Of a stretch of DNA of 64,000 nt, positions 1 through 64,000 are shown piece after piece. Every line of letters begins with the position of its first letter. Position 1 is the stretch's first letter. The notes below the pieces were generated by a model. The model was not told where the DNA came from and did not search any database. It saw nothing but the letters and a program-made list of their open reading frames with translations. A program made the position numbers and the translations under genes. This stretch comes from Nitrospira sp. (GTDB lineage: Bacteria; Nitrospirota; Thermodesulfovibrionia; UBA6902): contig JADHUV010000001.1 in NCBI GenBank assembly GCA_016784355.1, positions 29,860 to 93,859 of the forward strand, written 5' to 3'.

Positions 1-462
1 TTCTGAGTCTATGATTTGCAGGGACTTGTAAATTTTATAAGCTTTTTTTGCAATTGCAAGCTGTTGGAGCAGTATGATGTAGGAGGGTCTTTTGCTGAAT
101 TCATTCCATATGTCATCATCCTCGGGTTTTGCAGCTTGTAATTCTTTTATATCCTGCTTCGCTGTCTTGATCTGATTAATTATCATAGGACTTTCTGCAA
201 TTGTCATTGAATCAGTCTTTATTTTATCCAGCCATTTTAGAATTTGCTCTTTCTCAAGGTCAGCAATTAGATTCAGATTTTTAAAAGATTTAGATTTCTC
301 TACAGCATAGTCTCCCTTGAAAGCAGTGAAAGGCAGGCCGAATATATTTATTATTTCAATAGACAAAAAGGTCGAGATGAAAAGGATTGAAAAATATACC
401 AGCATCTTTGTTCTGATGTGAGTGAACATGACTTTGTGTCCTGAAGCTGGAGTCTTGCTCAT
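1..462 (-). CDS. Partial CDS (first 154 codons; continues past the left window edge): membrane-anchored protein, possibly a sensor partnered with the upstream binding protein
   Basis: My reverse-strand translation from the ATG at 462 stays open to position 1 (MSKTPASGHKVMFTHIRTKMLVYFSILFISTFLSIEIINIF...). It shows one hydrophobic helix followed by a charged helical region. It is missing from the ORF track because it has no stop inside the window. The function is guessed from context only (same strand, 60 nt downstream of the binding-protein gene). Confidence 0.45.
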   Translation of the reverse strand, partial: MSKTPASGHKVMFTHIRTKMLVYFSILFISTFLSIEIINIFGLPFTAFKGDYAVEKSKSFKNLNLIADLEKEQILKWLDKIKTDSMTIAESPMIINQIKTAKQDIKELQAAKPEDDDIWNEFSKRPSYIILLQQLAIAKKAYKIYKSLQIIDSE

Positions 463-522
463 AGCGCCCTCATTCTAGTTTGTGTAATGTAGATAGCTTT
501 ATAACTTTTCATAGCATGAGTT

Positions 523-1680
523 TTAAATTAGATTGTAATCATATTCATTAATACGGAATCCTGCGGGATCCTTCATGATTTGAATGAGTATGTTTCTATC
601 GAAACTTCTGTGTGCATTTTCCCAGGTGCTTTCTTCCGGAAGTTTGCCAAGGTTTTCAATGAAAATAAACTCTCTGTGAAGTCGTCCGTTTTCTTTATAA
701 TACTCTTCCGGTATAAAAGGGGCCGCGGTTATAGCTGATAATCCATTCTTAATAAGGGCTGCATTTGTAGCTGTTTTTAAAACGGGTGGATAGCCGGAAA
801 ATTTTTGTGAGGTTTTTAACTGCAGTTCACTTGCCTTCAGCAGGTTTTCTTCACTTTCATCCATCCATCTCATCGCCCTTATCTGTGCGGCCGCTATTAA
901 CTGGGCAGCACGAGGGTGTCTTTCAGCAAAGTCTTTTGTCACGTACAGATAAGATGTATTGATGCTTCTATGAATTACATTAAAGTCTTTGTATTTTGTG
1001 AGTGCTATCGTTGGTGTGGGCTCCCAGGCTACAAAGGCATCTATATTGCCGTTTGCAAGGGCATCAGGCATCTCACTTACCTTCATTTTTACAAGGGTCA
1101 CGTCCTTTTCCGTCATATCTGCTGAGGCAAGTGCCAGTAGCAGTGAATAGTGTGCAGATGAACCAAAGGCATTCCCTATCTTTTTCCCCTTAAGCTCATT
1201 TACTGGTATGCTATCGCGGGCTATCAGGGAGGAAAACTGTTGCTTTGCAAGCGAGAGTACTATTACCTTGCCGGTAGCTGCCGCTGCTATCATAGGCATG
1301 TCCCCTGCCAGTGCAATATCCAGCTTGCCATTTTTAAGGAAATAGTTAATATCCCCGCCCTTGAAAAAAGGGTGCGAGCGGAGCTTTAGTCCAAGTGTCG
1401 AGAGTGATTCTTTCAGTATGTTGTCGCGGTTCATAAGCTCACTTATAACGCCTATAGGAACTCCTAATGGCTGGGAACCGAGATCTATAATGTTGTCTTT
1501 AGCTCCAAAATCATATGTGCTGTATAAAGGGTGTGTTGAAAGATCATTTATAGCGGAGCTATGTTGTGTCTCTGTGGTCTCAGTCTTTGTACAGGATATC
1601 GCGGCGAAACATGTAATCAGTGCAATAATAATTCCTAAGGCGGAGGGTTTGTTCATAATATATCTCTTTATAGCGATCAT
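523..1680 (-). CDS. Periplasmic substrate-binding lipoprotein, NMT1/SsuA/TauA-like (nitrate/sulfonate/bicarbonate-type ABC binding-protein family)
   Basis: 385-aa ORF with a lipoprotein-type signal ending ...LITCFAAISC. The overall pattern fits a type-2 periplasmic binding fold. The family assignment is from recall, not a search. No permease or ATPase gene is adjacent. Confidence 0.6.
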   Translation of the reverse strand: MIAIKRYIMNKPSALGIIIALITCFAAISCTKTETTETQHSSAINDLSTHPLYSTYDFGAKDNIIDLGSQPLGVPIGVISELMNRDNILKESLSTLGLKLRSHPFFKGGDINYFLKNGKLDIALAGDMPMIAAAATGKVIVLSLAKQQFSSLIARDSIPVNELKGKKIGNAFGSSAHYSLLLALASADMTEKDVTLVKMKVSEMPDALANGNIDAFVAWEPTPTIALTKYKDFNVIHRSINTSYLYVTKDFAERHPRAAQLIAAAQIRAMRWMDESEENLLKASELQLKTSQKFSGYPPVLKTATNAALIKNGLSAITAAPFIPEEYYKENGRLHREFIFIENLGKLPEESTWENAHRSFDRNILIQIMKDPAGFRINEYDYNLI

Positions 1681-1809
1681 AGATCAATAACATGGATTCT
1701 AATGTTTATATTAATTTAATTCTTTTAAATTCCTGTTATAGCATTATTAGGTAATATCTAATTGGTCCATATGTAAATATAAGTTTGCGAGAGACTGTTT
1801 CTACGCAGG

Positions 1810-2286
1810 CTATTCAGCAAGGACCTCATAAAGTTCTGCTAATTGTTCGGTTATATTCCAGTATTTCTTAAGGAGCAGGGCGGAAATATCTTCGGATAAC
1901 GGGCTTAGGCCGTTTTTTTGGTAGAAGGCCCTTTTCACTGAGGCGTTTTTATCTATATGCACCAGCATGGGAAGTATCGTGAAATGCCTGAAGTAATCCA
2001 GCAGTTCACTTCCTATGCCCCGGCGTCTACTTGCCGGGCGTACACTTAAATGCCGGATCAGCGTATAGCTGTCAATATTCTGAACCCCCATGATCCCTGC
2101 CAGTTCCCCATTATCTTCATATCCCCAGAATATCATACCGGATGCCATTTCAAGGTGAAGGTCATCTGGTGTCATTGGGTCCTTCTCAGGCAATGCTAAA
2201 GGCAGGTTATTCTCAGCCTCAGAATGGCCGTCATTAAGTATCTCCAAAATTGCATGAAAATCATGATCATTGCATTGTCTTACCAT
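1810..2286 (-). CDS. GNAT-family N-acetyltransferase
   Basis: 158 aa. The acetyl-CoA binding motif A, RPASRRRGIGSELL (R/Q-x-x-G-x-G/A), sits in the expected position after a beta-strand core. Confidence 0.75.
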   Translation of the reverse strand: MVRQCNDHDFHAILEILNDGHSEAENNLPLALPEKDPMTPDDLHLEMASGMIFWGYEDNGELAGIMGVQNIDSYTLIRHLSVRPASRRRGIGSELLDYFRHFTILPMLVHIDKNASVKRAFYQKNGLSPLSEDISALLLKKYWNITEQLAELYEVLAE

Positions 2287-2352
2287 AGGGTGGCTAATAT
2301 CCCGTGGTATGTTTTCATTGTCAAGAGAGTGCTGCGGGTGGGAATAGACTGA

Positions 2353-3570
2353 TTATTCGTTATTGAATTTTCTAAATACAAGAACTGCATTCAGTCCTCC
2401 AAAGGCAAAGGAATTGCTTAATGCAGTATTGATTGTCATAGGACGGGCGGAGTTTGGAACAAAGTCAAGTTCACACTCTGGGTCTTTATCCAGGAAATTG
2501 ATAGTTGGCAGTGCGGTCTGTTCACGTATGGCAATAATAGTTGCTATTGATTCAAGTGCTGCCGCTGCTCCGAGTGCATGTCCATGCATTGATTTAGTGG
2601 AAGATACTGCGATTTTTTTTGCATGTGCTCCAAATACGGTATTTATCGCTTTTGATTCTGAAGAGTCATTTTGCTTGGTACCTGTTCCGTGGGCATTGAT
2701 ATAGTCTACGGCTTCCGGGGATATCCCTGCATCAGCAAGTGCGAGCTTTATTGCGCGTCCTGCCCCTGCAGGATCGGGCTGCAGCATATCATGAGCATCA
2801 GAACTCATGCCCAGACCGCTTAGCTCAGCATAAATTCTTGCCCCGCGGGCCAGGGCGTGATCCAGCGTTTCAAGTATGATGGTTCCGGCTCCCTCGCCTA
2901 ATACCATGCCGCCTCTCTGCAGTGAAAATGGTCTGCATGCTGTGCTGTCCATGACCCTCAGACCTTCCCAGGCCTTTAAGGTTGCAAAAGTAATCTGGGC
3001 CTCTGAACCTCCTGTGACAGCAACGTCTGCTATGCCTGAACGGAGCATAAGCAGGGCCATGCCAATGGCATGGCTGGATGAGGAACACGCAGAAGTTGTC
3101 GAGAATGAGGGGCCGGTGATGCCGAGATCAATGCTTACCCAGCTTGCACCGGAACTTGGTATTAATTTGGGAATAGTGAAGGGATGTAAGCGTTTTGCCC
3201 CTTCCGTAAACAGCTTGCGGTAACCGCTTTCCTGAGTACGTTGTCCGCCAATCCCTGTACCTTGAACTACAGCGGTACGCTCGGAGGTTTTTTTATCAAT
3301 TTCCAGTCCAGCATCCTTGACGGCCTCACGTGAGGCGAGGATATTAAACTGGGCATAGCGGTCTATCTTTTTAATCTGCTGCTCGGAAAAGTGATTGCGC
3401 TCATCGTAGTCTTTGACCTCAGCTGCGATCTTGACACGGAATTCACTGGTATCCAGAAGCGTAATGGGGGCAATGCCGCATTGGCCTGCAAGCAAGGCCT
3501 CGGAAAACTCTGCACAATTATGCCCGAGCGATGATATGCAGCCTATACCTGTTACAACAATACGCTTCAA
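2353..3570 (-). CDS. Beta-ketoacyl-ACP synthase II-type condensing enzyme (FabF-like)
   Basis: 405 aa. Cys-His-His triad contexts are present: TTSACSSSSHAIG, INAHGTGT and SMHGHALGAAA, with the C-terminal NSFAFGGLNAVLVF. The TTG start overlaps the ACP stop codon (TTGA). Confidence 0.9.
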   Translation of the reverse strand: MKRIVVTGIGCISSLGHNCAEFSEALLAGQCGIAPITLLDTSEFRVKIAAEVKDYDERNHFSEQQIKKIDRYAQFNILASREAVKDAGLEIDKKTSERTAVVQGTGIGGQRTQESGYRKLFTEGAKRLHPFTIPKLIPSSGASWVSIDLGITGPSFSTTSACSSSSHAIGMALLMLRSGIADVAVTGGSEAQITFATLKAWEGLRVMDSTACRPFSLQRGGMVLGEGAGTIILETLDHALARGARIYAELSGLGMSSDAHDMLQPDPAGAGRAIKLALADAGISPEAVDYINAHGTGTKQNDSSESKAINTVFGAHAKKIAVSSTKSMHGHALGAAAALESIATIIAIREQTALPTINFLDKDPECELDFVPNSARPMTINTALSNSFAFGGLNAVLVFRKFNNE

Positions 3571-3836
3571 GAGTCTTCGTCCTGTTCCCTGATCATATCT
3601 TTTACTACCCGGATGACATCGGCAGCGGTCTTAAACTGCTGATTATGTCCTGTGCTGAAATCCGGATCCGGGATACTTATATCAAACCGTTCTTCAAGAT
3701 CAAAGATTAATTCTACCATCTTTAAGGAGTCCAGTCCGGTCATTTCCATTGAAGTATCCGGCGTAATTGATCCTTTTTCAGCTTCAGCATGTTTTGCCAT
3801 AATATCCAGAACATCATGGCTTACTGAATCGTCCAT
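3567..3836 (-). CDS. Acyl carrier protein (specialised, not the housekeeping AcpP type)
   Basis: 89-aa acidic protein with the phosphopantetheine attachment motif GLDSLKMVELI. It is translationally coupled to the KAS gene. Confidence 0.8.
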   Translation of the reverse strand: MDDSVSHDVLDIMAKHAEAEKGSITPDTSMEMTGLDSLKMVELIFDLEERFDISIPDPDFSTGHNQQFKTAADVIRVVKDMIREQDEDS

Positions 3837-3964
3837 CCAAATCCTCCAGGGTTATACATTTTTTTCAATCATATAATTATACATGAGAAATTAGAAAAGG
3901 GGTGGGATTGCCGAGGATGCTGAAATCTTTTCCCGGCTTCACTGGAGACATGTATTCACTTCAT

Positions 3965-4747
3965 CTAGTGATTAGTATCAATAAACTTTTTCAGGAGATC
4001 GGCATAGGTAGGATCGAGTGTGGTGAGAATGTCCAGTTCTTTCATTGCAGACACTTTGTCCTTCAGTTTTAAGTAGTTGAATCCCAGATGGAAGTGAGCC
4101 ATAACGCTTTCAGGACTGACCGTGACGGCTTGCTGAAATGCCTTCACGGCTTCTGCAGGCTTATGCATTAATTCATATGTAATGCCGAGCCCGATGTTTA
4201 AGTTGATATCATCTGGATTGAGCAGTAAAGCACCGGCAAATGTATGCAGTGCCTCATTATGCATGCCCATGGTTACAAAGTGTTTTCCCAGGCGGTAGTT
4301 AGCCTTTGCATGTGAGGGATCAAGCTCGAGCACTTTTTTATATGCCCTGAGGGAATCTTCAACATTTTCAAGCATCTCATGACTTACCCCTAGCCTGTGA
4401 AGGACATCAGGATTGTTAGGGGTATTTTGAAGAATTATGTTATATTGGATGACTGATTCAGTATAATTGCCCAGACCTTCATACGCCCTGCCGAGGCCAT
4501 AACGCGCCTCAGTATTTTCAGGGTCAGCATCGAGCGCATTACTGAACGCGAGCATCGCAGCGAGATATTTTCCTGTCTCAAGGTTGGCCTGCCCGTGTTT
4601 ATTTAGTTCCACCGGGTCATTAATTGCCCTTGATTTTGTCTCGCTATGCTCAGTCGCCCAGGTACCTTTAGGCATAAAGATTAAGGTAGTGGCCAGTAAT
4701 ATTGATAGTATGTAAGTAGAAAATTTCATTGTAATCGGCTCCATCAC
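3965..4747 (-). CDS. Secreted or anchored tetratricopeptide-repeat (TPR) protein
   Basis: 260 aa. An N-terminal hydrophobic signal (FSTYILSILLATTLIF) is followed by about six 34-residue TPR-like units, e.g. ARYGLGRAYEGLGNYTESVIQY and ANYRLGKHFVTMGMHNEAL. Confidence 0.8.
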   Translation of the reverse strand: MMEPITMKFSTYILSILLATTLIFMPKGTWATEHSETKSRAINDPVELNKHGQANLETGKYLAAMLAFSNALDADPENTEARYGLGRAYEGLGNYTESVIQYNIILQNTPNNPDVLHRLGVSHEMLENVEDSLRAYKKVLELDPSHAKANYRLGKHFVTMGMHNEALHTFAGALLLNPDDINLNIGLGITYELMHKPAEAVKAFQQAVTVSPESVMAHFHLGFNYLKLKDKVSAMKELDILTTLDPTYADLLKKFIDTNH

Positions 4748-4908
4748 TTTTTTAAAAGATTAACACATTTCTATTAATTCTAAAAAGGATGATAAGCGTG
4801 TCATTGCATTTTAATGTATAATATTTATGGCAGAGGGTTGGATTCCTAAGATTAAATGGTGCAAAGGTCCGCACCGACTATTTGAAAATAATAAAATAAG
4901 GAGTATAT

Positions 4909-5868
4909 ATGAGGTCGTTTGGTTCAAATTCTCGTCGTGGGCAGGCACGACCGCAGCAGCAGCGTTCGCAGATGCCGGCGCGTAAAGTTGTTTCACCTGA
5001 GGAAAAAAAGTTTATTGCCGGTACAGCAGTAAATCCGCATGAGCGTATTGTTTTAGAGAAGGGTAGTGATGATATATCTGTCCGTGCGCTTGATCTTATC
5101 TGTCCTATAGGAATGGGTCAGCGTGCTTTAGTCGTATCCTCGCCCGGGTTGGGCAAAACGACATTTATAAAGAATATCTGTAATGCGGTGACAAACGGGT
5201 ATCCTGATATGAAGGTGTATTGTGTACTTGTTGATGAGCGTCCCGAAGAGGTGACTGATTTCACGCGCAGTGTAGATGCTCAGGTATTTTCCTCGTCCAT
5301 TGATGAAACTCATGAAAATCATATCAAGCTTGTCGATAAAGTTATCGCCCAATCCTTTAAGGAGGCAGCTGCGGGGCATAATGTCATGATACTTCTTGAT
5401 TCACTTACGCGTCTGGCACGGGTGCACAACTCGCAGCATCAGGGTAGAGGACGTACGATGTCCGGAGGAGTGGGTGCAGGTGCACTTGAGGTGCCGCGCC
5501 GTATTTTTGGTACCGCCCGTACTGTAGAGGGTATGGGTTCTATAACTATTCTTGCGACGATCCTGGTCGATACTGGCAGTGCTATGGATAATGTCATATT
5601 TGAGGAGTTTAAAGGCACCGGTAATATGGATCTAGTACTCGCAAAAGATCTGGCTGAACTCAGGGTGTTTCCTGCCATAGATGTCTCAAAGAGCGGTACC
5701 CGCCGAGCAGAGCTTTTGTTTGATCCAGAAGAATATAAGTGCCGTGAGTTATTGCTTCGGGGTATGGCCTCGATGAAGAATCTTCATTCTATGGAAAAGC
5801 TGATTCAGATGCTTGAGAAATTTCCTACTAATAGCGAGCTTTTAGAGTCGTTTAAGGTTAAGTCATAG
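4909..5868 (+). CDS. rho: Rho-family transcription termination ATPase lacking the N-terminal (primary RNA-binding, OB-fold) domain
   Basis: 319 aa that align by eye to E. coli Rho from about residue 125 to the C-terminus. Conserved motifs present: Walker A SPGLGKT, LVDERPEEVT, Walker B VMILLDSLTRLARV, MSGGVGAGALEVPRRIFGTAR, EEFKGTGNMDL, RVFPAID and SGTRR. AAGGAG lies 5 nt upstream of the ATG and in-frame stops lie just upstream, so no hidden N-terminal extension exists. Confidence 0.85.
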   Translation: MRSFGSNSRRGQARPQQQRSQMPARKVVSPEEKKFIAGTAVNPHERIVLEKGSDDISVRALDLICPIGMGQRALVVSSPGLGKTTFIKNICNAVTNGYPDMKVYCVLVDERPEEVTDFTRSVDAQVFSSSIDETHENHIKLVDKVIAQSFKEAAAGHNVMILLDSLTRLARVHNSQHQGRGRTMSGGVGAGALEVPRRIFGTARTVEGMGSITILATILVDTGSAMDNVIFEEFKGTGNMDLVLAKDLAELRVFPAIDVSKSGTRRAELLFDPEEYKCRELLLRGMASMKNLHSMEKLIQMLEKFPTNSELLESFKVKS

Positions 5869-5961
5869 GAATGCATTGAAACAAGTCCTGGTTTCCTGTT
5901 ATTTAGGCGCCTTTACTCCATCTTTTCCATCAAGATTACTTTTTTGAGGCAATAAGTAATA

Positions 5962-5990
5962 TTGACAGCGCACCTCATAGATGCTAAATA
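5962..5990 (+). promoter_or_regulatory. Candidate sigma-70-type promoter upstream of the PEP-CTERM gene
   Basis: TTGACA (5962-5967), a 17-nt spacer, then TAAATA (5985-5990), about 158 nt upstream of the ATG at 6148. This is a pattern match only. Confidence 0.3.
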
Positions 5991-6147
5991 AATATAACTA
6001 GTACGACTAAAAAAAGAACTACAAAGAATAAAGGGAGGATTAAATGTACCAATGGTTCAGATAAGCTTTCCTTATAAAATAATGATTAAGCAAAATGAAA
6101 GTTTACATAGGCATTCTTTATTTCGAAGATCTCAATAAAAGGAGAAA

Positions 6148-6795
6148 ATGAAGAAAAAACTTTTTGTAGGTTTGGTATTAGGATTATTTTTTATTGCTAT
6201 GACTGAAATGGTAAATGCCAATGTCTTGACGTTTGACGACATTTCTTTTCCTGGTGATACCGGGCAAATACCTGATTCCTACGTAGGGCTTACCTGGTCT
6301 TCTGCATGGAGAGTAAACGATCAAATTGGGTTTAGCGCTGGCCAGGGATTTATGTTTGGTGCTGTTTCGGGGTCTCAAACTGTATTTAATGGGTGGGGTG
6401 CTGATGTAACGATAGTCAGCAATGATGAGTTCATATTCAAAGGGGCTTACTTAACATCTGCCTATAACAAAGATTTGAATATTCAGATCATAGGAAAAAA
6501 CAATGGTGTTACCTTGTATGATACCAGCATTATCGCCCCTGTTCCTCAAACTGAACTAGCTGCTTTTTCTGCAAAATGGTTTCAATTCGATTATTCAGGC
6601 ATAGATGAATTGCAATTTTCATCATTCGGGGGTACTGCTGGTACGGATGTTTTTGGAAATTTAAATCCGAGTAACACTCATTTTGTAATGGATAATTTTA
6701 TATACGTACCAGTCCCTGAGCCAGCAACAGTGCTTCTCTTGGGTGCAGGCCTTGCAGGTCTGGTTTGTGCACGAATCAAAAGAAAGGAAAAGTAG
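6148..6795 (+). CDS. PEP-CTERM sorting-domain protein (predicted exosortase substrate)
   Basis: 215 aa with an N-terminal signal peptide (LFVGLVLGLFFIAMTEMVNA). The C-terminus, VPVPEPATVLLLGAGLAGLVCARIKRKEK, is a PEP motif plus a TM helix plus a basic tail. AGGAG lies upstream of the start. Confidence 0.85.
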   Translation: MKKKLFVGLVLGLFFIAMTEMVNANVLTFDDISFPGDTGQIPDSYVGLTWSSAWRVNDQIGFSAGQGFMFGAVSGSQTVFNGWGADVTIVSNDEFIFKGAYLTSAYNKDLNIQIIGKNNGVTLYDTSIIAPVPQTELAAFSAKWFQFDYSGIDELQFSSFGGTAGTDVFGNLNPSNTHFVMDNFIYVPVPEPATVLLLGAGLAGLVCARIKRKEK

Positions 6796-6805
6796 TCAGT
6801 ATTGT

Positions 6806-6940
6806 TTATAGCCCTATAATAAAGTTCTCAATTGCTGCAGTTCCATCGATCAGGTTTATATTTCCATTAAGAATTGATATGCCATGTAAGTTTTCCTGTG
6901 ATCAGTTATAACCTACAGATACAGGGTCTTGAATCTATAG
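6806..6940 (-). pseudogene. Relic copy of the 3' end of the 1015-aa surface-protein gene (8360..11407)
   Basis: The DNA at 6806-6940 aligns with 8360-8500. The last 25 codons still read GISILNGNINLIDGTAAIENFIIGL*, versus GRSILNGDINLINGTAVIENFIIGQ* in the intact gene. There is no upstream ORF or start codon. Confidence 0.65.
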
Positions 6941-7150
6941 CTATACTTACGACGATCCTGATCGATACCGGCAGTGCTATGGATAATGTCATCTTTAAGG
7001 AGTTCAAAGGCATCGGTAATATGTATACTGGTGTTCGCAAAAGATCTGCCTGAGCTCAGGGTGTTTCCGGCCATATATGTTTCAAAGAGCCGTACATGTC
7101 GTGCAGAGCTTTTGTATGATCCTGCAGAGTATAAGCGATGGTACTTATTA
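6941..7150 (+). pseudogene. Frameshifted relic copy of the rho 3' portion (matches about 5545-5760)
   Basis: About 210 bp clearly align to the intact rho (I judged roughly 80 percent identity by eye). The reading gives ..TILIDTGSAMDNVIFKEFKGIGNM, then a 1-nt insertion, then ..AKDLPELRVFPAIYVSKSRTCRAELLYDPAEYK. There is no start codon and no ATPase core. Confidence 0.8.
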
Positions 7151-7370
7151 TGTATTAATAATATGAGTGAGTTGCTGTACACTGTTGACATCGGATCTCA
7201 AAGGCTATTGCTTTGTTATCATTCATGGAACTCGGCACTGAAATTTGCGTTCTGCGGGATAGTTATAGACAGGTCGAAATGTAATAGTATATATTAGTTG
7301 AAAATGAAAACTATATACAGGGGCTGGTTTGGTGATTTGAATTAACCAAATTGCTTTTATATTTTATAAC

Positions 7371-8219
7371 ATGCAAATAGAGAGGTTTTTTGATATGAGT
7401 GACTATTTAGGGACGTTCTGGAAAGACCATTCGGAAATGATTTTATCAGTAAGCTATAACGCATTACTTGTCATTATCGTTCTCTTTGCAAGTAATTTTA
7501 TTGCAAAAGCATTTCATCGTTGGATACGCAAGACCAATGATCATTTTGAGAGGTTTGATGAAACCCTGGTTCCAATTTTATGCACAGCAGCGTCTGCAGC
7601 TGTATATGCTCTCGGATTTGTCATTATTCTTGATTTTTTTGGTGTAAATACTACCAGTATTATTGCACTGCTGGGTGCGGCGGGACTGGCTATTGCTTTA
7701 GCTCTTAAGGATACTCTCAGCAATATTGCTGCAGGAATGATGCTGCTTATTCTCAGACCGTTTCGTACTGGACACTTCATTGAATGTGGCTCTATTATGG
7801 GTACAGTACTGGAAGTAGGGCTGTTCACTACCATCTTTAAAACACCTGATGGGCTTTACATCTCCTCACCTAACAGCAGTTTATGGGGCGCTCCAATAAA
7901 AAATTTTACAAAAAATGGTACCCGACGCATGGACCTGATTGTGGGGATTTCATACACTGATTCTATTGATACCGGATTTGAAGCATTACAGAATATTATA
8001 AATAATGAAGCTCGCTTTCTGCTTGATCCAGCTCCCAAAATAATGGTGCAGGCAATGGCCGACAGTTCGGTAAATCTGCAATTGCGCGCATGGACTAGCA
8101 TAGATGATTATTGGAATGTCTATTGGGATAACAATAAGAATATAAAAGAACAGATTGAAGCAGCGGGCCTGACTATACCTTTTCCTCAAAGAGATGTCCA
8201 TATTTTTAATGAAAAGTAA
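7371..8219 (+). CDS. Small-conductance mechanosensitive channel, MscS family
   Basis: 282 aa with three N-terminal TM helices. The pore-helix and beta-domain signature GLAIALALKDTLSNIAAGMMLLILRPFRTGHFIECGSIMGTVLEVGLFTTIFKTPDGLYISSPNS closely parallels E. coli MscS. Confidence 0.85.
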   Translation: MQIERFFDMSDYLGTFWKDHSEMILSVSYNALLVIIVLFASNFIAKAFHRWIRKTNDHFERFDETLVPILCTAASAAVYALGFVIILDFFGVNTTSIIALLGAAGLAIALALKDTLSNIAAGMMLLILRPFRTGHFIECGSIMGTVLEVGLFTTIFKTPDGLYISSPNSSLWGAPIKNFTKNGTRRMDLIVGISYTDSIDTGFEALQNIINNEARFLLDPAPKIMVQAMADSSVNLQLRAWTSIDDYWNVYWDNNKNIKEQIEAAGLTIPFPQRDVHIFNEK

Positions 8220-8359
8220 GGATAAGTTTCTTTCATAATCTAGATAAATAGGTATACATAGTCGAACCGGGCATTACTCTGAATGCATGCAGACAACCTT
8301 TTTTCATAGAACTTTTTTTCATGAACTGCCGGCGACAAATATCCCAACCGTTTATTAGT

Positions 8360-17300: not shown

Positions 17301-19149
17301 CTGACCAGTAGCCGCCCATATCCGTTATTCTGATCAGGTTGCGGTCATTATCGTAGAGGAAAAAAGCTGAACGGCCATGCGGGTCATTAACGCGATCTAT
17401 AAGGCCGTCATTATTTGAGTCAATCAGGGAAGTGATTTTACCGGTGGCATCTACTATGGAATTGATAACTGCATCACCGTTGTAAGTAAACCTCAATTTC
17501 TGGCCATATTTATCTGATATGCTTGTCAGAAATGGCTGCAGCGAGTCTGTGCCTTGCGGTACGGTATAGGCGTAAATCGTACCATCGGGCAGTGACAGAT
17601 GATAGTGTCGTTCAGCAATTTTATTTAGCGTGTTAATGATGCCAGAAGGTTTTTCATAGGTGCTTTGATCTATCGGGGTAAATACATCTCTTCTGCCGTC
17701 AGGCATGAATATGGTGACGCTTCCGCCTGTATCTTCTACAGCATAAGAGGCGTAACTAAACATCCATTTGTTGCCGAAGGGCTCGTTTCTGGCTATGCCA
17801 GATTGCGAATTATAATTAAGCTGTATATAAACCGGAGGGCCTATGGCCGGAGTATGCCAAAGGGGGATATCTGAAAGGTGCAGGTTCATGTTTATCATAT
17901 TGACGTCCCACTTCGGAGTTCCTTTAGAGCACTCAGTATCGCCGGTTGCTGATGCAAAGCCTGAGGGTTGTCCCAGGTTGCTTTCCGGCCTGGGTGAGCC
18001 GCAGCAGGCGCCGTAGATCTCTTTCATTTCTTCCTGCGTAAGTAAACGTCCGGGTAAATTATCTGACTTAGCGAACACGAGGGCATTACCGTCCCATTCT
18101 CTTTGAAATTCATCCCTGCTCTGGTGATATTGTCGGCCGCTCTGGGCATCATAGAGCTGTAGTTTATTGTTTTCTATATTCTCCAACACCCAGTAATGAC
18201 CTTTACTTTCAATGCCTTTACGATTGATCTGAATGATTGCCGGCAGTGTTATTAAATCCAGATCAGCAAGCTTCAGTTTGAGTCCCTCCATCTGATATCC
18301 GTATTGCAGGGCTATTTGTTGCAGCTCATCAATGCTGTGTCCACTTAAGGATGAAGGTTGTATATCAAGAACCTTACGGGCATCTTCAGGTCTTCCGATA
18401 TCTTGTAAGATACGGGCTAAGGCATCGGTACCACAGGTTAGCATTGAAAGTTCGTCCTGACTGTATCTGGACAGTCTCTGCAGCCAGTGAGCTGCATAAG
18501 TGCGGTGCCTCCAGTCCGGGCTTTCATTTTTAAGATTAGTGAAATGTTTCATCGAACTACTGAAGTCTCCCTGCAGCATCTTCAGCACTCCCAGTCGGCT
18601 CTGTGCCTTATTTAAAAGCATTTTTGAGCCGTAATGTGCGTTCCCCTTATTAAGCGTAATAATATCATTGAAAATTGCTTCCGCTTCTGAGTATCGGCCG
18701 TTATATCTCGCATCACATCCTATATGCAGCATTGCCTCAGAAACCCATGGACTCTCAGGGGTTGCTGTAATATGCTGCCGGAATAATTCTACCGCTATAT
18801 CGTAATTATGCATGTTCCATTGTTGAATAGCTGCTCCGAAGGACCGGTTGATCGCACCATTTTCAACGGCGCTGCCGAGTTTTGAGCGGCCTCCTGCAGG
18901 GCCGGCAGAGGCTGTGGGATAAAGCTGTCCGCCGAGTTGGCCGGCGGCCATTAATTCTATGTTCGAAGGAGTCCTTGAGAGGTCGAGAGGCCTGACTGAA
19001 CGACGGACATCAGGTATATGTCTTTCGGCATGTGAATATTGCATGCTGAAATGCTGGATGAAAAATACGCTGAAAATGAACGCGATAACGCGCAGTAGAT
19101 ATTCGCACGAACCCAATTGCAAAACTGTCCCCTTGTTTAAAGCTGTCAA
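14362..19149 (-). CDS. Rhs/YD-repeat polymorphic toxin with an N-terminal anchor, TPR region, peptidase-C39-like domain, Rhs shell and a 144-aa C-terminal toxin tip
   Basis: 1595 aa with dozens of YD repeats (YDxxGRL/YxYDxxxN types). The core end is YYGYRFYSPALGRWLNRDPLGEAGGMNLYRFVGNNPVNWIDPWGR. The N-terminal region has LTCGTDAL, GHYWVL and LYDAQSG, which resemble a C39 Cys/His/Asp set. Confidence 0.95.
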   Translation of the reverse strand: MTALNKGTVLQLGSCEYLLRVIAFIFSVFFIQHFSMQYSHAERHIPDVRRSVRPLDLSRTPSNIELMAAGQLGGQLYPTASAGPAGGRSKLGSAVENGAINRSFGAAIQQWNMHNYDIAVELFRQHITATPESPWVSEAMLHIGCDARYNGRYSEAEAIFNDIITLNKGNAHYGSKMLLNKAQSRLGVLKMLQGDFSSSMKHFTNLKNESPDWRHRTYAAHWLQRLSRYSQDELSMLTCGTDALARILQDIGRPEDARKVLDIQPSSLSGHSIDELQQIALQYGYQMEGLKLKLADLDLITLPAIIQINRKGIESKGHYWVLENIENNKLQLYDAQSGRQYHQSRDEFQREWDGNALVFAKSDNLPGRLLTQEEMKEIYGACCGSPRPESNLGQPSGFASATGDTECSKGTPKWDVNMINMNLHLSDIPLWHTPAIGPPVYIQLNYNSQSGIARNEPFGNKWMFSYASYAVEDTGGSVTIFMPDGRRDVFTPIDQSTYEKPSGIINTLNKIAERHYHLSLPDGTIYAYTVPQGTDSLQPFLTSISDKYGQKLRFTYNGDAVINSIVDATGKITSLIDSNNDGLIDRVNDPHGRSAFFLYDNDRNLIRITDMGGYWSELSYDDDIYITELRNSDASWLFNIEPSDAINNGADPYPPPGGTMWENYRITVTDPLNGKKEFYYNGDALQSWIINPREYIEYYGPENNNYTHAPKTLYTLSRSYQQGKVIFITSPEGSFLNISYDQESGYVSSVADNHNHISRFTYNSDGTVSAYTEPAGNKITFEYYPDTRNVSTIKYNMQSTPEDDAIVLSSFSYNAMTNAVTAITDRTGNTTELLYNEYGKVLSITEASGSSSEINTSVLYDPLTHWPITLKQNGLESASYIYDNTGRIITKNRDGTALQYSYDNLDRVRQIVYPDNRKISLSYSPCCPWLIESTTDLAGTETEFRYDKLQRLMEVRGPGGAMQYLYDRNNNLEEIRQPGRSVALFKYNLDNRLLSKTYNDGSSVSYAYDTAGIKKSSTNARAISKHYTYDPNHNLKGITYSDNTPNLIFTYDDYNRLTAESNAAGTYAYGYNASGQFSSADGPLDNDKISFNYDIHGRLKELLSETGNGVYFSYDYESAGKRPLGRIFSINSGEETYTYTYAEDTNQINSLSLPNATTTYYQYDDPLHRLTEIRTEDSSNNILNRHAYSYNNFDLISSQTTSAATPPVAYTDGFELSSYNNMNELLSTDDQAEYRYDADGNMTHGYTATGEIMHMTYDAENRLTSTAYTGADNILYKTEYIYGAGNTVTRLKKYENSTLVSDIHITRTGLLPLWERDAINNVTRSYTWGLDMAGGIGGLLNMNENGENYYYHYDGSGNVNTITNSSENIAASYSYDIFGKVNAKSGTLDQHFQFSTKRHDEETGLSYYGYRFYSPALGRWLNRDPLGEAGGMNLYRFVGNNPVNWIDPWGRLAAPWHFGITYAASRNSGRGVWDSTKLAWTAMAVDFSSGSQGENWEATRLHAMAGLLSDGTYQSSQQAIQTTTAYINDRAGGCGSGALSRAAHATQDLATPGHAGAEWHGFGLNWETVKHIYGDVFPSMSTINQAYQNTDGVFK

Positions 19150-19406
19150 TTATATTTTAGAAAAAAACTACTTCAACTTCGGCCATGTCCAATGTCCGGG
19201 TATATTAAAAACAGAATGAAGGAGGTTTGTCAAGGGGAGGTTTTCTTAATTGGTTCATTTAGTAACTTGTCATCTTCCGGCTTGAAGGGATATCCAGTGG
19301 TTTGATATGGATTTCCCGATTTTGAGTCGAGTCCGATAAATCGTGAAATTGCGTTGTGTTAATTTATAGCTTGCTGGATTGCCATACTCTTACACAAACA
19401 ACAGGC

Positions 19407-22400
19407 TTACATTCTATTACTTTTCAGCCTGTCAGCCAGTTCTATCAGGACCTTATCAATCTCAGTCCTTAGCTCATTGTACAGCTCTACGGCATGTTCC
19501 ATGTTATTGGCAAATGCATACTCAGTGTCAGCTGCTTTTTCGCGCAGCACATTGGCCCCTATATTTGCCGCAGCACTCTTAAGAGAGTGGGCCTGCCGGA
19601 TGGTTAGCTCGCTATCTCCATTGTCTAGAGATTGATGCATTATGTCCATTTGCTTTGGCGTATCTTCAATGAAAATTTCCCATAACTCTTTTAATAATTC
19701 TTCATCATGATCGATCCTTTGGAGCACCTCACTGGTGTTGATGGTTGGTGTGGCAGTATTCTCCGGCAGGGCCTCTCCTGAACGTTCGCATATAAGTCTG
19801 TTGATTTCTGCTGTAAGTTCTTCTTTTTTGAAGGGCTTTGTTACACAGCTGCTCATGCCGGCTGCCCTGCACTTTTCAACGTCTTCTTTAAATGCATGGG
19901 CGGTCAGGGCGATAATGGGTATTTCAGAATCAATCTCAGGATCTTCAGAGGCCCGGATGGCCATGGTGGTTTGAATACCATCGAGTTCAGGCATCTGTAT
20001 ATCCATAAGTATGATATCAAATTTATTATTCTTAAGGGCCTCAAGGGCCAGTCTTCCGTTGCCTACGATTGTCAGGAGATAGCCGAATTTTTCCAGTATA
20101 CGTTTTGCCACCTTTTGATTTACAGCGTTATCCTCAGCGATCAGCACAGATATCTGCCTGTTAGGCATGATACCTGAAATTGGCTGTTTTGCAGATATCA
20201 GTTTTTCATCCGCAGCTTCTTCCTGCTTTGTGCCTGCTCCGAAATGTGCTGTGAAATGAAATGTAGTACCCTTACCCTCGATACTTTCTACCCATATAGT
20301 TCCTCCCATCTGGGTAACGAGGCTTCTGCTGATGGTCAGGCCTAGTCCGGTCCCGCCATACTGACGGGTAGTTGAGCCGTCAGCCTGGGTAAAGCTCTTG
20401 AATATATTATCGAGGTTTGAGCTGTTTATCCCTATACCGGTATCAGAGACTGTGAAATGAAGGAAGGTATCATTTCCATCGGCATTATTTTCTGCCTGAT
20501 CAACTCTGACTTTTATGCTTCCCTCTGATGTGAATTTAAGGGCATTGCCTATAAGGTTAGTGATTATCTGTTTCAGACGAAGTTCGTCGCCCATTATCCA
20601 ATCAGGAATATCATAATCGATATCGGCTGTGAGAGAGATGTCTTTAGTTTTGGCCTGCACGCTCAATGTCTTGATCGTTGTATTGACTGTATTGCGAAGG
20701 CTGAATAATTTAGTTTCAAGCTCCAGCTTACCAGCCTCAATCTTTGAGAGGTCAAGGATATCATTCAGGAGTTTCAGAAGTGAATCAGAGGCGCCTTTAA
20801 TCGTTTCAAGGTAATCTCTCTGTTCTTCATCCAGCTCAGTATCAAGCGTCAGATCTGTCATGCCTATGATTGCATTCATCGGCGTGCGAATCTCATGACT
20901 CATATTTGCCAGAAACTCACTTTTGGCCTGATTGGCAGTTTCAGCCTCTGACTTTGCTATATACATCTGCTCACTGGCCAGATTGATTTCTGCGAGCCTG
21001 TCTTCATCAAGGTCTCGAAGCTCAGCTATTTCAAGGAGTTTCTGCTCCAGTTCAAGTCTTTGTATCTCAAGCTGTTCCTCTGCTGTTTTACGATAAGAGA
21101 TATCTTTTGCAATATGGACAGTCCCGGTAATTTCACCCTTACTGTTTTTCATAGGTGATGCGCTCATCTCTATGTACATCTTTAAAGAGGATTCATATAT
21201 GTCTACTGAGTACGGAATATCGCTGTTTATTGCCATAGAATGAGGACAGGGACTATTTTTGCTTTCAGAATTATGAAATAGGGTATAACATTTCTTTCCG
21301 ATCATATCTTCAGGCTTCATGCCGAACTTGTCAGCTAAGGTTTTGTTTACCCCGACAATATTATGCTGAAGGTCATGTATTGATACCATGTCCTGTAGTG
21401 AGTTAAATGTGATTTCCCATTCGTTTGATATATTTCTGATATGATTATCGGCCATTCGGCGAGCGGTGATATCTGTGTCGGCACCTAGCATTCTAAGAGG
21501 TTTGCCTGAATCGTCACGTGTGGTTATCTGCCCTCTGCTCAGTGTCCAACGATAGGATTTCTGTCTTGTAAGAAGTCGGTATTCAAACTCAAAAGTTTCG
21601 CTCTTGTTATCGAAATGTAATTGCAGAGCATTTTCGTGTTCTGACTTGTCATCCGGGTGTATGAGCTGCTCCCAGAAGTCGTGGGTTCCACTTATTTCTT
21701 CTTCTTTATACCCCAGTGACTCATACCAGCGTTTGCTGAAAAAAACCTCATCCGTTAATAGATTCCAGTCCCAGAGTCCATCTTTTGTTGCTTCCATTGC
21801 GAAGCTGAGCTGTTCCTCTTTTTTAAACATGGCCGCTTCATTTTCCTTGTGTTTTACTATGTGAAGCATCATGGGACGGAAGATGAACCCGTAGAGGACA
21901 GGGGAGACAAAAACTATAAGCAGCATGGCACCGATAACAGCCTGCATAACCCAGTGAACGGCTGGTAGATAGCTCATTATAATCATTATTGCGAATTCGG
22001 CTATGAAAAGCGATATAGATATTATTGTAATAAGATATACAGGAGAGAGGTGTAACACTTCAGATGTATTATAGAGATTACTCTTTCGGGCTGCCTGTAT
22101 TAATATGCCGGAAGAAATAATTAACAAAGTCAGTAGTACCCCAAACGAAATGAATGAGATCCTTGTAATAACTTCGCTGATCTTGCCGGCTGCAACCGAG
22201 ATATCTTTAGATACCCCGACTGCACCGGAGAAGGTTCCATTGACAGTAACGGGCAAGTATAAATTCATCAGTTCAATATTAATTGATAAGCCGTCATATG
22301 TAGTGGTAGCTTTATTGAATATGGTGCTGTAGGTATTACCTTTCTGCTGTGCAGGTTCAAAAAATGTCAGGCTTTTTATCTGGCCGATTTCCGCAGGCAT

Positions 22401-22703
22401 GGTTGAGTATATAATCTCCCCTGATATTGAATAGAGCTGTATCTTTAGGAAATTGAAGTCACTCTTAGCATTTTTCATCTTTTCATTGATATCTTCCGGT
22501 AGTGTTTTTTTAGTGAGCTCAGTCTCCTTTAAACCCATGGTATGCAGCATATGGCGTGCAGCTTGAGCAGATGTTTCCTGTATATTATTCACTGCAAGCT
22601 CGCTAAAAATCGGGATTACAAAATAAGTATTTACACTGAAAAAAATTATCGCCGTCATAAGAAAGGCATAAAAGGTGTATTTGATTGAGCTATTAACTCT
22701 CAT
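19407..22703 (-). CDS. Hybrid sensor histidine kinase (TM sensor region, PAS domains, HisKA, HATPase, receiver, HPt)
   Basis: 1098 aa. Motifs: H-box MSHEIRTPMNAIIGM, N-box ITNLIGNALKFT, G-boxes DTGIGI and GGTGLGLTIS, receiver ILMDIQMPELDG ... KPF, and C-terminal HPt HSLKSAAANIG. Confidence 0.9.
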   Translation of the reverse strand: MRVNSSIKYTFYAFLMTAIIFFSVNTYFVIPIFSELAVNNIQETSAQAARHMLHTMGLKETELTKKTLPEDINEKMKNAKSDFNFLKIQLYSISGEIIYSTMPAEIGQIKSLTFFEPAQQKGNTYSTIFNKATTTYDGLSINIELMNLYLPVTVNGTFSGAVGVSKDISVAAGKISEVITRISFISFGVLLTLLIISSGILIQAARKSNLYNTSEVLHLSPVYLITIISISLFIAEFAIMIIMSYLPAVHWVMQAVIGAMLLIVFVSPVLYGFIFRPMMLHIVKHKENEAAMFKKEEQLSFAMEATKDGLWDWNLLTDEVFFSKRWYESLGYKEEEISGTHDFWEQLIHPDDKSEHENALQLHFDNKSETFEFEYRLLTRQKSYRWTLSRGQITTRDDSGKPLRMLGADTDITARRMADNHIRNISNEWEITFNSLQDMVSIHDLQHNIVGVNKTLADKFGMKPEDMIGKKCYTLFHNSESKNSPCPHSMAINSDIPYSVDIYESSLKMYIEMSASPMKNSKGEITGTVHIAKDISYRKTAEEQLEIQRLELEQKLLEIAELRDLDEDRLAEINLASEQMYIAKSEAETANQAKSEFLANMSHEIRTPMNAIIGMTDLTLDTELDEEQRDYLETIKGASDSLLKLLNDILDLSKIEAGKLELETKLFSLRNTVNTTIKTLSVQAKTKDISLTADIDYDIPDWIMGDELRLKQIITNLIGNALKFTSEGSIKVRVDQAENNADGNDTFLHFTVSDTGIGINSSNLDNIFKSFTQADGSTTRQYGGTGLGLTISRSLVTQMGGTIWVESIEGKGTTFHFTAHFGAGTKQEEAADEKLISAKQPISGIMPNRQISVLIAEDNAVNQKVAKRILEKFGYLLTIVGNGRLALEALKNNKFDIILMDIQMPELDGIQTTMAIRASEDPEIDSEIPIIALTAHAFKEDVEKCRAAGMSSCVTKPFKKEELTAEINRLICERSGEALPENTATPTINTSEVLQRIDHDEELLKELWEIFIEDTPKQMDIMHQSLDNGDSELTIRQAHSLKSAAANIGANVLREKAADTEYAFANNMEHAVELYNELRTEIDKVLIELADRLKSNRM

Positions 22704-22729
22704 TATTCATCCTCTGATTTCTATGATAT

Positions 22730-23812
22730 TTATTTTGAACATTGGCTTATAACTTCCTCTGCTATTTTCTTAAGCGGCAGCACGATGTCAACACCGCCAA
22801 GTCTTATTGCCTCTTTAGGCATACCAAATATAACTGATGTAGATTCATCCTGGGATATATTGAAGGAACCTGCCTGTTTCATCTCTAACATTCCTCTTGC
22901 TCCGTCATCTCCCATGCCTGTCATGATGATGCCAATGGCGTTTTTACCGGAATATTTGGCTGCAGATCGGAAAAGCACATCTATTGACGGGCGATGGCGG
23001 CTTACAAGTGGGCCGTCTTTTAGCTCGACATAATAACGGGATCCAGTACGTTTCAGGATCATATGTTGATTGCCAGGTGCAATCAGTACATGGCCTCTGA
23101 TTACGCTGTCATTGTTTTTAGCTTCTTTAATAGAGACCTTGCAAAACGAATCCAGTCTTTTCGCAAAGGATGCGGTGAAGCGTTCCGGCATGTGTTGTAC
23201 TATAACGATCCCCGGCGAATTTACAGGAAGGGCTTTAAGCAATATTTGCAGTGCTTCAGTACCCCCTGTTGATGCACCTATGACTACAATTTTATCGGTT
23301 GTCTGGATTATTGCTTTTGCCTCAGGTTTGGAGATAACTGCATCGGCGTTCAGTTTAGGGGTGGTGGTGAATTCAGGCGTCTTCTTCGCTCTGGAGATTG
23401 CTGCGGACTTTATAGTATCGCATATCAGAACTTTGGACTCATCAAAAAACTTTTCAATCCCAAGTTCCGGTCTTTCAATAATATCTACTGCGCCGTACTC
23501 TACAACCCTTTGTGCAGTATCAGAACGCCTCTCTGAAAGGCTGGAACACAGTATGACAGGTATGGAGTGTTTTAATATGATTTGCTTTAAAATGGGTAAA
23601 CCCTCCATTTCCTGCATCGCAACCTCCAGGGTTATTACGTCTGGGATCGCAAGCTTTATCTTTCTAACCGCCATAAGCGGGTCTGCTGCTGTAATCACCG
23701 TTAACTCGGGATCTGATGAAATAATGTGCTCCAGCGTCTGTCGTACCCTTAATGAGGTATCAACTATGAGCACTGTTATTGTTTTATCTTTTCTACGTTT
23801 ATCTAAGTTCAA
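22730..23812 (-). CDS. cheB: CheB-type protein-glutamate methylesterase with an atypical (non-phosphorylatable) receiver domain
   Basis: 360 aa. The esterase triad contexts are intact: IGASTGGTEAL, VIVQHMPERFT and TGMGDDG. The receiver has VDTS (not DD), TLEVAMQEMEG (Glu at the Asp56 position) and IERP (Arg for the conserved Lys). Confidence 0.85.
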   Translation of the reverse strand: MNLDKRRKDKTITVLIVDTSLRVRQTLEHIISSDPELTVITAADPLMAVRKIKLAIPDVITLEVAMQEMEGLPILKQIILKHSIPVILCSSLSERRSDTAQRVVEYGAVDIIERPELGIEKFFDESKVLICDTIKSAAISRAKKTPEFTTTPKLNADAVISKPEAKAIIQTTDKIVVIGASTGGTEALQILLKALPVNSPGIVIVQHMPERFTASFAKRLDSFCKVSIKEAKNNDSVIRGHVLIAPGNQHMILKRTGSRYYVELKDGPLVSRHRPSIDVLFRSAAKYSGKNAIGIIMTGMGDDGARGMLEMKQAGSFNISQDESTSVIFGMPKEAIRLGGVDIVLPLKKIAEEVISQCSK

Positions 23813-23944
23813 AGTGAACTTTCTACTCGTTTCATATCGTTTTATATAAATTTTTGGTTTAGTTATATCCTTATGTATGTCTTATCGATATATAGGGGAA
23901 TATACTTTAATAAGGGAATGCTTTTGAAATGAATCGCAGGCAAT

Positions 23945-23976
23945 AAAAAACCTCCCCTCAAATAAATGAGGAGAGG
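23945..23976 (-). terminator. Rho-independent terminator downstream of tRNA-Asn
   Basis: The minus-strand RNA is CCUCUCCUCA-UUUAUU-UGAGGGGAGG, a 10-bp stem with one G-U pair, followed by UUUUUU. Confidence 0.65.
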
Positions 23977-23987
23977 TATTATATGCA

Positions 23988-24063
23988 TGGCTCCCGGGGA
24001 GGGATTCGAACCCCCGACAGGGTGGTTAACAGCCACCTGCTCTGCCAGCTGAGCTACCCAGGA
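23988..24063 (-). tRNA. tRNA-Asn (anticodon GTT), CCA encoded
   Basis: I folded the reverse complement by hand: acceptor TCCTGGG/CCCGGGA, D-arm GCTC-AGCTGGC-AGAGC, anticodon stem GGTGG/CCACC with loop CTGTTAA, T-arm GGGGG-TTCGAAT-CCCTC, discriminator G, then CCA. The total is 76 nt. Confidence 0.9.
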
Positions 24064-24201
24064 TCGATCTATATATTATATGAAAATATAATTAAATGGA
24101 ATACCCCCTGGCAATGTTTGTAGTAATGGACTGATTTATCAATGTTTATAATGCTTTGCACTGTGTTTAATAATGCTTATATGCCCTTTTTTATAGGGAT
24201 A

Positions 24202-25704
24202 TTATAGAGATTCTTCGGTAATACTATGCGTGCTGCTGTTGAGTATTAGCGATTTAAGGCATCTTCCCAGGATAAGGACATCGCTTCGAAATGACCTGGT
24301 AACCGTATAATAGTTCTCGGCGGCTATCCGTTCATCCAGGCTTATATGTCCGCTGTTATCCGCTTCCCATATATGAAAAAGGCCGGAAGGAGTCTGAAAT
24401 CTTGAGGAGGTCCATTCCTTACTGAGACTCTGAAGTTGTACCTCGGACAAAAGTGAGTTGCCGACCATATTAATATCGCCTCTTATGACATGTACAAGCC
24501 CCGGGATTTTTCGCAGGAGTCTGTTGCGGCTGTTGAAAAAATGCAGCATAATTTTTTGAGGCTGAAGGCAGCCGGAGAGGTCTGTGATCTCATAAGCACC
24601 GAAGCGAGGCTCGGTACGGAAGAATTTTTTTGATGGAAATGCAGCATGATAAAGGAAAAGGACCGCAATAAGTGGTGACAGGAGTGCCAGCATCAGTGAA
24701 GCGAGCAGGATGTTGACCAGACGTTCAAATCTCGGGATAAGATTTTTTGTCTCGATATCCCCTATGATGTAATTATCCTTAACATAGGTGTTTACGCGTC
24801 GCGGGACATTGAAAATATAGTTTTTTCTGACAATGGAATCCGTGACCTCTGTGTGAGATCCAATATATGTATCGTCCCATATAATGCTGTTTTTTATCTG
24901 TGCATCCTCATCTACAATTACATTATTGCCTATCACTGAGATATTGCCCAGTGCTGAACGATTCAGGATTTGACAATTGTTGCCAATAACGACTGGAGGC
25001 GATAGATTAACAGATGGATGTATTCTGGTTTTATTCCCTATCCATATGCCCTTATCTGTCTGGTGTCCTGGAAATATTATATTTTGAAACTCTCCATTAA
25101 GCACCCTCGTATTGGCCGTATGATAATCTGCGGGGGAGGCTACGGTTTGTAAGGCATGAGGAGAATAATAGGAGTTTACTTTCAATCGCAGTCCGTCAGG
25201 GCGCGTGATAAGATCGTTCAGAGCCTGATGAGACAGTATATGAGGCAGGGCGGATTCATCATTACTGAGATCATCCTGAATTCTTGTAATAGATTTATTG
25301 TCAGTTGAATTTTGTGCTACTGTGATATCGGCCTCTTCATTGTAGTGGGATCGGATTAGAGCGGATATATCAAGATCAGTAATAATATTGCAGGGTATGC
25401 ATAGCACGGGGCAGTCAAGTCTGGAATATATGTGCTTAAGTGCGGGAATAATGCCGATGTACTCACGTTCCAGGACATATTGAATAGTAACACCCCATCT
25501 GGTGCCTGAGCCGAAATAATTTTCTGTCTCAAAGGGCATATGGTGTTTGACCATTATTATATCTTTGATATTATGACGTACGAGTAATTCTACAAGATGC
25601 TCAGCGATTGGTTTGGTAATGACGGGCAGCAGGTAATCGGAGGTCCAGTCTGTAAGGGGTGAGAGATCTGCAGGTCTGGCAGCAGGCAGTATTACGGCTT
25701 TCAA
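24202..25704 (-). CDS. Fusion protein: nucleotidyltransferase-like domain + left-handed beta-helix + bacterial sugar-transferase-like C-terminal domain (both catalytic signatures degenerate)
   Basis: 500 aa. The N-terminus MKAVILPAARPADLSPLT stands in place of the (L)AGGxGTRLxPLT signature. Hexapeptide repeats occur mid-protein. The C-terminus has a TM helix plus LRKIPGLVHVIRGDINMVGNS, where canonical enzymes have LRxxSxDELPQLxNVLxGDMSLVGPRP. The TTG start overlaps the upstream stop. Confidence 0.7.
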   Translation of the reverse strand: MKAVILPAARPADLSPLTDWTSDYLLPVITKPIAEHLVELLVRHNIKDIIMVKHHMPFETENYFGSGTRWGVTIQYVLEREYIGIIPALKHIYSRLDCPVLCIPCNIITDLDISALIRSHYNEEADITVAQNSTDNKSITRIQDDLSNDESALPHILSHQALNDLITRPDGLRLKVNSYYSPHALQTVASPADYHTANTRVLNGEFQNIIFPGHQTDKGIWIGNKTRIHPSVNLSPPVVIGNNCQILNRSALGNISVIGNNVIVDEDAQIKNSIIWDDTYIGSHTEVTDSIVRKNYIFNVPRRVNTYVKDNYIIGDIETKNLIPRFERLVNILLASLMLALLSPLIAVLFLYHAAFPSKKFFRTEPRFGAYEITDLSGCLQPQKIMLHFFNSRNRLLRKIPGLVHVIRGDINMVGNSLLSEVQLQSLSKEWTSSRFQTPSGLFHIWEADNSGHISLDERIAAENYYTVTRSFRSDVLILGRCLKSLILNSSTHSITEESL

Positions 25705-27260
25705 TTGACTACCTCAAATACCTGCCTGGCAGATGCAAGGTCTTTTGAGATATTGAACAGACGGTTCAGCTTTGTAATATGGAAGACCTGCTGTATATTT
25801 TTATTCAGGGTGCACAAAACACACTTTTTGCCGATAGTAGAAAGGTGTTTTTGAACTCGAAAAAAAAGCACCAGTCCGGAACTGTCTACAAAGTTCAGCT
25901 CGTCAAGGTTCAGTATGCAGTTGCTCATACCTATCTCGTTAATAAGGGAGTTAATATCAAGGGCGGCAATCTGAGCCGCATCCAGTCTGCCTGCCAGTGA
26001 AAGGACTTTCTGGTTATCTTCATTATCCAGACTATAATAAAATGGCGGGATATTGTCTTTTTCATCCAGCAGCGCCATGGCATCATCTATCCTGTCTCTT
26101 GTAATTGCCTTAAATAAGTCCCATGTACGGTTTAGCTCAAAAAAATGTCTGAGGTGAAAATTAATACCTATAAATGAAAGGTTCTTATTGTCACGGGTCA
26201 TTTCACGCCAGACTTCCAGTAGAGATCCCAGTCCTGAGGAATCAATAAATGAAGTATTGCTGAAATCAAAGACTATGTGCCGGGAATTTGATATTTCATT
26301 GTCGATTTTATCAAATACATAGTGCATTGAAACACGATCAAGGCGTTCGGGCATTTTTAGCACTTCGATGGTCTGTCTGGAAGATCTGATGGATAGAGTC
26401 TCATTCTTTTGCGGGGGGGCGATTTTTTTATGACGCAGATTAAAAAGCATGAGTCTCTGGCGGTAATAGAGTATGGACGGCAGCACTATCAGGCCGAACT
26501 TGAAAAATCCTACAAAATATCTTTTCCAGAGTCGTTTGGGATCCTGGCTTATTCTGTAGAGCCATTCCATGCCGGATTTCTGCATCCAAAGAGGAGCACG
26601 CTTTACCTTCCCGTTGATGAAATCAAAGGTCCCTCCTACCCCTATTGATACGGGTACTTTAAGGCGGCTTTTATTTCTCTCATACCAGAGTTCCTGTTTA
26701 GGATTTCCAAATCCAATGAATAGGATATCAGCACCCGACTTGTTAATGTCTTTTATTATCGGGCGGTCTGATTCTTCCATTTCTGCGAGTGCTTCACCCT
26801 CAATCTGCACATAAGGAGATCCTGTGCCGGCTATATGAAGACCTGGGAAGTATTTCGTTAGAGTCCCGGCCGCTTTTAATGCAGAATCTTCGGAGCCGCC
26901 CAGAAAATATATGGACTTACCGCGCTTAACGGCTTCCTCCGCTATCCTTGGTACGAGGTCAGCCCCTGTGACGCGTTCTTTAAGGGGCGTACCAAGGAGT
27001 TTACTGGTCCAGACAATCGGCATGCCGTCAGGTGTCACAAGGTCTGCTCTTCGCAGGATATCCAGCAGTTCTGGATGGCTGGAGTTTTTAAGCCCCCATT
27101 TAAGCGTATTGACTACGAAATCCACGTTTGCTGTGACGACATTAGACGGGATACCTGTAGATTTGAAATCCTCAATCATACTGAAAATCTGACCGATAGT
27201 TTCTTCTTTATTCAGGTTGTCTATGGGTATACCCAGAATAACCACGGTGTTACGGGACAT
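25701..27260 (-). CDS. WecG/TagA/CpsF-family (GT26) glycosyltransferase fused to two C-terminal STAS domains
   Basis: 519 aa. The N-terminal 250 aa are typical of the TagA/WecG family (ILGIPIDNL..., ANVDFVV, ADLVTPDGMPIVW, GTGSPY, FIGFGNPKQE). A hydrophobic helix follows, then two STAS units carrying FIDSSGLGSLL and FVDSSGLVLFF. Confidence 0.85.
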   Translation of the reverse strand: MSRNTVVILGIPIDNLNKEETIGQIFSMIEDFKSTGIPSNVVTANVDFVVNTLKWGLKNSSHPELLDILRRADLVTPDGMPIVWTSKLLGTPLKERVTGADLVPRIAEEAVKRGKSIYFLGGSEDSALKAAGTLTKYFPGLHIAGTGSPYVQIEGEALAEMEESDRPIIKDINKSGADILFIGFGNPKQELWYERNKSRLKVPVSIGVGGTFDFINGKVKRAPLWMQKSGMEWLYRISQDPKRLWKRYFVGFFKFGLIVLPSILYYRQRLMLFNLRHKKIAPPQKNETLSIRSSRQTIEVLKMPERLDRVSMHYVFDKIDNEISNSRHIVFDFSNTSFIDSSGLGSLLEVWREMTRDNKNLSFIGINFHLRHFFELNRTWDLFKAITRDRIDDAMALLDEKDNIPPFYYSLDNEDNQKVLSLAGRLDAAQIAALDINSLINEIGMSNCILNLDELNFVDSSGLVLFFRVQKHLSTIGKKCVLCTLNKNIQQVFHITKLNRLFNISKDLASARQVFEVVN

Positions 27261-28090
27261 TAATAGGCTCCTTTTCCGGTGAGTACTGCCGGTATGGTTT
27301 GCAGTAGTATTTTGATATCGCCCCAGAAGGACTGATTTTCAATATATTTAATGTCAAGACGTACCTGTCCCTTGAAATTGATCTCGCTCCTGCCGCTTAC
27401 CTGCCATATGCAGGTAATGCCCGGAATGGCATCAAGACGTCTGCGATCCGAATATTTATATTCTGCTACCTCACCGGGAACAGGCGGGCGCGGTCCTACA
27501 ACTGACATATCACCCTTCATGACATTCCATAGTTGTGGAAGTTCGTCAATCGAGCTTTTCCTGATGAAGCGTCCTATACGTGTTATTCTGGGATCTTGTT
27601 TGATTTTAAATGTAACTTCCTGGGATTCGTTCATACTCATAAGGTCTTTTTTAAGCTGCTCTGCCTTGATAGACATGGATCTGAATTTATACATCTTAAA
27701 GTGTTTACCCCATTTCCCAACTCTTGTATGGCTGAATAGTACAGGTCCGCCGTCTTCCAGTTTGATTGCAAGGGCAATAATGCTTAGCAGTGGCATCAGT
27801 ATTATCATCATGAGCAGGGAGACTAAGATATCCAGCGAACGTTTGAAAAAATAGGCAGATTCTGTAACGATTGCCCAACTGTATTTTTTATATAGAAAGT
27901 ATAGAGATGCCCTGAGACGGGCCATTTTTGTCCCGCCCCTGGTGTATTTACTGTATAAAGTCTCTAATAATTCTTTGTCCATTAAGGCATCACTTCCTGC
28001 GTTCGTGTAAATATGCATGAATCTGCAAAATTCATGCGAATTGGCGGAGGACGTTTCAATACCTGCCTGCGCTATTATTTGTATCGTCAT
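27260..28090 (-). CDS. Undecaprenyl-phosphate sugar phosphotransferase (priming bacterial sugar transferase, WbaP/PssY-like)
   Basis: KRSLDILVSLLMMIILMPLLSIIALAIKLEDGGPVLFSHTRVGKWGKHFKMYKFRSM, SIDELPQLWNVMKGDMSVVGPRPP and PGITCIWQVSGR are all canonical. The true start may be an internal Met (e.g. MARLRASLYF). Confidence 0.9.
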   Translation of the reverse strand: MTIQIIAQAGIETSSANSHEFCRFMHIYTNAGSDALMDKELLETLYSKYTRGGTKMARLRASLYFLYKKYSWAIVTESAYFFKRSLDILVSLLMMIILMPLLSIIALAIKLEDGGPVLFSHTRVGKWGKHFKMYKFRSMSIKAEQLKKDLMSMNESQEVTFKIKQDPRITRIGRFIRKSSIDELPQLWNVMKGDMSVVGPRPPVPGEVAEYKYSDRRRLDAIPGITCIWQVSGRSEINFKGQVRLDIKYIENQSFWGDIKILLQTIPAVLTGKGAY

Positions 28091-28186
28091 AATAAATTAA
28101 TACCTTTACATTGAAGCTGATGTTTGCAGAATACTTTTAAGAGGGCCTTGAATTATGCCTGGGGACACTTTATGCCTGAGTTTTTT

Positions 28187-29683
28187 CTAGGAGGGCTCAT
28201 CATTATCAAGCGATACATCTCTGAATGGGTTGCGGCCTTCCATCAATATATATATCCCGGCAGAAATGCCTATCCCCAGAATAAATATAATGAACATAAA
28301 GGGGATACTGTAAAGGTGTTCGCTGGTAAGCACAGGTCTCAATAATGAAAAAAGTGCGGCCATGCTCCCACCCGTTAAGAGCACCTGCAGCCAGGGTCGG
28401 GCAACGATTTTAAATGGGAAATGATATATACGCATCAATAGCGCACACTCTATTATACCAACCAGTATGAAGGCTGCAGTCATGGAAATAGCAGCGCCCT
28501 GAAGGCCACCATATCTTATACCCGTTGGCAGGAGCACAACTACCAGGATCAGGCCAGCTGTCATGGAAAGGGTTTCATAGGCGGGCTTACCTCTGGCTAT
28601 AAAGGTTGTACCTGATATCTGACTTATTATGCGGAACATTCCGCCCAGGGTAAACCATGCTACAACTATATAGGACATCTGGTATCTCGGGTCATAAATT
28701 AGACGGATGATTTCATGAGAAAAGAGTACAAGGGCCATGGCTGCAGGTACTGCTGCTGCCAGTAAAAGTGCGAGGGTCCTTTCATATATTCTGATAACGC
28801 GGGGCAGATCTCCTGCTACGCTGCTGACTGCCGGAAGGTATGCCTGAGCCACCACCTGAACACTTATCATGGCAATGATCCCCCCCAGATTAATGCCAAG
28901 CTGATATAGCCCCAGCATTTCCATATTAAGCAGTTTACCGATTAGCAAAATATCAATATTCATGGCCGTCCAGGTGATCATGGTATTGATGAATATGAAT
29001 TTTCCGAAGTGAAACAGTTCTGCTCCTGCCTTTTTATCCCATCTTAAGCGCGGTGAATAAGGCTGTATTATGTATGAACCGATCAGGCGGAAAATTACGA
29101 GAGAGACTGAACCGAATGCAAGGGCATAGACTGATCTATAAGTCAGGGCCAAAATTATAGTTGTTATTATGGTTAACAGGTGAGTCGTGATCTCAAATAT
29201 AACCTGTTTTTCTGTGCGGAAGTTTTTGACCAGCAGTGAGATTGCAGGATTTTCAAAGCCCTCGATAAATAATGAGACGGCCATGATCATCATGATGGTC
29301 TTCAACTCGGGTTGTTCATAAAACCCTGCCAGAGGGGATGCGATTAATAATACAAAACAGGCTAGAAACAGACCCCTGAGAATCGCGATTATCCAGGCGG
29401 CATTTAGAAATTCCGGTTCTGATCCCCTTTGATTCTGTATAATAGCTGTTCTTATGCCGGTGTCTGAAAACAGTTGAATAAGGGTCAGTATGATCGAGGC
29501 CGTGGCCATTATCCCGAATGCCTCTGGAAATAAGATCCGTGTCAGGATTATACTGCTTAAAAAACGCAGAAAAAAACTGCCGAATTTTCCAAATAGGCTC
29601 CAGAAGGCAGCCCTCATGCTTTTGACCTTCAGGGAATGCTCCTCAGGCTTAATAAGTTTTTGAAGCAGGTCTTTAAGATTCAT
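28187..29683 (-). CDS. Wzx-type polysaccharide flippase (MOP/polysaccharide biosynthesis protein family)
   Basis: 498 aa with about 12-14 TM helices. The N-terminal pattern (AFWSLFGKFGSFFLRFLSSIILTRILFPEAFG) is typical of the family. Confidence 0.8.
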   Translation of the reverse strand: MNLKDLLQKLIKPEEHSLKVKSMRAAFWSLFGKFGSFFLRFLSSIILTRILFPEAFGIMATASIILTLIQLFSDTGIRTAIIQNQRGSEPEFLNAAWIIAILRGLFLACFVLLIASPLAGFYEQPELKTIMMIMAVSLFIEGFENPAISLLVKNFRTEKQVIFEITTHLLTIITTIILALTYRSVYALAFGSVSLVIFRLIGSYIIQPYSPRLRWDKKAGAELFHFGKFIFINTMITWTAMNIDILLIGKLLNMEMLGLYQLGINLGGIIAMISVQVVAQAYLPAVSSVAGDLPRVIRIYERTLALLLAAAVPAAMALVLFSHEIIRLIYDPRYQMSYIVVAWFTLGGMFRIISQISGTTFIARGKPAYETLSMTAGLILVVVLLPTGIRYGGLQGAAISMTAAFILVGIIECALLMRIYHFPFKIVARPWLQVLLTGGSMAALFSLLRPVLTSEHLYSIPFMFIIFILGIGISAGIYILMEGRNPFRDVSLDNDEPS

Positions 29684-30890
29684 CCGGCCCGGTTTTGTCT
29701 ATATCTTTAAGTTCGGATTTTCTTTTTGTTCTTTTCCAGGATTGGACCTTTCCCCGCAGTGCAAGGCTCAGGTATATAGGCAGTTTCGATAGGATATAAA
29801 AGGGTGCTGCCAGAAGATATATCCAGACTGAAAGTGGGGTTTTTCTTAAGATCTGTCCTGAAAGTACATAGAAAATCTCAACGGCACAGATAGCAATGAA
29901 AACTGGTGTCCATGCATGGTAGTGTAAAAGTGTCAGGGCAAAAAGGGCAGACTGTATTATCAGAAACAGGCTGAGAGGGGGGGTGATCAGCTCCATGAAT
30001 TCATCAAGGTATTTTATGCTGCCGCTGCCCGCAAATTTTTTAAAAACACACAATGCGTTTTTTTTAAATATCTCCAGCCTGCCGCCTTCCCATCTTTCTC
30101 TTTGAGTTTGCAGCTGCTTTTTCTCTATGGCCATCTCACTTACTACCAACGCATCCGGGTTGTAGTGTATCAGGATTCCGTCATGGAGAAGCTGCAGTGA
30201 AAACTCCAGATCTTCCACTATGGAGTGGGCCGGCCACCCATATTTTTTCAGGATCGGGGTTCTGAAGGCCATGCCGTTACCCTTAAGACCGGCCGTACCG
30301 CCTATAACATTACGACCGGCAGGTCGCAGGTGGTTAAATACATTGAAGGCAGCCGTTGAGATGGCTGTGCGCCAGTTGTCTTCCGGATTTGAGACACCGT
30401 TATACCCCTGAACTACCTGGACGTCCGGATGAGAAAGACTGCTTGCTACCTCGGATAGATAAGACTCAGACATTAAAGCATCAGCATCAATAAGGGCAAC
30501 TATCTGAAATGCCCCGTAAGCCTCAGTATATTGCCGTAGGAACCAGTCAAGGGCCTGCCCCTTTCCGCGATTAGCTGTATCATTGCGCTCAAAGACAGTT
30601 GCGCCAGCGGCTCTTGCAAATTCAGCAGTTCTGTCATCACAGTTGTCAGCGATTACCATGACTGAATAACGGTCTTCGGGGTAGCCGGATTTATAGACCT
30701 GCTGCAGGGTTTTCTCTATCTGCAGTTCTTCATTATGTGCGGGAATAAGAACTGCGATAGCTGGAGGAACAGGAAAAGTCGCGGTTTTTTTATGGAAGAA
30801 AAAGGCTGCAAGGGTTAGCGTGAAAAAATATAATGCTACTGAAACACAGTAAAGAGAAGAAATAATGAAAAGTATATCTATTATAATCAT
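29673..30890 (-). CDS. Membrane-embedded family-2 glycosyltransferase with a processive-type Q(R/Q)xRW motif
   Basis: 405 aa. Motifs: AVLIPAHNEE, VIADNCDD, LIDADA and QRERWEGG (QxxRW-like), with flanking TM helices at both ends. Confidence 0.8.
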   Translation of the reverse strand: MIIIDILFIISSLYCVSVALYFFTLTLAAFFFHKKTATFPVPPAIAVLIPAHNEELQIEKTLQQVYKSGYPEDRYSVMVIADNCDDRTAEFARAAGATVFERNDTANRGKGQALDWFLRQYTEAYGAFQIVALIDADALMSESYLSEVASSLSHPDVQVVQGYNGVSNPEDNWRTAISTAAFNVFNHLRPAGRNVIGGTAGLKGNGMAFRTPILKKYGWPAHSIVEDLEFSLQLLHDGILIHYNPDALVVSEMAIEKKQLQTQRERWEGGRLEIFKKNALCVFKKFAGSGSIKYLDEFMELITPPLSLFLIIQSALFALTLLHYHAWTPVFIAICAVEIFYVLSGQILRKTPLSVWIYLLAAPFYILSKLPIYLSLALRGKVQSWKRTKRKSELKDIDKTGPDES

Positions 30891-30894
30891 GATA

Positions 30895-32970
30895 TTAATT
30901 TGAGCTCACTTCATACATAAAGGCTCTGTCATCACGGTTGAGGGGCAGAACCCAATATTCTCCTGATCTGCTGAGACTGCCTGATTTGCCGGTCTTTCCG
31001 GAGGGCAGAATGGTCCTGTATTTTACTTCTTTGTTGCTGTTTCTTATCAGGATACTGCCGGTAATGATTTCGGACATGATACGGGCGCTGCCACTATACT
31101 TTATCGAGTCTGTCAGCTCAACATCTGAGAGGGAGTGATGGTTGTCTGCTTTAGACGTGATAAAGATAAACAGTTTATCGGCCTTATTTATTGGTGCTGC
31201 ATTGCTTCCGGGTGAGATAACTGCTCCTGCAAAAAATTCATTATCAATTCGGAAAGAGATGTCATTGGTTTTTCTAATATTGCCGCTGCCTGTGCCGACT
31301 GCGGCCTGTGCCGTAGGCGTATCAATAAGTCTATATCCGTCCTGCCAGTCCCAGAATAGCTGCCCGTCCGCTGATTTTACATCTGCTGCCTGAAAGGGCA
31401 TGAGGTTGGTGAGAGGGCTAATCCCGTCATCTTTATTGTTCCAGCTCAGAGAGAGCCTGTGTTGCCAGAGTCCTGTTCTGTAGGCAAGCATATCTTCAGG
31501 CTTGTAATGGGCTGTATATAATTCTTCTTCACTGACTTTCAAGGTTCTGCTTTCGCCAGCTGGCTTTACTGCAGATCTGAAAAGCAGTGCAGCGGCCGGT
31601 AGAAGGGTTATTCTGGCGGGATCTATGACTACATCATTTGGATGGTGCAGAAAAGATTGTACCCATGTATCGTGAGAATAGTCGTAGAGAATTGTTGCAT
31701 TCCAACCCTGATAGGCAGCGATGGCTGCGAACGTAAGAGGGTATTCAGCCCTGTATTCTTTGGGATAGTCCATATTCCATTCGCTGACGACAAAAGGCAT
31801 GCCTTTGACCCTTGCAAAGGACTGACTCTGCAGTGTTGTAGCCGCTTTAAAGGGAGAGGTTCTGAAATCAGCATCTGCGGAATCTCCTTTGACGTAAATA
31901 TGCTGGTCAATAAAATCGGTAGAAGCAAGCGCCGGCAGGTCATAAAGCTGTGATGCCCAGTTTGTACCCGTGACAGGAATTCTTACTCCAAGATCTCTGA
32001 GGAATTGATGCATATCAGTGAAATAATCAATCATTATTTTATTTGCAGCTTTTTTTCCTTCAGGTGTTTTCCAAACCTGACGCGTCTTTTTTTTATTCAG
32101 GTTATTTTCGGCTGCATAGGAATCAAGATAGCTGGTAAACAGTCGGGAAAGGGCAGGGTGCTCAGGGGTATGATCGGGCGTAAGAAAATAATGACTGGTC
32201 AGGTCGTTTTCATTTGTGATGAGAGTGAGTGCAATTGCCGGTTCATTTTTGTATCGAAGCCCTGTATAAGGGTTTATATGATTCCAGATGGCAGCGGCAA
32301 AATCTTTCTGCAATACTATAAGATGCGGGTCAATTATAGTGGCTCCTTTTCCCTGATACGGCAGTGCTGCAGCATTGATGATGCCGTCCCCATCTTTAAA
32401 CTCACGCGAGACAAACAGATCGATATAAATATATATGCCTTCCTGCTTTAATAGAGAGATAAAGTAATCCAGCCTGTCCCAGCTCTCATAATTGAAGTGT
32501 CTGCTGTCGTTATGATTTTTATAATCTATAAGACTCAGAGAATTCCAGGATGCATCCATGTGGTGCAGCCGGACCATATTAAATCCGAGAGCAGCCAGAC
32601 GTTTTGCTATAAGAGGGGCCTCCTGCTTGCTAGGGAAACATGAGGCCGCACTCAGGGCTATTCCCCAGAAACGGGTCTCTGTTCCGTCTTCAAAAATAAA
32701 GCGGTCGCCTTTAATTTCAAGGAAACCGTGTTTTCCTGCCGGCGGGTCATTAAGATAACTCATATCTGCAAAGATAGACTCAGGGGTAAGGGTGCTTTCA
32801 TACCAGTCGTTCTGCAACGTCTCAGGCGACAGTGCATTTTTAGCTGAACTTGCGGCAATCTCCTCTGATAAGAATGAAAAAACAGCAACACAGATCAGGA
32901 TAATGGCTATAAATGAGGTGCCGGACTTCACTGCGGGCTTTATAGAATCAGTGAGATAATAAGGCTTCAT
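30895..32970 (-). CDS. Secreted or anchored glycoside hydrolase, (beta/alpha)8 clan GH-A-like (GH5-type)
   Basis: 691 aa with an N-terminal anchor. FWGIAL...AKRLAALGFNMVRLHHMD and LITNENDL (the NE acid/base context) resemble GH5/GH-A enzymes. The family level is uncertain without an HMM search. Confidence 0.55.
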   Translation of the reverse strand: MKPYYLTDSIKPAVKSGTSFIAIILICVAVFSFLSEEIAASSAKNALSPETLQNDWYESTLTPESIFADMSYLNDPPAGKHGFLEIKGDRFIFEDGTETRFWGIALSAASCFPSKQEAPLIAKRLAALGFNMVRLHHMDASWNSLSLIDYKNHNDSRHFNYESWDRLDYFISLLKQEGIYIYIDLFVSREFKDGDGIINAAALPYQGKGATIIDPHLIVLQKDFAAAIWNHINPYTGLRYKNEPAIALTLITNENDLTSHYFLTPDHTPEHPALSRLFTSYLDSYAAENNLNKKKTRQVWKTPEGKKAANKIMIDYFTDMHQFLRDLGVRIPVTGTNWASQLYDLPALASTDFIDQHIYVKGDSADADFRTSPFKAATTLQSQSFARVKGMPFVVSEWNMDYPKEYRAEYPLTFAAIAAYQGWNATILYDYSHDTWVQSFLHHPNDVVIDPARITLLPAAALLFRSAVKPAGESRTLKVSEEELYTAHYKPEDMLAYRTGLWQHRLSLSWNNKDDGISPLTNLMPFQAADVKSADGQLFWDWQDGYRLIDTPTAQAAVGTGSGNIRKTNDISFRIDNEFFAGAVISPGSNAAPINKADKLFIFITSKADNHHSLSDVELTDSIKYSGSARIMSEIITGSILIRNSNKEVKYRTILPSGKTGKSGSLSRSGEYWVLPLNRDDRAFMYEVSSN

Positions 32971-34235
32971 TAAATATTCAAATGTTTTTTAAATAGATTG
33001 GCCATTAGCTCACAATTTTGTTTAAGGCTGTATTGCTGCATGACTTTCTGCCTGGCTGCTTTACCTAGTACCTTTCTTAATTCCGGGTCACTTAGAAGTG
33101 TTTGAAGTGCATCTGTAAGACCTGCTACATCCGAAGGAGATACCAGGACGCCGTCTTTCCAGTTATCGATCAGCTCAGGTATACCTGTTATGCGGGTGGA
33201 AACAGAGGGTATCGATTTAGACATGGCTTCCATAAGGACAACCGGCAGGCCTTCTGCAAAACTGGCAAGGACGAATATATTAGCCCGATCATAATGGCTG
33301 CGCACTGCCTCCTGTCCGAGTGCGCCGGTAAATATTACATTGCTGGATAGTCCCAGTTTTTTTGTGAGGGCCTCAAGCGAATCTCTGTCTTCACCTTCTC
33401 CGATAAAGGTCATATGGAATTTTGCACCTCTGTCTTTAAGTCTTCCACAGGCTTGAAGAAGAATATGCTGCCCCTTTGCCGGTACAAGCCTTCCGACGCA
33501 AAGTATTTCTGGTATATTATCTGCAATTTTATCTGATGGTGTGAATATCTCTGGATCGATGCCGCAACGCACGATATCCAGTTTACTCCACATCGCAGTC
33601 GGCAGCAGTCGCATCAATTGACTCTGGCAGTAATGACTTATACATCTGACAAAGAGGGCTTTTTTGGCTTTCTCCGCAAGCAGCAGCGGATCTACGTTAT
33701 AAAACACATCAGGGCCATGCACACTCATACTATAGGTTATATTGCCGTAGCTTGAGGCTATCATGGCTACAGTTGCAGCCGGGTTGGCAAAGTGAACATG
33801 TATATGGTTTATCGCATTCCGGAACATCCAATTTAGTAAAATGCCTGCCTCTGCAAAATATGCCAGTCCCTTTAAGACATTGCGCGGCCCACTACGGGAG
33901 AGTGTAATGGCCTCGCTGAGCATAGACAGATATTTGGCTGGGGATTTAATTAATATGTTTATATGGGCCAAAATAATTTCGATAATGGGGAGATCTTTAA
34001 TATACAGTGTCTCTTCAGTTTCATGTTTTTCCTCTGTGGTCATTTTACTGAGGAAGGCCGGCCTTTTAATTGAGGCGGTCATGACCTGAAGTCCCATGGC
34101 TCGCAAAGCCTGGATCTCTCTGAATATAAAGGTGTGAGAGATTGCAGGATATTCACTTGTCAGGTACGCGATACGTTGTTTCAGGCTTGTCATTTTTCTG
34201 TCCTGTGTTTTTACAGAATTCGCTGAAATTCCCAT
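32970..34235 (-). CDS. Family-4 (GT-B) glycosyltransferase, WcaL-like
   Basis: 421 aa with the C-terminal EX7E-type region FVLASFAEGLPVVLMEAMSKSIPSVSTRITGIPELI. Confidence 0.85.
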   Translation of the reverse strand: MGISANSVKTQDRKMTSLKQRIAYLTSEYPAISHTFIFREIQALRAMGLQVMTASIKRPAFLSKMTTEEKHETEETLYIKDLPIIEIILAHINILIKSPAKYLSMLSEAITLSRSGPRNVLKGLAYFAEAGILLNWMFRNAINHIHVHFANPAATVAMIASSYGNITYSMSVHGPDVFYNVDPLLLAEKAKKALFVRCISHYCQSQLMRLLPTAMWSKLDIVRCGIDPEIFTPSDKIADNIPEILCVGRLVPAKGQHILLQACGRLKDRGAKFHMTFIGEGEDRDSLEALTKKLGLSSNVIFTGALGQEAVRSHYDRANIFVLASFAEGLPVVLMEAMSKSIPSVSTRITGIPELIDNWKDGVLVSPSDVAGLTDALQTLLSDPELRKVLGKAARQKVMQQYSLKQNCELMANLFKKHLNI

Positions 34236-35557
34236 TCTGCGAGTCCGTAAATATTATTAGTTTTTGGAACGCTCGTCATCTTTAACCCCTGACTTTTCTC
34301 ATAACCTATAGTGGAAGCCATGGCCGCCAGCATGAATACAACTTGTTCAGACTGTCCTCCCATATAGACAGTTGCAAGCGTAATAAACCATGTGCCGGCA
34401 CACGCGGTAAGCATCCAGGCAAGTTGTCCTGACTTATGATCCGGAGGATGAGTCCATCCGTAGTATAGTAGTCTGGCGCTTAAAAAAATTGTCATGGCTA
34501 CAAAAAGATACATTGCAAGCACTCCGTGAAGCAGAGATATAAAGAGATACTGATTGTCCACAGACTTCTGCCCGCCCACGACGGGGATTCCCTGTCTGCC
34601 GTGGCCCAGCCAGAGCTTCTTTTTGATAACATCAATGTAGTTATCGAGGAGTTCCTTCCGGTATGCCGCACTTTCCTGCGTCTCTGTTTTGGCACTTAAA
34701 CGATCCACATGTATATAGTCCAGAAACATGGCCATGGCTGGTGGAATCAGCATGAAACAGATCAGGGCAATTACAATAATCGCATTTAAGCGTTTTTTCG
34801 ACCATCCTACAAAAAGAATTACCAGTCCTGCCAGAAAACCCAGAATCGGTCCTCTGGACATTGCCATGGCCATACCCGCGAAGTTCAGTATTATCACGGC
34901 TTTGCCAACCCAGGGATATTGCCAGGCCTTTTGTTTGTTGAGCCAGATGGCAAAGAGTGCAAAAAAAGACCACATAAGACCGGCAAGTATGGGGTGTCCA
35001 TAGGTAGCAGCAACGCGGATAAAACCCCATCTGCCCTGACGTGACCACTCACTTGCATCTGGCCATATATATTGCAGGGGATCTGTGATAACAATGGCGA
35101 GCCGGAATTCTACCGGAGAAAGCAGGGCCAGTATTGCACCAATTGCTACCATCACTTTAAGAATTTCGACCCTCAGATGCGGCTGCTGGAAGAAATGTTT
35201 AGTCAGCAGATAGGGAATAATTACCTGAACAAACCTGTCGATGATAATATTTATACCGTCTTTTGTTCCCATAGTTGTGAATTCACTGATGATGGAAATG
35301 ATCACATATGAAAAAACAAAGAGGTCTATAAAGGAATATTTGTACTCACGAATGCCGTGCTGCAGCCACCATAAAAAAAGCGGCAGCGCAGCGAAATGGA
35401 AAAAATTGAGATCCGGAAGTCCAGGGAGAGGGAAATAGTAATATGAGGGGACGGCCAGCAGCATAGGAAGCACAAGGTAGAGAAATACCTTTTCCGGAGA
35501 ACTGGAAGTAAGCATCAGGGTTGCTATAATTCCGGGTATGAGTGCCAGTGCGTGCAT
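34211..35557 (-). CDS. Wzy-type polymerase / O-antigen-ligase-family membrane protein
   Basis: 448 aa and polytopic, with the Wzy_C-like segment NFAGMAMAMSRGPILGFLAGLVILFV followed by a periplasmic loop. Confidence 0.75.
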   Translation of the reverse strand: MHALALIPGIIATLMLTSSSPEKVFLYLVLPMLLAVPSYYYFPLPGLPDLNFFHFAALPLFLWWLQHGIREYKYSFIDLFVFSYVIISIISEFTTMGTKDGINIIIDRFVQVIIPYLLTKHFFQQPHLRVEILKVMVAIGAILALLSPVEFRLAIVITDPLQYIWPDASEWSRQGRWGFIRVAATYGHPILAGLMWSFFALFAIWLNKQKAWQYPWVGKAVIILNFAGMAMAMSRGPILGFLAGLVILFVGWSKKRLNAIIVIALICFMLIPPAMAMFLDYIHVDRLSAKTETQESAAYRKELLDNYIDVIKKKLWLGHGRQGIPVVGGQKSVDNQYLFISLLHGVLAMYLFVAMTIFLSARLLYYGWTHPPDHKSGQLAWMLTACAGTWFITLATVYMGGQSEQVVFMLAAMASTIGYEKSQGLKMTSVPKTNNIYGLAEWEFQRIL

Positions 35558-35600
35558 CAGATTAGATCATCATTCGTTTTTTGTAAATATGTTAGTGTCA

Positions 35601-36611
35601 TTATATTATTGATTTTTTGAATGATGCAGCAAAGTTTAAAAGATCATCACTCATGAGTGTAATGGGAAAATTCTGTGCCATTTTCCTGCCTTCCTCTCGT
35701 AAGTCTTCCTTTAGCTCTTTATCAGTTAATATCGTATGTAGACAGTTTGAGAGTTCTTCGATATTACCGTCTTCGGCGATAAGTGCGGTCCGGCCCTGAT
35801 GCATGTGTACTTTTCCGCCTTGGCCTGTATAGCCGATGACGGCGCAACCGCAGGCCATTGCTTCTAGCGGCGGCAGTCCGAAGCCTTCCGGATACCCGAT
35901 AGCCATAAATATATCAGCCTGTTTATAAAATTCTATTATCTGTGATTGAGTGTATTTGTTAGCAAGCTCTATAAACTCGTTTTCTTTTCTAGTTTTCATA
36001 TCAAGTTTTTTGATTGCCAGACGAGCCTCATTCACATGTCTTCGGTTAAGATAAAGAACTGTCCCAGGTTTGCGTCTGGAGGCATCTGGCCTGAACAGGT
36101 TAAGATCAATCCCGTTGGTAATAACATGAGAAGGGAGTTCTGATTTTTCTTTCATAAATTCCCTTATGAACTCTGAACAGCATAAAATTCCGGTGAACCC
36201 AAAGTCCTCATATCTTCGGCCTGCTCCTGTACCGATGTCTACAAGTGACCATGCCTGTACAAAGGCAAATTTATGCCTGCAATTAAATTGAGATGCCGCA
36301 GAAGGCATGATCTCCGGGCATATCAGGACATCATCAGAACGAATTATTGATAAGGATTCCTGTGCGCTGAGGGGCTGGATATTATGGGAAAACCAGTCGA
36401 TAGTGAACTCGCCAAGGTGTATTACATGGGCTTCGTAACCGTTATCTCTTAGTATTTCACATTGCTGGTATATAACCTTTACTCCGCCGGACGGTAGCTG
36501 CTTATGCTTTCGGAAGACTCGCCTGTGCCAGTATGTCAGGTGAGATTCACCATCAAAACGTATGGTGGCTTCAGCCGGAATAATATAGAAAAAGCGGGGT
36601 TTGTAGGTCAT
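35601..36611 (-). CDS. GT-B fold glycosyltransferase (family 4/1)
   Basis: 336 aa with the motif IGYPEGFGLPPLEAMACGCAVIGY. Confidence 0.75.
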   Translation of the reverse strand: MTYKPRFFYIIPAEATIRFDGESHLTYWHRRVFRKHKQLPSGGVKVIYQQCEILRDNGYEAHVIHLGEFTIDWFSHNIQPLSAQESLSIIRSDDVLICPEIMPSAASQFNCRHKFAFVQAWSLVDIGTGAGRRYEDFGFTGILCCSEFIREFMKEKSELPSHVITNGIDLNLFRPDASRRKPGTVLYLNRRHVNEARLAIKKLDMKTRKENEFIELANKYTQSQIIEFYKQADIFMAIGYPEGFGLPPLEAMACGCAVIGYTGQGGKVHMHQGRTALIAEDGNIEELSNCLHTILTDKELKEDLREEGRKMAQNFPITLMSDDLLNFAASFKKSII

Positions 36612-36633
36612 AATGTTAAGGCGGCGTATGCTT

Positions 36634-38826
36634 TTAACCTATCTTTTTCAGGTAGGAAGGCAGCCTGTTTTCTATAGGCTTAATGAATTTTGCGATCAGC
36701 CGGTGAATACTGGACCTGTTTCTTGGTGCCCCCCAGTTAAAGACTGCCGATATGGCAGTAAGTCTCAATCTGCTCAATATCTGAACTGAGCGGCGGAGAT
36801 TGTTGTATAGGCATCGGTCACCCTGGATAATCAATACCCCGACATCTGCCTGTACCACGAGAAATTCTGTGAGATCGCTCTGAAGTACGGGTGCAGAATC
36901 AATAAGGATGAAATCATATTTTTTGCGTACCTCATTAAGCAACGCGAGAAGTAGCAGATTGTCCATTGCAGACTCTTCGAGTGAAGTTGGAATTCTGTCA
37001 GCAAGAAGGATATCTATACCTCTTTCGGAGTCATGGAAAATACACTCTTCAATGGATGCCGTTCCTTTGATAATATCTATCAAGCAGGGTGTTTTGGTAT
37101 GCCCCTCATACATATTGCAGATATCAGGGGAGACAAAGTTAGCCTCTAAAACCAGAACCCTGCCGCAGAATCTTTTGATTGCATAGGCCGTATTTATAAG
37201 TATACTAGTGTTTCCGCTTTTGTCATTGACACCGGTGAATACCGCTACCCTGGCATCGTGCTCTTCGCGTTCCCTGTTCAGCCTTACAGCAAGACTTCTG
37301 ACGGCTTTAGAGACAACATTCTGTGGATCATCTATTGTTACTCTTGAAAATTCTAATTTGCCGTCACCTGTGATGAGGTAATCAGATATAGGCCAACTAG
37401 GGGTAAAGCCAAGTGCGTTTGTCACGTCTTTAACAGAGGTGATACGGTCATCAAAAATGTCATATATGATTGTCAGTGCAGTTATGCTGAAAAAAGAAAA
37501 TATGAAGAGGATGCTGAGATTTTTTGTTTTGTTGTTGCCGCTTGCAAGCTCAGGGGTTCTTGCTAGACTCTCCAGAATTACTCTTCCAGGGGCACGGGAC
37601 TCCAGTTTAATTTCATGGATGCGGTCATCCAGTCGATCCAGAAGTGTTCTGCTCTGGCGCAGGGTCTCACCTATCTGGTGCCCCTGAAATATTAACTGAG
37701 CCGCCTCCGATGCCGACAGCTTTATTCTTTCCAGCTCATCAAGAATAGTTTTTTCTGCCTGCAAAGCGGCCTCATAATCAGCTTTGGCATTAATAACTCT
37801 CTGTCTTAGTTCAAATTTCCTTTTTGCATCAAGGATGTTAGTTGTCTCAATTCTCACCTCACTTTTCAGTTCCTGCAGATAGGCTTCCATCTCCTTTTTT
37901 CGCTTGTCCTGGAAACGTCTGTCAGGGTTATCCATTGTAGCCCCCTCAAGGGAAACTTCCATCTCCTGGATTTGCTTATGAGTCCAGGAGCGTGTTTCAT
38001 GAATCGAAGGGTCTCTGTAGACCAGCTCATTTACAACGGGTGCAAGGGATAGGAGGTTCATGTCTTTTGCTTCACTGACAGCTTTAATGTACATACTCTC
38101 TTTTTCGACTCTTTTTTCGTAAGCACCTGAGTGAGTTCTCTGAAGGTCCTGTAGTTGCTGTGTAAATATATTCTGTCCCTGATTTATAGTGCTTGTTCCG
38201 GTCTTCAATGTAATCTGCTGCAGTTGAGCTGTCATCTTCGCTATATCATTTTCAATCTTGTCTTTTTCCTGTCGGAGATAAGTTAACCTGCGGTTGTCTT
38301 TGCCTTCTTCCTCACCCCGAAGCTTTTCAAGGTAGGCATTCATGACACTGTTTATTATTTCAGCAAGGCCGTCAGGATCGTCCCCGTCCATATAAAGCTG
38401 AACAATATGGGTTTCCGGTATCTGAGAGACCTGCAGTCTTCCTGCAAGCATACTTGCGGCACGAGAAATTGAGATGCCTTCAGGGACAAACTGTTTTTTA
38501 AGTTCAGGATCCAGATTTTCCAGTGAACTTTCTATGATATCGTGTTCATATATAAGTTCGATCTGGGTTAAGACGTAATCATTATAATATGAAATAATGG
38601 ATGATTCTTCAGCCCTTGATATAAGTGTAGGCAGTACCGGCGCAATTCTCAGCTTCCCTACGGAGTCGTAAAATGGTTTGCTCATGTAAATACCAAGCGG
38701 GGCGGTCAGGGAAAATAGTATCATGCCGAAGATTAATATTTTCAGCCAGTGTGATACCAGGCTGCCTATAGGGTCGATAGGCTTCTGGGCCTTTGACTGT
38801 TCAGAAGTGTAGGGGTCTTGAGTCAT
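36634..38826 (-). CDS. Polysaccharide co-polymerase (Wzc/GumC/EpsG-like chain-length determinant) with a degenerate C-terminal P-loop domain
   Basis: 730 aa: TM1, a Wzz-like periplasmic coiled-coil region, TM2, then a MinD/BY-kinase-like domain. In that domain Walker A reads TGVNDKSGNTS (Asn where the GK[ST] lysine is expected) and Walker A-prime reads VLVLEANFVSP. Walker B, ILIDSAPV, is retained. There is no C-terminal Tyr cluster. Confidence 0.8.
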   Translation of the reverse strand: MTQDPYTSEQSKAQKPIDPIGSLVSHWLKILIFGMILFSLTAPLGIYMSKPFYDSVGKLRIAPVLPTLISRAEESSIISYYNDYVLTQIELIYEHDIIESSLENLDPELKKQFVPEGISISRAASMLAGRLQVSQIPETHIVQLYMDGDDPDGLAEIINSVMNAYLEKLRGEEEGKDNRRLTYLRQEKDKIENDIAKMTAQLQQITLKTGTSTINQGQNIFTQQLQDLQRTHSGAYEKRVEKESMYIKAVSEAKDMNLLSLAPVVNELVYRDPSIHETRSWTHKQIQEMEVSLEGATMDNPDRRFQDKRKKEMEAYLQELKSEVRIETTNILDAKRKFELRQRVINAKADYEAALQAEKTILDELERIKLSASEAAQLIFQGHQIGETLRQSRTLLDRLDDRIHEIKLESRAPGRVILESLARTPELASGNNKTKNLSILFIFSFFSITALTIIYDIFDDRITSVKDVTNALGFTPSWPISDYLITGDGKLEFSRVTIDDPQNVVSKAVRSLAVRLNREREEHDARVAVFTGVNDKSGNTSILINTAYAIKRFCGRVLVLEANFVSPDICNMYEGHTKTPCLIDIIKGTASIEECIFHDSERGIDILLADRIPTSLEESAMDNLLLLALLNEVRKKYDFILIDSAPVLQSDLTEFLVVQADVGVLIIQGDRCLYNNLRRSVQILSRLRLTAISAVFNWGAPRNRSSIHRLIAKFIKPIENRLPSYLKKIG

Positions 38827-38829
38827 AGT

Positions 38830-39933
38830 TTAATTGCCGACAAAGCCCTTCTGCCCCCATGCCCTGTCTCTGAATTCCTGCATGACACCGAAGTTTTCAA
38901 GATTGCCTGTGCTCAGGGAAAGCACCTGCAAAAAGGGAGTGATATTTTTTAATGCAAAATTGAATTCGCCTATACTGGACGGCACTACATAGAGAATGTC
39001 ATTGTCCTGCAGGAGGTAATTGCTGCGCAGGTCGCCTTTTTCAATCATGTCTTTGAGGTTAATGGCATTTACAGTCCCCTGATCTCCGCTAAAACGTATA
39101 AGGTATGTTTCGTCCAGCCGTGCATCTTTTGTGGGGCCGCCTGCCATCATAAGGGCATCCATATAGGTCATGTTGCCCTTTAGTCTGATAGCCCCCGGCT
39201 GAGATACCTCGCCCATCACATAAGCAAGTTGTGCCTCGACTTCAGGTATGTAGATGACATCATTATTCTGTATTTTCGCATTTAACCCGAGGTTGCCGTT
39301 ATCGAGCAGTTCTTTTAAGTCGACCCAGATAATCAGGTCGCTGCCGCGGATTATCGCGCACTTGCTGGGGTATGCCTCATCCTCTATTGCCGCTCGTCCT
39401 CCCGCCAGCGCGATAGCCTCAAGGAGAGTTCCCTGACCCGTAAAGGTTACTATGCCCGGCTCTGTCACTCTGCCAAGCACGAAGGCCTTATTATTGTTAT
39501 ATACTGAGATAGCAAGAGATACTTCCGGGTTTTCATATAACTTGGAGAGCCTGGTTTGTATTTCCTCTGCTATGTCTTCTCTGGTACGGTTTGTCACTGT
39601 AAGATTCCCTATACGTGCAATGGTGATGATGCCGTCCGGGCCGACTGTTAAAGCTGCACTGGATATATCCGGCCGTTTCCATACATCAAGCTGCATAACA
39701 TCTCCCGGTCCCAGCAGGTATGTCAGCGGGATATTGTTTGATATACTGTCAATGGCACCTGAGGAGGCAAATTGTCTTTTTACTTTCTGCAGCTCTGTAT
39801 CAAAAACTTTTTTCACTTCGGTATCGCCGCCCGTATTTATCTGATCAGGGATAGGCTTCACGGTCGAGCATGATATCGTGGCGAGTGCCACAAGGCACAG
39901 TAATAGAGCTATGGATGAGAGTCTGGCCTTCAT
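38830..39933 (-). CDS. Alternative product: OPX lipoprotein initiated at the internal ATG of the GT2-OPX ORF
   Basis: The in-frame ATG at 39933 is preceded by AGGAG with 7-nt spacing (AGGAGAAATAATATG) and followed at once by a signal peptide plus lipobox-like ...ATISC. Confidence 0.5.
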   Translation of the reverse strand: MKARLSSIALLLCLVALATISCSTVKPIPDQINTGGDTEVKKVFDTELQKVKRQFASSGAIDSISNNIPLTYLLGPGDVMQLDVWKRPDISSAALTVGPDGIITIARIGNLTVTNRTREDIAEEIQTRLSKLYENPEVSLAISVYNNNKAFVLGRVTEPGIVTFTGQGTLLEAIALAGGRAAIEDEAYPSKCAIIRGSDLIIWVDLKELLDNGNLGLNAKIQNNDVIYIPEVEAQLAYVMGEVSQPGAIRLKGNMTYMDALMMAGGPTKDARLDETYLIRFSGDQGTVNAINLKDMIEKGDLRSNYLLQDNDILYVVPSSIGEFNFALKNITPFLQVLSLSTGNLENFGVMQEFRDRAWGQKGFVGN

Positions 39934-40941
39934 ATTATTTCTCCTGTTGCGCAGCGGTCTGCCTGTCAGTCGTCCTGCAAGGTAGCGGATAATTCCAAGA
40001 AACTGGGGGATAACGATAATAGAGCAATGCGCAGCATATATCCGGGCTTCCTGCCTGCCAAGCTGTTTCTCCCGTGCAATTTTGGTGACACTGAAGAGCA
40101 GCGGGTAAAATAGCAGCATTAAGGCAGGCAATAGTAAAATAATAAATTTGATGTCAATGCCCGCACCGGATAAGGCGGCAGCAGTCAGAAGCAAAGAGAC
40201 GCCGCCCCTTACGCATATCCGGCCGGTCTCATATAACCAGAAACCTCCTTTATTGCAGTCATGATGCATTGCAACTGCAGCAAAGCTATACCCTGTGCGA
40301 TATCCTCGTTTAATGTATTGTTTAATTTTTGTCATTGCCAAATCATGTTTTGCCATTGGCGCATCTATCTGAAGGATCTTCCAGTTTTGCATGCGGACTC
40401 TCCGGCTTAATTCGGGGTCTTCCCCGCCAACCATAACTTCGTCATAACCGCCGGTTTTCTTTAGGATTTGTCTTCTGATCAGTACGTTGCCGCCGAAAGA
40501 TTCGCATTCTCCCACCAGCGCATTCCACTCAAGATCTCCCAGCCAGTTATAAATGGATGCCTCGGGGTGCTTCTCTTTAAGTTCACCCTGCACCGCTCCG
40601 GTATCTTCTTTGAATTCGGGAATGGCTCTTTCAAACCAGTCCTGATCAATAGAGGTGTCAGAGTCTAAAAATTGAACAAACGGGGATGTCCCGGCCAGCC
40701 AGCCTTTGTTTCTACCGTGGCCTGGAGTAGGGTATTGGAGATTTGTCTGTATGACCGTGACCTGCGGGAATTGTTTTGCGATCTCGATGCTTTGATCTGA
40801 TGAGCCTCCGTCAACATAATATATAAATATATCTCCTCTGCTATAGCTGCTCTTTAGCACACTCTCAAGGCAATGCTCTAGAGTAGACGCGGTATTAAGG
40901 CCGATTATTACGCAATCAATGTCGAAGGCTTTATTGTTCAA
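38830..40941 (-). CDS. Single ORF encoding an N-terminal family-2 glycosyltransferase (with TM helices) and a C-terminal Wza-type outer-membrane polysaccharide export (OPX) protein
   Basis: 703 aa. The GT2 part has CVIIGLNTASTLEHCL, YYVDGGSSDQS and LDSDT. After residue 336 comes a lipoprotein-like signal, MKARLSSIALLLCLVALATISCS. Next is the Poly_export signature YLLGPGDVMQLDVWKRPDIS...VGPDGIITIARIG, followed by two SLBB-like units. Confidence 0.8.
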   Translation of the reverse strand: MNNKAFDIDCVIIGLNTASTLEHCLESVLKSSYSRGDIFIYYVDGGSSDQSIEIAKQFPQVTVIQTNLQYPTPGHGRNKGWLAGTSPFVQFLDSDTSIDQDWFERAIPEFKEDTGAVQGELKEKHPEASIYNWLGDLEWNALVGECESFGGNVLIRRQILKKTGGYDEVMVGGEDPELSRRVRMQNWKILQIDAPMAKHDLAMTKIKQYIKRGYRTGYSFAAVAMHHDCNKGGFWLYETGRICVRGGVSLLLTAAALSGAGIDIKFIILLLPALMLLFYPLLFSVTKIAREKQLGRQEARIYAAHCSIIVIPQFLGIIRYLAGRLTGRPLRNRRNNMKARLSSIALLLCLVALATISCSTVKPIPDQINTGGDTEVKKVFDTELQKVKRQFASSGAIDSISNNIPLTYLLGPGDVMQLDVWKRPDISSAALTVGPDGIITIARIGNLTVTNRTREDIAEEIQTRLSKLYENPEVSLAISVYNNNKAFVLGRVTEPGIVTFTGQGTLLEAIALAGGRAAIEDEAYPSKCAIIRGSDLIIWVDLKELLDNGNLGLNAKIQNNDVIYIPEVEAQLAYVMGEVSQPGAIRLKGNMTYMDALMMAGGPTKDARLDETYLIRFSGDQGTVNAINLKDMIEKGDLRSNYLLQDNDILYVVPSSIGEFNFALKNITPFLQVLSLSTGNLENFGVMQEFRDRAWGQKGFVGN

Positions 40942-40992
40942 GGCTAGTTAAATAAGATGTGAAATCTTTCAGTGATTCTGACCGGGGGACTA

Positions 40993-41997
40993 TTACCAGG
41001 GAGTGCAGGGACTTATGCTGCCTGCACGGGTTTCTTTTAGAGCAGCGATAGCATGTTTGATTATGTTGAAAGATTCTTTACACTTCATGGTACCGCTGCT
41101 GCCCCTGAGAAGGTTGACCATATAACGCAGTCCATGCCATCCAATCTCCACTGAAGCATTTGCGAGTACGGACAACAGACCATGGTTTTTCCTGAAATAC
41201 AGGTATTCGCTTCTCATTCTGAACTTTAGAACCTGTGCACCTGATTCATCGAAATCAAGATCTTTACGTACTTTGCTGCTTGCGCCTCCGACATGAATGA
41301 CCTCGGCATCAGGAATGAAGTAAATTTTCCAGCCCTTACGTTTCAGGTTCAGACACAGGTCTGTTTCTTCATAATAGATATAGAATCGTTCATCGAAAAG
41401 GCCATGGTCTTTCAGTGCGCTTGCCCTATATACGGTGAAGGTTCCGGGGACCCAGTCAACTTCCATAACCGAGTTGTGATCAAAATAATTCATATCACTT
41501 TTGCTGAAGATTTTTGATGAGGCATATCTGCTGCTGAGACCGGAAATTATAAATAGTTTGGCCAAACTTCCAGGATATTTTCGAGCTGAAGGATCAAGTG
41601 TACCTTGCAGGTTTATGAGTCTTCCTCCGCACAGGGCGCAGTCAGTATGAGTTTCCATAAAGGTAATGGCATTATCGATAGCACCGGCCTTAAGATAGGC
41701 ATCGGGATTTAATAGTATGATATAGCTGCCGCCTGCAAGTTTGTAGGCCTGGTTGTTGGCAGCTGCAAAACCCATGTTTGTTTTATTTTCTATAAGGATT
41801 ATATCCTTGTAATTCTCCCTGATCATCTCTACTGAATTATCATATGAATTATTGTCTACGATAAATACCTCCATCTCATGCGCAACCGGATGTGCGTATA
41901 GTTCGGAGAGGCACTTATGCAGTATCTCGCTGGTATTGAAGCTTACGATAATGATGGATATTTTCATTTTACAGTAGGCAGTTACTCTTTGTTCCAT
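40993..41997 (-). CDS. Family-2 glycosyltransferase (rhamnosyltransferase-like)
   Basis: 334 aa with ISIIIVSFNTSEILHKCLSEL, FIVDNNSYDNS and LNPDA. Its start overlaps the REC-PP2C gene by 16 nt. Confidence 0.85.
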   Translation of the reverse strand: MEQRVTAYCKMKISIIIVSFNTSEILHKCLSELYAHPVAHEMEVFIVDNNSYDNSVEMIRENYKDIILIENKTNMGFAAANNQAYKLAGGSYIILLNPDAYLKAGAIDNAITFMETHTDCALCGGRLINLQGTLDPSARKYPGSLAKLFIISGLSSRYASSKIFSKSDMNYFDHNSVMEVDWVPGTFTVYRASALKDHGLFDERFYIYYEETDLCLNLKRKGWKIYFIPDAEVIHVGGASSKVRKDLDFDESGAQVLKFRMRSEYLYFRKNHGLLSVLANASVEIGWHGLRYMVNLLRGSSGTMKCKESFNIIKHAIAALKETRAGSISPCTPW

Positions 41998-43160
41998 CTG
42001 AGGCCGATTATAGAGACATCATCGCTGAACTCATCAGTGCCCCGAAAGTCATAGAGGTCACTTATTAATGCATCGAATGAGGCGTTCAGTCCGTCATTGC
42101 TGCTGCCGGCGAGGACATCTTTTACTCTGTTGAGTCCATATTCTGCATCTGCCTCTTCAGAAGGGCTGCATTCGTTTATGCCGTCTGAGAATACGATAAG
42201 AGAGTCTCCGGATGTAAGCTGATAGGTCTGTTCCTCATCACTGTTAAAAGGTATGCCCAGTCCAATAGGCGGTCCTCCGCCGTCAATGTAGATAAAGGAA
42301 CCGTCACTGCTTAGTACCAGAGGAAGGTTATGGCCGGCCCTGCACATCGTCAGCAGACCTGTCTTTGTATTGAGGATCGCATACAGCATGGTGTAATAGC
42401 TGCCGTATTCTTCAATCAGCAGGCTTTGATTTAATTCCATGGCCACATCCAGAGGAGAGTTTATCTTATAAAACGGCTTTGAGCCAGTAGGGGTTTTTAT
42501 CAGGCCGTACGGACTGAGATCGTGACTCATTCTCTGATGGATAGAGACGCTGAAAAGCGCAGAAAGTACCCCGTGTCCCATGACATCCACATGGTAAAGT
42601 CCAATGTGTTCTTCATCAAGGCGGAAGATATTGTATATATCTCCGGAAACATAGCTGCTGGGAATAAATCTGGCAGCGAAGTCCACATTTTCTATTTCAG
42701 GGAACTTTGCAGGGAGGAAACTTTCCTGCAGTTTTCTCGCAGCCTCAAGGTCTTTTCTTATGATCTCATTTTTTTCCGTCAGGTTGTGTTCAAGGTCGAG
42801 AATCCTGACACCCGCCTTGATCCTGGTCCGGAGTTCTCCTTCGTGAAATGGCTTGGTCAGGTAGTCGTCAGCACCCGCTTCCATGCCTGTTACTATGTCT
42901 TCCTTGTTGGTGCGGGAGGTCATTAAAATTATATACACATAGCCGGATATACTGGTATTACGAATATTGCGGCATAGAGTTGCCCCATCCATTTCTTTCA
43001 TTATCCAGTCGGTAATAACAAACCTGATATCATTTTGGCTGATGATATCAAGTGCTTTCAGACCGTCTTCAGCGGTAAGCACCTCATGCCCCTGGTTTTC
43101 AATGCGTCGTTTGATCAGGCGGATAAAATCCGGATCATCATCTACGACTAGGATCTTCAT
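41982..43160 (-). CDS. Response-regulator receiver fused to a PP2C/SpoIIE-type serine phosphatase (RsbU-like)
   Basis: 392 aa. The receiver is canonical (ILVVDDD, FVITDWIMKEMDG, LTKPF). The PP2C motifs are SGDIYNIF, VDVMGHGV, FSDGI and SDDVSII. Confidence 0.9.
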   Translation of the reverse strand: MKILVVDDDPDFIRLIKRRIENQGHEVLTAEDGLKALDIISQNDIRFVITDWIMKEMDGATLCRNIRNTSISGYVYIILMTSRTNKEDIVTGMEAGADDYLTKPFHEGELRTRIKAGVRILDLEHNLTEKNEIIRKDLEAARKLQESFLPAKFPEIENVDFAARFIPSSYVSGDIYNIFRLDEEHIGLYHVDVMGHGVLSALFSVSIHQRMSHDLSPYGLIKTPTGSKPFYKINSPLDVAMELNQSLLIEEYGSYYTMLYAILNTKTGLLTMCRAGHNLPLVLSSDGSFIYIDGGGPPIGLGIPFNSDEEQTYQLTSGDSLIVFSDGINECSPSEEADAEYGLNRVKDVLAGSSNDGLNASFDALISDLYDFRGTDEFSDDVSIIGLRWNKE

Positions 43161-43612
43161 TTTTTTACGGCCTCGCTATTATCAGGACGGATGAAAAATC
43201 TGGTCATTGAAAGTATGTTCCATCCATCAATGACGCGATACTCTACCTCATCCATTTGAGTTTTTATAAGATATATTCCATAGCCTCCTACGGTATGTTT
43301 ATCAAAATCAGGGATGGGAACCTGACTAATATCAAAGCCCTTGCCATGATCCTTTACTACTGTCACAAGTCTGTCTTTGTATATCTGGAAAAGGAGTATT
43401 ATCTTCCCTTTGTCTTTGAGTCCTGAATGCTTAATCACATTGGTACATGCTTCACTTACTGCAAGTTCAATAATGTTAATAAACTCATCATCTATGGAAT
43501 TAAGCCCGATTGAATGACAGACCTCTCTGCACAGGTTGCCGGCCAGTTGCAGATATTGCAGTCTGCTTGCAAATTCAAGTGTTATTTCATCAGTTGGTTT
43601 AGAAGTGTTCAT
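43157..43612 (-). CDS. RsbW/SpoIIAB-type anti-sigma-like serine kinase (GHKL ATPase)
   Basis: 151 aa with N-box ELAVSEACTNVIKHS, G1 DHGKGF and G2 GGYGIYLI. It overlaps the phosphatase gene by 4 nt. Confidence 0.85.
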   Translation of the reverse strand: MNTSKPTDEITLEFASRLQYLQLAGNLCREVCHSIGLNSIDDEFINIIELAVSEACTNVIKHSGLKDKGKIILLFQIYKDRLVTVVKDHGKGFDISQVPIPDFDKHTVGGYGIYLIKTQMDEVEYRVIDGWNILSMTRFFIRPDNSEAVKK

Positions 43613-43614
43613 GT

Positions 43615-43965
43615 TTAATCTAAAGTTTGTTCCGTATAGCTTTCCGCTGCAGCGGTGCTGCTGTCGAAAATCTCAAACAGCCGATGCATTCTGGTAAGTT
43701 CAAAAATGCTTCTTACCTGCGCTTGAAGGGATGCTATCTTAATGTCACCTTCGACCTTGTTAACTGTCCTGAGAGAGGCCACCAGGACTCCGAGACCGGA
43801 ACTGTCAATGAAGTCAACTGCCTCCATATCAAACACCAGCAATGGCCTGCCATTTTTAACCAGTAAACCGACTTTATCCTTTACTGCTTTGGCGGAAGAG
43901 GCATCAAGTCTGCCTTTAAATTTTAAGATCACTATAGTGTTGAGGGTCTCTTCTGATATTGTCAT
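43615..43965 (-). CDS. STAS-domain anti-anti-sigma-type protein (RsbV/SpoIIAA/SypA-like)
   Basis: 116 aa containing FDMEAVDFIDSSGLGVLV with the conserved phosphorylatable Ser context DSSGLG. Confidence 0.9.
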   Translation of the reverse strand: MTISEETLNTIVILKFKGRLDASSAKAVKDKVGLLVKNGRPLLVFDMEAVDFIDSSGLGVLVASLRTVNKVEGDIKIASLQAQVRSIFELTRMHRLFEIFDSSTAAAESYTEQTLD

Positions 43966-44010
43966 TTGTCTTCCCGCTCCTTGATTAGCTTTGTAATCAG
44001 CATAGTATTT

Positions 44011-47000
44011 TTATCCTGATACCTCTATCTGTACAGAACTAATATAATTGCCGAGATTTAAATTAAGTTTTTTTATCTCTTCGGCATCATTGTTTTCAGC
44101 CGCAAGTTCTATTGCTGCCCCGATAGTGCCGATAGCGTAAAACCCATAACTGCCGCTCGTGCCCTTCATGCTGTGGCCAATCCTTTTTATCTCAGAGAAA
44201 TTAGCTTCTCTTAGAAGGTTGTCTATGCCCTCTACATCTCGTTGCCTGTTTTCAATGAATTCCGGCACAAGGTCTTCTATATCGGCATCAATGTATACCA
44301 TCTCAACAGCATTGTCCGGAGAGCTTGACTGAAGGTTTTCCTGCGGCAGGTATTTATTAATCAAATTAGCCAGAATTTCTCTGTCAAGGGGCTTTGCGAG
44401 GTAATCGCTGCATCCTGCCGAGATACACTTGCCGGCTTCTTTTGAGCCCTGGTGTGCGGTCATTGCAATAATGGGTGTGTCTTTATAATTTTCTATAGTT
44501 CTGATTTTTTTTGCGGTGGAGTAGCCATTTAGCACAGGCATCTCCATATCCATCAGGATCAGCGAGACCGTATTATTTATAACCGCCTTTAATGCCTCCT
44601 TGCCATTGCCTGCAAACAGCAGGTTGTAGTTTCCCTGACTTTGCAGATAGCGTTCTACCAGGAATCTGTTGTCGCTATTGTCATCCACAATGAGTATTAC
44701 GCTCCTCTTATCTGTCCATTTTCCTACGGCCTGCAGCAGGGTTTGTTTTCTGATCGGCTTGGTCAGGTAATCGTCCATACCGTGAGCAATACATTGTTCC
44801 CTGCAGCCCTTGATAGCATTTGCCGTGAGGGCCAATATGGGACATCGAGCGCTGCCTTTTTGCGCTTCAATCTCTCTGATAGTTTTCGTGGCCTCAAAGC
44901 CGTCCATTACAGGCATATTGATATCCATAAGAATTAAATCATAACAGACTTTCTGTATTGCCTCTACCGCCAGGGCGCCATTTTCAGCAATTTCAACATT
45001 ATAGCCGGCCTTTTCCAGAAGCCTGCCGGCATATTTTTGATTGTCAGGACTATCCTCAACTAAAAGGATAGTTTTCGAGTGAACCAGTTGTTTAGGGGCG
45101 GTATTGTTGTCTTTTTCAGCATGAAGGCTTTTTTCAGGATAGATGCGAAAGGCCTTGATGATGGCGCTCAGGAGGCCTGGCTGAGTTACGGGTTTCATTA
45201 CCAGGCCGGTTATTCCCAATTCTCTTTTTAACTCTGCATCAGCCTTACCCAAAGACGAGAGGATTATGATTCTTGTCTCATCATAGGTTTTCTCACGTCT
45301 GATTTTCCTTATCAGTTCAATAGTATTTACCCCGGATAACTGATAATCAATAATTAAAAGATTGTATTGTATGGGGGTGGATTGAATAAGATTAAAGGCC
45401 TCCTCGCTGCTGGTAGTTGTCTCTACATTTACCGCCCATGCGCTCATTGCTTTTTCAACGATCTGGCTGGCCGTATTTTTACTTTCCATGACAAGTACCC
45501 GGAGATTTTCAAGTTGCGGGTAGGAGGTTTTTCTTTTTCTGGCCCGTCTGTCTTCCTGGTACCTCATGTTAAGGTCGAAACTGAAGGTTGAGCCTTTGCC
45601 TGCCTCACTCTTAAGACCGAATGTTCCGCCCATCAGTTCTACAAGGGATTTGGATATATTCAGGCCTAGACCGGTGCCTTTATACTTTCTACTGGTAGAG
45701 GATTCTGCCTGGGTGAATTTTTCGAATATTTTTGACTGATGTTCACTGGCTATGCCAATGCCTGTGTCAGATACGCTGAAGTTAAGAGCAACTGTGCTGG
45801 TTTTGTCTTCATTGCAAGAGGGGCTCAGCTCAACATTTATAGTGACTTCACCAGATTCCGTAAATTTAATGCCGTTATCCATGAGGTTGATAAGTATCTG
45901 TCTGAGCCTGTCCGGATCCCCAATAATAACTGCGGGTACATCAGGAGCTACGTAATGGCTTATTTCCAGATCTTTCCCTTTTGCTCTTACGCTAAGTGCA
46001 ATAGTAACACCTTCTACAAGATCCTCAACATCAAATGGAATTTCTTCCAACTCTGTATTACCTGACTCAATTCTGGCTATATCAAGGATATCATTTATTA
46101 AAAAAAGCAGCGAGCGCGAGTTAGATTCAACGATTCTGAGGTAATCTCTCTGCTCTTCAGATAGTTCGGTATCCAGAGTCAGTTCTGTCATGCCGATAAT
46201 GGCATTCATAGGTGTTCGTATCTCATGACTCATTTGAGCCAGAAAGGCACTCTTTGTTTCCGAGGCCTCTTCAGCCGTCTTTCTGGCCTTCTGTAGTTCC
46301 TCATCGTTTTTGATAAGGACTGAGATATCATGAAATGAGACGACTGCGCCATTTACCGTGTCTTCTTCCATTATGGGTCTGGCAATACAGGAGACAGGAA
46401 AAAATGAGCCATCACTACGCAGAAAGGTATCTTTTATGTTTTCATAAGGTTGTCCGGTGTGCAGTACCTCACAGAACTGGTGTTCTTTAAGATCCGTATC
46501 AGCTGTAATATTTTTTTCAGGTTTTTGCAGGAACTCCTCTATGTTCCGGTTTATTATCTCATTTTCAGGCCATCCGAGCAGCTTGGCACCTTCGGGGTTT
46601 ATAAAGGTGACCCTGCCATCACGGTCTAGACCTAATAATCCTTCGCCCAGACTGCTAAGCGTTACAGCAAGGCGGTCTTTTTCTTTTTTGATCTTTTCCT
46701 TCAGAGCGGCCTCGGCCCTTCCTGTTGTCAGGTGTATAAGCAATAGACCAGTAAGAAGAAATGCCTCAAGTACATATAGGATAACCTGTGAGATCATTAC
46801 GATATTATGAAGGGTATCCCGTCGGATATTTACATTGGCATAAACCTCCAGAGAGCCGATGAACTTCCCCTTATGTACAAGCGGTATATAGCTCTGTACT
46901 GTTTCTGTCTTGGATATCGTACCATTGACTGCTCCGGTTTCTCCCCAGACCAGTCTTGCTTTAGGCTTTTCTCTCAGACTGTTTTCTATTATGTAATTTT

Positions 47001-47334
47001 CCTCCCGATGGAGTCCTATATCAGCTGGATTTGAGGAATATAAAACTAGTCCATCACGGGAAAGTACCTGCAGTTTATTTATCTCATAGTCCTTTCTCAT
47101 TAGGCGTTCTCTTTGTATAAACTCAGGGGTAAAGAGATCGGCATTAAGCACAGACAGGTCATTGAAAAACAGGTCTGTGAGATGCTTTCCAAAATGCATA
47201 GTGTCCTTGGTTACGTCCTTGACCACGATATCATTAAATAACGGATATGCCATTTTCTTGGTTATGATTGGAAAGAGTACGGAGGTTGCTACCAACAGCA
47301 GCAGTACGCTTATTATGAATTTATTTCTGAACAT
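44011..47334 (-). CDS. Hybrid sensor histidine kinase with extracytoplasmic sensor, PAS, HisKA, HATPase, three receiver domains and a C-terminal HPt
   Basis: 1107 aa. Motifs: H-box MSHEIRTPMNAIIGM, INLMDNGIKFT, DTGIGI and GTGLGLNIS. Receiver 1 is atypical (VMESKN ... LIIDYQL). Receivers 2 and 3 are canonical (LLVEDSPDN..LILMDINMPVMDG; LIVDDNSDN..LILMDMEMPVLNG). The HPt reads HSMKGTSGSYG. Confidence 0.9.
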   Translation of the reverse strand: MFRNKFIISVLLLLVATSVLFPIITKKMAYPLFNDIVVKDVTKDTMHFGKHLTDLFFNDLSVLNADLFTPEFIQRERLMRKDYEINKLQVLSRDGLVLYSSNPADIGLHREENYIIENSLREKPKARLVWGETGAVNGTISKTETVQSYIPLVHKGKFIGSLEVYANVNIRRDTLHNIVMISQVILYVLEAFLLTGLLLIHLTTGRAEAALKEKIKKEKDRLAVTLSSLGEGLLGLDRDGRVTFINPEGAKLLGWPENEIINRNIEEFLQKPEKNITADTDLKEHQFCEVLHTGQPYENIKDTFLRSDGSFFPVSCIARPIMEEDTVNGAVVSFHDISVLIKNDEELQKARKTAEEASETKSAFLAQMSHEIRTPMNAIIGMTELTLDTELSEEQRDYLRIVESNSRSLLFLINDILDIARIESGNTELEEIPFDVEDLVEGVTIALSVRAKGKDLEISHYVAPDVPAVIIGDPDRLRQILINLMDNGIKFTESGEVTINVELSPSCNEDKTSTVALNFSVSDTGIGIASEHQSKIFEKFTQAESSTSRKYKGTGLGLNISKSLVELMGGTFGLKSEAGKGSTFSFDLNMRYQEDRRARKRKTSYPQLENLRVLVMESKNTASQIVEKAMSAWAVNVETTTSSEEAFNLIQSTPIQYNLLIIDYQLSGVNTIELIRKIRREKTYDETRIIILSSLGKADAELKRELGITGLVMKPVTQPGLLSAIIKAFRIYPEKSLHAEKDNNTAPKQLVHSKTILLVEDSPDNQKYAGRLLEKAGYNVEIAENGALAVEAIQKVCYDLILMDINMPVMDGFEATKTIREIEAQKGSARCPILALTANAIKGCREQCIAHGMDDYLTKPIRKQTLLQAVGKWTDKRSVILIVDDNSDNRFLVERYLQSQGNYNLLFAGNGKEALKAVINNTVSLILMDMEMPVLNGYSTAKKIRTIENYKDTPIIAMTAHQGSKEAGKCISAGCSDYLAKPLDREILANLINKYLPQENLQSSSPDNAVEMVYIDADIEDLVPEFIENRQRDVEGIDNLLREANFSEIKRIGHSMKGTSGSYGFYAIGTIGAAIELAAENNDAEEIKKLNLNLGNYISSVQIEVSG

Positions 47335-47616
47335 TATTCTGTCTAAGGTCTCTGGCAGTAATTATTTTATTAAAGGAAATCATATAATCAGGCATGGCTC
47401 CGCCCGCTCAATTACAGTTGCTAAGGCTCATTAATACGCAGTCAAATGATCTATTACTATATATATCAACAAGTGACAGCTTAATATTCGGCATGCAGAC
47501 GTGTTTACTTTAAGGCGATTGGTAGTTATCCATCGGGAGAGATTGCTTTGCCTAAAGAGTATTTTAATCGGGCATTCATTTGATAGAGTGATTCTGAATA
47601 TGTAGAATAAACCAAT

Positions 47617-48162
47617 ATGAATGTGAATCCCGGCGATATTTCTATGAACACACAGGTGATGGTTTCTGCAGAGATCGCGGATTGGAGTCGCGAAGAGGTT
47701 GCTCTTTTCCGGTATGATCCGTCCAGACAGCTTTTGCGAACTATCCGGGCCTATGCAAGATTAAGCAAAGAAAAGGATATCCTTTCTAATCTGAGGCGAA
47801 AACTTGTCGTGCTGATATACCGGTTTTGGTCGGTGATCACTGGAGCGGATATTCCGCTCGGGACTGAAATAGGCGGCGGGCTGCTCATCCCTCATCCCAA
47901 TGGCATAGTCATGCATCCTGATGCAGTTATCGGCCCTAATTGTCTGATTTTTCAGGGGGTAACAATTGGAACCGGGGGCAAACTTCCGGGGCTGCCTGTA
48001 ATTGGCGGTCATGTGGACATTGGTTCGGGCGCAAAAATTCTGGGAGGGGTAACAATAGGTGATCATGCAAAGATTGGTGCTAATGCGGTGGTGCTGTGTG
48101 ATGTTCCTGGCGGGGCAACAGCGGTTGGGGTGCCCGCGAGTATTTTAGATATTTCTGAATAA
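47617..48162 (+). CDS. Serine O-acetyltransferase-family (CysE/EpsC-like) hexapeptide acyltransferase
   Basis: 181 aa. The segment GTEIGGGLLIPHPNGIVMHPDAVIGPNCLIFQGVTIG...IGGHVDIGSGAKILGGVTIGDHAKIGANAVVLCDVP matches the SAT catalytic and LbH core. Confidence 0.8.
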   Translation: MNVNPGDISMNTQVMVSAEIADWSREEVALFRYDPSRQLLRTIRAYARLSKEKDILSNLRRKLVVLIYRFWSVITGADIPLGTEIGGGLLIPHPNGIVMHPDAVIGPNCLIFQGVTIGTGGKLPGLPVIGGHVDIGSGAKILGGVTIGDHAKIGANAVVLCDVPGGATAVGVPASILDISE

Positions 48163-48186
48163 TGGCTGTTACATTGAGCTGATAAT

Positions 48187-48217
48187 AAAAAAAGCCCGGT
48201 TTAATTCCCGGGCTTTT
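48187..48217. terminator. Bidirectional intrinsic terminator between convergent genes
   Basis: An A-run, AGCCCGG, an 8-nt loop, CCGGGCT, then TTTT. This 7-bp GC-rich stem is flanked by A and T tracts, so it can terminate transcription from both strands. Confidence 0.6.
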
Positions 48218-48247
48218 CATATTTAATTGAATCTGAATCTGTCTGGC

Positions 48248-49186
48248 TTAGCCGGCAGCTTCATCCTTTAAAAGTCTCTCCCACTGAGCATCAACATATT
48301 CCTGTGCCTGTACGAGCATCCACTCGTTTTCAGGTGCGAACATGTGCTTGAATCTACCCTGCGGTTTTAAAAAGTCTACAAGAGGCTTCTTTTCTTTTGG
48401 CTTTGAGGTGATCTTGGTTACACCATTTTCAATCTCAAACAGCGGCCAGTAGCAGGTCTCAAAAGCGATCTTTGCAAGAGTAATGGCATCATCGGTTTTA
48501 GTTCTCCAGCCGCGGTTACACGGGGCAATCACGTTGAGGAACTTAGGTCCTTTTATCTCAAATGCCTTCTGAACTTTTTTCATCAGATCCATCCAGTTAG
48601 CCGGTGAGGCCTGGGCAACATATGGAATACCATGTGCAGCCATGATCCTTGTAAGATCTTTTCTGTGCTGCAGCTTTCCGGGAATGGCATCTCCGGCAGG
48701 GCAGGTTGTAGTGTTTGCACCGAAAGGTGTAGCACTAGAACGCTGGATACCGGTGTTCATGTAAGCACCATTGTCATAACATATATACATCATGTCATGA
48801 CCGCGCTCCATTGCGCCTGAAAGGCTCTGAAATCCGATATCATAGGTTCCGCCGTCTCCGGCAAAAGATACGAATTTTACGTTTTGCTCTTCAATTTTCC
48901 CCTGCTTTACGAGGGAGCGGTACATGGTCTCAACGCCTGAGATGGTGGCAGCTGCGTTTTCAAAGGCGCTGTGAATCCATGGAATCTTCCATGCAGTAAA
49001 CTGCTGTATGCAAGAAGATACCTCAAGGCAGCCTGTTGCGTTAGATGCAATGATCGGGTAGTCAGTTGCCATGAGCACCTGCTTTACCACTATGGGTGCT
49101 CCGCAGCCGGCGCACATTCTGTGACCGTGCGCAAACCTGTCTTCTCCCTTTGCAAGCTCTTTTAATCTGAGTGGTTTAGTCGTCAT
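48248..49186 (-). CDS. porB: Pyruvate/2-oxoacid:ferredoxin oxidoreductase, beta (TPP-binding) subunit
   Basis: 312 aa with CAGCGAP near the N-terminus and the TPP motif SFAGDGGTYDIG...NGAYMNTG. Substrate specificity (pyruvate versus another 2-oxoacid) is not resolvable by eye. Confidence 0.85.
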   Translation of the reverse strand: MTTKPLRLKELAKGEDRFAHGHRMCAGCGAPIVVKQVLMATDYPIIASNATGCLEVSSCIQQFTAWKIPWIHSAFENAAATISGVETMYRSLVKQGKIEEQNVKFVSFAGDGGTYDIGFQSLSGAMERGHDMMYICYDNGAYMNTGIQRSSATPFGANTTTCPAGDAIPGKLQHRKDLTRIMAAHGIPYVAQASPANWMDLMKKVQKAFEIKGPKFLNVIAPCNRGWRTKTDDAITLAKIAFETCYWPLFEIENGVTKITSKPKEKKPLVDFLKPQGRFKHMFAPENEWMLVQAQEYVDAQWERLLKDEAAG

Positions 49187-49236
49187 AATTTATATCTCCT
49201 AATAAGCTTTCAGCCGTAGGGCATAAGCTGTCAGTT

Positions 49237-50415
49237 TTATTCTCTAACTCCGATGTACTCTTTCACTGTCTTAACTTTGCCGGATTTTGCTATCTCTATT
49301 AATTCATCAATGACATATTCTGCCTGATCGGGAAGATAGTCTCTTCCGCCCAGTCCGAAGATCTTGTTTGTGACTGCAGGTTTTGAATCCATCTGCATCA
49401 CACAGGCTGCGATCTCAGAATAGAGTGGTCCCATTCCGCCGAAAGAATCAGCCCGGTCAAGCACTGCTATGGCTTTAACGTGCTTTAGTGCTTCTGCAAT
49501 CTCTGTGAAAGGAAAAGGTCTGAACATTCTTGGCTTAAGAAGCCCGATCTTTACGCCTTTTTCCCTGTACTGATCAATAATATCTTTGGTAGTACCTGCA
49601 GCAGAACTCATAACAACGATTGCAATCTCTGCATCTTCCAGTCTGTATTTCTCAAAAAGGTTGTACTCTCTACCTGTCATTTTTGCGAATTCCGCAGATA
49701 CTGTCTCGATAACCGCAGGAACCTTTGTCATTACCTCATGCTGTGCACGTTTGTACTCGTGATACAGATCTGTAAGGATCAGAGGGCCGTAGCTCTTCGG
49801 ATTTTCCAGATCAAGCAGGGGGTGTACCGCCTCAAATTTACCTACAAAGTTCTTCACATCTGCGTCATCAACATACTCAACACGCTCGATGGAGTGACTG
49901 ACGATAAAACCGTCCATGCAGACCATGATCGGAAGTCTGACATCCAGGTGTTCTGCGATTCTGAAGGCCATGATCGTGTTGTCGTAGGCTTCCTGTGCGT
50001 TTTCAGAATACAACTGGATCCAGCCTGTGTCCCTTGCACCCATACCGTCTGAGTGATCTCCGTGTATGTTAAGAGGTGCTGAAAGTGCCCTGTTAACAAG
50101 CGGCATTACGATCGGAAGCCTTGTTCCTGCAGCTATGTAGAGCATTTCCCACATAAGGGCCAGACCCTGAGACGAAGTCGCTGTTGCGACTCTGCCGCCT
50201 GCTGCTGCTGCGCCGATACACGCGCTCATCGCACTATGTTCACTTTCTACCAGAATAAGTTCAGTATCAACCTTGCCGTCATTGACGTAGCCTGAAAACC
50301 TCTGCATCAGATCGGTTGCCGGTGTGATCGGGTATGCTGCGCATACGTCCGGATTGATCTGTCTAAGGGCCAGCGCGCATGCTTCATTTCCTGTGACTGC
50401 TACTATTTTGCCCAT
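49237..50415 (-). CDS. porA: Pyruvate/2-oxoacid:ferredoxin oxidoreductase, alpha subunit
   Basis: 392 aa with the typical N-terminus GNEACALALRQINPDVCAAYPITPATD. It has the size and operon position expected of an alpha subunit. Confidence 0.85.
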   Translation of the reverse strand: MGKIVAVTGNEACALALRQINPDVCAAYPITPATDLMQRFSGYVNDGKVDTELILVESEHSAMSACIGAAAAGGRVATATSSQGLALMWEMLYIAAGTRLPIVMPLVNRALSAPLNIHGDHSDGMGARDTGWIQLYSENAQEAYDNTIMAFRIAEHLDVRLPIMVCMDGFIVSHSIERVEYVDDADVKNFVGKFEAVHPLLDLENPKSYGPLILTDLYHEYKRAQHEVMTKVPAVIETVSAEFAKMTGREYNLFEKYRLEDAEIAIVVMSSAAGTTKDIIDQYREKGVKIGLLKPRMFRPFPFTEIAEALKHVKAIAVLDRADSFGGMGPLYSEIAACVMQMDSKPAVTNKIFGLGGRDYLPDQAEYVIDELIEIAKSGKVKTVKEYIGVRE

Positions 50416-50711
50416 TAGTTTCCCTCCCCTTCCATAACTATTGCCTTATTGCCCTTTTTACCGGGGCACTCAAGGGCACATATTCCACAGCCCTTGCAGT
50501 ATTCAAAATCAAAATCAGCTCTCTTGCCCTCTTCTGTCACTTTTACGGACATATCAGGGCAGTACATCCAGCAGAACATACACTGAATACAGTTTTCTTC
50601 TATCCATCTTGGTCTCATTGACCGCCAGCTACCCGTCTTGAATTTTGCTGAACTCCCTGCTTCAAGGACGACGGATCCCTGAGGAAGTTCTTCCCAGAAT
50701 TTTTTACTCAT
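50415..50711 (-). CDS. porD: Pyruvate/2-oxoacid:ferredoxin oxidoreductase, delta subunit (2x[4Fe-4S] ferredoxin)
   Basis: 98 aa with two cluster motifs, CIQCMFCWMYCP and CKGCGICALECP. Confidence 0.9.
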   Translation of the reverse strand: MSKKFWEELPQGSVVLEAGSSAKFKTGSWRSMRPRWIEENCIQCMFCWMYCPDMSVKVTEEGKRADFDFEYCKGCGICALECPGKKGNKAIVMEGEGN

Positions 50712-51283
50712 CCTTCCTTTACCTCCTCGAATCCGCGCTTTGTGGCATTGGTATTGCCATCAATGATTTTTTGCGCAAATTTCTTGCCGAAGCTCTTGAC
50801 TACATTTTCAACCATTGTATCCATGGTTACGACATTGGTTGCCTTGCAGACAGCGCCGAGCATGGATGAATTAGGCATGGGCCTTCCGAAGCTCTCTATT
50901 GCGATCTTGGAAGCATCTACTGTAAATACCTTCTGAGAGTCCTTTGCCTTGAGTTTTTCTCTTATTTCTTTTGGTTCTTTGGATGTGTTTACGAGATAGA
51001 TTGCGTCATCTGGCGCACCCTCGCTGACATTGACTGCATCCATCAGGGTTGCATCAGCGATGCAGATAACCTGGGGTTTCAGCACAGGACCATACATCCG
51101 GATAACACTTTCACTGATCCGGTTAAAGGCCCTGATCGGCGCTCCTGCTCTTTCGGGGCCATACTCAGGGAATGCCTGAACATATCCTCCACCGCTCAGA
51201 CATGCGTCTGCAAGGACCTTGGCTGCAGTAACAGTACCCTGTCCACCGCGGCCATGCCAGCGAATTTCGATTGCTTTTGCCAT
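50708..51283 (-). CDS. porG: Pyruvate/2-oxoacid:ferredoxin oxidoreductase, gamma subunit
   Basis: 191 aa with IRWHGRGGQGTVTAAKVLA, typical of gamma subunits. It is the first gene of the G-D-A-B operon, which has overlapping junctions. Confidence 0.85.
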   Translation of the reverse strand: MAKAIEIRWHGRGGQGTVTAAKVLADACLSGGGYVQAFPEYGPERAGAPIRAFNRISESVIRMYGPVLKPQVICIADATLMDAVNVSEGAPDDAIYLVNTSKEPKEIREKLKAKDSQKVFTVDASKIAIESFGRPMPNSSMLGAVCKATNVVTMDTMVENVVKSFGKKFAQKIIDGNTNATKRGFEEVKEG

Positions 51284-51502
51284 TGTTTTTCCTCCGAAAT
51301 GCTTCTATATTATAGTATTTGCCTTGAGGCAGCGAGGTATAATATAGCCTATATAAAGATTTATTTTCAAGCGTAGAAGTGCCTTTATGAGGTTTCGGTC
51401 AGCCTGAAAGCATGGGTTTGCCGGGCCGGATTGTTGTTGTAAAAACGGATTATCAATTCCCATAAAACAGGCGCAATGAGTGTTTAGGCGAAGTCTGTAA
51501 TT

Positions 51503-53470
51503 TTATTGGTCTGTTTCAATCGAAACAAAGCGGGCAATATTGCGGGACAGTTCAATACGGTTGTGAATTGACTGCATAATCTTAAGGTATAAATTTTCTT
51601 TAAGAACTTTATCTTCAACACCGGCATCAATCGTAGGGTTATCGTTTACTTCAATAATGTATGCTTTGCCATTAATCGTTTTCAGGTCAACCCCATATAA
51701 CCCGTCACCCATAAGGGCCGTTGCTTTCAGTGCCGCTTTAATAACAGACGCGGGAACATCTTCAACTAACATGGTTTCGACCATGCCGAAATCGTCCTCT
51801 ATATTGCTTTCCCAATTTACAATCTGCCAGTGATCTTTTGCCATGAAATATTTGCAGGCATAAAGGGGTTTCTGGTCAAGAATGCCGATCCGCCAATCAT
51901 ATTCCGAGGGTAAAAACTCCTGTGCTATTATCAGATCCGATTTTTTAAAAAGCCGGTTTAAAGACTCCATCATCTCTTCAGAATTTGTCACTTTGGTTAC
52001 ACCCAGCGAAAAAGCACTGTCAGGCTGTTTCAAAACCAGAGGATAGGTTATATTGTCGATAGAGTGATTTTTAATGCTATCGCGCGATAGAATCCATGTT
52101 TTAGGGGTTGAAATTTTATTCTGGCGCATACATTCATCCAAAAATATTTTATTTGAACAACGCAATATTGACCAGGGGTCGTCAATTACCACTAGTCCTT
52201 CTGCATAAGCAGTGCGCGAGAAATGGTACGTGTAATCATTCACATTGGTGGTTTCGCGTATAAACAGCGCATCAAACTCACTTAAACGATCGTAATCGTC
52301 TTTCGTTATAAATTCAGTATAAAAGCCGATCTTTTTAGCTGCGTTTTTAAAATTCTGAAGCGCCTGAGGGTTCGATGGCGGGTGTTTTTCATCGGGATTT
52401 ATCAGGATAGCCAGATCGTATTTATAAGGATAGAAACGCTGCCGCTGAAATCTTTTACGCTTGAAATAATCTAGGGCAAAATGCTGGATGCGTTCAAAAT
52501 CTCTGCTGTCAATCTTATCCATGCTCAACGGACTGACTTTTTGTATTAGCCACCTGTCAGTCTTATTGAATTGAACATTGATAAGCGGCGTTTCAAACAA
52601 CCGGTAAAGATGCTGTCCCAATTGTCGATAGGTTCTATCAATGGTTTGACCGAAATAGATATTAAAACTGAGCTGGTTATGCGGATGTTTTTCCAGTGTT
52701 TTCTGTAATAGATCATCAATATCCTGGGCAACCGTTCGTATAATGGAAACATTCCTGAAATCACGAATGGTTGTTACATTGGGGATAGATCTGTGTTCCC
52801 GGGCTGACGCCAGCAGAGAAACATAATATCCGGTGCTCTGGTAGCGGTATGAACTGGACAAATTGAAAACGCGGGCATTCTTCATCGTTTGAAACTCTGG
52901 ATCAGAGAGGTACGCCTTGGATGAAATTACCCGAATTCCTTCAAGTTCCAGCTTCCATTTTTTTGGATTGTCGACCACAATTAAGTTGGAAATGGTATTT
53001 TTTTCTTTGGGGTCACACAGGTGTAATACCATCTTCTGGGCATGAATCCCGTCTGCATAGTAGTTTGGCAATTCTTCTGTGATAATAAAGCCCGCTTTTT
53101 GATACCATTCAATTAGCTTTTCATCGGTTTTCAGGGCTTCCAGTGACAGTTTTTCAAAACCTTTTGACAAGGCAATTTTTTTTACGTTCGACAGTAAAGT
53201 ATCTCCTGCTCCGAGTTTCTGAAACTCAGGTAACACTCCAATAGAATAGATGCGAAGGGTACGTTGATATAAATTTAGTATTAATGTTCCAACCTTGGTT
53301 ATTTCATTTTTTTCTTTAAATTCACATATAAAGACCATTTGAAATGGACTTGTCAGGCTATTGCGCAGCGAGCGGCGTGAACTTTGCTGGAATTTAGGGA
53401 AACAGATATGTTCTATCCGTTCTAAAAAAAATAAATCAGGGGGTGCTGCTTTTCTTACAGTTAAATTCAT
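51503..53470 (-). CDS. Three-part protein: GNAT acetyltransferase + RimK-associated N-terminal (RLAN-like) region + RimK-type ATP-grasp ligase
   Basis: 655 aa. The GNAT motif is VLPEFQKLGAGDTLL. The C-terminal ATP-grasp has YPLVLKQPDSAFSLGV, IAQEFLPSEYDWRIGIL and YGVDLKTINGKAYIIEVNDNP. Confidence 0.75.
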   Translation of the reverse strand: MNLTVRKAAPPDLFFLERIEHICFPKFQQSSRRSLRNSLTSPFQMVFICEFKEKNEITKVGTLILNLYQRTLRIYSIGVLPEFQKLGAGDTLLSNVKKIALSKGFEKLSLEALKTDEKLIEWYQKAGFIITEELPNYYADGIHAQKMVLHLCDPKEKNTISNLIVVDNPKKWKLELEGIRVISSKAYLSDPEFQTMKNARVFNLSSSYRYQSTGYYVSLLASAREHRSIPNVTTIRDFRNVSIIRTVAQDIDDLLQKTLEKHPHNQLSFNIYFGQTIDRTYRQLGQHLYRLFETPLINVQFNKTDRWLIQKVSPLSMDKIDSRDFERIQHFALDYFKRKRFQRQRFYPYKYDLAILINPDEKHPPSNPQALQNFKNAAKKIGFYTEFITKDDYDRLSEFDALFIRETTNVNDYTYHFSRTAYAEGLVVIDDPWSILRCSNKIFLDECMRQNKISTPKTWILSRDSIKNHSIDNITYPLVLKQPDSAFSLGVTKVTNSEEMMESLNRLFKKSDLIIAQEFLPSEYDWRIGILDQKPLYACKYFMAKDHWQIVNWESNIEDDFGMVETMLVEDVPASVIKAALKATALMGDGLYGVDLKTINGKAYIIEVNDNPTIDAGVEDKVLKENLYLKIMQSIHNRIELSRNIARFVSIETDQ

Positions 53471-53963
53471 GGGAAATTCAGTTTAGTAAAAGTTGAATTA
53501 AATTTATATTATTTTAATAAGTTAACATTTTAGATTAATAAAAAATATGCTGCTTAATGCAGGGCTGAATAATTGACTTAAGTCAGGTTGAAAGATATAT
53601 TTTTATTTGGCCTGAATGGTAATTTTTTTGTGCAAGTATATGATATATCAGTCAAAATTAGGTTTTATTCAGAAAGTCAGGAGAGTCCAGCATGTGGGAT
53701 TTCATATAATCATTCTCAAAGATTCCAGCAGATTTATTAAAAACGGTTCGAATAATGCCATTTTTTTCTGACCAATCATAATGGGCATAATTAAATAAGC
53801 CTGATCTGCCCTGCTAAAAAACTGGTAATGCAGTATTGAAGTTGCGTATGGTAGTATAAAAAGTCTTTATATTCAAGTACTATCAATCATATCCCGTATT
53901 GGAGTAAGGGTGTAAATGCGGCACATGCCGGAAGTCTTCATAATTTTAAGGAGTATGTAGGAG

Positions 53964-55937
53964 ATGAAATACCGCCCGGACATTGACGGCCTGAGATCAG
54001 TCGCAGTAATTGCAGTCCTGTTCTTTCATGCGGGATTCAGTTTTTTCCGCGGTGGGTTTGTAGGAGTTGATGTTTTTTTTGTGATAAGCGGTTATCTGAT
54101 CACACGCATAATACATGATGAGGTGATTGCTACGGGGTCTTTCAGTTTTTCCAATTTTTATATTCGCAGGACTCGAAGACTGTTCCCCGCATTGTTTTTT
54201 ACATTGATACTAAGCAGTATTTTTGCGTTTATATTATTTTCTCCTCATTATCTTGAGCGCTTTGGCGGTTCATTGATTCACGCGATTACCTCAGTATCAA
54301 ACTTTTTTTTCTGGGGAGAAAGCGGTTACTTTGATGCAGACGCCAGCTTTAAGCCCCTTTTACATACATGGTCTTTGTGTGTGGAAGAGCAGTTTTACCT
54401 CGGCTGGCCGGTTGTGTTTGTGTTTCTTCTTTTAAAGGCCCCGAAATTTGCGGCCCCTGTTGCTGTTGTATTAGGTGGCGTCCTGAGCCTGTATCTGAAT
54501 CAGGTTTTTGCGGATGGAAATGTGGAAATGCTTAATGAACTCTCCCCTGTTGCTGCCGGATGGTTTGCGGATGGGACGGCAACCATCTTTTTTTTAACGC
54601 CATTTCGTGTATTTGAGTTTTCTATAGGTGCCCTGCTTGTCTGGCTGGTAAGGTTTCAGCCGAAAAACAGGCTCGTTCTTGAACCGCTGGCAGCGTTAGG
54701 TCTTATAATGATTGCATATCCTGTTTTCACGTACACTAAACATATTGTTTTTCCGTCCTATAATGCCCTTATGCCGTGTATTGGCACTGCGCTGTTAATA
54801 TATGCAGGGACTGCCCGCTATACCGGGCGTTTACTTAATAACCGTGCAGCAGTAGGTATCGGGCGGATAAGTTATTCGCTATATCTGATTCATTGGCCGA
54901 TAGTGGTTTTTTATAAATATTATAAGTTTGATCAGTATTTAAGTATTAGAGAACAACTTGTGATATGTGCTGCTTCGGTTATTGCAGCAGGCTTTATGTA
55001 TCAATTTGTTGAACAGCCATTCAGGCACAGGGTTAAATCATCAAAAACGCTCTCACCCGCAGGTTTTGGATTTACATGTTCCATGCTTGCGCTTCTTCTG
55101 ATATTGCCCGCGGCCAATATATGGGCAAATAATGGATGGGAGTGGAGGTTTGATGATAATGCTGTATTTATATCTTTAGATGAGGTGCGAGCAGCGGAAG
55201 ATCGAAGATACGAGTTTTTAGAAAAGGGCTGCAGAATTGGCAGTATGGAAAATTGTGATAAGAATGCTGATCTGCAGATTCTCACATTTGGGAATTCACA
55301 TGAGCTTGATGCCTACAATATATTGGTCAGTCAATATGGGCAGAGAGATGACATTAATATCACCTCATTTGGAACCAGTTTCGGCTGCGGCTTTAAACTC
55401 GAGGGCGGGCGGGTCATCAATACAAAACAGAATAGTAAGCTTCAGTGTTCTTTACGGGCCGGGCTTTTGAATGATAAGGACTTTATAAATACTCTGGATA
55501 TCATAGCGTATAGCGTACATCAGCCTTTGGCTGTGCAGGATACTATGACAATACTCCGGCATCTTAAAACGATAAATCCCCGTATGAAAATTATTTTTTT
55601 CAGCGGATATATCGGAATCAGACCATATCGATGTGATGCTCTAATTAATCGTTATGGTGATGTGGACACCTGCAAGGATCCGAAGTTTGTCAATTATTTT
55701 GCAGGGGGGGATGAAAAAAAGATGATTCTTGCGATGACGTTTGCGAAAACAGACTTTTTATATATAGATAAGGTTGATTTGTTTTGTGAAGGTCGGCTGC
55801 TTGAAAACTGCCTGATGCAAGCAAACCGGACACCGGCTTTTTATGACGGGGATCATTTGTCTGTAGAATTTGCACGTCTTCTGAGTGACAAAATGACCGC
55901 TGCATATGCGGATGAACTGGCAAAGTTTGGCTTGTGA
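53964..55937 (+). CDS. Acyltransferase-3 (OafA/YrhL-type) membrane O-acyltransferase with a C-terminal SGNH-like extracytoplasmic domain
   Basis: 657 aa. The N-terminal signature is YRPDIDGLRSVAVIAVLFFHAGF...GGFVGVDVFFVISGYLIT, followed by about 10 TM helices and an about 270-aa soluble C-terminal domain. Confidence 0.85.
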   Translation: MKYRPDIDGLRSVAVIAVLFFHAGFSFFRGGFVGVDVFFVISGYLITRIIHDEVIATGSFSFSNFYIRRTRRLFPALFFTLILSSIFAFILFSPHYLERFGGSLIHAITSVSNFFFWGESGYFDADASFKPLLHTWSLCVEEQFYLGWPVVFVFLLLKAPKFAAPVAVVLGGVLSLYLNQVFADGNVEMLNELSPVAAGWFADGTATIFFLTPFRVFEFSIGALLVWLVRFQPKNRLVLEPLAALGLIMIAYPVFTYTKHIVFPSYNALMPCIGTALLIYAGTARYTGRLLNNRAAVGIGRISYSLYLIHWPIVVFYKYYKFDQYLSIREQLVICAASVIAAGFMYQFVEQPFRHRVKSSKTLSPAGFGFTCSMLALLLILPAANIWANNGWEWRFDDNAVFISLDEVRAAEDRRYEFLEKGCRIGSMENCDKNADLQILTFGNSHELDAYNILVSQYGQRDDINITSFGTSFGCGFKLEGGRVINTKQNSKLQCSLRAGLLNDKDFINTLDIIAYSVHQPLAVQDTMTILRHLKTINPRMKIIFFSGYIGIRPYRCDALINRYGDVDTCKDPKFVNYFAGGDEKKMILAMTFAKTDFLYIDKVDLFCEGRLLENCLMQANRTPAFYDGDHLSVEFARLLSDKMTAAYADELAKFGL

Positions 55938-56123
55938 GAGGTAATAGCCGGAAGCATCGGTAAGATTGCTACCTCAAAGGCGTTTCTGTTACTATGATTC
56001 AGGTTCTAATGGCAATTTCATAAAATAAATGAAACGGCCTGATTTTAGTTATGCTAGACACATTGCAAGTTACTGTTTTAAAATAATAATTTATCCCGTA
56101 AGGGCTTTAAAGAGGAGGTTTGT

Positions 56124-56870
56124 ATGCGAACAGCTAATCCGGCATTAAATGAAAAAATATTCAGAGATTATGCCAACCGGTCTCAGCAGGGCGGTTCAAT
56201 GACCATTCAGGGTGCAGTAAATAAAACGGCGATTCTTTTATTCTGCCTTATGCTGACTGCCACCTGGACGTGGAGCCTGTTTTTCAATTCATGGAATCCT
56301 GCTACGGTTACACCGTGGGTATTTGGTGGTGCCATAGGCGGATTTATTGTAGCAATGATTACGGTTTTCAAAAAGGAATGGGCACCTGTTACGGCCCCTG
56401 TGTATGCCTTGCTGGAGGGTCTGTTTATTGGTGGTATTTCTGCGATATTTGAGGCCAAGTATCCTGGAATAGTAATCCAGGCGGTTGGTTTGACTTTTGG
56501 TACATTGGGCGGCCTGCTCTTAGCGTACAAATCCGGGATGATAAAGGCCACAGAAAACTTTAAGATGGGCGTTGTGGCAGCAACAGGGGGTATCGCATTA
56601 GTTTATGTTATCAGCATAATTATGGGGATGTTTGGTATGAATATGCCGTTTATACATGAAAGCGGCACATTTGGAATTTTATTCAGCCTTTTCGTTGTTG
56701 TCATAGCGGCCCTTAATCTTGTGCTTGATTTCGATTTTATAGAACAGGGTGCGCAAAGAGGTGCCCCTGCATTTATGGAATGGTATGCAGCATTCGGCCT
56801 TATGGTAACTCTCGTATGGCTGTATGTTGAGATACTGCGGCTTTTATCGAAACTAAACAGCAGACGCTGA
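56124..56870 (+). CDS. Bax-inhibitor-1-like / YccA-related integral membrane protein
   Basis: 248 aa starting MRTANPAL, with a soluble head of about 35 aa and then 6-7 TM helices. The pattern resembles the BI-1-like family. The assignment is from recall. Confidence 0.6.
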   Translation: MRTANPALNEKIFRDYANRSQQGGSMTIQGAVNKTAILLFCLMLTATWTWSLFFNSWNPATVTPWVFGGAIGGFIVAMITVFKKEWAPVTAPVYALLEGLFIGGISAIFEAKYPGIVIQAVGLTFGTLGGLLLAYKSGMIKATENFKMGVVAATGGIALVYVISIIMGMFGMNMPFIHESGTFGILFSLFVVVIAALNLVLDFDFIEQGAQRGAPAFMEWYAAFGLMVTLVWLYVEILRLLSKLNSRR

Positions 56871-56890
56871 AGTAAGCTTTAAAATTAAAA

Positions 56891-57571
56891 ATGTCAAAAA
56901 AACTCGTTATTGATATTGAAGTTATAGGGAATGATTTTGAGTCTTTTGATGAGACCACAAAAGATTATCTGCTGAAGTATGCAAATACTCAAGAGGAGAT
57001 CCAGGCAGTGAAGGAAGGTCTGGGGCTTTCCCCGCTGACCGGGGAGATAGTTGCCATTGGAATGCTGAATCCTGATTCCAGCAAGGGAGCAGTCTATTTT
57101 CAGTCACCGGGAGTGGAGCATGAACCCCTCACTGAAGACGGTATTGAATATACCGCTGATACGGAAGAGGGTCTACTCGGAAAGTTCTGGGAGACGGTAA
57201 AACATTATGACCAGGTAATAACGTTTAATGGCCGGGCTTTTGATGCCCCGTATCTAATCCTGCGTTCTGCAATTCATGGTATTAAGCCGACTAAGGATCT
57301 GATGCCGAATCGTTACAGCCTGTCACACTGTGACCTTATTGATGTGCTGACCTTTTACGGTGCGGTGCGCAGGAAGTTCAGTTTGCATATGTGGTGTACT
57401 GCATTTGGTATTAAAAGTCCCAAGGTGGAAGGGGTGACCGGACATGAGGTGCCCGGCTTATTTGCAGATAAGGAGTTCTTAACGATAGCAAAATACTGCG
57501 TCGGAGACTTATATGCAACTGCGGAATTGTATGAATACTGGAGCAGATATGTCAGGTTCAGTCCTGCTTAA
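56891..57571 (+). CDS. RNase-H-fold 3'-5' exonuclease related to the family-B DNA polymerase exonuclease domain
   Basis: 226 aa with an Exo I-like motif VIDIEVIG, an Exo II-like motif ITFNGRAFDAPYL, and an Exo III-like region HCDLIDVL ... YCVGDLYAT. Confidence 0.6.
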   Translation: MSKKLVIDIEVIGNDFESFDETTKDYLLKYANTQEEIQAVKEGLGLSPLTGEIVAIGMLNPDSSKGAVYFQSPGVEHEPLTEDGIEYTADTEEGLLGKFWETVKHYDQVITFNGRAFDAPYLILRSAIHGIKPTKDLMPNRYSLSHCDLIDVLTFYGAVRRKFSLHMWCTAFGIKSPKVEGVTGHEVPGLFADKEFLTIAKYCVGDLYATAELYEYWSRYVRFSPA

Positions 57572-57684
57572 GCGTGTACAACCTGTCAGTGTAAATGCGT
57601 AATATGGTACGCTTGGAAATGGTAGAATAAGCGGAATGATTGTGCAGCTTATTTGCAATGAATTCTTTTTAAATAACGTTTACA

Positions 57685-59103
57685 ATGAAAAACACTAAGG
57701 GTCTTAAGGGCCTTTCCATATTGATTATTGATGACCGTCAGGCATTAAGGTCTCTGGAAGATATCATGCTGCAGGCAGATGCTGCGGTATATGCCGGATG
57801 GGATTTTAAGTTTGCCGAGACAACTCTGGGCACTGTAAGTATAAATGTGATACTGGCCTCGATTGATCTGGTTGATGAAAAATTCATCGAGATCGTCAGG
57901 CATTATAAACAGCAGCATCCGGAGATCCTTTTTTATGTACTGACGGATCAGGAATATGATTCTGTAGAGACCTCCCAGGAAGCGGTCCGTCAGGTAGTCG
58001 ATGATTACATTAAAAAGCCGATTGATATGGAGCGTTTCACCGGGATAGTTGTCTCTAATATCGGCATTCACTCTTCTGAGACAACCTCACTGACCGTTGT
58101 TGATCCCCTTATATCCAGGGTTAAGCCGTACTTTCTTTTCAGGTCCCCTGCGATGCGCAGAACTCTGGCTCAGCTGCCTCAGATCTCGGCTTCGGATCAG
58201 ACCGTGCTGATAAGTGGTGAGACCGGAAGCGGCAAGGAGATAGTCGCCCGCGCCATCCATGTTCTTAGCGGACGGCCTTCGGGTCCATTTGTTCCTATTA
58301 ATTGCGGTGCCGTTCCTGAGAGCCTGATAGAGTCTGAACTTTTTGGACATGAAAAGGGAGCGTTTACCGGTGCTGAGCGTACACGCAAGGGAAAGTTTGA
58401 GAGTGCTGATAAGGGCACGCTTTTTCTGGATGAGATAGGGGACATGCCGCTTAGCCTTCAGGTAAGGCTTTTAAGGGCCTTAGAGGAGGGATCTATTCAG
58501 CGTATTGGAAGTGAAAGTCCTGTACCCATAGATGTTCGGGTAATTGCGGCCACCAACTCGGATCTTAAGAAGGCAGTGAACGACGGTTTGTTCAGGGAGG
58601 ATCTTTTTTATCGGCTGAATGTGCTTCGGATAAACCTGCCGCCGCTTCGACAGCGTGTTGAGGATATCCCGCTGCTCTCAGTGCACTTTCTGGAAAGGGC
58701 CTTTGCGGAACTTGGCCGGGATGTCCCTTACCCGGTGCTTTCATCAGAGACAATATATCTGCTGGAGCATTATTCATGGAGGGGCAATGTCAGGGAACTA
58801 CGAAATATAATGACACGCATAGCAACGCTGCTGCCGCGAAATTCAACAAAAATATTCCCGTTTCATGTAGTACCTCATCTTGATGATTTGTCTCATTCCG
58901 GTGTCTCGGAATTATCTGATCCGCTTTCTGATTCTCGTAAGGAGCAAGGGATATTTATTCCGATAGGCACCAGGCTATGTGATGCGGAGGATGCTTTGAT
59001 CAATGAGACCCTCAGGCATACCGATGGTAACAAGACCAGAGCCGCAGCTATGCTGGGAGTAAGTCTCCGCAATTTTCGAAGAAAAACCAATAAAGATAAA
59101 TGA
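57685..59103 (+). CDS. Sigma-54-dependent transcriptional activator (NtrC family: receiver, AAA+, Fis-type HTH)
   Basis: 472 aa. Motifs: receiver ILIIDD ... LASIDL, Walker A GETGSGKE, GAFTGA loop ESELFGHEKGAFTGA, Walker B LFLDEIG, RVIAATN, and C-terminal HTH NKTRAAAMLGVSLRNFRRK. Confidence 0.9.
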   Translation: MKNTKGLKGLSILIIDDRQALRSLEDIMLQADAAVYAGWDFKFAETTLGTVSINVILASIDLVDEKFIEIVRHYKQQHPEILFYVLTDQEYDSVETSQEAVRQVVDDYIKKPIDMERFTGIVVSNIGIHSSETTSLTVVDPLISRVKPYFLFRSPAMRRTLAQLPQISASDQTVLISGETGSGKEIVARAIHVLSGRPSGPFVPINCGAVPESLIESELFGHEKGAFTGAERTRKGKFESADKGTLFLDEIGDMPLSLQVRLLRALEEGSIQRIGSESPVPIDVRVIAATNSDLKKAVNDGLFREDLFYRLNVLRINLPPLRQRVEDIPLLSVHFLERAFAELGRDVPYPVLSSETIYLLEHYSWRGNVRELRNIMTRIATLLPRNSTKIFPFHVVPHLDDLSHSGVSELSDPLSDSRKEQGIFIPIGTRLCDAEDALINETLRHTDGNKTRAAAMLGVSLRNFRRKTNKDK

Positions 59104-59159
59104 GTCAGGTGGTTTTTTGCAGTATTGATTTTAAGGTGGTACCTGGCAGGACATCCGGG

Positions 59160-61574
59160 CTACTGCTCTGTGAGCACGGTGTTTTCGATCTCTTCTTTTA
59201 AGGCATCAGCAAAGATGTCAGACTGGCTGGTCAGTTCCTTAATTGCTTCTTTAAGACCTTCTACTGAGCCTTCCTTTAGGATTACTTCAATATTTTTGCA
59301 GAGGTCGATCAGTTTCCAGGCCTTGAATATTCCGAAATTTCCTTTCAGGCCATGTACCATATTATGCAGGGTGTCCATATCGTGACTTTCGGCTGCAGTC
59401 TTAATACCTGTCATCTTTTCGGGTAGTATCTCAAGGAATTTAATGTAAAGGTCTCTTCTTTTTTGCTGTCTGATCCAGATTTGCAGCTGGTCATAATCTT
59501 TACCATCAAGAAACTGGCTTAACGAGCTCTCTGATGATACCTTCTGCTTTTTTGCAGCCTTTGTCCTGGCTCCGAGCCAGTGAACAAAAACCCTGGAAAG
59601 CTCTTTTTCGTCAAGGGGTTTAGCGAGGTAGTCGTCCATCCCGGCATTCAGACATTTGGTCCTGTCATCGCTTAGTGCGTTGGCAGTGAGCGCCACAATT
59701 ATGGTTCGGTGCTTTCTGTCTGAGAGTGATTCAAACTGCCTTATCTCGCGGGTTGCCGTATAGCCGTCCATGAGCGGCATCTGACAATCCATCAGCACCA
59801 TGTCATATGTGCTGTTTTGAACCTTTTCAAGCACCTCTTTGCCATTATGCGCAATATCAATGTACTGGAACCCTGATTCTTCAAGAAGTTCAGTAATAAA
59901 CATCCTGTTGATCTCTTCATCTTCAGCTACAAGTAACCTGAATTGTGAGCCGTCATAGTCAGTGGAGTATGAGCGTGAGTACAGGCTTGCCTCAAGTTCC
60001 TGTTCTTCTGCGGCAGAAGTCGGCATGTAAGGGATGGAGAAATGAAATACGCTCCCGAATCCCGGTACGCTGTCAGCATGAATGCTGCCGCCCATTAGCG
60101 TAACTATCTTTGATGCAATAGAGAGCCCCAGACCTGTTCCCCCGAATTCTCTTGTCGTTGAGCTGTCTGCCTGTGTGAAGGACTCAAAAAGTGTATGTAT
60201 GATATCAGGTGAGACCCCTATCCCGGTATCTGCAACAGAAAAGGAAATGTACTCAGTCCCTTCTTTATCGCTTAGTTCAGCAGAGATGATTATTGATCCG
60301 CTACTGGTAAACTTGATTGCATTACCGATAAGGTTGTACAGGATCTGCCGCAGGCGATATGGGTCACCTTTAATGGAATGCGGAAGGTTGGGAGATGCAT
60401 TAACTGATATAGAGAGTTTTTTATCAATAGCTAAGGAATAAAACTGGTCCTTGATCTCATGTAACAGTGAATGCAGGTTAAACGGAATGGTTTCAAGGCG
60501 CACTTTACCCTCTTCTATTTTTGAAAAATCCAGTATATCGCTGATAAGCGATAGCAGCGAGTTGCCGGATTGTTTGAGCGTTTCTACAAAGTGCAGCTGC
60601 CTGCTGTCAAGATCAGTTTTTTTCAGGAGCTGTGCCATGCCCAGTACGCTGTTCATGGGAGTTCTTATCTCATGGCTCATGGTCGCAAGGAACTGGCCTT
60701 TTATCTTTGATGCCTCAAGTGCCTGATCTCGGGTCTCTATGAGCTGTTTTTGCTGGCTGCTGATATTCTGCTGCATCATATTCAGGGCGCTTTGAAGTAT
60801 TTGCACTTCGTAGACTTCGGTATCTACGGCAAACGGTTTATCCATATTTTTACCAGATACACCGGCAACCTGGTCAGCAAATATTTTCAGTGGAGCAGTA
60901 GCTGAACGGCTGATCATATACATCAATATGAACATGAGTATTGCCTGTAAAAACGCAAATACAATATAAAGCTTAAGCCGCGACATAGCCATGTCATTGA
61001 ATTTGTCGAGAGGCATGAGATATTCACTGTGTAAAAACCCTTCTACCTCTCCCGGCGATATACGGCCATCCTTGTTTAAATCAATGCCGACCGGAAATAC
61101 AATCTTGTGGTTATTGCCTATCAGTTTGGAATAAGGGGTGTTGAAGTCCTTATATGAGGTCATAAAGATCTCACTCTGTAATTCTGGAAGGGGTTTTGTA
61201 AAAAATTCTTTTTGGTCCCCCACCTCACGAGTCACCACTGCGAGTATGGACCATGATTTGTCATAGAAAACCGAGTGCAGGGGAGAACGTTTAAATTTTA
61301 GAGATGTCTGTATTGCCTCATGTAAGACCGATTTTATATCCTTTATGTCCTGTTTCGCATCATTCATATAACCCATCTTGAAATCTTCAAAAAAGAACTG
61401 AAATATGGGATCCTGGGCAAGTATGGCGGCCTCATTGAGATCAAACCTCATGGATTCTTCTGTTATTCTGGTCGCTTCTTTGTTGTAGTCATACCATATC
61501 AGCCAGATATTACCAATGGTACTGATAAGAAGTACAGGTATGAGGAGGATATAAAATTTATGCGCAAGTTTCAT
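59160..61574 (-). CDS. Hybrid sensor histidine kinase (two-TM sensor with an EF-hand-like loop, HisKA, HATPase, receiver, HPt)
   Basis: 804 aa. Motifs: H-box MSHEIRTPMNSVLGM, LYNLIGNAIKFT, DTGIGV, GGTGLGLSIA, receiver LLVAEDEEIN..VLMDCQMPLMDG..KPL, and HPt VHGLKGNFG. The sensor loop reads DLNKDGRISPGE. Confidence 0.9.
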   Translation of the reverse strand: MKLAHKFYILLIPVLLISTIGNIWLIWYDYNKEATRITEESMRFDLNEAAILAQDPIFQFFFEDFKMGYMNDAKQDIKDIKSVLHEAIQTSLKFKRSPLHSVFYDKSWSILAVVTREVGDQKEFFTKPLPELQSEIFMTSYKDFNTPYSKLIGNNHKIVFPVGIDLNKDGRISPGEVEGFLHSEYLMPLDKFNDMAMSRLKLYIVFAFLQAILMFILMYMISRSATAPLKIFADQVAGVSGKNMDKPFAVDTEVYEVQILQSALNMMQQNISSQQKQLIETRDQALEASKIKGQFLATMSHEIRTPMNSVLGMAQLLKKTDLDSRQLHFVETLKQSGNSLLSLISDILDFSKIEEGKVRLETIPFNLHSLLHEIKDQFYSLAIDKKLSISVNASPNLPHSIKGDPYRLRQILYNLIGNAIKFTSSGSIIISAELSDKEGTEYISFSVADTGIGVSPDIIHTLFESFTQADSSTTREFGGTGLGLSIASKIVTLMGGSIHADSVPGFGSVFHFSIPYMPTSAAEEQELEASLYSRSYSTDYDGSQFRLLVAEDEEINRMFITELLEESGFQYIDIAHNGKEVLEKVQNSTYDMVLMDCQMPLMDGYTATREIRQFESLSDRKHRTIIVALTANALSDDRTKCLNAGMDDYLAKPLDEKELSRVFVHWLGARTKAAKKQKVSSESSLSQFLDGKDYDQLQIWIRQQKRRDLYIKFLEILPEKMTGIKTAAESHDMDTLHNMVHGLKGNFGIFKAWKLIDLCKNIEVILKEGSVEGLKEAIKELTSQSDIFADALKEEIENTVLTEQ

Positions 61575-61592
61575 AGTGGTTGTTTGTTTTTC

Positions 61593-62375
61593 TTATTTGA
61601 AGCTGGAATACCATCTATTGAAAATATGCTTGATATGTATGAATTTATCCTTGATATTGTCCCAGTTGTCATTGTTGACGTCACCTATTATTTCATCACC
61701 AATCCTGTTTATACCGACCACATTACTGAGCCATCTTGTGTGCATATACACATTCGGATTAAGTGCAGAGAGTGTTATCTTGATAGCGGATGTATGGATT
61801 ATTTCTGCTGAGTCACGTACGGCATTTTTGTCATGCACTGAAATGGCCTTTTCAAGTATCAGGATCTGATTTCTGACATGCTCCTTCAGCCAGAATGGGT
61901 TGGCAGCCTGTATCTGCTCGATATGTCCTAGCAGGATATTTATTAGATAGATTGCTTCAACAGCGTTTTTGTTCATGGACACGTTCCGGAGCTCAAGGCA
62001 GTGATGGTATAGATTAGAGGCATAGTACTCGAAAATCTCATTTTGGTCAGCTATCGCAAGATCATGCAGCGTTTTTGATTGGTTAATTAAGGAATTAGCG
62101 TTGGCATAAGCACGATTCCATTCACCGGATGTTATATCTTTTATATATTGATCCATGGTTACTTCATATTTTTCAAATAGTGTTGAAAGGGTGGCATTGT
62201 CTGTTGCATCTGCCGATAACGGATTGATAGACAGGATCAGGGTAATCAGCAACATTGAAACACAGAAACAGGCAGTAATTGATTGAGAAAACTTGAAAAT
62301 ATATCTCATAAAATAAACCGGCAGTTCTTGTAATAGATGATTAAGTTGAACATATATTAAGTAAGTATATATCAT
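61593..62375 (-). CDS. Hypothetical secreted all-helical protein, 18 nt upstream of the hybrid kinase and probably co-transcribed with it
   Basis: The ORF is 260 aa. A more plausible start is the internal Met at 62309 (MRYIFKFSQSITACFCVSMLLITLILSINPLSA), which gives a signal peptide. No family was recognised. Confidence 0.5.
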   Translation of the reverse strand: MIYTYLIYVQLNHLLQELPVYFMRYIFKFSQSITACFCVSMLLITLILSINPLSADATDNATLSTLFEKYEVTMDQYIKDITSGEWNRAYANANSLINQSKTLHDLAIADQNEIFEYYASNLYHHCLELRNVSMNKNAVEAIYLINILLGHIEQIQAANPFWLKEHVRNQILILEKAISVHDKNAVRDSAEIIHTSAIKITLSALNPNVYMHTRWLSNVVGINRIGDEIIGDVNNDNWDNIKDKFIHIKHIFNRWYSSFK

Positions 62376-62439
62376 GTATTAAGTGTAAATACAATTTAGC
62401 CCGTATTATGTCTTAGGAAATTCCCTGTGTAAAGGATTG

Positions 62440-62468
62440 TTGACAATTATTGAGCAGTTCTTATATAT
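62440..62468 (+). promoter_or_regulatory. Candidate sigma-70-type promoter for the REC-PAS kinase gene
   Basis: TTGACA (62440-62445), a 16-17-nt spacer, then TATATA/ATATAT, about 140 nt upstream of the ATG at 62605. This is a pattern match only. Confidence 0.3.
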
Positions 62469-62604
62469 ATCGCATAGATGATAAATGATGAGAAATCATC
62501 ATTTTGGTGGTACAATGTAAAAAAAGATATGAGCATATGACGAATCAATGTGAATTTTACGATCGCTGTATTTTCACGAACATTTATACTGAGGCAGAAA
62601 TGCA

Positions 62605-64000
62605 ATGATAGAAGCGCGTCAGGCTAGACGTATAATGATTGTTGAAAACGAGTGGCTGGTTGCCCAGGACATCAAGATGCATCTTGAGGAGATGGAGTAT
62701 GAAGTTACCTCAATAGAGACCAATGGTCCTGATGCTCTCGTTCGTGCCGGACAGGATCTGCCGGACATCGTTCTTATGGACATTGTGCTTAATGGTGAGA
62801 TGACCGGGATACAGACTGCCGGGTTTATACAGAAGAAGTTTAAGATCCCTCATATATATATAACTTCATATTCCAGCAGGGAGGTGCTTGAGGGTGCAAA
62901 GGTAACACAGCCTTATGGTTATCTGACCAAGCCTTTTTACAGTCGTGATCTGCGCGCCGTGATTGAGACCGCCTCATATAGATATGAGATGGAACACAGG
63001 CTCAGGGAACGAGAGGAAATATTTACACAGTTAACGGAAAATATACATCAGGCCTTTATTATCGGATCAGCTGATTGGAGTAAGATCTATTATGTCAGCC
63101 CCCCCTATGAAAAGATATGGGGTAGACCTGCCAGTTCATTGATGGAGTCACCTGTATTATGGCTTGATTCAGTAGTGACAGAAGACAGGGAGATGGTTGA
63201 GCTGTTCTTCGGTGCCCCGGCCCATATTCAGGAACAAAGGGAGGTTATAGAATATCGTATAGAAAGGCCGGATGGTTCAGTAAGGTGGATTTATATGAAG
63301 ATGGTTTCGATTAATGATTACAATGGAGATATATATAGATATGCTGCTGTTGCCGAAGATATAACTATTCGAAAAGAAACAGAGCAGGAGCTTCTCAGGC
63401 ACGGCACTCACCTGGAGGAATTGCTTCAGGAGCGTACCCGGGATTTGAAGGAGGCGCATGAACAGCTGCTTCAGGAGATGGCCGAGCGTAAGTTGGCTGA
63501 GTCAGAGACTATAAGGGTCGGCCAGTTAGCAGCAGTTGGTGAACTCGCGGCGGGTATAGCTCATGAAATAAATAACCCCATAAACGGCATAATAAATTAC
63601 GCCCAGATACTTGCCAATAAGACTAAGGAGGACAGTGAGGCAGGAGATATAACGGGCAGAATTCTTAAGGAGAGTGACCGTATATCCAGGATAGTATCCA
63701 GCCTGCTCTCGTTTTCGCGTGAGGGTCGGGATGAAAAGCAGCCCGTGAGTGTCGGCAGGGTTGTGGCAGAGGCCCTGACGCTATCAGAATCACAGGTGAA
63801 GATGGATGGTATAATGATCGAGCTGGATGTTTCTTCTTCCCTTCCAATGATTATGGCTCAGCCGCAGCAGGTGGAGCAGATATTTCTGAATCTGGTCAGT
63901 AATGCCCGGTATGCACTGAATGAGAAATATCCGGGGCTGCATGAAGATAAGGTGATTGAGATCAGGGCCGAGAAGATATTGGATAATAGCAGGCCGTTTC
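62605..64000 (+). CDS. Partial CDS (runs past the right window edge): receiver + PAS + HisKA/HATPase sensor kinase
   Basis: My translation from the ATG at 62605 (GAGG lies 10 nt upstream) is open to the window end: MIEARQARRIMIVENEWLVAQ...DIVLMDIVLNGEMTG...KPF, a PAS-like region (IEYRIERPDGSVRWIY), a coiled coil, the H-box GELAAGIAHEINNPINGI, and the N-box region QIFLNLVSNARYAL. It is absent from the ORF track because it has no stop in the window. Confidence 0.85.
   Translation, partial: MIEARQARRIMIVENEWLVAQDIKMHLEEMEYEVTSIETNGPDALVRAGQDLPDIVLMDIVLNGEMTGIQTAGFIQKKFKIPHIYITSYSSREVLEGAKVTQPYGYLTKPFYSRDLRAVIETASYRYEMEHRLREREEIFTQLTENIHQAFIIGSADWSKIYYVSPPYEKIWGRPASSLMESPVLWLDSVVTEDREMVELFFGAPAHIQEQREVIEYRIERPDGSVRWIYMKMVSINDYNGDIYRYAAVAEDITIRKETEQELLRHGTHLEELLQERTRDLKEAHEQLLQEMAERKLAESETIRVGQLAAVGELAAGIAHEINNPINGIINYAQILANKTKEDSEAGDITGRILKESDRISRIVSSLLSFSREGRDEKQPVSVGRVVAEALTLSESQVKMDGIMIELDVSSSLPMIMAQPQQVEQIFLNLVSNARYALNEKYPGLHEDKVIEIRAEKILDNSRPF

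Follow-up and report, generated by a model that had tools for sequence, protein, structure and literature searches.

Here, we propose that a 519 aa protein encoded in a 64-kb stretch of Nitrospira sp. DNA (the window, GenBank contig JADHUV010000001.1, positions 29,860 to 93,859) is an active GT26 glycosyltransferase whose STAS tail is the receiving end of a partner switch encoded in the same operon, a reading to which we give a probability of roughly 0.6. The sequence-only reading of this DNA had suggested that the STAS-fused GT26 is a direct enzymatic target of the neighbouring kinase/phosphatase pair. The domains and the gene context on which that suggestion was built are confirmed, and the protein may well be such a target. 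On the other side, the novelty of the idea is weakened by a 2026 paper (discussed below) and the serines concerned are unequally conserved.

The fusion gene (25701..27260, minus strand, ATG start) is called identically by an independent gene caller in public assemblies. Residues 1-247 (26520..27260) form a catalytic domain of the GT26 family (WecG/TagA/CpsF, GT-E fold), as found by profile, alignment and structure match. A hydrophobic C-terminal helix follows at residues 248-277 (26430..26519, YFVGFFKFGLIVLPSILYY...), then a first STAS domain at residues ~289-401 (26058..26396) with the candidate phospho-serine S341 (codon 26238-26240), and a second at residues ~407-516 (25713..26042) with the candidate phospho-serine S460 (codon 25881-25883), all on the minus strand. 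The domain and fold identity of the protein is established. Pfam, NCBIfam and Foldseek agree with the earlier placement of a GT26 catalytic domain in the N-terminal ~250 residues: Glyco_tran_WecG (PF03808) matches residues 72-248 (E=1e-64, 217.8 bits against a cut-off of 27.4), the superfamily model TIGR00696 is passed with 152 against 69, and an AF2 model of the fusion (pLDDT 80, pTM 0.69) superposes on the TagA/TarA structures 5WB4, 5WFG, 7MPK and 7N41 with TM scores of 0.87-0.91. The NCBIfam equivalog models within GT26 all stay below their cut-offs (EpsA 161 against 500, TarA 124 against 350, WecG 92 against 323).

The two complete STAS units with DSSGL serines that had been read from the sequence are likewise upheld. 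Two stretches of the fusion match the profiles STAS (PF01740, E=1e-23, 83.4 bits) and STAS_2 (E=5.5e-14), the superfamily model TIGR00377 is passed with 78.7 against 53.45, and the AF2 model matches SpoIIAA/RsbV structures at a TM score of ~0.83 in Foldseek. Among PDB sequences, 4HYL matches residues 291-397 and SpoIIAA (1TH8) residues 414-513. The motifs are FIDSSGLGSLL (D340-S341) and FVDSSGLVLFF (D459-S460), and both serines, together with S55 of a free STAS protein encoded in the same array, align with Ser58 of SpoIIAA.

The catalytic half resembles TagA/TarA (wall teichoic acid) and WecG (enterobacterial common antigen) in its fold (TM ~0.9 to 5WB4 and 7MPK), in its Thr, Asp-Gly, Arg and Gln positions, in its three C-terminal membrane-tethering helices, and in coming immediately after a priming transferase. 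Known GT26 enzymes stop after these helices, at ~240-250 aa, whereas the fusion adds 250 residues and two STAS domains. D78 aligns with the DG motif of TagA, in which the Asp is the catalytic base; the Thr, Arg and Gln are taken to be catalytic positions as well. Among 81 aligned members, T43, D78, R96 and Q189 are each kept in 79-81, and this near-invariance argues that the GT26 domain is not a relic.

The hydrophobic segment noted earlier is present, but it is not a separate extra element; it is the C-terminal membrane-association region of GT26 itself. The alignment with TagA (7MPK) runs through residue 258 of the fusion, and the helix at 248-277 is homologous in position to the C-terminal membrane-association helices of TagA and WecG. 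It probably anchors the protein in the plane of the membrane or as a re-entrant helix, without spanning it. We also considered a true transmembrane helix at residues 248-266 (Kyte-Doolittle mean 1.53), a single-span topology that would put the STAS domains in the periplasm, and judged it unlikely. The segment's counterpart in the alignment is the C-terminal tail of TagA itself, its middle contains the conserved K254 and P261 (77/81 and 74/81), both flanks are strongly basic, and WecG is held at the membrane peripherally by equivalent C-terminal helices (PMC9804384). In addition, positions 250-251 are often Asp, Lys or Glu in homologues and positions 264-266 Arg or His; the uncharged stretch is then just ~10-12 residues long, which speaks against a span.

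The fusion gene sits in a 16-gene Wzx/Wzy-type polysaccharide array that runs along the minus strand from 47334 to 24202, its genes overlapping or separated by gaps of at most 96 bp. Promoter and terminator scans of the array yielded about as many hits as shuffled sequence does, with no obvious internal terminator. At the head of the array lies a PAS-HisKA-HATPase-3xREC-Hpt hybrid histidine kinase (44011..47334), presumed to be the input to the phosphatase encoded downstream. It is followed, on the same strand, by a free single-domain STAS protein of 116 aa (43615..43965) with S55 in its DSSGLG motif (codon 43801-43803), by an RsbW/SpoIIAB-like serine kinase of 151 aa (HATPase_c_2, 43157..43612), and by a REC-PP2C phosphatase response regulator of the SpoIIE family (392 aa, 41982..43160) with the architecture of HenR. 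The ATP-binding motifs of the kinase are intact, with a conserved N-box (E54-A-x-x-N58-x-x-x-H62) and glycine boxes, and the phosphatase has its SGD, DVMGHG, SDG and DDVS motifs. The free STAS (FIDSSGLGVLV), the kinase and the phosphatase thus share one array with the fusion, as first read from the sequence, and the sigma factor reported missing beside them is indeed missing: no sigma-70-family domain was found among the ~40 ORFs scanned in the 64-kb window, which are most of those of at least 100 aa. With all three regulator families and no sigma factor in the window, the partner switch here is non-canonical at best; the partner of the RsbW-like protein could be an unlinked sigma factor elsewhere in the genome.

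Between the regulators and the transferase core are genes for GT2, GT2+Wza-like, Wzc-like, GT4, Wzy, GT4, a 691-aa unknown, GT2 and Wzx proteins (28187..41997, minus strand). The core begins with a Bac_transf priming phosphoglycosyl transferase (PGT; 276 aa, TIGR03025, 27260..28090, minus strand), which lacks a STAS domain and is translationally coupled to the fusion: the 5' end of the fusion gene overlaps the PGT stop (TAATG), with AGGAG 8 nt upstream. The fusion stop in turn overlaps a further start (TTGA), that of the gene directly downstream, which encodes a coupled 500-aa protein with NTP_transferase, left-handed beta-helix and PGT-like C-terminal regions (24202..25704, minus strand). In related loci, a PGT gene lies directly upstream of the fusion in ~24/80 and an NTP_transferase/beta-helix gene directly downstream in ~23/80.

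What might the STAS tail do? The peripherally membrane-bound enzyme would add the second sugar to an undecaprenyl-PP-linked primer supplied by the PGT encoded just upstream, and its C-terminal anchor helix would continue into two cytoplasmic SpoIIAA-type STAS domains. Phosphate from the PAS hybrid kinase would travel through Hpt to the REC of the PP2C protein. Between them, this phosphatase and the RsbW-like kinase would then set the phosphorylation or occupancy of S341 and/or S460, and of S55 in the free STAS, which most likely competes with the enzyme-borne domains for the kinase. If Anabaena All4160 is a guide, phosphorylation or kinase binding would turn the enzyme OFF and dephosphorylation would turn it ON. 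The control is likely to work through the C-terminal appendage, the part of TagA-type enzymes that has to close over the active site when they are at the membrane. The enzyme would in this way take the place that the sigma factor holds in classical partner switching; we infer the pairs of kinase and substrate, the direction of the control and what the free STAS does.

The GT26-STAS fusion is an old, conserved family. Our genome search patterns lay in the GT26 domain, so its 316 matches do not equal 316 fusions; among the best 80 that were inspected, 77 carry two STAS domains. Fusions were found in Desulfobacterota, Geobacteraceae, Calditrichota, Gammaproteobacteria, Chlamydiales, Phycisphaerales (Planctomycetota) and others. 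Of the 80 loci, 13 have the trio of free STAS, RsbW-like kinase and REC-PP2C no more than 4 kb from the fusion gene, on the same strand in 12, and these 13 span at least four phyla. In Desulfobacter vibrioformis (order HK-Hpt-RECPP2C-RsbW-STAS-PGT-GT26STAS) and in a Chlamydiales MAG (order [REC-PP2C-RsbW-STAS]-PGT-NTP-GT26STAS), the trio stands immediately beside the genes for PGT and GT26-STAS. The free STAS of the window is 57% and 49% identical to those found next to GT26-STAS genes in D. vibrioformis and a Syntrophobacter MAG, respectively. As a control, a GT26 gene occurred in 0/32 long metagenome loci around generic RsbW-like genes, a scan that used a generic kinase-alignment pattern, recovered kinases 28-42% identical and is not informative on orthologues. 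The linkage of trio and fusion is non-random, and supports a predicted functional tie between them. We also suggest, tentatively and with less than even confidence, that GT26 takes the place of sigma in a true partner switch within a cross-phylum, horizontally shared "regulated initiation cassette", by which we mean REC-PP2C, RsbW-like kinase, free STAS, priming PGT, tandem-STAS GT26 and an NDP-sugar enzyme.

The fused serines are conserved to different degrees. The S460 position is Ser or Thr in 72 of the 79 sequences that have a second STAS, with Asn or Gly instead in a Desulfatiglandales/Desulfobacteraceae subclade; at the S341 position, Ser is present in 45/81 and changed, mostly to Leu, in 36/81. 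One serine is lost in many homologues, and this speaks for another explanation, that the STAS domains of the enzyme are docking pseudo-substrates and that the RsbW-like protein inhibits GT26 by binding. Only the free STAS would then be phospho-cycled, its unphosphorylated form pulling the kinase off the enzyme, which would itself play the part of "sigma". Each linked module does keep a third, separate STAS, free or kinase-fused, besides the two of the enzyme, and Ser-to-Ala STAS variants bind their kinases more tightly (PMC13555669). In the Chlamydiales locus L055, which has an adjacent REC-PP2C-RsbW-STAS gene, the fusion carries Leu and Asn and so neither serine, which makes kinase binding without phosphorylation a live alternative. 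On the other hand, the window and its close relatives have kept both DSSG motifs unbroken, and inside the Desulfobacterota clade S341 reaches a conservation of at least 90%, which is hard to explain for serines that are never phosphorylated; moreover, the fused STAS of All4160 is itself a substrate. We consider binding alone unlikely, though worth keeping in mind.

A further option is that the tandem STAS has a structural role that does not depend on phosphorylation: it might make the enzyme dimerise, tether it to Wzx, Wzc or PGT as a scaffold, or bind a nucleotide or a lipid, with SLC26 transporters or MlaB as examples, while the nearby switch genes regulate something else in the cluster. STAS domains of SLC26/SulP and MlaB work without phosphorylation, the fusion has weak sub-threshold MlaB and DauA matches in NCBIfam, and STAS1 is degenerate in a Halieaceae clade. 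The full trio was also unseen within +/-10 kb of the fusion in 67/80 loci, a range beyond which the window's own trio, 15 kb off, likewise falls. However, the best structure and sequence matches of the fused domains are SpoIIAA and RsbV, not transporter STAS, at least one D-S-S/T-G serine is kept in 77/81 members, and the kinase/phosphatase linkage is non-random, so that we regard a purely structural role as quite improbable. The least probable explanation is that the fused STAS domains serve as a sink or decoy and so tune a switch with its output elsewhere, be it an unlinked sigma factor, a diguanylate cyclase or another protein on which the free STAS acts in the manner of SypA, while GT26 activity goes unregulated. 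In its favour, sigma factors are the classical partners of RsbW-like proteins, diguanylate cyclases are acted on by STAS proteins of the HsbA, SiaC and BgrV types, and 64 kb of genome was all that was in view. Against it, there is no reason for a decoy to stay welded so long to one particular enzyme family, the trio repeatedly adjoins PGT and GT26-STAS genes in distant phyla, and tandem STAS of this type is found on hardly anything but GT26: of the 150 best representative clusters, 93 have GT26 and none another glycosyltransferase family, in a local HMM census with Pfam on 10 hand-picked odd-length proteins.

For an enzyme under partner-switch control there is a precedent. Harada, Matsuoka and Ehira (Mol Microbiol 2026, PMC13555669) showed for Anabaena sp. 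PCC 7120 that an RsbW-like kinase and the REC-PP2C protein HenR switch All4160 (STAS + Bac_transf). They describe this strategy (All4160/Alr3423/HenR) as largely confined to cyanobacteria, where Synechocystis XssP has the same architecture (PMC13555669). In both systems a STAS is joined to a lipid-linked-sugar transferase that acts early in a Wzx/Wzy-type polysaccharide pathway, the regulators are a serine kinase of RsbW type and a REC-SpoIIE/PP2C phosphatase, there is no sigma factor, and control falls on the enzyme, which for the GT26 fusion is predicted from gene linkage. They differ in the enzyme (priming Bac_transf against second-step GT26), in the STAS (one, N-terminal, against two, C-terminal), in gene arrangement (dispersed in Anabaena, one operon in the window with an added free STAS and hybrid kinase) and in taxonomy, since GT26-STAS spans Desulfobacterota, Gammaproteobacteria, Chlamydiales, Calditrichota, Planctomycetota and others. 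Because the transferase is a GT26, the STAS domains are C-terminal and the adjacent Bac_transf has none, GT26-STAS is an analogue, not a homologue, of All4160.

The Vibrio fischeri syp locus is similar in being a polysaccharide locus with a free STAS (SypA), a serine kinase, a REC-controlled PP2C and a hybrid kinase (SypF), without a sigma factor and with control below transcription; unlike the window array, it has no STAS-bearing enzyme. Its REC-PP2C is fused to the RsbW-like kinase in SypE, as in three relatives of the fusion (loci L059, L055 and L077), but in the order kinase-REC-PP2C (PMC8256260, PMC11112999) rather than REC-PP2C-kinase. In 2024, SypA was described as acting "at an unknown level" (PMC11112999; see also PMC8256260 on its target). 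The SpoIIAA/SpoIIAB/SpoIIE and RsbV/RsbW/RsbU switches of Bacillus subtilis share the three protein families and the phospho-serine position, but they release a sigma factor, whereas the window array encodes none and has extra STAS on an enzyme.

Control of exopolysaccharide synthesis is mostly transcriptional, or exerted via c-di-GMP or tyrosine kinases. Control of a pathway enzyme by serine phosphorylation and partner switching was first shown in 2026, for one cyanobacterial priming transferase (PMC13555669), and the concept is no longer new; new here are the other enzyme family, the C-terminal tandem STAS, the extra free STAS and the many phyla. Our literature searches found no paper on a GT26/WecG/TagA-STAS fusion. 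From the gene content, polymer synthesis is probably switched directly at the enzyme, and the same logic appears to have been built independently onto the second-step GT26, with two STAS domains, in many phyla. Cultured members (Desulfobacter vibrioformis, Marichromatium bheemlicum, Congregibacter) make the generality of the mechanism directly testable. Since the STAS domains hang from the C-terminal helix needed for TagA-type membrane activation, the fusion also offers a handle on GT-E switching.

The fusion further names a target class for free STAS regulators such as SypA, namely the earliest lipid-linked steps, although extrapolation to the target of SypA is a Rosetta-stone-style suggestion only. 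If the cassette reading is true, then together with the cyanobacterial STAS-PGT fusions it would mean that orphan STAS regulators of polysaccharide loci, SypA included, generally act on the first two lipid-linked steps, and the cyanobacteria-specific view of such control would be overturned.

We propose that a partner switch may act on a glycosyltransferase, the 519-residue protein encoded at 25701-27260 (minus strand). The open reading frame is real, starting with ATG, and the identical gene has been predicted by an independent gene caller in public assemblies, including the metagenome-assembled genome (MAG) GCA_014382155.1. The sequence-only reading had described this protein as a GT26 enzyme followed by two STAS domains, and Pfam, NCBIfam, PDB matches and an AlphaFold2 model all confirm it. 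Pfam places Glyco_tran_WecG at residues 72-248 (E=1e-64), with STAS and STAS_2 each matching two stretches, best at 301-376 and 414-511. TIGR00696 and TIGR00377 exceed their cut-offs, an agreement at superfamily level only, and NCBIfam has no curated model for the GT26-STAS fusion. In a PDB sequence search, full-length TagA (7MPK) aligns to residues 7-258 (E=8e-42), a Haliangium anti-sigma antagonist (4HYL) matches residues 291-397, and SpoIIAA (1TH8) matches residues 414-513. The AlphaFold2 model, built from 32 homologues, has a mean pLDDT of 80 and a pTM of 0.69, and its parts match TagA/TarA structures with TM scores of 0.87-0.91 and SpoIIAA and RsbV with TM scores of ~0.83. The GT26 catalytic positions are invariant in 81 family members; hence these enzymes are active-looking.

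How widespread is the fusion? A protein search returned 1524 relatives, of which the best 120 have full-length coverage, ~515-530 residues, 47-56% identity and all three Pfam families; the named proteins among these 120 are from Desulfobacterota. The 80 best loci from species-representative genomes cover Desulfobacterota (Desulfobacter vibrioformis DSM 8776, Syntrophobacter, Desulfatiglandales), Gammaproteobacteria (Marichromatium bheemlicum DSM 18632, Congregibacter, Halieaceae), Geobacteraceae, Calditrichota, Nitrospinaceae, Chlamydiales/Parachlamydiaceae, Lentisphaerae, Phycisphaerales and Bacteriovoracaceae, and two STAS domains are present in the GT26 reading frame at 77 of them. Judged by these comparisons, the family of fusions is old and conserved. 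The tandem STAS part was also used alone as the query of an exhaustive search: 93 of the best 150 clusters (at 50% identity) carry GT26, the others being short, either fragments or free STAS proteins with one domain or a tandem pair, so that a tandem STAS of this type is, by its sequence distribution, specifically a GT26 appendage. The only additional domains found with it in these 150 clusters are NUDIX and metallophosphoesterase. Representative-library matches include a GT26-STAS-STAS-NUDIX protein (P0153, 696 residues) and a metallophosphoesterase-GT26-STAS-STAS protein (P0170, 835 residues). Database naming is automatic only (for example JGI "WecB/TagA/CpsF family protein/anti-anti-sigma factor"), and a literature search found no paper on the GT26-STAS fusion.

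The fusion gene lies in an array of sixteen minus-strand genes running from 47334 to 24202, which overlap or are separated by no more than 96 bp. Domain searches identify these, in order, as a PAS-HisKA-HATPase-3xREC-Hpt hybrid kinase, a free STAS (43615-43965), an RsbW-like HATPase_c_2 protein (43157-43612), a REC-SpoIIE/PP2C (41982-43160), a GT2, a GT2 with a Wza-like part (38830-40941), a Wzc-like protein, a GT4, Wzy, a second GT4, a 691-residue unknown, a GT2, Wzx, a Bac_transf priming transferase (the PGT, 27260-28090), the GT26-STAS-STAS protein, and an NTP_transferase/beta-helix/PGT-like protein (24202-25704). Overlapping start and stop codons couple translation of the fusion gene to that of both neighbours (TAATG upstream, TTGA downstream), and terminator-like sites in the array are no more numerous than in shuffled sequence. 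The N-box and glycine boxes are present in the RsbW-like kinase, as are the usual SpoIIE-family acidic motifs in the REC-PP2C. The trio of free STAS, kinase and phosphatase was thus correctly placed in the same array by the sequence-only reading, and no sigma-70-type factor was found among the ~40 window ORFs scanned.

Two other array products have unusual architectures. At 38830-40941 (minus strand), one 703-residue ORF reads in frame from a GT2 (residues 1-330; hydrophobic helices at 240-320) into a Wza-like Poly_export and SLBB part, which has its own lipoprotein-type signal peptide from M337 (MKARLSSIALLLCLVALATISC); in D. vibrioformis each part has a gene of its own, and the two genes do not adjoin. 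The joined ORF could reflect a real fusion, an internal start or the loss of a stop codon. The 500-residue protein at 24202-25704 (minus strand) combines a sugar-1-phosphate nucleotidyltransferase, a left-handed beta-helix and a C-terminal PGT-like region with a re-entrant-helix-like segment at residues ~325-355. Arg-Lys apparently stands where we would expect the PglC-type Asp-Glu catalytic dyad and, if that reading holds, this region may be a pseudo-PGT membrane tether. Its gene is directly 3' of GT26-STAS in ~23 of the 80 loci, and the Chlamydiales MAG L055 has it too.

Beyond the array, past a 389-bp gap, are a CheB-type REC-methylesterase (22730-23812, minus strand), with no other chemotaxis genes nearby, and a second PAS hybrid histidine kinase with Hpt (19407-22703, minus strand). 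A 1595-residue RHS-repeat/YD-shell protein (14362-19149, minus strand) carries a TPR region at its N terminus as well as a Peptidase_C39 domain. Several small ORFs that match no family come after it, possibly a toxin-immunity arrangement. A sigma-54-dependent response regulator of SypG architecture (REC-AAA-HTH; 57685-59103, plus strand) adjoins a hybrid histidine kinase with Hpt (59160-61574, minus strand), the pair lying ~10 kb from the array head with pyruvate:ferredoxin oxidoreductase genes between. A PEP-CTERM-tagged protein is encoded at 6148-6795 (plus strand) and a 1015-residue thrombospondin-type-3/PKD repeat protein at 8360-11407 (minus strand); sub-threshold NCBIfam matches of several polysaccharide cluster proteins to XrtA/PEP-CTERM-system models hint at an exosortase-linked EPS system.

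The association of the fusion with partner-switch genes, a check proposed from the sequence, finds support in the gene neighbourhoods of other genomes. Using the window proteins as queries, and then profiles iterated on the loci, with a 10-kb flank, the trio was detected in 13 of the 80 loci, never more than 4 kb from the fusion gene, and on its strand in 12 of the 13. Absence from the other 67 is uninformative, because a 10-kb flank misses a spacing of 15 kb such as that in the window. Congregibacter, a cultured carrier of the fusion, has no linked trio within this flank. As controls, no GT26 gene was found in 80 metagenome loci around generic RsbW-like genes, nor in the subset of 32 loci of at least 8 kb. 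Pfam confirmed the trio assignments, with several fusion states present: REC-PP2C-kinase (L059), REC-PAS-PP2C-kinase (L077) and REC-PP2C-kinase-STAS (L055). The gene order in D. vibrioformis is HK, Hpt, REC-PP2C, RsbW, STAS, PGT, GT26-STAS, NTP-transferase, and in the Chlamydiales MAG it is [REC-PP2C-RsbW-STAS], PGT, NTP-transferase, GT26-STAS. In two Chlamydiales/Parachlamydiaceae MAGs (L055:5663-7753 and L056), all regulators form one 697-residue REC-PP2C-RsbW-like kinase-STAS protein, whose gene immediately precedes those for the PGT, NTP-transferase and GT26-STAS-STAS protein. Identities of the window free STAS to those of D. vibrioformis and a Syntrophobacter MAG (57% and 49%) track those of the fusion proteins (51% and 48%); therefore the window regulators are, on this comparison, the same module, parted from the PGT/GT26 core only by inserted polysaccharide genes. 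Genetic coupling of the fusion to kinase, phosphatase and free STAS is, at the level of gene neighbourhoods, conserved.

Which serine might be the target? S341 of the first STAS domain, S460 of the second and S55 of the free STAS all align exactly at Ser58, the phosphorylated site of Bacillus subtilis SpoIIAA; the RsbV/SpoIIAA-type context claimed for the fused domains holds. In the clade of close Desulfobacterota relatives, conservation of S341 is 90% or higher, and one subclade lacks S460 (Gly or Asn). Across the family, only 45 of 81 sequences have Ser at position 341, which has degenerated (mostly to Leu) in the clades of Halieaceae and Desulfatiglans; of the 79 sequences having a second STAS, 72 have Ser/Thr at position 460. 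STAS2 therefore seems to be the ancestral site of regulation. For the window protein, both serines are candidate sites. At least one is kept in 77 of 81 sequences, and the 13 trio-linked loci have both (9), S460 only (3) or neither (1). Neither fused STAS domain of the L055 GT26 protein has the serine.

The hydrophobic segment noted after the GT26 domain is present at residues 248-266 (YFVGFFKFGLIVLPSILYY), but it is not an insertion, as TagA's own C-terminal tail is alignable to residue 258. The model has three C-terminal helices, the last (~241-277) continuing toward the STAS linker; in WecG, three C-terminal helices hold the enzyme peripherally at the membrane (PMC9804384). Among the 81 family members, mid-segment K254 is found in 77 and P261 in 74, while Lys, Glu or Asp is common at positions 250-251 and Arg or His at 264-266; the segment is strongly basic on both flanks. 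This pattern is consistent with an interfacial or re-entrant anchor and cytoplasmic, kinase-accessible catalytic and STAS domains, and makes a single membrane span unlikely. The authors of the All4160 preprint raised the same topological question.

In All4160 of Anabaena, an N-terminal STAS joined to Bac_transf, Ser74 is the phosphorylation target of Alr3423, an RsbW-like kinase; the REC-SpoIIE phosphatase HenR restores activity, and the S74A variant bypasses henR (PMC13555669). The window fusion is analogous to All4160, not homologous: its transferase is GT26, its domain order is opposite, it has two STAS domains and an extra free STAS, and its family has a different and wide phylogenetic range. 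The Vibrio fischeri syp locus, like that of the window, has a free STAS, kinase, REC-PP2C and hybrid kinase without a sigma factor but, unlike it, no STAS-bearing enzyme; the level at which its free STAS, SypA, acts was still unknown in 2021 and 2024 (PMC8256260, PMC11112999).

In light of these comparisons, how might the switch work? The hybrid kinase would control the REC-PP2C via its Hpt domain, and PP2C and the RsbW-like kinase would together determine the state of the enzyme's STAS domains, with the free STAS as a probable competitor for the kinase. The putative target is an active-looking second-step GT26 with two SpoIIAA-type STAS domains on an anchor helix. In TagA-type enzymes the active site is complete only with the C-terminal appendage in place at the membrane, and the STAS state would gate the enzyme probably via this appendage, phosphorylated being off by analogy with All4160. 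A switch by binding only stays alive, given the trio-linked homologue without either serine. The fused domains as a decoy, or as a phosphorylation-independent scaffold, are further rivals. That the partner switch acts on the fusion is hence partly supported, by strong comparative evidence and the All4160 precedent, although the same precedent means that the idea itself is not new.

What the family adds to that precedent is a second enzyme class and many phyla. STAS-transferase fusions of the All4160 kind are reported to be rare outside cyanobacteria, and the strategy was called lineage-specific (PMC13555669), a view of STAS-transferase control which the GT26-STAS family contradicts. As cultured organisms carry the family, the proposal is testable there.

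Follow-up and report, generated by a model that had tools for sequence, protein, structure and literature searches.

A split SypE-like signalling module in a Wzx/Wzy-type exopolysaccharide cluster of Nitrospira sp., probably a phosphorelay-gated switch of polysaccharide enzymes

In Vibrio fischeri, the tripartite protein SypE (RsbW-REC-PP2C) and the STAS protein SypA are fed by the hybrid kinases RscS/SypF (PMC10120452, PMC4517449, PMC3610818) and act below transcription (PMC10120452, PMC4517449), and in the genetics of SypE the kinase stands upstream of the STAS protein (PMC10120452). In Anabaena PCC 7120, the receiver-SpoIIE protein HenR and the RsbW-type kinase Alr3423 were reported in June 2026 to switch directly the STAS-Bac_transf enzyme All4160, which is involved in heterocyst polysaccharide; the genes for these three proteins are scattered, no sensor kinase has been assigned to them, a single STAS domain forms the N-terminal part of the enzyme, and this enzyme-directed strategy was called lineage-specific to cyanobacteria (PMC13555669). 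In the HptB-HsbR-HsbA system of Pseudomonas aeruginosa the STAS protein HsbA binds an enzyme, the diguanylate cyclase HsbD (PMC5085249), and the outputs of HsbR comprise FlgM, HsbD and RpoS availability (PMC5085249, PMC6482189).

The window (the whole 64-kb stretch of DNA analysed, from Nitrospira sp., a bacterium of the sulfate-reducer type) carries on its minus strand a string of genes running from a hybrid kinase down to position 24202 (Table 1). The string is a Wzx/Wzy-type exopolysaccharide (EPS) cluster, with a complete pathway set according to Pfam (Bac_transf, Polysacc_synt_3, Wzy_C, Poly_export/SLBB and AAA_31). As in the syp locus of V. fischeri, the genes for STAS protein, serine kinase, receiver, PP2C phosphatase and HPt hybrid kinase all lie within the polysaccharide locus, and no sigma factor gene goes with them. 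Unlike syp, the string has its kinase and receiver-phosphatase in two genes, lacks a SypG-equivalent sigma-54 regulator or a sigma-54 promoter inside the locus, and includes a glycosyltransferase bearing two STAS domains. No syp-encoded enzyme is known to carry STAS domains.

Table 1. Features of the EPS gene string in the window, in order of transcription (positions are those of the 64-kb stretch).
Feature	Position	Strand	Basis or remark
Presumed promoter of the string, AT-rich divergent intergenic region	47335..47616	-	282-nt gap between the hybrid kinase gene and a plus-strand hexapeptide acetyltransferase gene
Membrane sensor hybrid histidine kinase: 2 TM, periplasmic loop, PAS, HisKA, HATPase_c, three REC, HPt	44011..47334	-	Pfam
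Free single-domain STAS protein (SypA/RsbV-like) with Ser55 of FIDSSGLG as predicted phospho-site	43615..43965	-	Pfam STAS 71.5 bits
RsbW/SpoIIAB-type GHKL serine kinase	43157..43612	-	HATPase_c_2 77.7 bits
REC-PP2C (SpoIIE-type) serine phosphatase, predicted phospho-acceptor Asp51	41982..43160	-	Response_reg 96.7 bits, SpoIIE 107.3 bits
GT2 glycosyltransferase, first biosynthetic gene (alternative start 41967)	40993..41997	-	Pfam
In-frame fusion of a GT2 with a Wza-type exporter (Poly_export + SLBB)	38830..40941	-	Pfam
Wzc-like co-polymerase/ATPase	36634..38826	-	AAA_31; weak matches to NCBIfam tyrosine autokinase families
GT4, Wzy polymerase, GT4, 691-aa protein with weak GH5 match, GT2, Wzx flippase	28187..36611	-	Pfam
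Small Bac_transf priming phosphoglycosyl transferase	27260..28090	-	Bac_transf 231.7 bits; TIGR03025 297.6 bits, barely over cut-off
GT26 (WecG/TagA/CpsF) glycosyltransferase with a C-terminal pair of STAS domains (predicted phospho-sites Ser341, Ser460)	25701..27260	-	Pfam
Fusion of NTP_transferase, LbH and the C-terminal half of Bac_transf; final gene of the string	24202..25704	-	Pfam
tRNA-Asn, then strong terminator-like hairpin; end of unit	23950..24063	-	

The separation of kinase and phosphatase had been put forward as a distinction from SypE, and appears trivial because close orthologues are fused in SypE order: P0003, P0005 and P0024 (52-62% identity) are RsbW-REC-PP2C proteins collinear with the two genes of the window. 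The split between these genes falls exactly at the domain junction, and the RsbW-like kinase is 45-48% identical to the N-terminal domain of the fused SypE-type homologues. Kinase and REC-PP2C are, judging from their sequences, a split form of the SypE architecture. The likeness in logic to SypE/SypA is supported, as judged by architecture and by the fused relatives.

With the Anabaena module the locus shares a receiver-SpoIIE phosphatase, a separate RsbW-type kinase, a serine-bearing STAS domain fused to a polysaccharide-assembly enzyme and, by analogy, a presumed output through enzyme activity instead of a sigma factor. In contrast to Anabaena, the parts lie in one string that includes the hybrid sensor kinase, a GT26 glycosyltransferase ending in two STAS domains takes the place of the Bac_transf, and there is an extra free STAS protein; the strategy was called cyanobacteria-specific, whereas GT26-STAS-STAS proteins form a large family centred on Desulfobacterales. 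To call the package undescribed, as the original prediction did, is an overstatement, because direct control of a STAS-fused glycosyltransferase by such a phosphatase and kinase has already been shown (PMC13555669), and the concept is known experimentally from both SypE/SypA and HenR/Alr3423/All4160. What is new here is the different phylum and enzyme family, the tandem C-terminal STAS pair together with a free STAS protein, and the sensor kinase in cis. The P. aeruginosa system is similar in that an HPt phosphorelay to a receiver-PP2C/kinase sets the state of a STAS protein, whose binding to an enzyme can control biofilm, but HsbR combines phosphatase and kinase in one protein, and there is neither a polysaccharide cluster nor an enzyme-fused STAS domain. 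The Bacillus switches RsbU/RsbV/RsbW and SpoIIE/SpoIIAA/SpoIIAB are built from these three protein families and carry the DSSGLG phospho-serine loop on their STAS protein as well, but the module of the window and the related loci examined have no accompanying sigma factor gene.

Gene order, spacing and domains on the minus strand, as originally described, agree with the ORF coordinates and the Pfam assignments. The string is indeed headed by a triple-receiver hybrid kinase with HPt: Pfam returned three Response_reg stretches and an Hpt domain (1022-1087), the motif HSMKG is present, and TM helices span residues 1-19 and 175-193. The free STAS protein scores above the cut-off of TIGR00377 and has SpoIIAA as its best PDB match, with Ser55 aligned to SpoIIAA Ser58, and the same loop is present in the free STAS orthologues of four related loci (L003, L090, L091 and L129). 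For the RsbW-like kinase the best PDB match is RsbW (6m36, E=2.4e-14), and the ATP-binding motifs are intact (N-box EACTNVIKHS, G1 DHGKGF, G2 GGYGIYL). In REC-PP2C the metal motifs DVMGHG, FSDG and DDVS are present and the receiver Asp is intact.

We consider it probable that this phosphorelay-gated module without a sigma factor, a split SypE with a SypA-like STAS protein, switches EPS enzymes and not transcription. The scheme that we infer, in each of its mechanistic steps (phosphotransfer, serine phosphorylation and co-transcription), would start with the membrane hybrid kinase sensing an envelope or periplasmic signal and relaying phosphate, by way of its receivers and HPt, to Asp51 of REC-PP2C. 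Phosphorylation of Asp51 would set the balance between the phosphatase and a constitutive serine kinase, which together would determine the phospho-state of Ser55 of the free STAS protein and, most likely, also of Ser341 and Ser460 in the GT26 STAS domains. If All4160 of Anabaena and SypA of V. fischeri are taken as models, unphosphorylated STAS would permit polymer synthesis and phosphorylated STAS would block it. The control point would be the first membrane-committed steps of repeat-unit assembly, which involve the priming Bac_transf, GT26 as second-sugar transferase and the neighbouring NTP_transferase-LbH-Bac_transf protein, and not transcription.

The GT26 enzyme scores 217.8 bits for Glyco_tran_WecG (cut-off 27.4) and 152 bits for TIGR00696 (cut-off 69). 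In the AF2 model (pLDDT 81) the catalytic domain matches TagA by Foldseek (TM 0.91, 35% identity), and the two STAS domains, which follow after a long helix (241-276) and a flexible linker, superpose on kinase-bound SpoIIAA (TM 0.83). The enzyme shares the catalytic fold of TagA/TarA/WecG, and its gene directly follows that of the priming transferase, as expected for a second-sugar transferase; the two STAS domains set it apart, since characterised GT26 enzymes are not known to carry any. Within the close GT26-STAS-STAS family the phospho-acceptor serine is kept in 118 of 120 STAS1 (Ser341) and 111 of 120 STAS2 (Ser460) domains, and the free STAS protein is 37% identical to STAS1, with an identical FIDSSGLG loop. 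Among diverse representatives of the wider family, D-S/T is left at the phospho-site in only 34/93 STAS1 and 57/93 STAS2 domains, and therefore a role independent of phosphorylation must also exist for the fused STAS domains. The original prediction of a candidate enzymatic target in cis gains from both serine conservation and gene clustering: because the STAS serines are conserved and an RsbW-like kinase and free STAS gene cluster with the fusion at four other loci, GT26-STAS-STAS is, on sequence grounds, a credible cis target of the module.

A more specific version of this control, which we regard as rather unlikely, would be a true partner switch with an enzyme in the place of the sigma factor. 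As an “anti-glycosyltransferase”, the kinase would capture the tandem STAS pair of GT26 or phosphorylate it, and the dephosphorylated free STAS protein would compete and free the enzyme. If so, SypA-type free STAS proteins would act by kinase competition or STAS-STAS exchange on the first lipid-linked steps, which would offer a testable answer to the long-open question of the target of SypA.

The gene set recurs in other genomes. In four of the seven other sampled loci an RsbW-like kinase and a free STAS protein are encoded within 10 kb of GT26-STAS-STAS, in shuffled order, and REC-PP2C is also present in three of those four. The order is HK, HPt, REC-PP2C, RsbW, STAS, Bac_transf, GT26-STAS in Desulfobacter vibrioformis; REC-PP2C, STAS, RsbW, ManC, Bac_transf, GT26-STAS in a 5.6-Mb genome; STAS, fused SypE-like, further genes, Bac_transf, GT26-STAS on contig ctg954065; and GT26-STAS, RsbW, STAS at L129. 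No module genes were found near plain GT26 genes. A Bac_transf gene directly precedes GT26-STAS also in L089, L090, L091, L130 and L131, and in the same five loci NTP_transferase-LbH-Bac_transf follows GT26-STAS (as two genes in L089). Overall, at least five independent loci, belonging to two phyla, have the module within an EPS cluster. Close REC-PP2C orthologues also adjoin other glycan genes (glycogen phosphorylase, amylase, PGM/GT2) or occur with a kinase only, and one has neither STAS nor kinase nearby. Of the HK-STAS-RsbW-(REC-PP2C)-GT synteny proposed for checking, the gene set recurs in shuffled order, and the linkage between module and polysaccharide genes is recurrent and not obligatory.

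The same loci bear on a second possibility, namely that, as in V. fischeri, the switch has no substrate or output besides the free STAS protein, whose partner would not be GT26 (but e.g. Bac_transf, NTP_transferase-LbH-Bac_transf or Wzc/Wza), while the GT26 STAS domains serve oligomerisation, membrane or partner docking, or other kinases. The Nitrosomonadales locus L010 comprises REC-PP2C, Bac_transf, NTP-LbH-Bac_transf (directly following Bac_transf), STAS and RsbW and no GT26-STAS, and therefore the free STAS protein may have another target. Conversely, no kinase or phosphatase was seen within the 10-kb view around GT26-STAS-STAS at L130, L131 and L100/L101; the loss of the serine in many distant family members and the identity of the regulated enzyme in Anabaena, a Bac_transf (PMC13555669), also favour this possibility. 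We nevertheless hold it to be unlikely: conservation of both GT26 serines is strong within the close family, the phospho-loop of STAS1 is the same as that of the free protein, at L129 kinase and free STAS come directly after GT26-STAS with Bac_transf not nearby, and no module genes occur near the single-STAS class that lacks the serine (phospho-loop GPNT/GADA).

A canonical partner switch, in which the RsbW-like protein, antagonised by the free STAS protein, would sequester as an anti-sigma factor a sigma factor from another part of the genome, the GT26 STAS domains would be unrelated and any control of polysaccharide would be transcriptional, appears improbable. In its favour, kinase and STAS have their best matches in RsbW, SpoIIAB and SpoIIAA; Pseudomonas RssB and HsbR, both receiver-PP2C proteins, act on RpoS availability (PMC6482189), and the phosphatase finds its best NCBIfam match in RssB, at a score far under the cut-off; and the view on sigma factors spans 64 kb of genome. 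In this span, however, a six-frame HMM scan found exactly three STAS domains (the free one and, as predicted, only the two on GT26), one RsbW-type kinase and one PP2C, and no Sigma70 domain was detected in any scanned ORF. The predicted local absence of a sigma factor extends to the operons of the related loci examined (L001, L003, L010, L089-L091, L129, L132 and L133), where none was found; the sole ECF sigma factor seen is 8 kb off in a separate gene pair. Orthologues are moreover fused like SypE, a protein whose kinase acts above STAS according to genetics (PMC10120452), and the module recurs beside glycan enzymes in permuted orders. The claim that no DNA-binding output is encoded anywhere in the window was wrong, since a sigma-54 activator (Sigma54_activat, HTH_8, weak REC) lies at 57685-59103 on the plus strand, about 10 kb away with unrelated genes between; it adjoins another hybrid HK-REC-HPt gene (59160-61574). 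The 27 matches to the sigma-54 -24/-12 motif, against 34 expected, are not above chance, and none of them lies upstream of the hybrid kinase gene of the string.

Incidental juxtaposition of a separately transcribed general regulator of carbohydrate metabolism or stress with no control of polysaccharide would fit the REC-PP2C orthologues that adjoin glycogen phosphorylase, alpha-amylase or PGM genes and not full EPS clusters, the one orthologue standing apart from STAS and kinase, and the presumed nature of co-transcription with the EPS genes, but is very improbable given the recurrence within EPS clusters and the tight spacing of the module.

From the hybrid kinase to GT2 this spacing amounts to a 45-nt gap, a 2-nt gap, a 4-nt overlap (ATGA) and a 16-nt overlap, and no terminator was found between the module and the first glycosyltransferase gene. 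The last overlap holds with the upstream start of GT2 but becomes a 14-nt gap with the second ATG at 41967 (MKISIIIVSFN), and independent gene callers disagree on this start (334 aa vs 324 aa). Further down, the largest intergenic gap is 96 nt (28091-28186), and strong minus-strand terminators were found only flanking the string (48218-48189 and 23977-23950); a single 23-kb transcript may cover it. In the GT2-Wza fusion, an internal Met337 is followed by a lipoprotein-like signal peptide.

Exact agreement was found in the ORF table with the coordinates originally predicted for the module and the first GT2 gene, and Pfam agreed with the domain make-up proposed, a hybrid kinase followed by STAS, RsbW-type and receiver-PP2C (REC-PP2C) proteins. 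The 45-nt kinase/STAS gap (within which, on reading the sequence, AGGAG precedes the free STAS start), the 2-nt gap and the ATGA overlap also stood, while the 16-nt PP2C/GT2 overlap depends on the start codon: a second GT2 ATG at 41967 (MKISIIIVSFN, a typical GT2 N-terminus) would leave a 14-nt gap, and gene callers differ (334 or 324 aa) on public contigs identical to the window (uncultured genome, NCBI assembly GCA_014382155.1, and others). According to Pfam, the module is followed by GT2, GT2-Wza, Wzc-like, GT4, Wzy, GT4, an unknown protein, GT2, Wzx, Bac_transf, GT26-STAS-STAS and NTP_transferase-LbH-Bac_transf, and thus by a full Wzx/Wzy set. The widest gap within the EPS string is 96 nt, and strong minus-strand terminator-like hairpins lie only outside it.

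Positions of the features discussed, in window coordinates
Feature	Position	Strand	Basis or content
PEP-CTERM protein	6148-6795	+	
Repeat-protein region	8360-19149	-	
CheB/PAS hybrid kinase region	19407-23812	-	CheB methylesterase; PAS hybrid kinase with REC and HPt
Terminator-like hairpin	23977-23950	-	after tRNA-Asn
NTP-LbH-Bac_transf	24202-25704	-	
GT26-STAS-STAS	25701-27260	-	WecG/TagA/CpsF glycosyltransferase
GT2-Wza	38830-40941	-	703 aa
GT2, first biosynthetic gene	40993-41997	-	ORF table
REC-PP2C	41982-43160	-	ORF table; Pfam Response_reg+SpoIIE
RsbW-like kinase	43157-43612	-	ORF table; Pfam HATPase_c_2
Free STAS	43615-43965	-	ORF table; Pfam STAS
Hybrid kinase	44011-47334	-	ORF table; Pfam PAS-HisKA-HATPase_c, three receiver stretches, HPt
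Terminator-like hairpin	48218-48189	-	
Pyruvate:ferredoxin oxidoreductase operon	48248-51283		four subunits
GNAT/RimK/ATP-grasp	51503-53470	-	
Sigma-54 activator	57685-59103	+	weak receiver, AAA+, HTH_8
Hybrid HK-REC-HPt	59160-61574	-	convergent with the sigma-54 activator
REC-PAS-HisKA	62593-end	+	continues past window edge

In the GT2-Wza ORF, a GT2 domain with two TM-like helices (250-287) is in frame with a Wza-type exporter; since the internal Met337 precedes a lipoprotein-like signal peptide (MKARLSSIALLLCLVALATISC), Wza may start internally. In Desulfobacter vibrioformis (locus L090), by contrast, GT2 and Wza are two adjoining genes.

The RsbW-like kinase has intact N, G1 and G2 boxes, and the REC-PP2C phosphatase has intact metal-binding aspartates as well as a receiver with the acidic pocket, Asp51 and the conserved Lys. 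The free STAS protein carries the loop FIDSSGLG, and its Ser55 aligns with Ser58 of SpoIIAA; it shares 37% identity and the same octapeptide loop with STAS1 of the GT26 enzyme, and 26% identity with STAS2. No core protein received an equivalog-level NCBIfam name, and the named relatives of the window proteins belong to Desulfobacterales/Thermodesulfobacteriota. The separation of kinase and phosphatase had been put forward as a contrast with SypE, which dissolves: among the closest REC-PP2C homologues (52-62% identity), P0003, P0005 and P0024 are single RsbW-REC-PP2C proteins, to which the concatenated window pair aligns end to end (kinase part 45-48% identical), the gene split coinciding with the domain junction of the fused homologues.

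A six-frame profile scan of the 64 kb returned exactly three STAS domains, as predicted, with one RsbW-type kinase and one PP2C. The WecG+STAS architecture of the GT26 enzyme is common to all 120 listed homologues (47-56% identity, ~520 aa), including D. vibrioformis and a Desulfococcaceae isolate. All 120 have, in both STAS domains, the aspartate that precedes the phospho-site, and the predicted phospho-serine is kept in 118 (STAS1) and 111 (STAS2). The AlphaFold model (77 sequences; pLDDT 81, pTM 0.71) comprises a TagA-like core, a long helix (241-276), a floppy linker and two STAS folds, and was matched by Foldseek to TagA/TarA (TM 0.91) and to SpoIIAA from its kinase complex (TM 0.83). When the tandem STAS part by itself was searched against 1.84 billion representatives, 114 clusters were obtained at E<=1e-10; among the best 150 matches, 92 also had a GT26 domain and 88 had two STAS domains. 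In this wider set the D-S/T phospho-site, counted by alignment, survives in only 34/93 (STAS1) and 57/93 (STAS2), and a regex count likewise indicated poor conservation in distant members. Judged from these counts, therefore, the GT26-STAS fusion is old and diverse, and predicted phosphorylatability is confined to some subfamilies, among them the window's. A literature search turned up no account of a WecG/TagA-STAS fusion.

Seven further GT26-STAS-STAS loci were sampled with a view of +-10 kb. Synteny was conserved in part: RsbW/STAS or SypE-like genes recur in four of the seven, with none of the module genes in view in the other three, and gene order differs by locus. In D. vibrioformis the order is HK, HPt, REC-PP2C, RsbW, STAS, Bac_transf, GT26-STAS, NTP-LbH-Bac_transf and then the remaining pathway; in a 5.6-Mb genome it is GT2, REC-PP2C, STAS, RsbW, ManC, Bac_transf, GT26-STAS; on contig ctg954065 it is exosortase, STAS, fused SypE-like, Wzy ... 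Bac_transf, GT26-STAS; and in a fourth locus (L129) GT26-STAS, RsbW, STAS. Four of seven is a lower bound, because the window's own module, 15 kb from its GT26 gene, would escape the same view. Module genes were detected by means of profile HMMs derived from these loci, tblastn with the window proteins having overlooked the diverged RsbW of D. vibrioformis. With these profiles, no free STAS, PP2C or RsbW-type gene was found in the plain-GT26 control loci, which made up the bulk of the matches from a metagenome scan with GT26-STAS-STAS, and there was no free STAS or PP2C gene near members of a distant single-STAS GT26 class (loop GPNT/GADA, no serine). By gene content, both controls support a link between the module and GT26-STAS-STAS. 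In the single-STAS class (L092-L099 and L103, soil metagenome) the STAS domain is C-terminal and Wza and Wzc genes lie 2-3 kb downstream; one candidate RsbW-profile match was seen ~5 kb upstream in L099.

A genome-contig scan with REC-PP2C gave mainly receiver-only matches (~11/80 loci full length) and yielded loci L009 and L010 and no close relatives. L010, from a Nitrosomonadales genome, carries REC-PP2C, Bac_transf, NTP-LbH-Bac_transf, STAS, RsbW, ... Wzx, GT4 and no GT26-STAS; the link between module and polysaccharide clusters therefore crosses phyla. Across the loci compared, the steadiest neighbours of the module are the predicted priming enzyme pair (Bac_transf and NTP-LbH-Bac_transf). 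The latter fuses an NTP_transferase and a left-handed beta-helix to the C-terminal half of Bac_transf only, with one TM helix, and is also present in L089, L090, L091, L130, L131 and L010, directly after GT26-STAS-STAS or, where GT26 is absent, after Bac_transf. A role beside the priming transferase, as its partner or as a pseudo-enzyme, is possible.

Three experimental precedents are relevant. The SypE receiver chooses between kinase and phosphatase activity (PMC10120452), and a 2024 review (PMC11112999) still lists the target of SypA, after more than a decade, as "unknown"; our literature search found no post-2023 report identifying it. The Anabaena case concerns All4160, a STAS-Bac_transf protein whose Ser74 is controlled by HenR (receiver-SpoIIE) and the kinase Alr3423, and of which a non-phosphorylatable variant bypasses HenR loss; STAS-sugar-transferase fusions were described there as rare outside cyanobacteria, and the strategy as lineage-specific (PMC13555669). 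In P. aeruginosa, a diguanylate cyclase is bound by the STAS protein HsbA (PMC5085249). Given these precedents and the locus associations, the best-supported reading is that a phosphorelay would gate the serine kinase/phosphatase pair, which would set the state of the STAS domains, with early lipid-linked assembly steps rather than transcription as the output. By analogy, phosphorylated STAS would be "off", and the free STAS could either compete for the kinase or activate in trans. By architecture and description, the system would work like SypE/SypA and HenR/Alr3423/All4160. It differs from a canonical partner switch in having no sigma factor encoded with it, from the syp locus in having no sigma-54 regulator in the string, and from Anabaena, where the cognate kinase is not known, in having its sensor kinase in cis. 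New relative to known systems are the enzyme family (GT26), the tandem C-terminal STAS arrangement, free and fused STAS together, the sensor kinase in cis and the lineage. The GT26-STAS-STAS family, as predicted from sequence, argues against a cyanobacteria-specific fusion strategy.

The most serious of three alternatives is that the output runs through the free STAS only and the GT26 STAS domains have another role, because L010 carries the module without GT26-STAS, and because of loci L130/L131 and the distant GT26-STAS subfamilies poor in phospho-serine. Another alternative considered was that the module has a canonical anti-sigma function and its sigma factor is unlinked; as originally predicted, no sigma factor was found in any ORF of the window, truncated end ORFs included, or within the operon in any related locus examined. 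Incidental juxtaposition of module and EPS genes was considered too; close REC-PP2C orthologues have glycan-related neighbours in nearly every case (GT4 and glycogen phosphorylase; GT2, PGM and epimerase genes; GT1 and alpha-amylase), one being accompanied by a hybrid kinase only.

The logic of controlling polysaccharide-assembly enzymes directly by phosphorylation of fused STAS domains, shown in one cyanobacterium, seems to be widespread in sulfate-reducing Desulfobacterales and to reach a Nitrosomonadales genome, with a different enzyme family in the window. The window locus is a compact natural system that joins the literatures on SypE/SypA and on STAS-fused glycosyltransferases, its one operon-like string encoding a complete putative circuit (sensor kinase, HPt, receiver-phosphatase, kinase, free STAS and STAS-bearing enzyme). 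On the evidence of this locus, control is likely to act at priming and at addition of the second sugar, which offers the search for the SypA target a concrete starting point. D. vibrioformis, a named family member of which cultured strains are expected, would be an accessible test organism.

The predicted lack of any DNA-binding output in the window did not hold, as a sigma-54 activator with HTH_8 is encoded. It was considered as a SypG equivalent driving the EPS string and dropped: matches to TGGCACN5TTGCW (<=2 mismatches) were not above chance in the window (27 observed, 34 expected), with none in the presumed promoter region 47335-47616, upstream of the hybrid kinase gene. Nothing was found to connect this activator, the convergent hybrid kinase or the REC-PAS-HisKA gene with the EPS string. 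The CheB/PAS hybrid kinase region, directly downstream of the tRNA-Asn/terminator, represents a second phosphorelay adjoining the EPS cluster.

A PEP-CTERM protein is encoded in the window, and in locus L003 (3476-4843) an exosortase EpsH gene lies immediately upstream of a STAS/SypE-like pair, which hints that EPS clusters with the module are linked to exosortase systems. The repeat-protein region, possibly devoted to toxins or adhesins, encodes an RHS-repeat protein of 1595 aa that also has TPR repeats and a C39 peptidase domain, a second repeat protein (thrombospondin-type-3/PKD, 1015 aa) and, between the two, several small ORFs that match no family. Finally, a gene next to the pyruvate:ferredoxin oxidoreductase operon encodes a three-part fusion of GNAT acetyltransferase, RimK-like N-terminal domain and ATP-grasp ligase.
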